DNA from: Promethearchaeota archaeon
Lineage (GTDB): Archaea; Asgardarchaeota; Lokiarchaeia; Sigyniarchaeales; Promethearchaeaceae
DNA length: 32,000 nucleotides
Assembly: GCA_016933055.1 (NCBI GenBank)
Contig: JAFGBS010000009.1
Span: forward strand, 390,001-422,000
Direction of reading: 5' to 3'
A program made the position numbers and the translations under genes. The notes beneath the pieces were generated by a model. That model was not told where the DNA came from. It made no database searches and worked only from the letters and a program-made list of their open reading frames with translations. Positions 1-32,000 of this stretch are shown here, piece after piece. Position 1 is the stretch's first letter. Every line of letters starts with the position of its first letter.

Positions 1-784
1 TAACTAGTACCACTCCAATAATCCATACCGGTATCCCAGGTATTTTTCCACTTCTACAATCATTATCATAAATATTATTAGTATTTTCAGGATCTGTAGG
101 ATTGTAAATACAGTCTATTTTATTATACAAAAAGATATTATCAAACACCTCATTATAGTAGGATGATTGTAATAACAATCCATACAAGTTATTTTCAAGA
201 AAGAGATTGTATTGTATTATATTATAATCTGAGTAGTATAACTCTATACCAGATTCGTTATTACTTAATGTAACTACATCGTAAAAGGTGTTATTATGAG
301 AATTGAATAATGAAATTCCTGATTTTTTACTTAATATGCTGGCAGTTCGATTTGTATGAGTTTTATTTGTATTTTCAAGAAAAATACCATAGGAATTGTT
401 CACAAAATGGCAATCGAGAATTGTGATATGCTCTGCATTCAGCAAATACAATCCTTTACTATTTAAAGCTACTTTAAATTCAGATACATTAACGTTTTGT
501 ATGTTAAGATATCGACTGGTGTTAATGATCATTATCCCATTTTGTGCACCATCATAAAGAATTTCAAAATTTTCAATAACATGCGGATTTGTCTCTGTAC
601 CATCGGTTTCATTTCCCGCACAAAAGGCATCTAATTCTGCATCCCCGTTAATTATAAAACTACCATGATATTGTGGGAGAATTGCCATAGATTTGGCAGT
701 AGGCACCCCCAAAAATGAGCTACTAATCCATACCATACTACTAATACACATAAGAATAATGATAAGATGATTTCTTCTTAGCAT
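1..784 (-). CDS. Secreted/surface right-handed beta-helix (NosD/CASH-like) protein with C-terminal membrane anchor; 3' end runs off the window
   Basis: Not in the ORF track. Manual translation from ATG at 784 is stop-free to position 2: signal-peptide-like MLRRNHLIIILMCISSMVWISS, then FIINGDAELDAFC..GTETNPHVIENFEI, beta-helix repeats (NNSYGIFLEN, NNESGIELYYSDYN, NNLYGLLLQSSYYN), ending ..GKIPGIPVWIIGVVLV (Loki-CTERM-like). Confidence 0.85.
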   Translation of the reverse strand, partial: MLRRNHLIIILMCISSMVWISSSFLGVPTAKSMAILPQYHGSFIINGDAELDAFCAGNETDGTETNPHVIENFEILYDGAQNGIMIINTSRYLNIQNVNVSEFKVALNSKGLYLLNAEHITILDCHFVNNSYGIFLENTNKTHTNRTASILSKKSGISLFNSHNNTFYDVVTLSNNESGIELYYSDYNIIQYNLFLENNLYGLLLQSSYYNEVFDNIFLYNKIDCIYNPTDPENTNNIYDNDCRSGKIPGIPVWIIGVVLV

Positions 785-859
785 TTCAAACTATAATCAT
801 GGTGAGCACTAAAAAAATATTTGGTTACCTAATGAAAGATTTCGTGATAGTAGATTCCG

Positions 860-2140
860 TTACGGATTGATTGTATGAAGCGACTTAACCTCACGGCTTT
901 TCATCAACACGTCAGAAATCAAAGTGGCGATCTTATCTAACTCCAATTGTTGTCCTTTTAATTTATTTACTAATAACTGGAGCTGTTTTTCAGTACCAAT
1001 GAGAATAACCTTCTGATTTTTTTCATATTTTTGATTTTCAGTCGTTACTACATTTTTATGAATTGCAACGTCTCCACCACGCGCCAAGAGCTCCTGCTTT
1101 AAAACTAAAGCTTGAGGGGCGGTGATATTTTCTAGTAGGATTAATTTCGTGATCATTTTGGTATCCATGATACGAGCGCCAGCGGGGGTGACCCCCATTC
1201 TTCGTAAATAATACCGAGCTTCAATCGGTTCGCGAATGCATGATATAAATTCTGCCGTAATTCCATCTAATTCAGAAACGAGCGGATTTTTCCTAATAGC
1301 ATATGCCATTGTAACCATCTCTTGTAATTCATCCGTAACGTCATGGGTGCGAATAATATGTGCCCCATTATAGACTGCAATCGTTGTCGCAGCTAGCGTT
1401 CCAATCAACCGATCTTCCGGATCTTTTTTATCCAATACCGAGCCTATAAAGGACTTTCTAGAAATTCCAACTAAAATGGGCTGGAGGAATACCCGAAATC
1501 GTTCTAGATCATCAATAATCGACAAATCATACTCGAAGGTTTTTTCAGGTACCCATTTGCCAATTCCAGGATCGATAATTAATTTATTCATATCATAATT
1601 TTTCTGTTCTAAAGTCTGTATACTCTCGAACAAGGATTCGAGAATCGAATCTACGGATAATAAATCTCCTGGTCTTTTATGTGACGCCATTAAAATTAAA
1701 GGGATATCATGGTCAATAATGGTGTCAATCATATGTGGATCAATCTTCAATCCAGAGACATCGTTAATGATAACTCTCAAATTTTCTTGTTGCAGTTGAG
1801 TTATGCAATATTTTGCTATATCAGAATATTGGGTATCAACTGAAATAATGATATCTTTTGGTAAAGACTCACATAATGTAGAGATATAAGGTTTCAATCG
1901 TTCTAATTCTTCCTCTCGAGTAATAGATATCACGCCAGGTGCTGTAGATCGGGATCCGACATCTAATATCTTCACACCCTTTTTCAAAAAGTCTTTAACA
2001 ACACCATTAAAAATATCTGGTTGGATAACACTTCCCTTGTAAAAACTTTCTGGAGACAGATTAAGAATACCTTGAAATAATGGGGGTGTTTGATCACCGA
2101 TGAAGAAATCGGGGAAAATATCTCGATGAATTATAACCAT
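860..2140 (-). CDS. folP: Dihydropteroate synthase (archaeal type) with extra C-terminal domain
   Basis: Motifs GILNLSPESFY, ILDVGSRST, ISVDT, INDVSG, IIDPGIG, VGISRKSFIG, IIRTHDV; about 130-aa C-terminal domain containing LVLKQELLARGGDVA. Confidence 0.9.
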   Translation of the reverse strand: MVIIHRDIFPDFFIGDQTPPLFQGILNLSPESFYKGSVIQPDIFNGVVKDFLKKGVKILDVGSRSTAPGVISITREEELERLKPYISTLCESLPKDIIISVDTQYSDIAKYCITQLQQENLRVIINDVSGLKIDPHMIDTIIDHDIPLILMASHKRPGDLLSVDSILESLFESIQTLEQKNYDMNKLIIDPGIGKWVPEKTFEYDLSIIDDLERFRVFLQPILVGISRKSFIGSVLDKKDPEDRLIGTLAATTIAVYNGAHIIRTHDVTDELQEMVTMAYAIRKNPLVSELDGITAEFISCIREPIEARYYLRRMGVTPAGARIMDTKMITKLILLENITAPQALVLKQELLARGGDVAIHKNVVTTENQKYEKNQKVILIGTEKQLQLLVNKLKGQQLELDKIATLISDVLMKSREVKSLHTINP

Positions 2141-2408
2141 ACACTCAAATTGGTTTACTTAAGTTAAAGAGTTTTTCAAGGGATAAAAAGCATCGAAATC
2201 CAATGACAAATCTTAATCCAGAAAGCGTTTTTACCGACAAAATGGGGATTTTCCTTGCTAATATCAGCCAAAATCCTAACAGTTTTAAGGTTATCTATTT
2301 AAGTCTTAGTTCATTGTAATTATATGTATATTCGAATAAAATCCACTTTAATTTACTTTTAAAATAGAAAATTCTCAGCGTTAGACGATTTAATCTTAAA
2401 AATTCTGG

Positions 2409-4583
2409 ATGAATACCATGGAAAACTCGAAGGAAACTCCACAATACAAAACCGTTCCAATAAAAAGAAGTTATGATGCATCTGATATTATTATCCTCAA
2501 GGGATTGGAAGGAATTCGGAAGCGTCCAGCCATGTACATCGGTAGTACTGGGAAGGATGGATGGCATCACTTGCTCTGGGAAGTTGTTGACAATTCAATC
2601 GATGAGATCATGGCAGGAGGTTGTAATTCTATCAATGTCTCTTTAAATAAGGAAGGTAGTATCACAATTGAGGATAACGGTCGTGGGATTCCTATCGAAA
2701 TACATAAAGAATACAACCGCCCCACATTAGAAGTTATCGTAACAAATCTACATGCGGGAGGAAAATTTAAAAAAGATAGTTACAAAATCTCGGGAGGTCT
2801 TCATGGAGTTGGGCTTTCCGTGGTTGCTGCGTTATCTGAATGGATGTACGTAGAGGTATTTCGTGATGGAAAATACAGTGTACAAAAATTTGGAAAAGGA
2901 AATACCTTATCCAATTTATTAACTCGTCCTGTCGAGGAATACCAAGAAACTTCTGCTTTTAGGCGTGCTGAGAGACTTAATCTCACAAAACGGAATTTTG
3001 GAATGGGATCCCAACATAAGAAAAATGGAGAAGGAAAAGTACACAAAAACGGTGACGGTAACGGAAATGGAGAAGAAGAAGACATTAATTTTCAGTTTGA
3101 ACTTGGAATAGAAAATAATTACCATGGAACGAGAATCACTTTTATTCCGGACATTACTATTTTTCCCTCAATGATTGAGGAAGAACAGGTATTCGATTTT
3201 GATTTGATAAACACCAGATTGAGAGAATTAGCTTACCTTAATCCTGATGTTGAAATCCAAATTTATGATGAAATAACTAAAAAATATAATGATCACCATT
3301 ATGAAGGTGGAACAAGCGAGTTTGTATCTTACCTTAATAGCGGGAATAAAGTGTTGTTTGATGAACCTATCTCTATTCACAAGACTGAAGATGAAGTAGA
3401 CGTAGAGATTGCAATACAATATAATTACACATATTTAGAGCATATCATCTCTTTTGTAAATAATGTGAGTACACCTGAAGGAGGAACTCACGTAACTGGA
3501 TTTAAATCTTCATTAACTCGAACCATAAATCAGTATTTAACAAAATACCCCAGTAAAAAACTCAAAGACCATAATTTTTCGGGAACGGACGTGAGGGAAG
3601 GATTGACTGCAATCATTAACGTAAAAGTCCCAGAACCGCAATTTGAAGGTCAAACTAAATCAAAACTAGGCAATATGGAAGTTCAAGGAATTGTTAGTAG
3701 TGTAGTTACAGAAATGTTGGGGAAATTCCTCGAAGAAAATCCTGGTACGTCGAAATTAATTCTTGATAAATGCTTATTAGCTCAAAAAGCACGCATTGCA
3801 TCGAAAAATGCACGTGATCTCACACGAAGAAAATCTGCATTGGACTCTGGTCGTCTTCCGGGAAAATTGGCGGATTGCTCCTCTAAAAATGCCGAAGATT
3901 CTGAACTATTTATTGTTGAGGGTCCAAGTGCCGGGGGATCCGCTAAACAAGGCAGAAACAGGGAAATACAAGCAGTATTACCCTTACGAGGAAAAATTCT
4001 AAACGTCGAAAAAGCACGACCATTAAAAATCACCGAAAACGCTGAAATTCGTTCATTAATTTTAGCAATCGGAACTGGAATTTATACCAGTGAGGATTCT
4101 GGATTTGACATTGATAATCTACGATATCATAAGATCATCATTATGTGTGATGCTGACATCGATGGGGCTCATATCAAAACTCTACTTTTGACTTTTTTCT
4201 TCCGCTATATGCGACCTCTTATTGAAAATGATAACCTCTATGTCGCGGTACCACCTCTTTATCTCGTTTCGTATAAAAAAACAAAGAAATATATTTATGA
4301 TGATAAAGGGCTCAGTCCGTATTTAGATGAACTAAGAGAGCAATACAATTTAGAAGATAACGAGAGTATTAAGATTCAAAGGTTCAAAGGTTTAGGAGAG
4401 ATGAATCCTGAAGAACTATGGGAAACTACTATGGATCCTGAGAACCGTACACTCATCAAGATAGGATTTAATGATTTCACTGAAACCCATCAATTATTTA
4501 ATACCCTAATGGGGGAGGAAGTTTTTCCACGGAAAAAATTCATCATGGACCATTACAAAAATGTTCAAAATCTGGACATATAA
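2409..4583 (+). CDS. gyrB: DNA gyrase subunit B
   Basis: GHKL motifs EVVDNSIDE, DNGRGIP, LHAGGKF, GGLHGVG; PQFEGQTK; TOPRIM VEGPSAGG, PLRGKILN, DADIDG; QRFKGLGEMNP; alternative start at ATG 2418. Confidence 0.98.
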   Translation: MNTMENSKETPQYKTVPIKRSYDASDIIILKGLEGIRKRPAMYIGSTGKDGWHHLLWEVVDNSIDEIMAGGCNSINVSLNKEGSITIEDNGRGIPIEIHKEYNRPTLEVIVTNLHAGGKFKKDSYKISGGLHGVGLSVVAALSEWMYVEVFRDGKYSVQKFGKGNTLSNLLTRPVEEYQETSAFRRAERLNLTKRNFGMGSQHKKNGEGKVHKNGDGNGNGEEEDINFQFELGIENNYHGTRITFIPDITIFPSMIEEEQVFDFDLINTRLRELAYLNPDVEIQIYDEITKKYNDHHYEGGTSEFVSYLNSGNKVLFDEPISIHKTEDEVDVEIAIQYNYTYLEHIISFVNNVSTPEGGTHVTGFKSSLTRTINQYLTKYPSKKLKDHNFSGTDVREGLTAIINVKVPEPQFEGQTKSKLGNMEVQGIVSSVVTEMLGKFLEENPGTSKLILDKCLLAQKARIASKNARDLTRRKSALDSGRLPGKLADCSSKNAEDSELFIVEGPSAGGSAKQGRNREIQAVLPLRGKILNVEKARPLKITENAEIRSLILAIGTGIYTSEDSGFDIDNLRYHKIIIMCDADIDGAHIKTLLLTFFFRYMRPLIENDNLYVAVPPLYLVSYKKTKKYIYDDKGLSPYLDELREQYNLEDNESIKIQRFKGLGEMNPEELWETTMDPENRTLIKIGFNDFTETHQLFNTLMGEEVFPRKKFIMDHYKNVQNLDI

Positions 4584-4601
4584 TGAGGTTAGGTTGATAA
4601 T

Positions 4602-7600
4602 ATGACGGAAATTGAAGAAGAAACATCCAAAAAACAAAGAAGTTCTGTAAGGGCTGAATCCATAAATACCCAGATGACACAGTCGTATCTAGATTACGCT
4701 TATTCTGTAATTATTGGTCGTGCGATTCCTGATGTTCGGGACGGTTTAAAACCTGTCCAGAGACGTATAGTGTATTCAATGTACACTAATAAATTCACAC
4801 ATACTAATCCTTATCGAAAATGTGCCCGAATCGTGGGTGATGTGTTAGGAAAATACCATCCCCATGGAGACGCTTCCGTATATGATTCTTTGGTTCGTAT
4901 GGCCCAAGATTTTTCGTTGCGATATCCATTAATCGATGGTCAAGGTAATTTTGGTTCCATAGACGGGGATCCGCCAGCTGCAATGCGATACTGTATAACA
5001 GGTGACTCACTGATTCTTACTGAAAATGGTATTATTCCCATCAAAGAGCTAACAGATTTAACCGATAATAAAACATCTCATTCAGATAAAGAAAATGGCT
5101 ATGAGGAGGATATAGACATTGAGATTTTATCAACAGGGAACACCAACAAAGCAAGCAAATTTTTTGATTCTGGAAGTCATGATATAATTCAAGTTAATAC
5201 AAATCTTGGTTATTCTATTAAGGGATCAAAGAATCATCCAATTCTATGTTGGGCTCCAGATATTAATGGAAAACCCACTACAATCTGGAAAACACTAGAA
5301 ACGCTTTCAATGGATGATGTCGTAGTACTTAACAGAAAAGGATTATTCACCAAACAAAATTATGATACAAAACCTCATATTCCCGAAATATCTGAAAATA
5401 GGCGTAGAGTTGAATTTCCAGAAGAAATTACTGAAGAATTAGCCTTTTCTCTAGGAGCTCTTATTGCTGAGGGCAGTGTTTCAGATACAGAACAGCAAAG
5501 ACTCTCATTTAACAATAAAGATCACAAATATTACGAAAAAGTCAAAAATGGATTACTAAATTCATTTCCAGGACTTACTGTGAACGAAAGAGAAGAATAT
5601 AATGGATGGAAAGAGTTTTCTCTTCATGTGAGAGATGTTCTTGATTTTCTTTATAGCATAGGACTTACTCCAGTCAAATCAGATAAGAAAGAGATACCAT
5701 TCTCAGTTTTACGCTCAAGTAAACCAGTTATAGCATCATTTTTAAAAGCATTGTTTGAAGGTGATGGGTCAATTCAAATAAATACAGATGCGAGACAGAG
5801 AGAGAAAACATCCAATCTAACCTACACATCAAAAAGCGTTAAATTACTTAATCAGTTAAAGAATGTTCTACTTAGTTTTGGAATAACCACGAGTCATCTT
5901 GTTTCAGATCCAAGAAATGATGTATTCAGAATTGTAATTCTTGGTTTAGAATCCAAGAGGAAATTCTTTGATGAAATCGGTTTCTTTTCATCAAGAAAAG
6001 CTGAAAGATTTAGAAAAAATAATGAAATAAATACTACTAGACTTAGCAAGACAGACTTTATTCCTTATCTAACTGAATATTTTAGAAATAAATACAATAA
6101 TCGATTTGATGAATTCTTTCAAAAACAGAATATTGATCGATATAACTCACTTCATAGGAAAATTAATCACATTCGTACTTTAGTAGAAAATAATGATGCA
6201 TTGTATCTTAATCAAATATTAGAAGATAATTACTTATATCAGGGAATTTCATCAATTAATCAACTTCCAAAGGAACATGTTTACTCAATTCGTGTTGATT
6301 CAGATTGCCATTCGTTCACAGCAAATGGTTTCATAAATCATAACACAGAAGCTCGATTGGATGTTATAGCCAGTGAGCTAATTGCTGACATAGAAAAAGA
6401 TACAGTGGGATTTGTACCTAATTTTGATGAATCTTTGAAAGAACCGGTATTCATGCCTTCAAAAATTCCGAACCTTATGATTAATGGTGCGAGTGGAATT
6501 GCAGTAGGCATGAGTACGAATATGCCTCCCTATAATCTTCGGGAGGTGGTACAAGGGATTATCGCAGTGATTGATAATCCCTACATGTATCCGGAAGAAT
6601 TATCCAAATACATAAAAGGTCCGGATTTTCCAACTAAAGGCATTATTATGGGTCGAAAAGGTATTCGAAACATAATAAATATGGGTAGAGGGAAAATTAC
6701 CGTTCGAGGAAGGGTGGAAATTGAAGAAAAATGTATGATCATAACGGAAATCCCTTATCAAGTAAATAAATTGAGACTAGTAGAGAATATCGCACGATTA
6801 ATCAATCATAAAAAAATTCGGGGTGTTTCGGATCTACGGGACGAATCTAACCGAGAAGGAATACGTATCGTATTAGATTTGACTAGGGATGCCGATCCGA
6901 ATGCTATAAAGTATCAATTATTCAGCATGACGCGATTGCAATCCTCTTATAGTATTCTCAATCGGGTACTTGTTGATAATAATGGTTTACAGCCTGCAAT
7001 TTTAAACATAATGGCCTTAATCAAGGCTCACATAGACAATCGAGAACAAATCATCATACGTAGAACCCAATATGATTTAGATCAAGCAAAAAAAAGACTG
7101 CATATTGCTGATGGGTTGTTAATTGCAATCCAAAATATCGACGAAGTAATACAAGTCATTAAAAAATCATCCGATACAACTGACGCACGGCAAGCCTTGA
7201 TGACCACCTTTTCCTTAACGGAGATACAAACAGATGCGATTTTAGAAATGCCACTCCGACGATTAACAAGTTTACAGACAAAAAAACTTCAAGATGAAAA
7301 AATAACCATCATAGAGAATATTCAGTTATGTGAGCAGATCCTAACAGATAAAAAAATGCGAATGACTATTATCAAAGAAGAATTGCACGAAATTGATAAA
7401 AAATATGGTGATGATCGTCTAACCGAGATTGAAGATGCACCAGAAGAGGCAGATGACCCTGAAGAAGAACAACTTAAGGTTATCCCTGAAGAAACTTGTG
7501 TAATAATTCTTACGGAGAATCAGTACATCAAGCGTATGACACTAAAGACATATCAAGCGCAAAATCGTGGGGGGAAAGGCAAAAAAGGTATTAATAAGCG

Positions 7601-8519
7601 TGAAGAAGATATCATTCGCGATGTGTACGTTGTTTCCAGTCATGATAAAGTATTATTATTTACGAAGATGGGTCGTGTATATTCTAAATACGCTTATGAA
7701 ATTCCTTTAATGAGTCGTACTTCTCGCGGAAAAGCCTTTGTAAATTTTGTGGGATTAAAACCGGACGAACAGATTGTACACATAGTTCCCGTTGCAGATT
7801 TTTTCCAAGAGGATTTTCTGATATTCGTAACCAAGCGAGGAATGGTGAAAAGGACAAATATTCGAGAATTCAAGAATATTCGCAAAACTGGTATATTGGC
7901 CATAAATTTACGCGAGAATGATGAATTGGTCAATGTGAAATTATCTGAAGAGGATTATTATATTTTAATCGCTACTGAAAATGGATACGCTATTAAATTT
8001 TCGGATTTAGAAGTTCGTCCTTTAAGTAGGAAAGCGATGGGGGTTGTAGGGATTCGGTTACGCGAAGAAGATAGCGTTGTAGATATGGTCATTGGAGATA
8101 ATGAAACAGATGTAATTACAATTACTAAAAATGGTTATGGAAAACGCTCAAAAGTGGAACTCTATCGGGAAACTCGTCGAGGAGGAAAAGGCGTAATTAA
8201 TATTAAATTCCATGATCCGGATGACTGTGTAACGGCAATAAAAGCAGCTACCGATGAAGATTTGTTAATTGCTACTACCAATGGAATTCTCATCCGTGTA
8301 CCATCCCTGAGTTTGCGCTCACTCAGTAGAAGTGCAAAAGGAGTAAAAGTAATTGAACTAAATGAAGATGATTTTGTTTCCAGTGTTGCCCTTTGTGAGC
8401 ATGCTTATGAAGATTATGAGGGAGATCTAGAGGACCAAAACAATGAATCTGAAGAAGATGAAGAATCTGACGAAGAATCTGATGAAGCAAACGAAGGGGC
8501 GCCACAAACAGAGAAATAA
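4602..8519 (+). CDS. gyrA: DNA gyrase subunit A, intein-containing precursor (1305 aa; about 854 aa after splicing)
   Basis: [31 protein letters not shown]|intein|[21 protein letters not shown]; GyrA-box QNRGGKG; beta-pinwheel repeats; acidic tail. Confidence 0.98.
4992..6344 (+). mobile_element. Intein (451 aa) with LAGLIDADG homing endonuclease at the GyrA catalytic-Tyr site
   Basis: Starts [10 protein letters not shown] immediately after AAMRY (Tyr130) and ends ANGFINHN followed by Thr(+1); block B-like GSKNHPIL; LAGLIDADG-like [10 protein letters not shown] and [11 protein letters not shown]; removing it restores AAMRYTEARL. Confidence 0.97.
8456..8485 (+). repeat. Short imperfect tandem repeat (GA(T/C)GAAGAATCT x2 + GATGAA) encoding the acidic GyrA tail [10 protein letters not shown]
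   Basis: Sequence gatgaagaatctgacgaagaatctgatgaa read directly. Confidence 0.7.
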
Positions 8520-8596
8520 TAGTTCTATTCTTAATGTTTTTGTATTGTTTTCCTTGCCAATATGAAGAAAAATTGATGATAGAGAATACTCATCTC

Positions 8597-8623
8597 TTCA
8601 TTCCTAAATTTCTAAGGAATGAA
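8597..8623. terminator. Inverted repeat downstream of gyrA (possible terminator or operator)
   Basis: TTCATTCCT-N9-AGGAATGAA, perfect 9-bp arms; function not established. Confidence 0.35.
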
Positions 8624-8718
8624 AGGAATACTACATAAAAACCGCTTATGTTTTTTGAAAAAGAATATAGGAAAGGTTACAGTAATTAAAAATATAAGCT
8701 AAGAATTGCATGCTTAGA

Positions 8719-8738
8719 TATAGCAATTTTTTGCTATA
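8719..8738. promoter_or_regulatory. Palindrome 28 nt upstream of the small GTPase gene
   Basis: TATAGCAA-TTTT-TTGCTATA, perfect 8-bp arms at the expected archaeal TATA/operator distance. Confidence 0.45.
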
Positions 8739-8765
8739 AAAAACACAAAAGGAAATCGATCACAC

Positions 8766-9386
8766 ATGCCATCTAGACGCGGGGATAATTCATTAGTCTT
8801 CAAGATCGTCTTTTATGGTCCAACTATGGGAGGAAAAACAACCGCTCTTGAATGGATCTATAAGAAAGAGGGTCTAGCAAGCGGTAAATTGCAGAGCATC
8901 GCCGATCCGACTGGAAGAACACTTTTTTTTGATCGCGTTGTTGCGCGCGTATCAAACGTAGTTTTCCAATGTTTTACTGTAGCTGGCCAACGACGTCATA
9001 AATACCAAAGGAAGACTGTGATCAAGGGTGCCGACGCCATTATATTCGTTTGGGACTCTAGCCCTGATATGTGGGAAGAAAACATCTGGAGCTTCAAGGA
9101 GCTGATGCAATTCTATGGTCCAAAGTTGCTACCAGGTGAAGACGGACAGAGCGAAATTCCGTTAGTTATGTGCGCCAACAAGCGAGATTTACCAAATGTT
9201 ACACCAGTCGATAAAGTAAAAGAAGTCTTAACCAAAGCTGGGTTAGGAAATACCTTAATTTATGAAACCATAGCAATTACTGGAGTTAATGTCAAACGAG
9301 CGTTTGTTTATGGGGCACGGGAAGCCGTTCTGAAGCACTATTTGAAACTCAAAGGCTCGGGATCGGAACAAGCCACTGCATACTAA
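8766..9386 (+). CDS. mglA: MglA-family small Ras-like GTPase
   Basis: KIVFYGPTMGGKTT (G1), GRTLFFD (G2 with intrinsic Arg), FTVAGQ (MglA-type TVxGQ G3), ANKRDLP (G4), ETIAITG (G5). Confidence 0.85.
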   Translation: MPSRRGDNSLVFKIVFYGPTMGGKTTALEWIYKKEGLASGKLQSIADPTGRTLFFDRVVARVSNVVFQCFTVAGQRRHKYQRKTVIKGADAIIFVWDSSPDMWEENIWSFKELMQFYGPKLLPGEDGQSEIPLVMCANKRDLPNVTPVDKVKEVLTKAGLGNTLIYETIAITGVNVKRAFVYGAREAVLKHYLKLKGSGSEQATAY

Positions 9387-9429
9387 GCTTGTATAAAGAA
9401 TAGTCGAGATCACGACCCATTTTTTCTTT

Positions 9430-10182
9430 TTATTTCTCGTTTTCAGAAAATAACAATTTTGCTGAATCAAAATCGAGATAAACATCAGTATTTTTATGGA
9501 TTTTAAACACCGAAGCTGGCACCTCTGGGGTAATTGGCATATCAGGATGTAGTGCATCATACACGGCTTTCTGTTTTCGTTTGTCCGGACAAATGCATAT
9601 TATATGTTCTGCCTTTAAAATCTGCCTTATGGAAATGGAAATTGCATGAGTGGGCACTTCTTCGAAGGTACGAAACCATCCCTCTCCAACTTGTTGTCGC
9701 CGACATTTTTCATCCAATTCTACGATAATATAAGGTGCTTCCGTCTCAAAATCAGCTGGAGGATCATTAAACGCAATGTGCCCATTCTCCCCGATACCAA
9801 CAAATATAACATCAATTGGTGCCATGTTTAACAAATTTCCTATCCTTTTGCATTCTTGTTCAGAATCTGGTGGATCTCCTTGGATCAGGTGCGTATTTGG
9901 GTGATGAACAACATCGATAAATCGATCTTTAAGGAATTTCTCAAAGCTTGCAGGATGATCCTCACCAATACCAAGGTATTGATCCAGATGAAACATCTCG
10001 GTTTTTTCCCACGGAATATCCATAGCAACTAAGTTCTCTAGAAAATCGTATTGAGATATACCAGTTGCCATAACAAAGCGTGTACAATCTTTTTCTTGAA
10101 TACTATTAAGGATTATTTCTGCGGCTTTTTTCGCCGCTTCTTTCCCCATTTTCTTCTTATCAGAAAAGATATGAATATTCAT
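9430..10182 (-). CDS. nagB: Glucosamine-6-phosphate deaminase (NagB/6PGL family)
   Basis: MATGISQ, FHLDQY, HPASF, GIGENGHIAFNDPP, QVGEGWF, AISISIRQIL, PASVFKIH. Confidence 0.85.
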   Translation of the reverse strand: MNIHIFSDKKKMGKEAAKKAAEIILNSIQEKDCTRFVMATGISQYDFLENLVAMDIPWEKTEMFHLDQYLGIGEDHPASFEKFLKDRFIDVVHHPNTHLIQGDPPDSEQECKRIGNLLNMAPIDVIFVGIGENGHIAFNDPPADFETEAPYIIVELDEKCRRQQVGEGWFRTFEEVPTHAISISIRQILKAEHIICICPDKRKQKAVYDALHPDMPITPEVPASVFKIHKNTDVYLDFDSAKLLFSENEK

Positions 10183-10234
10183 GTATGAAAAAAAATCAGT
10201 TCTAATGGTAAATAAACGTGTTTTTTGTGACTTA

Positions 10235-10648
10235 TCACATCAAAAAATCATCTTCAATATTCATCTCTTCTTTCAAAATAAGGTAACGGAATCGATTCAT
10301 GGTACGTTTTCGGATTATACCGATTATTTTTCCATCTTCATTAATGATCCCATATCGCTCATGAGGAAGTTCTTTTGCATCTTCCCATGCGTCCAATATA
10401 TGAGTTTCTTCGTGAATCAACGGGAATTTCTGCACGAATTGTTCTACTTTAAGGTCGTTTGGATTTTTTTTCTCAGAAATCAATTTTAGAATACTTTTAT
10501 CATCCACAAAGCCTACAATTTCACCCTCAACTGTTATAACTATGGAACCAATGTTGTTTTTCAACATTAATTCAGCGAGATTTCCAAAACTCGTATCTAT
10601 ATCTGCTTTTATTAGGTTTGTACGGGCAAAATCTATGATCTTGGGCAT
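10235..10648 (-). CDS. Stand-alone CBS-domain pair protein
   Basis: LMLKNNIGSIVITVEGEIVGFV and RYGIINEDGKIIGII are CBS-like repeats. Confidence 0.75.
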   Translation of the reverse strand: MPKIIDFARTNLIKADIDTSFGNLAELMLKNNIGSIVITVEGEIVGFVDDKSILKLISEKKNPNDLKVEQFVQKFPLIHEETHILDAWEDAKELPHERYGIINEDGKIIGIIRKRTMNRFRYLILKEEMNIEDDFLM

Positions 10649-10727
10649 ATAGGTTTCAAAATGCCTTAGAACCTAAATACAATACGCACCAAACCTTGGA
10701 TTAATCGCAAAAATCTTTTACATATTC

Positions 10728-11363
10728 TTATAGTTTCATTGATGAACCAAATAGACACACTATATGATGCTCATATTTTGGAATAAGTTCAGAAGATTTT
10801 TGGGAAAACCGAATCGCATCCTTCACAATCCGTGGGAAGTTCTCGCAACAGATATAATCTATACTATATGATCTAATTGATTTAATATCATTTTTATCAA
10901 TCAAAGAGGTAAGTTTCTCACGAATAACTTTCGGAGACTCAATTTTTGGACAGATCGTTAAAATTATGTGAGAACTTGTAATCTCATCAAAAGTTCGATA
11001 AACAGCAGGAACACAATCAGCACATATGGCTATATCCGCATTTTTAAACTGAGGATGGGTTTCCTTAATTATATGTAGTTTAATTGGCCAGTTTTTGACA
11101 AAAGGTTCTTTTTGTATAAATTGTGTGACATCATCGATGGGTTGCCCATTATAAAGAATTGCTCCCATAGGGCAATTTTGGATGCAGTAACCTAATCCAT
11201 CACAAAAATCTTTCTTTATTACTCGAGCTTTTCCATTAATTACTTTAAAACCACCATTCGGACACGCAATCACGCAAGATCCACATCCGATACATTTCTT
11301 CAAATCAATGCTTATCTTTTCGTCTAGTATTCTTTCTTCTTGACTAGTATCTAATTTATCCAT
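10728..11363 (-). CDS. 4Fe-4S dicluster ferredoxin with conserved C-terminal WPxxL..ADC..CPK domain
   Basis: CIGCGSCVIACP, CDGLGYCIQNCP, NWPIKLHII, ICADCV, ICPKIE, YICC. Confidence 0.88.
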   Translation of the reverse strand: MDKLDTSQEERILDEKISIDLKKCIGCGSCVIACPNGGFKVINGKARVIKKDFCDGLGYCIQNCPMGAILYNGQPIDDVTQFIQKEPFVKNWPIKLHIIKETHPQFKNADIAICADCVPAVYRTFDEITSSHIILTICPKIESPKVIREKLTSLIDKNDIKSIRSYSIDYICCENFPRIVKDAIRFSQKSSELIPKYEHHIVCLFGSSMKL

Positions 11364-11505
11364 CCCAGATGCTACAAGTTTTACAGAAAAAAAATCTTTA
11401 TCATTTCAATTTCTATGCAATAAAGTTAAATTTTTGAGATTAAGTCTTAAGGATATCAAGAATACATTGATTCTATACAAGACATTATGTTCTCTATATG
11501 AAAGA

Positions 11506-12381
11506 ATGGATTGGGTGACCTTGAAACATTTATGGATAATTGATGATCTTTCCTCTACTGCAGTGTTTTATAAAAACTATAGTGCAATGGATATCGACCA
11601 AGATTTAGTCTCAGGATTATTATCTGCTTTACATAATTTTTCCGAAGTGGAATTAAAGCAACACGGTATTGAAAGCATAAATATGGGGGGTTTAAGTTTT
11701 TCTTATGTTGATAGTAAATCCTACAATCTATTACTTATAGCTGCAGATGATAAGGATGCTGATCCCAAAACGATGAAATTCCGGTTGGAAAGGATTTTTG
11801 ATGCGTTTATTCAAAGATACGAACTGACCCCAGAAAAGTGGAGGGAAATCTGGAATGGAAATGTGAGTAAATTCATAGATTTTTATGAGATAACTGATGA
11901 ATATATTTCCCAATGGAAACAAGCGGAAGAAGTTCTATCATCCGCAGCTTTGATTGATCTAATGGGTGTCGCCCAACAAATACTTAATCTCTTCACAAAT
12001 GTAATAAAAAATGTTTTCACATCCCGAAAAGAAAGGGAGATACACTTTCAAATTTTAAAAGGCATAAGCAAAATTTTAAAAGATCCAGAATATCAGAAAG
12101 ACTCCGAAATCCAGAAAATCACGTTCGCTCAAGACTTTGAATGGAATATTATCAGTATTAATCCCACTAAGGTCAATGGGGAACTCCTAAATCGTTTTTT
12201 ACTAAAAATAATCAACGAAATCAAGGTAATTTTCTTAAAATATTTCAATGTACCGATGTATTACGAACAAATGAGTCAAGAAATCTTCCCATATTTAATT
12301 TCAAGTTGGAGTTTATTACGAAAGTTGGATATAGATAAAAAATTAATGACAATTCTACTTTCAACCAAAATATCAAATTAA
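11506..12381 (+). CDS. Longin/roadblock-like domain protein with helical C-terminal region (Asgard-type)
   Basis: HLWIIDD..AVFYKNY..DQDLVSGLLSALHNFSEVEL..IESINMGG..LLLIAADD..LERIFDAFIQRY fits the longin fold pattern; ATG 11506 preferred over the track start 11434. Confidence 0.65.
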   Translation: MDWVTLKHLWIIDDLSSTAVFYKNYSAMDIDQDLVSGLLSALHNFSEVELKQHGIESINMGGLSFSYVDSKSYNLLLIAADDKDADPKTMKFRLERIFDAFIQRYELTPEKWREIWNGNVSKFIDFYEITDEYISQWKQAEEVLSSAALIDLMGVAQQILNLFTNVIKNVFTSRKEREIHFQILKGISKILKDPEYQKDSEIQKITFAQDFEWNIISINPTKVNGELLNRFLLKIINEIKVIFLKYFNVPMYYEQMSQEIFPYLISSWSLLRKLDIDKKLMTILLSTKISN

Positions 12382-12396
12382 TCACGCTAGCAAAGC

Positions 12397-12417
12397 ATTA
12401 TAAATTATAAATTATAA
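12397..12417 (+). promoter_or_regulatory. Triple tandem ATTATAA (TATA-like) upstream of the Lrp gene
   Basis: Three perfect 7-mers at 12397, 12404 and 12411, ending 10 nt before ATG 12428. Confidence 0.5.
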
Positions 12418-12427
12418 AAAATAAGTC

Positions 12428-12979
12428 ATGATAAGTGAGAATTTTGGTTTGGATGATATTGATAGATCAATAATTACTCTACTTCAAAAACATCCAAATA
12501 TTACCCATTCAGAAATTGCAAAGAGAATTGGAAGAAGCCAGCCTGCTGTTGGATCTAGAATCCATCGTTTGGAGGAAAAGGGCGTAATTTCGTCTCAATA
12601 TGGTATCAATTTTAAAAACGCGGATATTATTTTGGCGAAAGTTGAATTATCCACTTCGGATCCCGATGATATCATTGAAATGGGGAAATATTGCCCATTT
12701 GTTGTCAATTGTATGCGTTTAAGTGGGAAGAATAACATTTTATTACTACTCGCTTCTTCTTCCATGAAAAAAATAGATAACGTGGTTGACTGTCACTTTC
12801 GGAATCACGAACATATCAGAAATGTCAGGCTAGATATTATAACTGGTTTTGTTAAAGATTTTATTCTTCCCATTGATTTCGAAATGGAAAACCATGACCC
12901 AGATCCTATTGAAGGATGTGGTGATAACTGCGCCCGAAAAATAGCTCTCGAAGCTGCAAGAGAAAAAGCAAAATCATAA
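12428..12979 (+). CDS. Lrp/AsnC-family transcriptional regulator, Cys-rich
   Basis: LDDIDRSIITLLQKHPNITHSEIAKRIGRSQPAVGSRIHRLEEKGVI (wHTH), RAM-like domain with LSGKNNI. Confidence 0.9.
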   Translation: MISENFGLDDIDRSIITLLQKHPNITHSEIAKRIGRSQPAVGSRIHRLEEKGVISSQYGINFKNADIILAKVELSTSDPDDIIEMGKYCPFVVNCMRLSGKNNILLLLASSSMKKIDNVVDCHFRNHEHIRNVRLDIITGFVKDFILPIDFEMENHDPDPIEGCGDNCARKIALEAAREKAKS

Positions 12980-13119
12980 ACTTATCCACTTTTATTGAAT
13001 GAAATATTTCCCCTTTTTATCTTTATCAAGTTGATTTAGTGTTTTAACCTTAATATTTATTAATGCTGGAATGAACTTGGATCGTGATTTTTAAATCGAT
13101 TAACTGATGTGAAAAATAT

Positions 13120-13512
13120 ATGGTAGATATGAATGAATTTTATCAATCTGCAGATTGGAAATCAGAAAAACATGTACCAGTCCTAAGTATTGAAGGTCCA
13201 GTTAAAAAAGGAGAATGGGTAAAAGTAAGTGCACAAATTGGGAAGGAAATCGGTCATCCCAATAAAACGGAGCATCATATTGCGTGGATTAAATTATTCT
13301 TTCATCCTAAAGGGGAAAAATATCCCTATGAAATTGGACAAGCAAATTTTAATGCGCATGGTGCATCTGTACAAGGTCCGGATACGAGTTCTATCTATAC
13401 TCATCATCAAGCTTTATTTATGTTCAAAACTGACAAACCTGGAACCTTAATTGCAGAAAGCTACTGTAATATTCATGGCGTGTGGAAAAACGAACACGAA
13501 ATAAGCTTTTAA
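13120..13512 (+). CDS. sor: 1Fe superoxide reductase (neelaredoxin / class II SORL)
   Basis: EKHVP, HPNKTEHHIAWI, YCNIHGVW supply the Fe ligand set; no desulforedoxin domain. Confidence 0.92.
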   Translation: MVDMNEFYQSADWKSEKHVPVLSIEGPVKKGEWVKVSAQIGKEIGHPNKTEHHIAWIKLFFHPKGEKYPYEIGQANFNAHGASVQGPDTSSIYTHHQALFMFKTDKPGTLIAESYCNIHGVWKNEHEISF

Positions 13513-13531
13513 CTTTTCTATTTTTTTTTTC
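13513..13531 (+). terminator. Oligo-T tract after sor (archaeal intrinsic terminator-like)
   Basis: cttttctattttttttttc directly after the stop codon. Confidence 0.45.
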
Positions 13532-13660
13532 AATACAATTATCCTCCTCGTTCTATGTAAGTATTCTAGGAATGAATGTGCTTGAATAAAAAATAAAATC
13601 ATATCAGGCAGTTCTATAGATAAAGAAGCTTTTTTTTATTACATAATCCAACCAGTAACT

Positions 13661-15322
13661 ATGCAGAAAAATACAAAAAAAACACTGATTGGTTATTTTG
13701 GCACTGTTTTTTTAATAGTAACATGCGTTAGCATCGGAATTCTGTACTTTAATGACAGATCAGTAATAAATAGAGAGCAACTAACTTTTGAAAGTCCAAC
13801 TGGAGTCACATTGAAAGGATTTTATTATCCAGGAAATTTGGATGCTGGAGTCATGTTGCTGGAGGGATTTAGTGCTGATCAGTTTATGTTGAAAGGTTTT
13901 GCATTAGAATTTTGGAAATTAGGGTTCCATGTGCTTACATTTGATTTCACAGGGCATGGTTTATCATTTGGATCAATCGGATTTGATAATGCTGCTACAG
14001 ATGTGTTAGCTAAGCAGGTGCTGAAAGCAGAGGAAATTTTTAAGTCCGAATCGGGGTTGTTGGATTCTCAAATCCTATATATGGGACATAGTATGGGTTC
14101 ACGTGTGGCCCTACAAGCCGCGACAATGGATGACTCCCTAGCTGGTTTAATACTTGTTGGTACTTCTATCAATTTGGATTTGAATCTGCAATCTGATTTC
14201 TTCACTGGTGTAAGGGATTCTGATTTGGAGTGGATTCAGAACTTAAATGGAACTAATCCGGAAACTCCGGTATTGCTGATGTCTGGAGCTTGGGATGATA
14301 TTTTGACTCCCTCTGCCGCAAATTTATTATTCGAACAATTAGGCGGAGAAGGTGCACCAAATGCCAGAGAATTGATCATTTTCGATTATATGTTTCATAA
14401 TTATGAGGTATATTCTCCACGGGTAATTTCTTATGCTTTAAACTGGGCGATTAATACTTTAGGGCTGGGATTGAATCCCTTATCCCCTTCTACAATGGTA
14501 ATTCGAAAGATTTTCTGGGCAGTTGGTGTAAGTAGTTTATTTTTAACCTTGATTTTCTTCAACCTTTATCTCGAGTTAAAAAATGTGGGATTTGATAAAT
14601 TAATGAATTCCGACCCTTCAATAAATATTACCAATACCCAAAAATTTCTATGGGTTAAACTAGCTTTGTGGATACTATCCTTGCCCTTATGTGTGATAGT
14701 TGCTGGTGTGCTTTCTTTAATCCCGATTGGAATCCCAGTGTTCAACATGATTTATGTGGGATTTATAGCAGGATATGGGATCTTTATGGTGTTGATATAT
14801 CAATTCCGGAAGAAAAAGCTAATCCCTGGATTAGAAGGAACATTCGACTTGAAGGATATGAAGCATACTTCGGTGAAAAAAATACTTAAGGGTACTTGTA
14901 TTGTATTGGGACTCTTGATTTTAAGTACTTTATTTGCACGGAGTGGTCTATATGCCCTATTCCCTCTAAATTATCGTTTGATATGGTTGATTCTTTTTAC
15001 TCTGATTACCATTCCCGCTTTTTACATAACACTGAAAGAACAAGAATGGATCGTAAAAACTAAGCGAAAAAGATTAGTATCCTTTGTTCATACAGTAATT
15101 GGATATGTCCCTTTTATTCTCTTAACGATTTTATATCTAGTTCTCCGATCAATTTCTGGGATGATTGGGGCAATTCATGGATTAATTATTATTGCTCTAG
15201 TTACCATTACGGGTAATCTGCTCGGAAAAATCGTTCAAAATCAGTTGTTTATTTCTATAATTCAATCTTTCTTGTTATATTATTTGGTTCTCCCACAAAC
15301 AGCTTTATTTGTGTTCTTCTAA
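13661..15322 (+). CDS. Membrane-bound alpha/beta hydrolase with multi-TM C-terminal half
   Basis: N-terminal TM; FDFTGHG; GHSMGS nucleophile elbow; SGAWDD (Asp); MFHNYE (His); several hydrophobic helices follow. Confidence 0.8.
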   Translation: MQKNTKKTLIGYFGTVFLIVTCVSIGILYFNDRSVINREQLTFESPTGVTLKGFYYPGNLDAGVMLLEGFSADQFMLKGFALEFWKLGFHVLTFDFTGHGLSFGSIGFDNAATDVLAKQVLKAEEIFKSESGLLDSQILYMGHSMGSRVALQAATMDDSLAGLILVGTSINLDLNLQSDFFTGVRDSDLEWIQNLNGTNPETPVLLMSGAWDDILTPSAANLLFEQLGGEGAPNARELIIFDYMFHNYEVYSPRVISYALNWAINTLGLGLNPLSPSTMVIRKIFWAVGVSSLFLTLIFFNLYLELKNVGFDKLMNSDPSINITNTQKFLWVKLALWILSLPLCVIVAGVLSLIPIGIPVFNMIYVGFIAGYGIFMVLIYQFRKKKLIPGLEGTFDLKDMKHTSVKKILKGTCIVLGLLILSTLFARSGLYALFPLNYRLIWLILFTLITIPAFYITLKEQEWIVKTKRKRLVSFVHTVIGYVPFILLTILYLVLRSISGMIGAIHGLIIIALVTITGNLLGKIVQNQLFISIIQSFLLYYLVLPQTALFVFF

Positions 15323-15455
15323 CGCAAATTTTATTTTTTCTTTCTTTTTCTGTAAAAAAATTTCAAAACAAAAGCAAAACCCCATTATATCCTTTATTTT
15401 CTAATCCTTAGGATTATGTATGTTATTCAATTGGTATACTTAAACAATGATTTAA

Positions 15456-15824
15456 GTGAAAAAAATGACAGAAGAACATAAAGAAAAAAAACGAACACAT
15501 AAACATAAAAGACAAGTTTGGGTTAATGCAAATAGTCCTAATGATTGTGGTTGCCAAGATCCTGATGATGAATTAATGATATTAAATTATGAAATTCCTG
15601 GAGCGAATAAAGAAAAGATCCATCTTCATGTTGTGGAAAATGGCCTACGTTTGGTTGCACCGAGATCAGATGAAGACTATGATTATGTCAGCACCTATAG
15701 TTTTACTTGTCCTGCAGATCCCAAAAATGTCAAAGCTAAGTATAATGATGGTATTTTAGAGGTTCACATACCATACAATTGCCCAAATCCGTATAAAGAT
15801 ATACCACCTGTAACCATAGAATAG
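15456..15824 (+). CDS. Hsp20/alpha-crystallin small heat-shock protein
   Basis: EIPGANKEKIHLHV and VKAKYNDGILEVHIP motifs; alternative ATG at 15465. Confidence 0.85.
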   Translation: MKKMTEEHKEKKRTHKHKRQVWVNANSPNDCGCQDPDDELMILNYEIPGANKEKIHLHVVENGLRLVAPRSDEDYDYVSTYSFTCPADPKNVKAKYNDGILEVHIPYNCPNPYKDIPPVTIE

Positions 15825-16323
15825 TATTCCAATTATTTTTTATCTTTATGTATAGGTACAACCCCCTTATAAAATTCGAAAAATTGTATTTGATTAATCA
15901 ACATCTATCCCATATCCTCCACGCTTGTTTATGGTCCATCTATGTTATTTTTTTCTATACACCCTATTTCTACGGTAAATTGTTCCTTTTCACACCTATC
16001 CCTATTGGTCCCATGAATTGGAATTTGTATCCCGTGAATGAAATGTTATCCGAACACCCTATACCCGCATGGTCCCTCTCATTTTAATACCAAGTTTTTC
16101 ATGTAAAGTTAGCTAAAAGGGACTTTTTGGGATTTTGGCCATTGCATGATAATTAATCCTTACTAACGTTACAAATGTGAAAGAGAACGGTATGAGTTAG
16201 GTTGAAAATAGTAGGATATGTGTTGACTAATTTAATTCTTTTCCATAATACGATAAAATTGTATTTTTATTTCGATTTTCTGTATCACTATCGTTCTTCA
16301 TTATTATTTACTAATTAAAGAGG

Positions 16324-18012
16324 TTGATTCAGACGAGTTTAGAATTTAGTCGAATAGATGGAAAAAATGTCCACTTTTTTTTAATCGAACCAGAATATCC
16401 CATAGAATTTGAGTTCAATTCTGTTAATGAAACAAAATTGCACTATCCATGGAGAAATGGAGTTGATTCCCCCTACATAGCCCAACTGGAGCAAAATCTT
16501 AAGAAAGTTCGAAAAAAGACTCCAGCGACATTACTATTTATGGAAAGAGGAACTTCCCCACATCCTGATTTTCAACACGTAAGTATTGAAAATCTTGCAT
16601 ATACTATTGGAATACCCTTTAGATATATTGATCTACCAACAGATCTGATGGAAACTCAATTTTTAAGTTTAAAAAGACAATTGGACTATATTCAAAAATT
16701 GGAGAGTAAACGATCATCATTTCAAAATAAGGAAGGATATGAGGTTGAGGTCAGAAATTTAGATGCGTTAATTTTAGATGCTCGAGATTCTTTGAAGAAA
16801 GATCATTCCGAACTTGTTGGGAACAAGCGCCCACTATGGATTATGTTTCAAATAATAGAGATATTACGTCAATGGGATTCCAAAGAAATAAGCTGTATTC
16901 TCATTATTTCCAAAATAATGCACAAGGCAATATTAAAGATTGCAAATCAATTAGAATTGCAAACTGATCAATATTGTTTGTATCGAGACGTAATAGAATC
17001 TGTGGATGTATCAAATTTTACGAACGCCATTGAAAATAAGGATTTAATTCAGTATTCTCTTAAAAAAGAGAAAAAAAAGCAAGATAAAAAATACTTACTC
17101 TATATGGTCGATACAGATCCAATTGCAACACCTTATGATATTACTATGGCTTATGATGCAGGATATGACGCAGTGATCCATTTTGAAGATGTAAAACCAG
17201 AAGAAACCACCGGTTTAATACAAGATCTTGTGTTTTCTCGCAGAAATAATAAATATACTACACTGTTTTTAAACGGAAGGCATGAGAATGTGTTTTTTGA
17301 AGTATTAGACCGGGTCAAAAAATCAATGTTTGGTCCCTTTAAGGTATCTACAGTAATCGATCCCCGGGGAGCATGTTCAGGAGCGGGTGCTGCAGTTGCA
17401 CTTATTGAAGATCTGGTATATACACGAAGATTAGGAAAAATTGAGAATAAGTCAGTGGTAGTATTTGGTGGAACGGGACCTTTCGGACACCTAATAGCGA
17501 CATTGTTGTACAAAGATGGATGCGACGTATGTATTGTAGAAACATGGAATCAACGAGACAAGAAATTTTTAAAGGAATTTCTAGATTATACGAAAAAAAC
17601 CTATAATGTACGTCTTACAGGTGCACTTGCTTTTGATGAGGAATCGAAACTTCATCTTGCTCAAAATGCTGATGTTATTATCTCAACTGCTGCTCCTGGA
17701 ATTCAAATTCTGGATAAAAATATCATGCAACAAATTCCTAAAGGAAAACTAGCGATTGATACCAATATGGTCATACCAGCAGGTATTGAAGGTATTTCAG
17801 AGGACATGGATGGGCAAGAGATTTATCCAGGAATTTTTGCAATTGGTGCATTGACTATCGGGGCTCTTAAATACAAAGTAGAAATGAAAATGTTGAAAGA
17901 CGCGAAAAATGCAAAATCAGGATTTTTTGACTTATATTACGCAGTAAAAGCAGCAAAAAGAATCTTGAATTTACCCGAGAAGAAAAAAAGATTAGATGAA
18001 CGCTTAAAATAA
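16324..18012 (+). CDS. MtdA/MtdB-family methylene-H4MPT/H4F dehydrogenase fused to an unknown N-terminal domain of about 250 aa
   Basis: From about aa 255: YLLYMVDTDPIATPYDITMAYDAGYD, MFGPFKVSTVIDPRG, VFGGTGPFG, DTNMVIPAGIEGI, AIGALTIGALKYK; TTG start. Confidence 0.82.
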   Translation: MIQTSLEFSRIDGKNVHFFLIEPEYPIEFEFNSVNETKLHYPWRNGVDSPYIAQLEQNLKKVRKKTPATLLFMERGTSPHPDFQHVSIENLAYTIGIPFRYIDLPTDLMETQFLSLKRQLDYIQKLESKRSSFQNKEGYEVEVRNLDALILDARDSLKKDHSELVGNKRPLWIMFQIIEILRQWDSKEISCILIISKIMHKAILKIANQLELQTDQYCLYRDVIESVDVSNFTNAIENKDLIQYSLKKEKKKQDKKYLLYMVDTDPIATPYDITMAYDAGYDAVIHFEDVKPEETTGLIQDLVFSRRNNKYTTLFLNGRHENVFFEVLDRVKKSMFGPFKVSTVIDPRGACSGAGAAVALIEDLVYTRRLGKIENKSVVVFGGTGPFGHLIATLLYKDGCDVCIVETWNQRDKKFLKEFLDYTKKTYNVRLTGALAFDEESKLHLAQNADVIISTAAPGIQILDKNIMQQIPKGKLAIDTNMVIPAGIEGISEDMDGQEIYPGIFAIGALTIGALKYKVEMKMLKDAKNAKSGFFDLYYAVKAAKRILNLPEKKKRLDERLK

Positions 18013-18014
18013 GG

Positions 18015-19022
18015 GTGGGCTTCTTGCAAATCGACGAAAATATATATAAAAAAGTGATGTTACAGAATAATTTGAATAATTGTTCCGAAACAATCCTCAA
18101 AATAAAGGATAAACGCAAAAAATATCTGCTGTTTATGATAGATACGGATCCTAAAGCTTCCCCCTTTGACATCAATATGGCATATGAATCAGGTTACGAT
18201 ATGTGTGTGCATTTTGCAGGTTTGACCCCTGAACAAGCTATGGGATTTATGTTAGATCTCTATTATGCGCGTTCAGAAAAAAACCATAAATATACAACGA
18301 TGTTTCTGAACGGAAAAGATTTTGATAAAGTGTATGATGCATTCCATAAGGCGAAAATTGCAATGGGAGGAGATATACGGATTCCCTTAGTGATCGATCC
18401 AAGAGGAGCTGCAACGACTGCAGCCTCCTTAGTCGCAAAAATGAAAAATGTCTTTTTACAAAAAGGGGAACAACTAAAAAATCAAAAAATTACGATTCTC
18501 GGAGGTACAGGTCCCGTGGGACGTATTGCAGGTGCTTTATGCAATAGAGAAGGGGCAGATACATATATAATTGAAACTTGGGATCAACGTAATCAAGAAT
18601 GGCTTGATAATTTCATCCATAAATTCAATCAAGAATATGATGTGGCACTGAAAAGTTTGTTATTGACTAATGAAACAAAACGCTTGGAGCACTGTATGGA
18701 TACAGACTTGATCATATCTTGTGGTGCAGCCGGTATTGAATTACTTGGTACAAATTCGATGGAAATTCTTTCTCAGAAAGCTCCAGGAAAGCAATGTGTA
18801 GATATCAATTTGGTTCCCCCTCCCGGTATTAATGGGATTAAACCAGATTCAGATGGAGGAGAAATTTTTCCCGGTATTTACGGATATGGTCCATTAAATA
18901 TCGGACAAATTAAATTTCAAACGGAAATCGCGATTTTAGAAGAAGCTCGAAAAGCGGAATATGGTATTTTTGATTTTAATCGAGCCTATGAAATAGCAAA
19001 AAAAATGATAAAAATAGATTAA
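18015..19022 (+). CDS. MtdA/MtdB-family methylene-H4MPT/H4F dehydrogenase (paralog 2)
   Basis: LFMIDTDPKASPFDINMAYESGYD, IDPRGAATTAA, ILGGTGPVG, DINLVPPPGINGI, GYGPLNIGQIK; GTG start 2 nt after the upstream stop. Confidence 0.87.
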   Translation: MGFLQIDENIYKKVMLQNNLNNCSETILKIKDKRKKYLLFMIDTDPKASPFDINMAYESGYDMCVHFAGLTPEQAMGFMLDLYYARSEKNHKYTTMFLNGKDFDKVYDAFHKAKIAMGGDIRIPLVIDPRGAATTAASLVAKMKNVFLQKGEQLKNQKITILGGTGPVGRIAGALCNREGADTYIIETWDQRNQEWLDNFIHKFNQEYDVALKSLLLTNETKRLEHCMDTDLIISCGAAGIELLGTNSMEILSQKAPGKQCVDINLVPPPGINGIKPDSDGGEIFPGIYGYGPLNIGQIKFQTEIAILEEARKAEYGIFDFNRAYEIAKKMIKID

Positions 19023-19038
19023 ATCGGATTTCCTTGTC

Positions 19039-19959
19039 TTACTCCTTCGATTTTTTCTTATTTTTTTTTCTTTCAATAATTTCTTTCGCAAAATCATAAT
19101 ATTCAAGGAAAGAAAAAATTTCAAAACCCGATGCATCCATCATTTCTTGCAGAACCGTTTTTTCTACTTTTAATTTAACCTGACCAGTAGAGAGTGCACC
19201 AAAAATATAAGAATTCTCATATTCTACTCCCTTCCACATAGGTTCGATTCCCTCTATACCCAACGGAGGTACGGCATTTGCATCTGCATAGATTTTATTT
19301 TCAGGAATTTTTTGTAAAGTAGTCGCTGAAATCAGTTGTACACCAGGGGCACCACATGTGAATACAAGATTTTTGTCTTCGCATAATTCCACTCGATGTA
19401 TTTCATCTCCCATGGCTTCGGGTTTAATATCCACTCGATACGTCATATTCAATTCATTTGCTGCTCTTTCTGCTCTTTCTTGCGAACGGGATAATAGAGT
19501 TGTTTCTGCTCCTCCTTTAGCGCACAATACCGATACAGTCTGTCCTACCATGCCTGTTCCTGCAAAGATAATCACTTTGCAGTCTTTAAGGGATTTTTTT
19601 TCTATTAGGTGGAGATAAGCTTCTACTTGAGCAACCAAAGTGGCTCCCGTTGTATATCCTCCTCTTGGATCAATGCAAGTAGTCAATTCAAAACCTGGTA
19701 TCATACTTTCTCTTGCAATGTCTAAAATTCTCTTTAGTTGGGCGTGATTTGACCCATTTAAAAAGATTTTTGTATTTTTTGCCCCCTTTTCGCCTCTGGA
19801 AAACATAGCATCTTCAATTATTCGCACTATATTCCATTCATTAATCCCTCCCATTGGGACAACAATATCATATCCCGCATCATATGCAACATTGATGTCG
19901 AACGGAGAGGGTAATGGATCTGTATCTAAGAGGTACAGAATCATTTTTTTATCAGACAT
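19039..19959 (-). CDS. mtdA: MtdA-like NADP-type methylene-H4MPT/H4F dehydrogenase (paralog 3, closest to canonical)
   Basis: LDTDPLPSPFDINVAYDAG, FSRGEKGAKNTKIF, DPRGGYTT, FAGTGMVG, LSRSQER, DANAVPPLGIEGI, FGALSTGQVKLK; MtdA versus MtdB not resolvable by eye. Confidence 0.88.
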   Translation of the reverse strand: MSDKKMILYLLDTDPLPSPFDINVAYDAGYDIVVPMGGINEWNIVRIIEDAMFSRGEKGAKNTKIFLNGSNHAQLKRILDIARESMIPGFELTTCIDPRGGYTTGATLVAQVEAYLHLIEKKSLKDCKVIIFAGTGMVGQTVSVLCAKGGAETTLLSRSQERAERAANELNMTYRVDIKPEAMGDEIHRVELCEDKNLVFTCGAPGVQLISATTLQKIPENKIYADANAVPPLGIEGIEPMWKGVEYENSYIFGALSTGQVKLKVEKTVLQEMMDASGFEIFSFLEYYDFAKEIIERKKNKKKSKE

Positions 19960-20025
19960 TTGAACATCATAAAAAATCTAAAGCAATTCCTTTTAAACTT
20001 GAACGAATTTTTTGTGAGGAAAAAA

Positions 20026-20655
20026 CTAAAGGCAAATAGTCATCCAATTTAAATATAAACCTGAGAGATACCGATTAAATATAACCAAATTTAATAACCC
20101 TAGGCATAATCCCATTAACATTCCTACAATAACATCACTTAGAAAATGTACACCTAGATGAATTCTCGACACGAAAAGGAAAGGTAAAAGGGCAAGAAAG
20201 GGTAATAATGCCCAAAACCCAAAATAAAAATAGAAAAAAATACTTTCCATTACCCAAAAATACATATGGCCGGATGGAAAAGATTCTTGTCTCTTGGAAA
20301 TATAAGGTTCACGATTTATGAACTCTTGTCGGGCAAACACCCGCAATTTTTCATCCATATAAGGACGTTTTCGTCGGATAATTCGTTTTAAAACCGAAAT
20401 TGTTAATAAGGAACCTATAATACCCGTAAACAGTAAAACTGAGAAATTCTCGATATTTTGATCGAAAAAAATCCCATAAATAAATAGTATCAAACTAAAT
20501 AATGCCCAAAATTGAATGGTACCTAGTAAAGAAATAATTTTAAGCGGTAAAGTAAGTTTAGGATTCAAGTTGTAAAACCATTTCGCACTTTTATAATCCG
20601 TATCAATAATCCATTGGAGTATCTGGTTAGCATGCGATGTATGGTTATTTTTCAT
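20026..20655 (-). CDS. PAP2-family membrane phosphatase
   Basis: KRIIRRKRP (C1), SFPSGH (C2), SRIHLGVHFLSDV (C3); TM helices. Confidence 0.93.
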   Translation of the reverse strand: MKNNHTSHANQILQWIIDTDYKSAKWFYNLNPKLTLPLKIISLLGTIQFWALFSLILFIYGIFFDQNIENFSVLLFTGIIGSLLTISVLKRIIRRKRPYMDEKLRVFARQEFINREPYISKRQESFPSGHMYFWVMESIFFYFYFGFWALLPFLALLPFLFVSRIHLGVHFLSDVIVGMLMGLCLGLLNLVIFNRYLSGLYLNWMTICL

Positions 20656-20688
20656 TTAATGGATGTAATTTTATGAAGTTTTTTAAAT

Positions 20689-21378
20689 TTAAGTAAGATC
20701 TAAAATCGAAAAGAGCTGTTCCAAATTATCTATGATATAATCTGGTTTGTGCTCCCAATGTTTATGGGATTTTTCCCATCTTTTTACCCAAATCGAGTTG
20801 ATTTTCGCATTCTTTCCCGCAGATATGTCAAATGGGCTATCTCCTACGATGTAAACGTCCCTTTTATCAAATTTATAATCCTTTGATAATCGTTGCAATG
20901 TCAGCAATATTTGTCCAGGGTTTGGTTTACATTCTTCTTGACTATCACCTAAAGCTAATATTTCTTGAAAGTAAAAGTCTAATCCAAAAGCGTCTAATTC
21001 AAATCTGGCAATCTTTAACGATGAATTTGTGATTAAAAGCAAGTAGGTATTGCCAAGTTCTTTTAGTTTAACTAAGGTAGGTATAACATCCCCAAATAAC
21101 CGAAGATCCCCTTGAGCATGAAGTATTTTTCGCTGTTCTAAATCAAGTTTGTCAAAGCTTATCCAAAATTTCACGGGATCTAAGAAATTCCACGATCTTA
21201 ATAGTTGTTTGTAATCAGAGTTCCGCCACAACCGATCTCTTTCCTCTTTAACGGGTGGGGGGATGTTAAATTCATTAAAAACTTGAACAATGATATTGTC
21301 GAAGAAATTATGACTGTTCTTAATATGAACTAGAGTATTATCTAAATCAAAAAATATAATAGCTTGAAGAAATTTCAT
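20689..21378 (-). CDS. HAD-superfamily hydrolase (PGPase-like)
   Basis: FFDLDNTL (motif I), LITNS, CKPNP, IVGDSPFDISAGKNA; ATG 21378 preferred because the TTG at 21417 overlaps the upstream gene. Confidence 0.9.
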   Translation of the reverse strand: MKFLQAIIFFDLDNTLVHIKNSHNFFDNIIVQVFNEFNIPPPVKEERDRLWRNSDYKQLLRSWNFLDPVKFWISFDKLDLEQRKILHAQGDLRLFGDVIPTLVKLKELGNTYLLLITNSSLKIARFELDAFGLDFYFQEILALGDSQEECKPNPGQILLTLQRLSKDYKFDKRDVYIVGDSPFDISAGKNAKINSIWVKRWEKSHKHWEHKPDYIIDNLEQLFSILDLT

Positions 21379-21403
21379 AGGAATCGTCCAATAAGTCGAT
21401 AAA

Positions 21404-21757
21404 TTAAAAATAACCAATGAATCCTAGATCTTTACCTTTTTCATCATATATATATGCCGTTCCCATAATTGACCCCTTTCCAACAACCGATTTTGGTGGA
21501 TATATTAATTTTAGACCAAAATGGAAAACTCCATTGCAAACATCGCATTTCATCTTTACACGAGTATACTCAAAATATGATCCATCATCGAGCGGTTCAG
21601 ATTTCATATATTCTTTTTCCAAGGGGTGCAATTTTTTACTATCATGATTATCACATCCTTCCAAGAAACACTGTTCGCTTGTGATTGCTTCTTGACCACT
21701 TCGACCCAATGCAATATAAAAATCGGAAGGAATTTCATCCCATAAATCTTCTTGCAT
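21404..21757 (-). CDS. Hypothetical protein, possible Zn-binding (CFLEGC...CDVC)
   Basis: ATG start, protein-like composition, four Cys in two pairs, co-oriented with the HAD and PAP2 genes. Confidence 0.65.
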   Translation of the reverse strand: MQEDLWDEIPSDFYIALGRSGQEAITSEQCFLEGCDNHDSKKLHPLEKEYMKSEPLDDGSYFEYTRVKMKCDVCNGVFHFGLKLIYPPKSVVGKGSIMGTAYIYDEKGKDLGFIGYF

Positions 21758-21943
21758 ATTTGTCCTAAGGGTAGTTGTATTTTAAAATTTCAGATCTTAT
21801 TTCATAAAATTCCAGAGGTATTTGAGCTCAATACTAAATCTACTACTAATTATACAATTAAAAAATGCCATTCTAAAAGTTCTCTATAAATTCTATACGC
21901 AGACATTACATAGTTTTTTGATGGTCTTTGTAGACTCTCTTTT

Positions 21944-22369
21944 TTGTCGGATATTACTAGGATAATACTTGACAATAAAGAGTGCAAAAAACCTATGTCC
22001 ACATTAAAGGTTGTTCTTAGCCATTCCTATCCATTCGATGTGCAGAATATGAGGTGTACAGAAAACATAAGAGAAATTGATTATTATAATGAAATCCTAT
22101 ATTATTTTGAAAAGACAACGGGACATAATGTTTTTGTGTTTGATCAAAATGATAAATGGGCTGATTATAGTTATATACGATTAATGAATGAGTTGAAAAA
22201 CAATAAGGTACTATTAGATGCTGATATTGGAGATGTTACGAGGAATTGTCTGATTCTTATATTGAGTTTGATTGAAATGCGGCAAAGACCTACAGGAACT
22301 CCCTATGAATGTTGCAGTAATGAACAGCAAGCAGCAATAAAAAAATCTCTGATTAATGTAATTGCTTAA
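21944..22369 (+). CDS. Hypothetical protein
   Basis: 141-aa ORF filling the gap between neighbours; no recognised motif; start uncertain (TTG 21944 or a downstream ATG). Confidence 0.55.
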   Translation: MSDITRIILDNKECKKPMSTLKVVLSHSYPFDVQNMRCTENIREIDYYNEILYYFEKTTGHNVFVFDQNDKWADYSYIRLMNELKNNKVLLDADIGDVTRNCLILILSLIEMRQRPTGTPYECCSNEQQAAIKKSLINVIA

Positions 22370-22390
22370 TCCATAAAATAATTCTTTTAC

Positions 22391-23002
22391 TTAATTTTTC
22401 TTGTTCAATTCTAATACATGGATTCTATAGATAATAGGTGTGTACCGCAAATTAATCCCTAATTCTGAAATAGTATTATACCCAAAAGAATAACATCGGC
22501 TTCTTCTTAGCCCAGGTTGATACCGATCGTCATACCCATCTCCAGCTACAGCATCCTGATGAAAATCCACGTCAGGTATAGGAACTAAATCATCTACACA
22601 ACGAGGTAACCACAACCTTTCTCTTATTGAACCATTTTCCATTCCAATTAATTGATCCCATAACCCGTAAGGGATTCCAGTTTCATTCGCAGTCTCTTCT
22701 ATTGTAAAGGTTTGATCCCCTTTTGTATTATTCCAAACAATACCAGTAATGTTATTTCCGTTATCATCAGCAATCCAGATAAACAATTCAACAGTTATTT
22801 TATCCCCAATTTGTATATGTGTTAAAACCCATTCATCATAGCTGAATTTTCCAACGAAGATCCCAGCCAGACTAACTCCAATTACTATTGCAATAATGCC
22901 TAAAGTAATGATCTTTTTGTTTCTCTGATATTTATTAGCTTGTTTGGTGGGAGGGATTGAATTTTTCCGTTTTTTGTGTTTGGGATTATATTTGGGTGTC
23001 AC
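22391..23002 (-). CDS. Membrane-anchored protein with degenerate FKBP-like fold
   Basis: Basic N-terminus plus one TM helix; IQIGDKITVEL, GIPYGLWDQLIGMENG, PIIYRIHVLE resemble FKBP strands. Confidence 0.55.
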   Translation of the reverse strand: MTPKYNPKHKKRKNSIPPTKQANKYQRNKKIITLGIIAIVIGVSLAGIFVGKFSYDEWVLTHIQIGDKITVELFIWIADDNGNNITGIVWNNTKGDQTFTIEETANETGIPYGLWDQLIGMENGSIRERLWLPRCVDDLVPIPDVDFHQDAVAGDGYDDRYQPGLRRSRCYSFGYNTISELGINLRYTPIIYRIHVLELNKKN

Positions 23003-23149
23003 TGTCGTTCCTCTAAGGCTTTACATATAGATGAAGTTTTTTCTCCTTAAAAGACCTTTTAAAAAATAAGGAGTTTATTTTTCATGTTTTCGTCTAGACA
23101 AAAATAAGCAAGATAATTATAAAATGTACGTGCAAAACAGTGATTTATT

Positions 23150-23662
23150 GTGACAAAAACATCTGAAAATTTGATGACAGCTTTTGCTGGAGAAAGTCAA
23201 GCGAATCGAAAATACCTTGCCTATGCAGAAAAAGCAGAGAAGGATGGATTTCTGCAAATAGCAAAGGTTTTTCGAGCAGCTGCAGTTGCTGAATCAATCC
23301 ATGCACAAAACCACTTCCGTACGGGTGGTCATGTAAACAATACGGTAGAAAACTTAATTGATGCGATTTCAGGGGAACACTACGAATTTACTTCTATGTA
23401 TCCTGATTTTTTAACTATGGCGATTCAAGAGGGCAATAAAAAAGCTGAAAAGAGTTTTCATTGGGCTAATGAAGTTGAAAAAATGCATCATCGGCTGTAT
23501 ACAGAAGCACTCAGTGTAGCTAAATCTGAAAAAGATTTAGAAGAAAAGGAGATGTGGGTTTGCTCGATTTGTGGGGCCACCTTTGAAGGTAATCATGAAG
23601 ATCTGGAAGAAATATGCCCTGTTTGCCAAACCAAGAAAGATAAATACATAAAAATTGATTAA
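23150..23662 (+). CDS. rbr: Rubrerythrin
   Basis: AFAGESQANRKY, AESIHA, ISGEHYEFTSMYP, EVEKMHH; C-terminal WVCSICG..CPVC. Confidence 0.95.
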   Translation: MTKTSENLMTAFAGESQANRKYLAYAEKAEKDGFLQIAKVFRAAAVAESIHAQNHFRTGGHVNNTVENLIDAISGEHYEFTSMYPDFLTMAIQEGNKKAEKSFHWANEVEKMHHRLYTEALSVAKSEKDLEEKEMWVCSICGATFEGNHEDLEEICPVCQTKKDKYIKID

Positions 23663-23693
23663 AATCGACCGTTTTCTGGTTTTTTTTCTATCT

Positions 23694-24599
23694 TTATATA
23701 TATAATTGATTTTGATCCTTATGTGGGTGGTATGTAGATTGAATTTCACCTGCGCCTTGTATTTTATCTGTAATATGCTTAATGAAGAAATCAATTGCAA
23801 ATACAATGGACAAATATTTTTGTTTGAAATGCTCAAAATCCAGATCAGGTGGAATATCAGCTTCTGCCCAAATGCTTTTTCCCTCAGGATCTAAAGAGTA
23901 TGTGACGTCATTGAGGATAAAATTCGCTTTTAGTAATTCTACAAAAATCTGGCTAGCAACATGTGGTGCAACTTCGGTTAATTCCATTATCGATGCCTTA
24001 ACGATAAACCAATCACTACCAACTATTATATGGGATAAAAATTGATATGATTCATATTCAAAGGGTACAATAATGATACTTTTTTTAGGATCAATGTTCA
24101 TATCTTGAATCCCTAATTTCTCTAAATATACATGAGCTTTTGCCATATTCTTTCGAATTTTTCGGCGTTCTTCAGCATCAGTTAGTTTATTATAATCTAG
24201 GGTGTCTTCATCTATAATATGATCCTCAATTGAGGATTCAAAGGTATATCCCCCATAACTATCTGCACTCCTTTGGTAGATCTCTTCTTTTTCCATCTTC
24301 TCTCGCATTTCAATTAGATCTCTTTTATAATCCTCCATAATTTCCATTTCTTCATCGGTTAGATAGTGTTTTTCTTCTTCTTCTTCTTCTTCGTTTTCAG
24401 TGGTTTCTCTTTCTTCTTCTGTCTTTTTCGATTCATTTGGTGGATCAATTAAACCTAATTCTTTTTTCTTTTTCTTCAACCATTCTGTATAAGCTTTTGT
24501 CCTTTTTCCTCCCCAAATTGCTTTCTTTCCAGTATTCTGTTCATATAGTTCTTGGAAATCTTCTTCTGTATATTCTTTTGGCTTTTTTTTGGCTACCAA
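23694..24599 (-). CDS. Hypothetical protein: small N-terminal module, acidic linker, YbjN/CesT-like C-terminal domain
   Basis: YEQNTGKKAIWGGKRTKAYTEW; poly-Glu linker; ELLKANFILNDVTYSLDPEGKSIWAEADIP resembles the YbjN/T3S-chaperone fold. Confidence 0.6.
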   Translation of the reverse strand: MVAKKKPKEYTEEDFQELYEQNTGKKAIWGGKRTKAYTEWLKKKKKELGLIDPPNESKKTEEERETTENEEEEEEEKHYLTDEEMEIMEDYKRDLIEMREKMEKEEIYQRSADSYGGYTFESSIEDHIIDEDTLDYNKLTDAEERRKIRKNMAKAHVYLEKLGIQDMNIDPKKSIIIVPFEYESYQFLSHIIVGSDWFIVKASIMELTEVAPHVASQIFVELLKANFILNDVTYSLDPEGKSIWAEADIPPDLDFEHFKQKYLSIVFAIDFFIKHITDKIQGAGEIQSTYHPHKDQNQLYI

Positions 24600-24773
24600 C
24601 CTAATTTACCACTTTTTTCTGTATAATTTTGGTATTGAGTATTAACATAAATGCTTTTTTATGAATCATGACCAAAGTCCTATCTATCTATCTATCGTAT
24701 ATTTTGTGAGAAAACTTTTTTAATTTCTACATTAACTTTTATCTATCAATTTTAAAGTTGAATGGTCGAAAAA

Positions 24774-24905
24774 ATGGCAGCTACAAGATGGTTGTGTCTG
24801 GTTTGTGGATGGGAAACGGAAGAAAAATACGAAGAATTACCCGATGATTTTGAGTGTCCATTATGCGGAGCTGGAAAAGAAGATTTCGAGCGAATAGAAG
24901 AATAA
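24774..24905 (+). CDS. Rubredoxin (very short, 43 aa; 47 aa from alternative ATG 24762)
   Basis: Below the ORF-track cutoff; manual translation MAATRWLCLVCGWETEEKYEELPDDFECPLCGAGKEDFERIEE* has CxxCG, ELPDDF, CPxCG, KEDF. Confidence 0.93.
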   Translation: MAATRWLCLVCGWETEEKYEELPDDFECPLCGAGKEDFERIEE

Positions 24906-24921
24906 AAAACAATTTCAATTT

Positions 24922-25254
24922 TTATCTTTTTTCTTTATTGGGCAGAACCGATTTTAGGAGTCTGAGATATCGAATAGCTTCGCTTCGTTCTTCTGTATGT
25001 ATGCCATGGAAGATTTTCTTTAGAATTCCTATTTTTTGGATACTGCTAAAATGAACATTTAAGAAATCATCCAGATTTTGTTCATTATTCATCCAAAAAA
25101 TAGTGTTTTCAATTATAATACTGATTTTATTATTTTTATGCAACTCTAAGATCTTCCCAGAACATTCAACAATAGGAAGTTTATATCCTTGATTTGAAGG
25201 AAGTGGAGAAACATCATCAATAAATGAATGTAAACCAATTACTGTTTCTACCAT
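24922..25254 (-). CDS. Hypothetical protein
   Basis: 110-aa ATG-started ORF converging on the rubredoxin gene; no motif. Confidence 0.5.
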   Translation of the reverse strand: MVETVIGLHSFIDDVSPLPSNQGYKLPIVECSGKILELHKNNKISIIIENTIFWMNNEQNLDDFLNVHFSSIQKIGILKKIFHGIHTEERSEAIRYLRLLKSVLPNKEKR

Positions 25255-25395
25255 AATTTTTCACTCCATTAGCTTGTAGTTATAAAAAAAGAATACCATA
25301 TAAAAAGCGCATGTGTGCGTACAGATTAAATCTAATATATCTACTGTATTCATTTATCTGGGTTTTTTAAAATAAAAATAAAATGGGAAAAAACT

Positions 25396-25707
25396 TCAAT
25401 GTAGATGGTCTTCAATTTCTAATAATTTATTTATGGTGTAGAATCGTTTAAAATCCATCAAATCTTCTCCAAAATAATATTCTCCCGTTTCCGCCAAACG
25501 AATTGCAGGTAAATCTGAGTAGCATTCTTCTATATTACAGAATTTTTTAGCAAACTTGGGATCCTGTAGTAAACGTTTAACTACAGCTTCATCTTCTACA
25601 TTCCATACCTCAAATTCACCAACTTTTGACTGAAGATACTTAGATACGAATTCACAATTTTTGCAGCCCGGTTTAATTAGTAAAGCAAATTTTTTCAGAT
25701 TATTCAC
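25396..25707 (-). CDS. Glutaredoxin/thioredoxin-like protein
   Basis: LLIKPGCKNCEFV (CxxC after the first strand), SDLPAI cis-Pro-like motif. Confidence 0.75.
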   Translation of the reverse strand: MNNLKKFALLIKPGCKNCEFVSKYLQSKVGEFEVWNVEDEAVVKRLLQDPKFAKKFCNIEECYSDLPAIRLAETGEYYFGEDLMDFKRFYTINKLLEIEDHLH

Positions 25708-26205
25708 CCACTTTTTGTTTCAAACATACTATATTTAAAAACGTTTCAATAAATCACTAATATGAAATAGTGTGTTTTTTGACATAAATCCAACTATTCA
25801 TTTTTCAAATTAGTTCCATATTACTGATTATATGATATAACTTTTATTGATTTTTGATTACATTTTATAATAGTTAATTAATAGCCGTGTCATTTTCCAC
25901 TGGATTAGGAATATGATCTAGTTTATTCTAGTGAACTAGATGTTCTGGTTCATAGTGCCGTTACCTATCCTATCGGATAGTCAAACTATACAACAGCCTA
26001 TCACCATGGTTTTATGAATTTTTACAGTGATTGGTAGCATAATAGCGGCTTATACTCTATTTAGTTTTCAACTTTCCAATTCAGTTAAATTTTATGATAT
26101 AATTAAGTGTTTGGGGCATCTGCTTGACCGAATCGATCGATTAAATGTCGAATACTCAAAGAAAAATAACAAAAAGTGTTTGAAATTACTATTACGATAA
26201 GATAA

Positions 26206-27546
26206 TTATTTGGGCCAGACTTTTTTGAAGGCAGTTTTAGGGAAAAAACAGTATGGACAATGATCTGGAGGCTCTTCTCCATAATGTACATAGCCACAGA
26301 TCCTACATCTCCACGCAGTTTGCTCTTTCATTCCCTCACGTGCAGCCTGTTCTGCATTGTCTGCTTTTAGCCTTGGGAGTTCATCCAATGGAGGCATAAC
26401 CGGTTTCATCTTAGATAAGTAGCGATACACTACCAACCTTTGAACTTCTGATGTCCCTTCATATATAGTTAATACCCGAATGTCTCGCAGTAATTTCTCA
26501 ATGGGATAAAATCTAGTATAACCATACCCGCCAAAAATCTGCAACGCATCATTGAGAACTTGTTGAGCGACTTCAGTAGTGTAAAATTTCGTGATTGACG
26601 CTGATAAGGTATTATCCATGCCTCGATCAGCCTCCCATGCAGATTTCCAGATCATGAGGCGTGAGGCTTCGATTTTTTGATACATTTCTGCTATTTTGAA
26701 CTGAATCGCTTGAAATTCCGATAGTTTCATCGTAAAAGCTCTTCTTTTATTTGCATAATCCATAGCGAATTCCATAGCAGATCTGGCAGCACCAACTGCA
26801 AAAGAACCAATAATGGGTCTAGTTGATGAAAATGTTTTCATTGCTAATAAAAATCCTGTACCTGGAATTGCAATCACGTTTTTTGCAGGAACATGCACAT
26901 TATCGAAATGCACCGCCGTTGTACTAGATACTCTTTGACCAAGTTTTGGTATATGCTCCCCCACTGTTATTCCATCCCAATCCATCTCCACAAAGAAAGC
27001 ACATAAACCTTTATGTCGTAATTTCGGATCTACAGTAGCAAAGATACTAGCATAATCTGCATATCCACCATTCGTCACCCAATATTTCGTTCCGTTTAAG
27101 ATGTAGTCTTCACCATTTTTTTCCGCCTTGCAACGAATACCCGCAACATCCGATCCCATACCGGGTTCACTTGTTGCAAAAGACACAATCTTAGGTTCTC
27201 TCACACAAGCAGAAAGATACTTTTCTTTCGCCCCCTCATTTCCTGATAAGATCAAAGGTTCTTGTCCAAGGGAATTACCAAATATTGATGTTCCCATTGC
27301 AGGACATGCTGCAGCAACCTCTTCTACAACTATTGATGCATCTAATAAATTATAGCCATGACCGCCATACTCTTTTGGAATACCCAAATTATTCAATCCA
27401 GCAGCATGTGCTTTTTGTAATAAGAATTTTGGTGGAACGTCCATCTCATCGAAATAATTCACAACGGGGAGAATTTCATCTAAAGCAAATTTACGAGCTT
27501 TCTTTTGAAGTTTTTTTTGTTCTAAGGAAAGTGTGAAATCTATCAT
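26206..27546 (-). CDS. Acyl-CoA dehydrogenase with C-terminal rubredoxin-like domain
   Basis: FATSEPGMGSDV, NGTKYWVTNG, KLGQR, FQAIQFKIAEM, QIFGGYGY, IYEGTSEVQR (catalytic Glu); tail WRCRICGYVHYGEEPPDHCPYC. Confidence 0.95.
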   Translation of the reverse strand: MIDFTLSLEQKKLQKKARKFALDEILPVVNYFDEMDVPPKFLLQKAHAAGLNNLGIPKEYGGHGYNLLDASIVVEEVAAACPAMGTSIFGNSLGQEPLILSGNEGAKEKYLSACVREPKIVSFATSEPGMGSDVAGIRCKAEKNGEDYILNGTKYWVTNGGYADYASIFATVDPKLRHKGLCAFFVEMDWDGITVGEHIPKLGQRVSSTTAVHFDNVHVPAKNVIAIPGTGFLLAMKTFSSTRPIIGSFAVGAARSAMEFAMDYANKRRAFTMKLSEFQAIQFKIAEMYQKIEASRLMIWKSAWEADRGMDNTLSASITKFYTTEVAQQVLNDALQIFGGYGYTRFYPIEKLLRDIRVLTIYEGTSEVQRLVVYRYLSKMKPVMPPLDELPRLKADNAEQAAREGMKEQTAWRCRICGYVHYGEEPPDHCPYCFFPKTAFKKVWPK

Positions 27547-27797
27547 TTTTTAACCAACATTTTTATGATAATCCTAAATTGAAAAAATCAAATATGAGTT
27601 TTCTGATCCGAATTACTTATAAAAAAAAAGGTAATTTAAACTCGTTAAACTGAATAAGAATTTCGTATAATCTTAATAGTAACCAATAATTTTTATGATT
27701 ACAGAAAATTAATGCATCTGATGATTTCAGTAACCGCAAATGCTTTAAAGAGCCAAAGCAAAGCAACTTTATAGAATTAGTAACAAGTGATAGAATA

Positions 27798-28247
27798 ATG
27801 GCACCAATTAAATTAGGGGATACAGTTACAGTTCACTATCGTGGAACTCTGGATAATGGGGATAAATTTGCTGATTCCGAAGAACAAGGTCCTATCGAAT
27901 TTGTGGTGGGAGATCATCTCGTCATTTTTGAAAATGCTGTCATTGGAAAAGAAATTGGAGAAGATTTTACGATTATGATTTCTGCTGAAGACGCCTATGG
28001 GGAGTATGATGAAGAAAATCAGCAAGAATTCGAAAAAGCCGAATTAGATCTCGATAAATATGAAGTTGGTATGCAATTAGCATTCCAACAGGGTTGCGAC
28101 GAGGAAGATCCAGAAGAATGTGACCAAATTCATGAAATTGTAGGGGAGATCGTAGAAGTCAAGAAAGATTCCGTCATAATTGACTTCAATCACCCGCTAG
28201 CTGGCCAGAATTTGAATTTTTGGATAAAAATTGAGGATGTAAAATAA
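27798..28247 (+). CDS. slyD: FKBP-type peptidyl-prolyl isomerase with insert-in-flap domain (SlyD/SlpA-like, no His-rich tail)
   Basis: GDTVTVHYRGTL, AEDAYGE, IDFNHPLAGQNLNF. Confidence 0.88.
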   Translation: MAPIKLGDTVTVHYRGTLDNGDKFADSEEQGPIEFVVGDHLVIFENAVIGKEIGEDFTIMISAEDAYGEYDEENQQEFEKAELDLDKYEVGMQLAFQQGCDEEDPEECDQIHEIVGEIVEVKKDSVIIDFNHPLAGQNLNFWIKIEDVK

Positions 28248-28258
28248 AAAAATTGGGA

Positions 28259-29494
28259 TTATGAGATTAATTTTTTAGGTATCTCTTTGATACTTCGTGC
28301 AAATTCTGCAGCTTTTTCTTCTGCTATTCTTAAATCTTCATTAGTTGGTCCCCCTTGAAATTCTAGAATTGAATCAACATCCCAGTTTAGATTTTTGATA
28401 CGTTCTTCAAAGCCTTTTTCCGCTCCCCCAACCCAACCATAGGAACCAAATCGCATGACTTTTTTGTGCTTGAATCTTTTTAGTTTCATTAAATCCAAAA
28501 CATAAGCCATAGGCGGAAATACAGAATATTCATAGGTAGGCATTCCAATCACAATACCTGCTGATCTCCAGGCAGACGCAAGAACATTTGACACATGCGT
28601 CTCTGGTACTTTATGAATAGTAACTTTAACCCCCTCCTTGGCAATTCCTCTAAGGATAGCTCTGAGCATCACTTCCGTATTACTGTACATGGATCCCCAA
28701 ATAACGGTGATCTCGGGCTCTCCATAATCATTTGCGTAATTTGCATATCGTTGATACCGTTCAATGATTTCCATTGGATTTCTCCAGATTAGACCATGGG
28801 ATGGAGCAATGATTTTAATTTTATCTAATAAACTGCCCAGTTTATCAATAGCTTTAAGTACAAATGCAGAGAAAGCTGCGACAATGTTCGCATAGTAACG
28901 TAGTGTTTCGCCCTCAAAGAATGCTATATCTTCCTTGGGAATCTCGTCTGCGAATATAGTACCTTTGAATGCTCCAAAAGAACCAAAGGCATCACAACTA
29001 AATAAGACTCCGGTAGATTCTTCAAAAGTTACCATAGTTTCCGGCCAGTGCACATTGGGAATATCGTAGAAGTGTAATATTTTCCCCTTCCCTAAATCGA
29101 GGGTATCCCCATCTCCCACTCCCCGAATATTTTCTGAGATATGATAAAATGCCTCTACTAATTTGACTCCTTTTTTACTAGTGATAATTTCCGCGTTAGG
29201 GCAGTATTTGTGAAGTACAGGAAGAAATCCCGTATGATCTGGTTCTAAATGATTTAAAATTATATAATCAATATGTTCAGGTTCAATCCCTACACTCTTA
29301 AACTGTTGATTCAGACTAGCAGAAGATCCTCCTCCGCTCGATTTCACTATATCAATGATTGCGGTTTTATCTCCTCGAACAATGTAGGAATTGATTGTAA
29401 CTCCATCTGGAATTGGCCAGATTCCTTCAAACAAATCGTTCGTATAATCATTAACACCTGTCCAATAAACTTCCTCAGCTATTTTTTGTGCCAT
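28259..29494 (-). CDS. fprA: Flavodiiron protein (class A; O2/NO reductase)
   Basis: NHLEPDH, HWPE, SCDAFG, APSHG diiron ligands; flavodoxin domain WGSMYSNTE, GMPTY, FGSYGWVGGA. Confidence 0.95.
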   Translation of the reverse strand: MAQKIAEEVYWTGVNDYTNDLFEGIWPIPDGVTINSYIVRGDKTAIIDIVKSSGGGSSASLNQQFKSVGIEPEHIDYIILNHLEPDHTGFLPVLHKYCPNAEIITSKKGVKLVEAFYHISENIRGVGDGDTLDLGKGKILHFYDIPNVHWPETMVTFEESTGVLFSCDAFGSFGAFKGTIFADEIPKEDIAFFEGETLRYYANIVAAFSAFVLKAIDKLGSLLDKIKIIAPSHGLIWRNPMEIIERYQRYANYANDYGEPEITVIWGSMYSNTEVMLRAILRGIAKEGVKVTIHKVPETHVSNVLASAWRSAGIVIGMPTYEYSVFPPMAYVLDLMKLKRFKHKKVMRFGSYGWVGGAEKGFEERIKNLNWDVDSILEFQGGPTNEDLRIAEEKAAEFARSIKEIPKKLIS

Positions 29495-29578
29495 ATATTT
29501 TCACTCTCATCATAAATACTTTATATTTTCCAATTTAGTAGATAAGTTTAAAATTTTTATATTTATCAAAATAAGCGA

Positions 29579-29593
29579 GAATTGTCATAATTC
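29579..29593. promoter_or_regulatory. Quasi-palindrome in the divergent fprA / oxidoreductase promoter region
   Basis: GAATT-GTCAT-AATTC, 23 nt upstream of ATG 29617; short arms, may be chance. Confidence 0.3.
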
Positions 29594-29616
29594 GTTCTAG
29601 AATAGGTTTTGTATCC

Positions 29617-30813
29617 ATGAAAGTAATTATCGTGGGAAATGGAGTCGCTGGACAGACCTTGGCTGAAACCATCCGACGTAATAACAAAGAGATGGATATT
29701 ACCCTCTTTACTGAGGAAAGTCATCCTTATTATTCACGGATTCTTTTACCCCATTTTGTTGCTGGGAACCGTACATTAGAAAATTTATACGTACGGAAAA
29801 AAGAATGGTATAGTGATCAAAGTATTCGATTCATTAATGCTACTAAAATCACTAAAATTGACTTAGGAGAGAAAAAAATCTCGAGTGCGGAAGGTGATTC
29901 GTTTCCATATGATAAGCTTGTTCTATCAGTAGGTAGTTCCCCCCGTAAACTTGATTTCGGAAATCCTAATGTAAATCTACAAGGGAATTTTGCTTTACGT
30001 TCAATATCCGATGCTGAACAAATCCAACACTATGCAAAAAAGAAGCCGGTTAAACGGGCATTTATCGTTGGAGGAGGACTTTTAGGGATTGAACTAGGAT
30101 TTCATTTGAGAAAGATGGTAGATCAAGTACAAATTTGTGAGATTGCCCCTTATCTACTTCCTCGTCAGTTAGATAGGGAAACGTCAAAAATCCTGCAGAC
30201 ATATTTGGAAGACCAAGGATTGCAATTTATTCTTGGGGATTCCGTTGAGAAAATTTTGGGGAACAACTCGTTGGAGGCTATTAGATTGCAGAGTGGTAAA
30301 GAAATAGAAACTGATATGATTCTCCAACAGCTCGGAATTATTCCTAACACGGAATTGGCACAAGAAAGTAGATTAAATTCACAAAAAGGAATTATTGTGA
30401 ATGAATTCATGCAAACGTCAGATCGTGATGTTTATGCGGCAGGAGATTGTATTCAATTTGAAGATAAGATTTGGGGTATCATTCCTGCAAGTATCGAACA
30501 AGCAAAACAAGCTGCAGCACACATTCTTAATGAGAATCCCGAACCTTATACTCCATCAATATGGAATACTCGTCTAAAAGTCGCTGGGATTGATCTCACT
30601 TGCATTGGACTTTCATCACCAGAAGCAGAAGAAGGAGCAACTCTTTATGAATATCGAAGACAGGATACCTATACATGTCGTAAGGTCATTATTCGGGATA
30701 ATGTTCTCACTAATGCTATCCTCCTAGGACCCGGGGCAGACTCGAAATTCTTTCTGAAAAAAGCAGGGAAAGAAGTTGATCCTCAAGAAGTAAAAGAAAA
30801 AGTCAAAGAATAA
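29617..30813 (+). CDS. FAD-dependent NAD(P)H:rubredoxin oxidoreductase-like (NROR/NirB N-terminal family)
   Basis: IVGNGVAG, PYYSRILL, YDKLVLSVGS, IVGGGLLGIE, VYAAGDC, TRLKVAGID; no fused Fe-S or rubredoxin domain. Confidence 0.88.
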   Translation: MKVIIVGNGVAGQTLAETIRRNNKEMDITLFTEESHPYYSRILLPHFVAGNRTLENLYVRKKEWYSDQSIRFINATKITKIDLGEKKISSAEGDSFPYDKLVLSVGSSPRKLDFGNPNVNLQGNFALRSISDAEQIQHYAKKKPVKRAFIVGGGLLGIELGFHLRKMVDQVQICEIAPYLLPRQLDRETSKILQTYLEDQGLQFILGDSVEKILGNNSLEAIRLQSGKEIETDMILQQLGIIPNTELAQESRLNSQKGIIVNEFMQTSDRDVYAAGDCIQFEDKIWGIIPASIEQAKQAAAHILNENPEPYTPSIWNTRLKVAGIDLTCIGLSSPEAEEGATLYEYRRQDTYTCRKVIIRDNVLTNAILLGPGADSKFFLKKAGKEVDPQEVKEKVKE

Positions 30814-30912
30814 GACAACTTCTTAGGAAATTTATTCAAATAGTTGGAACAAAGTTATAAAAAGACAAAGATCCCTCTATTTACTAACTACATTTTAGTG
30901 AGGAATACTATA

Positions 30913-32000
30913 ATGCCAGAAAATACGGAAAATGAGTTTATAATAGAGGAACGCAATAAATTTGGTAAACCAAAAATGAGTCCGAATACTCCAGGAAAGC
31001 TGAAGTATGGTCGAACATTTTTAATCGGTTTAGCCTTTTTTACATGTTCCTTAGCATGGACTTATTATAATAATATAATGCCTTTGATTTTAAGAGAATA
31101 TATGGAAGCAATGGGATTAGGGAATGAAATTGATGTACTTGTAGGCGTTATAATGGTCTTGGATAATATAGTAGCAATATTCTTGCTACCGGTATTTGGA
31201 AGCTTATCCGATCGGATGAAATCCAAATATGGAAAGCGGACTCCATTTATTGTGATTGGAGTCATTAGTGCAATGACCGCATTTTATGGATTAGGAATAA
31301 TTTATAATTTTCCTGGAGTTGCAGCTTTCTGGGCTTTAATATTAGTAATTATGTGGTTCAATATTTCAATGGCATTCTTTAGAAGCCCGGCTGTAGCATT
31401 AATGCCAGATATGACCGACCCAAATGTTCGATCCACAGGTAATGCGATCATTAATTTAATGGGAGCCGTAGCAATGGTTTTTGGAACACTAACACCCACC
31501 ATTGCTAGATTTTTATATGGACCCGCCAATCAACGCACAGGGGGATTTTTCATCGTTGTGTTTATCACCATAATTGGGTTTGTGATATTCTATTTGACTA
31601 TAAAAGAAACTCCAACGGGTGATAAATTTATGAGAATTGGTGATAATAGTATTGCACTGGATCCCGTAACCCTCGAATATATTGGGGAAAAGAAAACTGA
31701 AAAACGAGAACCACTTCTCGAGGCTTTAAAAAATATATTCATCGGAAAAGAACGAAGCGCATTATTTATGCTACTCGTGATATTCACTTGGTTCTTTGGA
31801 TATAATGCTATCAATACTTGGTACTCTACGTATGCTACTGCATATTTAGGTTGGGAAGAAGCCGATGCGATACGTGCTTTGTCACTTGCACCTATAGCTA
31901 TGATTATTACCGCTATTTTTGCAGGAAAAATTGCTGAATGGATTGGACGAAGACTAACAATCTTTATTGGATTAGTTGGCCTTGCGCTGGGTTTTGGAGC
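30913..32000 (+). CDS. MFS transporter, SLC45/MalT/GPH-like sugar porter; 3' end runs off the window
   Basis: Not in the ORF track. ATG 30913, then TFLIGLAFF..LAWTYYN, LDNIVAIFLLPVFGSLSDRMKSKYGKRTPFI, RSPAVALMPD, GNAIINLMG; open to the window end. Confidence 0.92.
   Translation, partial: MPENTENEFIIEERNKFGKPKMSPNTPGKLKYGRTFLIGLAFFTCSLAWTYYNNIMPLILREYMEAMGLGNEIDVLVGVIMVLDNIVAIFLLPVFGSLSDRMKSKYGKRTPFIVIGVISAMTAFYGLGIIYNFPGVAAFWALILVIMWFNISMAFFRSPAVALMPDMTDPNVRSTGNAIINLMGAVAMVFGTLTPTIARFLYGPANQRTGGFFIVVFITIIGFVIFYLTIKETPTGDKFMRIGDNSIALDPVTLEYIGEKKTEKREPLLEALKNIFIGKERSALFMLLVIFTWFFGYNAINTWYSTYATAYLGWEEADAIRALSLAPIAMIITAIFAGKIAEWIGRRLTIFIGLVGLALGFG

Follow-up and report, generated by a model that had tools for sequence, protein, structure and literature searches.

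The stretch of DNA analysed here (the window) comprises 32,000 nucleotides from the genome of a Promethearchaeota archaeon, an Asgard of the Lokiarchaeia type. Three genes of the MtdA family, which we call P1, P2 and P3, lie side by side at positions 16324-19959, each encoding an Mpt_N domain (PF09176) together with a Rossmann domain. The features of the locus are the following:

15825..16323, no strand: AT-rich spacer ahead of P1; the segment absent between HSP20 and P3 in syntenic relatives consists of this spacer and P1-P2
16324..18012, plus strand: P1, 562 aa, TTG start; long-form MtdA-family gene, TraB/ChaN-like N-domain and Glu-type Mtd domain
16324..17088, plus strand: N-terminal domain of P1 (aa 1-255), no Pfam family
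17467..17487, plus strand: Rossmann glycine motif GGTGPFG of P1 (motif table, coordinates checked)
17536..17547, plus strand: VETW of P1, Glu406 being the final residue of beta2
18015..19022, plus strand: P2, 335 aa from GTG; short Glu-type MtdA-family gene
18570..18581, plus strand: IETW of P2, Glu187 after beta2
19039..19959, minus strand: P3, 306 aa; short Arg-type MtdA-family gene
19483..19494, minus strand: LSRS of P3, Arg158 aligned with the Arg of the MtdA GRK motif

P1 and P2 stand in tandem, 2 nt apart (18013-18014), and converge on P3 across a gap of 16 nt (19023-19038), so that the trio is not one operon. The source gene call had given P2 295 aa, against 335 aa when the gene is read from its GTG. 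Open reading frames, Pfam matches and alignments to MtdA all agree with the first-pass annotation of this DNA, which had described three adjacent MtdA/B-family genes with a 2-nt tandem gap and a 16-nt convergent gap. The Mpt_N domain scores 77.8 bits in P1, 52.3 in P2 and 74.1 in P3 (cut-off 27). The Mtd part of P1, P2 and P3 align over the full length of the solved MtdA (1LU9/6TLK), from chain residues 2-3 to 285-288, with E-values of 3.6e-33, 6.4e-32 and 3.8e-46, respectively, and P3 is the closest of the three to MtdA (161 bits; 118 for the P1 Mtd part and 114 for P2). Their Rossmann GxGxxG motifs read GGTGPFG, GGTGPVG and AGTGMVG, with a beta-alpha-beta pattern in the AF2 model. No NCBIfam model matches P1, P2 or P3, and the FolD domains of Pfam (THF_DHG_CYH, PF00763/PF02882) have no match in them. 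Since these three genes account for the only Mpt_N matches in the 3.76-Mb genome, which number three, their clustering is not a matter of chance. A pseudogene reading was rejected, the frames of P1, P2 and P3 being open and constrained in four assemblies. None of three metatranscriptome runs from the same study contributed sequence to 15400-20700, an outcome that carries no information on expression.

The motifs that had been quoted for the three paralogs after the second Rossmann strand are exact in the sequence, coordinates included. In the AF2 model of P1, beta2 spans residues 401-406 (DVCIVE), a DSSP strand of which Glu406 is the last residue, and the end of beta2 is where NAD-preferring Rossmann enzymes classically place their acidic residue. 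Both P1 and P2 carry Glu-Thr-Trp and a 4-residue insert where MtdA has Gly-Arg-Lys; of the Arg-Lys pair that follows beta2 in MtdA, P3 has the Arg only (SRS), and P1 and P2 have neither residue. Arg158 of P3 falls on the Arg of the MtdA GRK motif, which in the structural literature forms the site for the 2'-phosphate of NADP. The Arg after beta2 makes a link to NADP(H) probable for P3, and the Glu that closes beta2 makes one to NAD(H) probable for P1 and P2. We found no assayed member of any archaeal clade of the MtdA family in the literature, so that activity and cofactor preference stand here on sequence signatures.

In our tree, the clade of P3-type sequences (100/100) stands apart from the one containing P1 and P2, which are sisters at 100/99; when P1 or P2 is omitted, the remaining one joins the same region. 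Their stems are long, at 0.5-0.8 substitutions per site, and when 1.84 billion representatives were searched exhaustively, the best match of the P1 Mtd part after its own cluster was the P2 cluster, with 263 bits (all others at most 238). All three genes lie across a 100/100 split from the MtdA/MtdC-like clade (the bacterial MtdA clade was labelled through P0060, which scores 301 bits to MtdA; the MtdB and MtdC labels come from source names and general knowledge), and a bacterial clade of ~305-aa proteins with SSRN after beta2, which we take to be MtdB, forms a branch separate from P1, P2 and P3. The earlier label "methylotroph-type" is accordingly off the mark, for all three genes belong to clades of archaea that lie outside bacterial MtdA/MtdC.

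The trio recurs in synteny in three other assemblies, and the spacing of P1 and P2 is 2-14 nt across all of them. At the corresponding locus of two relatives (L092 and L094), the flanking genes and P3 are kept and P1-P2 are missing. P3 is the resident gene of the neighbourhood and comes from a separate Asgard clade; P1-P2, to judge from tree and alignments, is a tandem-duplicated, fast-diverged pair of the Asgard long-form lineage, of which P1 kept the N-domain and P2 lost it. What had been described as an Mtd triplication is instead a resident P3 of a different clade next to a tandem pair that is absent there in syntenic relatives, and a recent triplication was rejected because of the placement of P3 in another clade. 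Purifying selection acts on all three genes (pN 0.07-0.15 versus a pS of about 0.7, a measure given here in place of dN/dS, which the saturation of synonymous sites precludes), and the Mtd part of P1 is constrained as strongly as P3 (pN 0.07-0.10).

P1 is a two-domain protein whose residues 1-255 form an unannotated domain, the Mtd part starting near residue 255, and its orthologs share 66-77% identity and the same length of 562 aa. This ~250-aa N-domain, in which E..E, E.G, D and R..W are conserved, is fused to Mtd in P1 and absent from P2 and P3; in the alignments P1 retains the long-form invariants E22, E24, E74, G76, D103, R169 and W172. Pfam returned nothing for 30 members of the N-domain, even at E <= 1, and a Foldseek search of the PDB with the domain yielded no match at E <= 0.001. 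Its AF2 model (pLDDT 86) compares with ChaN 2g5g at Z 9.3 (rmsd 4.0 over 152 residues), with an atlas cluster of TraB/GumN at TM 0.48/0.51, and with stand-alone Asgard homologs of 243/205 aa at TM 0.72/0.67. The relative placement of the two domains is not fixed by the full-length model of P1 (pTM 0.54). The first ~35 residues of P2 correspond to the linker and the end of the N-domain of long forms.

P3 retains nearly all residues that are invariant across the family. Four positions with 99-100% conservation have changed in P1 (F to Y, TT to SG, V to F, P to I/A). In P2 the changes affect one position of 100% conservation (D to E) and several of 92-96%, including A to P at 96%; P1/P2 still carry the glycine motif along with R55, D97, G100, D226, N228 and K262 (numbered as in P3). 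Because both have changed at family-conserved residues, the activity of either could be altered. It is tempting to hypothesize that P1 and P2 form an obligate hetero-oligomer, in which the two copies of a homotrimeric ancestor would each keep part of the function and P2 would use the N-domain of P1, although we consider this rather doubtful. The two copies deviate from otherwise invariant residues in a complementary way, and these long-stem sisters remain close neighbours in all assemblies with both under purifying selection; elsewhere, moreover, the N-domain is either joined to a short Glu-type Mtd in one protein or specified by a gene next to that of the Mtd, and no other copy of the N-domain was found in the genome of P1. 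On the other hand, the active site of MtdA is known to lie inside one subunit, which makes complementation between subunits unnecessary, the glycine motif and most invariant residues are kept in both copies, and a trimer of two subunit kinds is awkward. A complex prediction for the P1 Mtd part with P2, run as a single hetero-pair model, scored 0.23 (mark 0.32), which favours neither view.

The occurrence of both types of gene can be followed through the class. Every one of the 17 classified Lokiarchaeia genomes with at least two copies has one Glu-type and one Arg-type gene, and in about 8 of these 17 pairs the two are neighbours; a further, independent trio in tandem (R, E, E) is found in two genomes (G037 and G024). 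A pairing that recurs in this way makes isoenzymes linked to NAD and to NADP more plausible. The split NAD/NADP signatures proposed in the first-pass annotation thus stand as far as the positions (from the AF2 beta2 and the MtdA alignment) and the pairing are concerned, the cofactor preferences themselves being predictions. The F420-dependent Mtd (PF01993) occurs in 127 of the 151 genomes of the class; it usually accompanies the Glu-/Arg-type pair in multi-copy Lokiarchaeia, and most Lokiarchaeia with Glu-type genes carry it. Since the Glu-type is thus mostly additional to F420-Mtd, it is not simply "the" enzyme of the pathway, and its true role may differ. In one genus (g11), about 3.5 kb separate the Glu-type operon from F420-mtd and ftr. 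The first-pass annotation had known of no description of an F420-independent Mtd triplication in an archaeon. Our literature searches brought up no paper that treats MtdA-family enzymes of Asgard or Bathyarchaeia; in databases such proteins are not new, for they bear the NCBI name [quoted passage not shown] in both groups.

One may ask whether P1 and P2 still belong to C1 metabolism at all, or whether they are neofunctionalised or non-catalytic proteins with another substrate, together with the TraB/ChaN-like domain. Such a departure would fit the long stems, the substitutions at positions that the rest of the family keeps invariant and the F420-Mtd already present in most Glu-type genomes. 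We judge it unlikely, given the catalogue of residues and the glycine motif that both copies retain, the constraint on the P1 Mtd part, which equals that on P3, and the canonical Glu-type operons that adjoin F420-mtd and ftr.

The first-pass annotation had proposed looking through the genome for F420-dependent mtd, folD, mch and ftr; F420-mtd was not found, and mch, ftr and folD are present. More fully, F420-dependent Mtd (PF01993) and Mer were not found in this genome, which is 91% complete, and CofH appeared in it below cut-off only, while FwdA, Ftr, Mch, MetF, CODH/ACS (CdhC), Fhs and FolD are present, folD lying apart from the trio on contig C27. In the family to which this genome belongs (f1), F420-Mtd was found neither in this genome nor in any of the 12 relatives sampled, and Mch and Mpt_N are found together in 3 of 3 genomes and in 0 of the 11 others, in two genera only. 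As neither F420-Mtd nor Mer was found and the other C1 genes named above are present, the trio most likely serves the methylene/methenyl step. It seems reasonable to argue that these genes of two descents encode isoenzymes, linked to NADP and to NAD, that carry out the methylene/methenyl step in a C1 pathway independent of F420, a reading that we place somewhat above even odds (about 0.55). P3 would couple this step to NADP(H) and P1/P2 would couple it to NAD(H), labour being divided as it is between MtdA and MtdB in Methylorubrum.

We know of no sequence signature for the choice of pterin. A division by pterin, instead of or besides that by nucleotide, would have one type act on methylene-H4F and the other on methylene-H4MPT. 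Both branches are encoded (Fhs, FolD and MetF for H4F; Fwd, Ftr and Mch for H4MPT), and MtdA of Methylorubrum uses both carriers (PMC9012536); FolD, however, already covers the H4F step, and the distribution of the Mtd genes across family f1 matches that of Mch exactly, which points to H4MPT; we consider this division improbable. The analysis establishes the descent and family membership of the trio, its synteny, the purifying selection on it, the signature positions and the co-occurrence of genes, and the cofactor preference, pterin substrate and flux direction are inferred.

If P3 and P1/P2 were to drive the same couple in opposite directions, they would form a transhydrogenase cycle, an idea of the first-pass annotation, with hydride passing between NADPH and NAD+ via the C1 carrier, and between F420H2 and NAD(P)+ in relatives with F420-Mtd. 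Genomes do repeatedly carry two, and often three, enzymes with differing carrier signatures for a single reaction, with the adjacency described above and the proximity to F420-mtd and ftr seen in g11, and a precedent exists in the Hmd-Mtd cycle of methanogens, in which two dehydrogenases share the methylene/methenyl couple and move electrons between carriers. Isoenzymes with differing cofactors are nonetheless ordinary, as MtdA/MtdB in methylotrophs demonstrate, and need no cycle, and P1-P2 converge on P3 in place of sharing one operon with it; we regard the cycle as quite unlikely. More speculative still is a view, to which we would give little credence, drawn by analogy with such cycles: the methylene/methenyl-H4MPT couple of Lokiarchaeia might be a redox hub at which NAD-linked (Glu-type), NADP-linked (Arg-type) and F420-linked dehydrogenases exchange electrons via a catalytic C1-pterin, the hub in this lineage, in which F420-Mtd was not found, being rebuilt from P3 and a P1-P2 heteromer, with the TraB/ChaN-like domain providing a new interface between subunits or a second active site.

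The reading as NADP- and NAD-linked isoenzymes bears on the way in which Asgard metabolism is reconstructed. Asgard reconstructions, and the models of the eukaryotic host built on them, usually score the methyl branch of the Wood-Ljungdahl pathway by F420-dependent mtd and mer. Such scoring would leave this genome and its near kin without the step, despite Fwd, Ftr, Mch, MetF, CODH/ACS and the MtdA-type genes, and the methyl branch may use pyridine nucleotides here instead. The pairing of Glu- and Arg-type genes further suggests how Lokiarchaeia link their NADH, NADPH and F420 pools. The proteins of the trio belong to small, soluble kinds of enzyme that can be followed with established spectrophotometric assays.

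Among known systems, F420-dependent Mtd (PF01993) shares the reaction step with the trio and has an unrelated fold. FolD, the bifunctional methylene-H4F dehydrogenase/cyclohydrolase, catalyses a related reaction and is of a fold class to which that of MtdA is related, and it is encoded apart from the trio here. MtdB of M. extorquens is NAD(P)-dependent and H4MPT-specific; as a second isoenzyme for the same step with other nucleotide use, it is the physiological counterpart with which we compare the NAD/NADP pair. MtdA of Methylorubrum extorquens AM1 (PDB 1LU9/1LUA, 6TLK, 6TGE), NADP-dependent with methylene-H4MPT/methylene-H4F, has by full-length sequence match a two-domain fold in common with the trio, that is Mpt_N and a GxGxxG Rossmann domain, and P3 keeps the Arg of its GRK motif; the trio, in contrast, stands outside the bacterial MtdA clade, with Glu-Thr-Trp and the 4-residue insert in P1/P2 and an extra 250-aa domain in P1. 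The nearest likeness to P1 is the long-form Mtd of Asgard and Bathyarchaeia (~560 aa, TraB-like and MtdA domains), with which it shares architecture, N-domain invariants and VETW. P1 differs from other long forms in its identity of only about 30% and its long branch, and its operon, unlike theirs, is without a ~210-aa N-domain paralog or a stand-alone N-domain and has its own short duplicate, P2, next to it.

The three genes that the first-pass annotation had described as adjacent members of the MtdA/B family are borne out as such by their reading frames, spacing (gaps of 2 and 16 nt), domain content and alignments:

16324-18012, + strand: P1, 562 aa, long form (N-domain plus Mtd domain)
18015-19022, + strand: P2, 335 aa, short form
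19039-19959, - strand: P3, 306 aa, short form

All three pass Pfam Mpt_N (PF09176), are the only Mpt_N genes of the whole source genome (3.76 Mb, 91% complete, 34% G+C) and match solved MtdA from end to end, with 118, 114 and 161 bits for P1, P2 and P3, respectively; the motifs quoted for them earlier proved exact when checked by coordinate. The start codons of P1 and P2 are uncertain. P1 begins at a TTG that directly abuts AAGAGG and is followed by ATT (window 16315-16330), while P2 is read from a GTG 2 nt past the P1 stop, giving 335 aa against 332-335 aa in orthologs; the source gene call of 295 aa would truncate strand beta1, and a further in-frame ATG lies at 18057. At NCBI, close homologs carry the name Promethearchaeota or Lokiarchaeota. 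The window (G000:C17:390001-422000) also encodes an Arf-like GTPase and an intein-bearing gyrase.

Our phylogenetic analyses, based on 124 and then 56 representatives, show that the trio is not the triplication proposed at first and that it has two origins, a point new from the present analysis. A 100/100 split sets a bacterial MtdA/MtdC-like clade, labelled through one representative (P0060, 301 bits to MtdA), apart from all three genes. Beyond this split, P3 belongs to a separate clade of Asgard proteins of about 305-314 aa (100/100). P1 and P2 group as sisters (100/99), each on a long stem, within a large archaeal clade that includes the long forms of about 560 aa from Asgard archaea and Bathyarchaeia. 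Whichever of the two is removed, the clade of the other still joins the same region of the tree, so that their sisterhood is not an artefact of two distant long branches. Likewise, when 1.84 billion representatives were searched exhaustively with phmmer, the Mtd part of P1 matched the P2 cluster best after its own (263 bits), every other cluster scoring at most 238 bits.

The order HSP20 > P1 > P2 > < P3 < PAP2 is common to three other assemblies (66-88% protein identity). Two more distant relatives lack P1-P2 in the neighbourhood but retain either orf117-HAD-PAP2-P3-HSP20-SOR-Lrp (L092) or P3-SOR-Lrp (L094), which makes P3 the resident gene. P1 and P2, together with a 500-nt upstream spacer, form an indel beside it, most simply an insertion. 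The three genes are under purifying selection: non-synonymous changes number 0.07-0.15 per site, against about 0.7 at synonymous sites, which are saturated; the fast change in P1 and P2 therefore fell on their stems, after the duplication. Residues that are 99-100% conserved elsewhere have been replaced in P1 (F to Y, TT to SG, V to F, P to I/A) and in P2 (D to E). That the pair has taken on another function is an improbable alternative; these replacements speak for it, whereas the Mtd part of P1 (0.07-0.10) is as constrained as P3.

With respect to the cofactor, Glu-Thr-Trp of P2 stands opposite Gly-Arg-Lys of MtdA in an ungapped alignment, and strand beta2 of the P1 AF2 model spans residues 401-406 (DVCIVE), so that Glu406 is last in the strand. 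In Rossmann enzymes that prefer NAD, an acidic residue at this position binds the hydroxyls of the adenosine ribose. Arg158 of P3 is aligned with the Arg of the MtdA GRK motif. The Asgard long-form clade itself bears two signatures: V/I-ETW with a four-residue insert (Glu-type, NAD-like) and [IT]SRRE without it (Arg-type, NADP-like). When copies were classified by signature in genomes sampled from the Lokiarchaeia, all 17 classified genomes with at least two copies, a count that takes in non-independent kin, had one Glu-type and one Arg-type copy, adjacent in about eight; the 30 classified single-copy genomes comprised 22 Glu-type, 7 Arg-type and 1 P3-type. An independent tandem trio is nested in the long-form clade in two genomes (G037 and G024) where F420-dependent Mtd (PF01993) was not found:

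L026 (G037:C4:47500-55500; also in G024): short MtdA-family genes of 304, 316 and 317 aa, Arg-, Glu- and Glu-type, with no N-domain gene within 8 kb

The nested Arg-type and the deep P3-type clade are separate origins of the same pairing. The signature split extends beyond the window and recurs across the class, which is likewise new from the present analysis. A transhydrogenase cycle on the C1 carrier, as first suggested, would draw on such a pairing; we regard it as the least probable of the alternatives, which are not mutually exclusive.

Residues 1-255 of P1 are well modelled (pLDDT 86), with no Pfam family and no PDB match by Foldseek; their model is similar to ChaN (Z 9.3 across 152 residues) and, with TM about 0.5, to TraB/GumN clusters. 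The domain also occurs as a stand-alone protein in Asgard archaea. In other Lokiarchaeia the domain belongs to a canonical Glu-type operon:

L027:2199-4651, L028:3850-6267, L029:2314-8149: about 210-aa divergent N-domain paralog, N-domain (separate 232-243-aa gene, or fused), Mtd domain
L027:2-1888 and 4714-9410; L028:1519-3774 and 6604-9000: flanks

Genus g11 has a 209-aa paralog, a 243-aa stand-alone N-domain and a short Glu-type Mtd, and G033, another genome, has two consecutive units, one Glu-type and one Arg-type. This arrangement points to a system of several subunits based on two TraB/ChaN-like proteins. The window's genome has neither the ~210-aa paralog nor a second N-domain copy. A heteromer of P1 and P2 we hold to be unlikely, if the strongest of the alternatives. 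In L027 and L028 a gene for an HdrA-like flavoprotein that also has ferredoxin and MvhD (FlpD) domains points away from the operon, a CDC48-type AAA ATPase lies directly downstream, and F420-dependent mtd and ftr adjoin; in g11 the CDC48-type gene follows the operon, with an HdrA/MvhD-like gene, F420-mtd and ftr nearby.

In the rest of the class, the Glu-type gene comes on top of F420-dependent Mtd. That enzyme is encoded in 127 of 151 class genomes; it was not found in any of 12 genomes sampled from the window's family, or in the genome of the window itself. In the latter (91% complete), Mer was not found either, nor CofH (FO synthase) above the cut-off; of the other genes the first-pass annotation had named, folD, mch and ftr are present, together with FwdA, MetF, CdhC, Fhs and a CofE-like gene. 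Both C1 branches are thereby encoded, H4F (Fhs, FolD, MetF) and H4MPT (Fwd, Ftr, Mch, Mtd trio), plus CODH/ACS. A division of the paralogs between H4F and H4MPT would suit a genome with both branches, of which the first already has FolD, and appears improbable. Mch and Mpt_N co-occur in exactly 3 of 14 family genomes (the window's, G062 and G088), and neither was found in the other 11, three of them single-contig, which fits the published remark that the H4MPT branch was lost in cultured Lokiarchaeia and near kin (PMC12222021). This co-occurrence without F420-dependent Mtd supports MtdA-type enzymes performing the Mtd step here. Both a Pterin_bind (DHPS/MtrH-like) protein of 426 aa (window 860-2140, - strand) and, just beyond the upstream edge of the window on the same contig, a gene for a CofE-like F420 ligase (G000:C17:389158-389817) lie ~14-17 kb from the trio.

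Taken together, we favour, at a probability of roughly 0.55, a reading in which P3 would be the NADP-linked and P1/P2 the NAD-linked isoenzymes for the same methylene/methenyl-H4MPT step, serving an F420-independent C1 pathway. A complex prediction for the P1 Mtd part with P2 scored 0.23 against a mark of 0.32, and three metatranscriptome runs gave no match over 15400-20700; neither outcome weighs on any of the readings. Databases already carry names for the family, its archaeal members included; our literature search found no paper on archaeal members, and the link of the trio to an F420-independent pathway is new from the present analysis. The isoenzyme reading is readily testable, and the proposed split between P3 and P1/P2 resembles the division of labour between MtdA and MtdB in methylotrophs.

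Follow-up and report, generated by a model that had tools for sequence, protein, structure and literature searches.

The window analysed here, a 32,000-nucleotide stretch of a contig from a Promethearchaeota archaeon (Lokiarchaeia, Promethearchaeaceae), is a rubredoxin-centred oxidative-stress island that encodes a superoxide reductase (SOR), a rubrerythrin (Rbr), a free rubredoxin (Rd), a class A flavodiiron protein (FDP) and an NROR-like flavoprotein (Table 1). The same stretch carries the gene studied here, ACAD-Rd, which joins an acyl-CoA dehydrogenase (ACAD) to a C-terminal rubredoxin-like domain. In family f3, the corresponding locus is an island of this kind as well.

Table 1. Features of the locus; positions are counted from the first letter of the window.
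Feature	Position	Strand	Basis
Superoxide reductase, desulfoferrodoxin/neelaredoxin type, 130 aa	13120..13512	+	PF01880 1.4e-29
Rubrerythrin, 170 aa	23150..23662	+	Pfam Rubrerythrin + RUBY_RBDX
Free rubredoxin, 47 aa	24762..24905	+	PF00301 2.4e-8
ACAD-Rd (P0001), acyl-CoA dehydrogenase with C-terminal rubredoxin-like domain, 446 aa	26206..27546	-	Pfam
Rubrerythrin-type Fe(Cys)4 domain of ACAD-Rd, residues 412-441	26224..26313	-	PF21349 RUBY_RBDX
Divergent intergenic region ACAD-Rd/FKBP	27547..27797	.	21-nt direct repeat
FKBP/SlyD-like peptidyl-prolyl isomerase between ACAD-Rd and FDP, 149 aa	27798..28247	+	Pfam FKBP_C, NCBIfam PRK10737
Class A flavodiiron protein FDP (P0002), 411 aa	28259..29494	-	Pfam ODP/Lactamase_B + Flavodoxin_1
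NROR-like flavoprotein (P0003), divergent from FDP, 398 aa	29617..30813	+	Pyr_redox_2 + Rubredoxin_C

The dehydrogenase part of ACAD-Rd matched the Acyl-CoA_dh_N, _M and _1 families (Pfam PF02771, PF02770 and PF00441), all above threshold (81.9, 75.9 and 163.6 bits against cut-offs of 22.9, 33.3 and 22.4). Its catalytic base, E363 in a YEGT motif, and the FAD-region residues W156 and T158 were invariant among 60 homologues and align with their counterparts in T. thermophilus 1UKW which, together with MCADs, provided the nearest solved structures for residues 2-377 (E 1e-101 to 1e-103); the AF2 model has a mean pLDDT of 91. These domain matches and invariant residues confirmed the claim of the earlier note that an intact ACAD with the YEGT catalytic Glu carries a CxxCG..CPxC tail. 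The best named homologues were from Promethearchaeota/Lokiarchaeia, in line with the Asgard assignment, and the cultured relative Promethearchaeum syntrophicum has an ACAD orthologue (P0061), encoded in a genome of the same family. By sequence, ACAD-Rd is nearest to MCAD-type enzymes and is predicted to oxidize an acyl-CoA. With ETF-using MCADs (human, pig and T. thermophilus 1UKW) it shares the YEGT Glu and the W-x-T-N-G-G FAD motif, but it adds a 70-residue C-terminal extension made up of a conserved linker and the Rd domain, and its genomic partner is FDP rather than ETF, some relatives having no ETF at all.

The tail scored 44.9 bits against PF21349 (cut-off 26.5), with all four cysteines of its C414-x2-C417-x12-C430-x2-C433 pattern invariant among 60 homologues and a pLDDT of 94-96 in the AF2 model. 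Its best PDB match was the C-terminal domain of D. vulgaris rubrerythrin (E 6e-9), which binds iron crystallographically and to which the tail is ~60% identical over 30 residues. The D. vulgaris protein (PDB 1RYT/1LKM) has the same C-x2-C-x12-C-x2-C spacing and the same W-R-C-R and P-K-x-x-F flanks, but there the domain sits on a diiron four-helix bundle rather than on a flavoprotein dehydrogenase, and Cys2 and Cys4 are followed by Asn and His where ACAD-Rd has Ile and Phe. Orthologues of the ACAD come in three forms: some end in a rubrerythrin-type Rd domain, some in a canonical rubredoxin, and some are tail-less. A sister clade in the same orthologous group bears the canonical rubredoxin where ACAD-Rd has its tail, preceded by an identical MPxLxxLP linker motif; tail-less orthologues are accompanied by a free Rd gene ahead of FDP in the same operon. 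The kinship with D. vulgaris rubrerythrin and the canonical rubredoxin of the sister clade argue for a redox role of the tail over a structural Zn ribbon, and we infer that it holds Fe instead of Zn. Rubrerythrin-type Fe(Cys)4 centres can exceed +200 mV, and onward transfer to the FMN of FDP would then be uphill.

FDP consists of an ODP (metallo-beta-lactamase) domain (residues 33-234) and a Flavodoxin_1 domain (264-384), with no other Pfam domain, and is therefore assigned to class A. Its diiron ligands H82/E84/D86/H87/H149/D168/H233, which make up the H-x-E-x-D-H ... H ... D ... H set, were invariant among 29 relatives, its PDB matches were the NorV core, Moorella FprA and D. gigas ROO, and it is single-copy, the sole FDP of the genome. 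The NROR-like gene, described in the earlier note as divergent from FDP, is indeed so across 122 bp and lies within 3.3 kb of ACAD-Rd; its product matched Pyr_redox_2 (193.7 bits), Rubredoxin_C (28.2 bits against a cut-off of 25.9) and, at a score under the equivalog cut-off, NCBIfam NorW (1.9e-49). The free rubredoxin is the only PF00301 match of the genome and is kept near ACAD in relatives. An FDP core, an NROR-like protein and a free Rd also make up the NROR-rubredoxin-FDP chains of D. gigas (ROO), Moorella (FprA cluster) and E. coli (NorV/NorW), but in those chains NAD(P)H is the sole donor, whereas here a conserved ACAD(-Rd) is an extra operon member. As a counterpoint, NROR and free Rd already complete a conventional donor chain for FDP. 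In family f3, NROR and a rubredoxin form a single fusion protein.

ACAD-Rd lies downstream of FDP on the same strand, and the distance of about 0.7 kb given previously was borne out by a gap of 712 bp. Because the opposite-strand FKBP gene occupies this gap, ACAD-Rd has its own 251-bp upstream region and co-transcription with FDP is excluded, so that the pair does not form an operon in this genome. The earlier note mentions neither this FKBP gene nor the free Rd, Rbr and SOR of the window. The FKBP insertion was otherwise seen only in L010, a 78%-identical relative. A 21-nt direct repeat matched three times in the window (0.29 expected), and two of the three copies (27551-27571 and 27681-27701) fall in the ACAD-Rd/FKBP intergenic region.

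Synteny was surveyed in ~60 genomes of the same Asgard order, which yielded 62 assessable loci with an ACAD orthologue. Absence of fprA synteny had been named beforehand as refuting the proposed link; found instead was a same-strand FDP gene upstream of ACAD at 49 of the 62 loci and in 13 of 18 genera, with a gap of at most 137 bp at 40 loci. The arrangement held at 21 of 22 assessable loci with a rubrerythrin-type tail, 12 of which have gaps of 10-60 bp (some with merely 1-3 bp from stop to start), at 19 of 20 assessable tail-less loci, in the order Rd-FDP-ACAD, and at 9 of 20 assessable loci with a canonical Rd tail. The pair persists between families while its flanks differ; throughout f1, the family of the organism itself, 0.5-7 kb separate the two genes. 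In genus g19, two genomes without an ACAD orthologue were also without any FDP match. As controls, FDP, Rd or NROR occurred within 9 kb of none of 19 plain ACAD homologues (49-53% identical) from another Asgard family, and the FDP link was found at none of 13 ACAD-Rd loci outside Asgard archaea (12 bacterial, one from Theionarchaea). The 12 sampled bacterial loci have unrelated gene contexts.

On these grounds we lean slightly towards ACAD-Rd being a putative electron-input module for rubredoxin-dependent oxygen defence, chiefly through FDP. Acyl-CoA would be oxidized to enoyl-CoA at the FAD of the ACAD, electrons would exit singly via the tethered Fe(Cys)4 domain, or via free rubredoxin in tail-less relatives, and would then reach the FMN and the diiron centre of the class A FDP, by which O2 would be reduced to water. 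NAD(P)H, NROR and free Rd would form a second, parallel input, and rubrerythrin and superoxide reductase may share the same Rd pool. Which way the electrons run, which substrate is used and whether ACAD-Rd touches FDP are all inferred from comparative evidence. Weighing against the proposal are the FKBP gene between ACAD-Rd and FDP in this genome, the wide gaps throughout f1, the canonical-Rd loci and near-complete genomes with no FDP described below, and the lack of an FDP link at the 12 bacterial loci.

An alternative interpretation is that electrons run the other way, ACAD-Rd being a rubredoxin-dependent enoyl-CoA reductase that receives them from NAD(P)H through NROR and free or tethered Rd and passes them from its FAD to an enoyl-CoA such as crotonyl-CoA; besides FDP, Rbr and SOR, the Rd pool would thereby gain a sink for electrons under anoxia. 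Since enoyl-CoA/acyl-CoA and rubredoxin lie at nearly the same potential, the step should be reversible. Of the assessable canonical-Rd loci, 11 of 20 have no adjacent FDP, and some of these are NROR-Rd-ACAD-Rd operons, an arrangement seen in tight form and without an FDP in several relatives (L078, L079, L093, L097); two genomes of 97-98% completeness keep ACAD-Rd yet gave no FDP match, and both the proximity of NROR to ACAD-Rd in the window and its fusion to rubredoxin in family f3 fit this direction. We nevertheless consider it unlikely because FDP, not NROR, is the tightest and widest gene partner of the ACAD (gaps of 10-137 bp at 40 loci), because L078 resembles a recent clean deletion of FDP from the operon of its genus mates L081, L082 and L084, and because full-text searches on ACAD-rubredoxin fusions yielded no rubredoxin-dependent enoyl-CoA reductase.

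No ETF gene lies on the contig stretch of the window, as the earlier note had observed, but the genome encodes an etfAB pair on contig C16, its only two ETF matches. This pair is consistent with a further reading, in which ACAD-Rd works with ETF, or in some other conventional manner, as ordinary ACADs do, its Cys4 tail serves for docking or as a structural Zn ribbon, and its proximity to FDP is a matter of co-regulation within a stress island. Cys4 knuckles of such spacing can bind Zn, ACAD-Rd has its own promoter region in the window, and the unrelated contexts of the bacterial loci also agree with it. We regard this reading as quite unlikely, given that the sister clade swaps the tail for a canonical rubredoxin and that tail loss comes with a free Rd in the operon, that the nearest solved relative of the tail binds iron, that the FDP pairing outlasts changes in the flanks, and that five relatives, two of them single-contig genomes, keep ACAD(-Rd) and FDP without any ETF gene (PF00766 or PF01012). 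The proposal of the earlier note that acyl-CoA may serve as an ETF-free electron source for O2 scavenging gained support from the conserved FDP synteny and the kinship of the tail, while the etfAB pair of the genome tells against it.

Acyl-CoA electrons could also take the proposed way out, via the Rd tail, and yet be accepted by rubrerythrin (for H2O2), superoxide reductase or another partner instead of FDP. Rbr and SOR both occur in the window, Rbr lies a few kb away at most f3 loci, the tail is of the rubrerythrin type, and such an acceptor would account for the archaeal and bacterial ACAD-Rd copies that have no FDP. It is very unlikely in our judgement, since Rbr and SOR are never immediate same-strand neighbours of the ACAD, as FDP is at 40 loci, and since butyryl-CoA:oxygen oxidoreductase (BOOR) of Fusobacterium nucleatum shows that an FDP is able to serve as acceptor.

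BOOR consists of BCR, in which a Bcd domain is followed by an ETF-alpha FAD domain and then a rubredoxin, and the class A FDP FN1423, with a proposed flow from acyl-CoA through FAD and Rd to FDP and O2 (Bystrom & Wolthers, Biochemistry 2024, as described in PMC12288474 and PMC12528894). BOOR genes of Lachnospiraceae are reported beside oxidative-stress genes of anaerobes such as rubrerythrin (PMC13404960). The Fusobacterium precedent named in the earlier note does exist, but BCR bears an ETF-alpha FAD domain that ACAD-Rd does not have. ACAD-Rd resembles BOOR in joining an ACAD to a C-terminal rubredoxin-type Fe(Cys)4 domain and in being encoded near a class A FDP. However, it gave no PF00766 match, whereas the BCR-type representative P0237 (638 aa) combines ACAD, ETF_alpha (residues 437-517) and Rubredoxin; its tail is of the rubrerythrin type rather than a canonical rubredoxin; and FDP precedes ACAD in the archaea, whereas BCR precedes FDP in the bacterial BOOR type. 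The bicistronic arrangement of BOOR recurs, in reverse order, at the 40 closely spaced related loci, but in the window it is split by the FKBP gene. The ACAD part is 34% identical to that of P0237, no closer than ordinary Bcd and below its identity to MCAD-type enzymes, and ACAD-Rd was accordingly ruled out as a BCR orthologue; the absence of the ETF-alpha FAD domain in Pfam searches likewise ruled it out as a protein of BCR architecture.

The conserved pairing suggests a simpler archaeal counterpart, of separate evolutionary origin, to bacterial acyl-CoA-driven O2 removal, and on balance we mildly favour describing the ACAD-Rd system as a putative ETF-domain-free analogue of BOOR that arose independently. 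A counterpoint is that the ETF-alpha FAD, which in BOOR sits between the ACAD FAD and rubredoxin, is missing in ACAD-Rd; we know of no ACAD that hands electrons from its FAD straight to a rubredoxin centre. We put forward a joint reading more tentatively, as possible but somewhat doubtful: an ETF-free acyl-CoA:oxygen oxidoreductase of independent origin may be ancestral in Lokiarchaeia, in which an MCAD-like ACAD would pass electrons directly to tethered or free Rd and from there to the FDP encoded just upstream, with the Rd tail swapped once (rubrerythrin type versus canonical) and lost once, and the Rbr-tailed form having spread also to sulfate-reducing and syntrophic bacteria.

Asgard archaea are regarded as strict anaerobes, and how they met oxygen is central to models of eukaryogenesis. 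The earlier note knew of no archaeal description of such a system, and our search of the available literature library likewise found no paper that ties Asgard archaea to flavodiiron proteins or ACAD-rubredoxin fusions. The module lends itself to experiment, its proteins being soluble and of small size and relatives being in culture, Promethearchaeum syntrophicum among them. If the proposed flow is correct, ACAD-Rd would be the first ACAD whose electrons reach a rubredoxin centre with no ETF-type flavin as go-between, and its likeness to bacterial BOOR would have arisen by convergence. As a weak reductant, acyl-CoA would, when used to scavenge O2, spare NADH and ferredoxin. Following the BOOR model as given in PMC12288474, re-reduction of the enoyl-CoA by a bifurcating ETF system could moreover gain reduced ferredoxin. 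On the proposed reading, Lokiarchaeia would be able to scavenge O2 with electrons from acyl-CoA, and the cultured archaea nearest to the host lineage of eukaryotes could use O2, with no respiratory chain, as a soluble electron sink serving the oxidation of fatty-acid- or amino-acid-derived acyl-CoA.

The acyl-CoA dehydrogenase with a C-terminal rubrerythrin-type Cys4 rubredoxin domain (ACAD-Rd) and the nearby flavodiiron protein (FDP) were both borne out much as the earlier note had described them. Pfam places the 'rubrerythrin, rubredoxin-like' domain PF21349 at residues 412-441 of ACAD-Rd (44.9 bits, cut-off 26.5), and the catalytic E363 (YEGT), W156 and T158 of the FAD region and all four tail cysteines (C414, C417, C430 and C433) are invariant across 60 aligned homologues. 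Among solved structures, the nearest over residues 2-377 are 1UKW, an ACAD from Thermus thermophilus, and the medium-chain ACADs of mammals (E 1e-101 to 1e-103), with butyryl-CoA dehydrogenases farther away in the same PDB comparison; the tail alone matches best, among PDB entries, the C-terminal domain of rubrerythrin from Desulfovibrio vulgaris, which binds iron (E 6e-9). The AF2 model has pLDDT values of 85-89 in the linker and 94-96 in the rubredoxin domain, which suggests that the tail may dock on the ACAD core in a defined manner. The PF21349 tail is present in all of the best 120 database matches (62-88% identity, 442-470 aa), whose named sources are Promethearchaeota/Lokiarchaeia, Desulfobacterales and Syntrophales. 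The orthologue of Promethearchaeum syntrophicum, which belongs with the window's genome to family f1, is 65% identical, and clustering at 50% brings the whole ACAD-Rd family under one representative.

The class A FDP gene lies 712 bp upstream of ACAD-Rd on the same strand, and an NAD(P)H:rubredoxin oxidoreductase-like flavoprotein (NROR; Pyr_redox_2 and Rubredoxin_C domains) is divergent from it, with 122 bp between the two. The FDP ligand set H-x-E-x-D-H...H...D...H is complete and invariant across 29 relatives. A reading of the FDP as an F420H2 oxidase was set aside: PDB scores do not separate FDP types, and having a rubredoxin (Rd) and NROR as neighbours speaks for dependence on rubredoxin. 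The earlier note overlooked an FKBP/SlyD-like gene, a free Rd, a rubrerythrin (Rbr) and a superoxide reductase (SOR) in the window, together with etfAB elsewhere in the genome. The FKBP/SlyD-like gene is convergent with the FDP gene and divergent from ACAD-Rd; because it occupies the opposite strand of the gap, ACAD-Rd and FDP cannot share one transcript in this genome. Nothing else in the entire genome of 3.76 Mb matches PF00301 besides the free Rd. The genome encodes a single FDP, a single free Rd, a single close NROR and two rubrerythrins, as well as four further ACADs that are 26-36% identical. Together, SOR, Hsp20, Rbr, free Rd, FDP, NROR and ACAD-Rd make up an 18-kb oxidative-stress island of anaerobe type, centred on rubredoxin.

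Features of the window, with positions, strands and lengths of encoded proteins.
Feature	Position	Strand	Length (aa)	Remark
Large ORF	2409-4583			
Large ORF	4602-8519			
Arf/Ras-family small GTPase	8766-9386	+		
Superoxide reductase	13120-13512			
Hsp20	15456-15824			
Mpt_N gene	16324-18012	+		
Mpt_N gene	18015-19022	+		
Mpt_N gene	19039-19959	-		
Rubrerythrin	23150-23662			
Free rubredoxin	24762-24905	+	47	1.3 kb downstream of ACAD-Rd
Small ORF	24922-25254	-	110	
Small ORF	25396-25707	-	103	C-x2-C motif
ACAD-Rd	26206-27546	-	446	Three ACAD Pfam domains and PF21349
21-nt repeat	27551-27571	-		
21-nt repeat	27681-27701	-		
FKBP/SlyD-like	27798-28247	+	149	Inside the ACAD-Rd/FDP gap
Class A FDP	28259-29494	-	411	ODP/metallo-beta-lactamase and flavodoxin domains only

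Between ACAD-Rd and FKBP, the intergenic region contains two copies of a 21-nt direct repeat, TnATCATAAAAATnnTGGTTA, one of which stops 5 nt ahead of the ACAD-Rd start codon. At up to three mismatches it has 3 matches in the window against 0.29 expected, and it may serve as an operator or promoter. In a search for an operator motif common to the stress genes, this repeat alone stood out; no convincing motif shared with the upstream regions of FDP/NROR, Rd or Rbr was found in this AT-rich DNA. The two small ORFs directly downstream of ACAD-Rd have no Pfam match, and two small unannotated ORFs occupy the equivalent position in a 78%-identical relative (L010). Elsewhere in the window, three adjoining genes with the methylene-tetrahydromethanopterin dehydrogenase N-terminal domain (Mpt_N) are a local paralogue cluster, and the Arf/Ras-family small GTPase belongs to a group of typical Asgard eukaryotic signature proteins.

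Synteny between the FDP and ACAD genes, on which the earlier note had made its proposed chain from ACAD-Rd to FDP for O2 scavenging depend, is present in relatives. Orthologous ACADs were located across 400 genomes from the phylum (E <= 1e-120), and FDP, NROR, Rd and Rbr of the window served as tblastn queries against up to 20 kb around each of ~80 copies; contigs from an exact protein look-up were added, and the survey covered ACAD matches outside Asgard families f16 and f19-f21. In the window's order the orthologue takes three forms that differ in their tails. Form C, with the rubrerythrin-type tail seen in the window, is found in families f1, f4 and part of f3 and has a same-strand upstream FDP gene in 21 of 22 assessable loci: 12 loci have gaps of 10-60 bp, some of these 12 with just 1-3 bp from FDP stop to ACAD start, and nine, all in or near the window's own family, have gaps of 0.5-7 kb (6.9 kb in P. 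syntrophicum). Form B (466-473 aa) has the linker motif MPxLxxLP followed by a canonical rubredoxin, CxxC(G/A)...CPxCG; FDP lies 48-63 bp upstream in 9/20 assessable loci, usually as NROR...Rd-FDP-ACAD-Rd, and the remainder are without an upstream FDP, some of them being NROR-Rd-ACAD-Rd. Form A (392-394 aa) ends directly after the MPxL motif, and 19 of its 20 loci read Rd-FDP-ACAD, with FDP 22-137 bp upstream. By genus, the link was recovered in 13 of 18. The flanks vary by family (DUF1028 and MFS in L013 versus Hcp, PAS, NROR-Rd and HAD in L117), which marks the FDP-ACAD pair itself as the conserved unit. Two genomes of genus g19 that have no ACAD orthologue also have no FDP match, and in genus g13, likewise without the orthologue, FDP sits among unrelated methyltransferase and dockerin genes. 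FDP, Rd or NROR occurred within 9 kb in none of 19 loci of plain ACAD homologues from family f31 (49-53% identical), and nearby in none of 13 non-Asgard ACAD-Rd loci (Desulfobacterales, Syntrophales, Spirochaetota and one Theionarchaeon); a single-protein related-locus search with ACAD-Rd returned 11 loci, 10 bacterial and one from Theionarchaea. An apparent FDP-ACAD fusion in genomes G144 and G146 (1028-aa open frame) was rejected, as direct translation gives a frame of 467 aa and a stop codon that separates the genes. In a family f3 relative (L117:5264-6616, + strand), NROR is a 450-aa protein that itself carries a rubredoxin at its C-terminus, in an island that also encodes a hybrid-cluster protein, a PAS protein and a protein resembling CoA-disulfide reductase, the last with rhodanese and TusA domains. 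Counting ACAD-Rd, each of FDP's two candidate electron donors thus has a rubredoxin module fused to it.

The architecture, conserved residues and conserved gene pairing are the observed basis for what is, to judge from sequence, the best-supported reading and a slightly probable one: that electrons would pass from acyl-CoA through FAD and Rd to FDP and O2. A maximum-likelihood analysis of 99 ACAD cores (LG+C20 PMSF; UFBoot/SH-aLRT support) groups the FDP-linked ACADs of the order together (98/96), with the unlinked f31 ACADs as their sister group. This FDP-linked clade contains one clade with rubrerythrin-type tails (100/98) and one with canonical Rd tails (99/97). The tail-less form, supported at 100/98, falls inside the latter, so the tail was lost secondarily, where the operon holds a free Rd gene. 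A common linker before two different rubredoxin folds points to a putatively old fusion in which the domain was later swapped, and linker and swap together are strong indirect evidence that the tail would work as a rubredoxin and not as a zinc ribbon. Against this stands the possibility that the enzyme is a conventional ACAD with a structural tail, its co-location with FDP being regulatory, which we consider improbable. The split arrangement in the window's genome and its family counts against transfer from ACAD-Rd to FDP. The 12 sampled bacterial ACAD-Rd sequences, picked by similarity to the query ACAD-Rd, form one clade (99/99); with the Theionarchaeon they fall in an unresolved group with two f1/f4 Asgard clades, an Asgard f3 clade lying deeper, and the bacterial copies of L014-L026 (Desulfobacterales, Syntrophales, Spirochaetota) are 59-65% identical. 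This position amid Asgard sequences with the rubrerythrin-type tail suggests possible inter-domain transfer, in either direction, and the absence of FDP near the bacterial copies suggests an FDP-independent role in bacteria. Such unlinked copies, and the FDP-less ACAD-Rd copies, also count against the favoured reading. An acceptor other than FDP, for example Rbr or SOR, is very improbable in our estimation.

The genome's only etfAB pair lies on another contig (C16:266291-269752; L002), preceded by a GXGXG-motif (glutamate-synthase-like) protein and followed by a flavodoxin gene, with no ACAD adjacent; its EtfA carries an N-terminal 2x[4Fe-4S] ferredoxin domain, and the locus may represent an ETF module of the bifurcating type with no relation to any ACAD gene. 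Of the order's 94 genomes that are at least 90% complete, 86 have ETF_alpha. Five Lokiarchaeia-type genomes without a PF00766/PF01012 match (G134, G136, G137, G178 and G222; G134 and G137 are single contigs) keep 5-14 ACAD family genes, including the orthologue next to or near FDP. Their retention of it is compatible with a putatively ETF-independent enzyme, and is not specific proof, because their other ACADs are also without ETF.

Full-text searches returned no paper linking Asgard archaea to flavodiiron proteins except an F420 review, no description of an ACAD-rubredoxin fusion in archaea or sulfate reducers, and no mention of the bacterial fusion in Desulfobacterium/Desulfococcus papers. 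The Fusobacterium nucleatum pair that the earlier note had named is correct: it is the butyryl-CoA:oxygen oxidoreductase (BOOR) of Bystrom & Wolthers (Biochemistry 2024), as relayed in PMC12288474, PMC12528894 and PMC13404960. In these accounts, the dehydrogenase subunit BCR is built from Bcd, an ETF-alpha FAD domain and rubredoxin, and assembles with the FDP FN1423 into an alpha4beta4 complex that couples butyryl-CoA oxidation to H2O-forming O2 reduction, is described as having no NO reductase activity, and has counterparts widespread among butyrogenic Firmicutes. The BCR-type representative P0237 (638 aa; ACAD, ETF_alpha at 437-517 and Rubredoxin) has an FDP gene 4 bp behind it and shares just 34% identity with the window's ACAD. 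Unlike BOOR, the archaeal module has no ETF-alpha mediator, its gene order is reversed relative to BCR-FDP, its dehydrogenase is MCAD-like and non-orthologous to BCR, and in the window's clade the tail is of rubrerythrin type. By these sequence comparisons it falls outside BOOR, yet would resemble it in logic.

Two further points weigh against the ACAD-Rd to FDP route: NROR-Rd-FDP is already a complete conventional chain, and we know of no precedent for direct transfer from ACAD FAD to rubredoxin. Flow might run the other way, with ACAD-Rd acting as a rubredoxin-dependent enoyl-CoA reductase; direction, like metal, substrate and physical contact with FDP, is something that we infer, and we regard this reversal as unlikely. 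Under the favoured route from acyl-CoA to O2, acyl-CoA would reduce the FAD of ACAD, single electrons would leave it through the tethered Fe(Cys)4 centre or through free Rd and reach the FMN and diiron site of FDP, and FDP would reduce O2. NAD(P)H would enter the same rubredoxin pool in parallel through NROR, and Rbr and SOR may draw on that pool.
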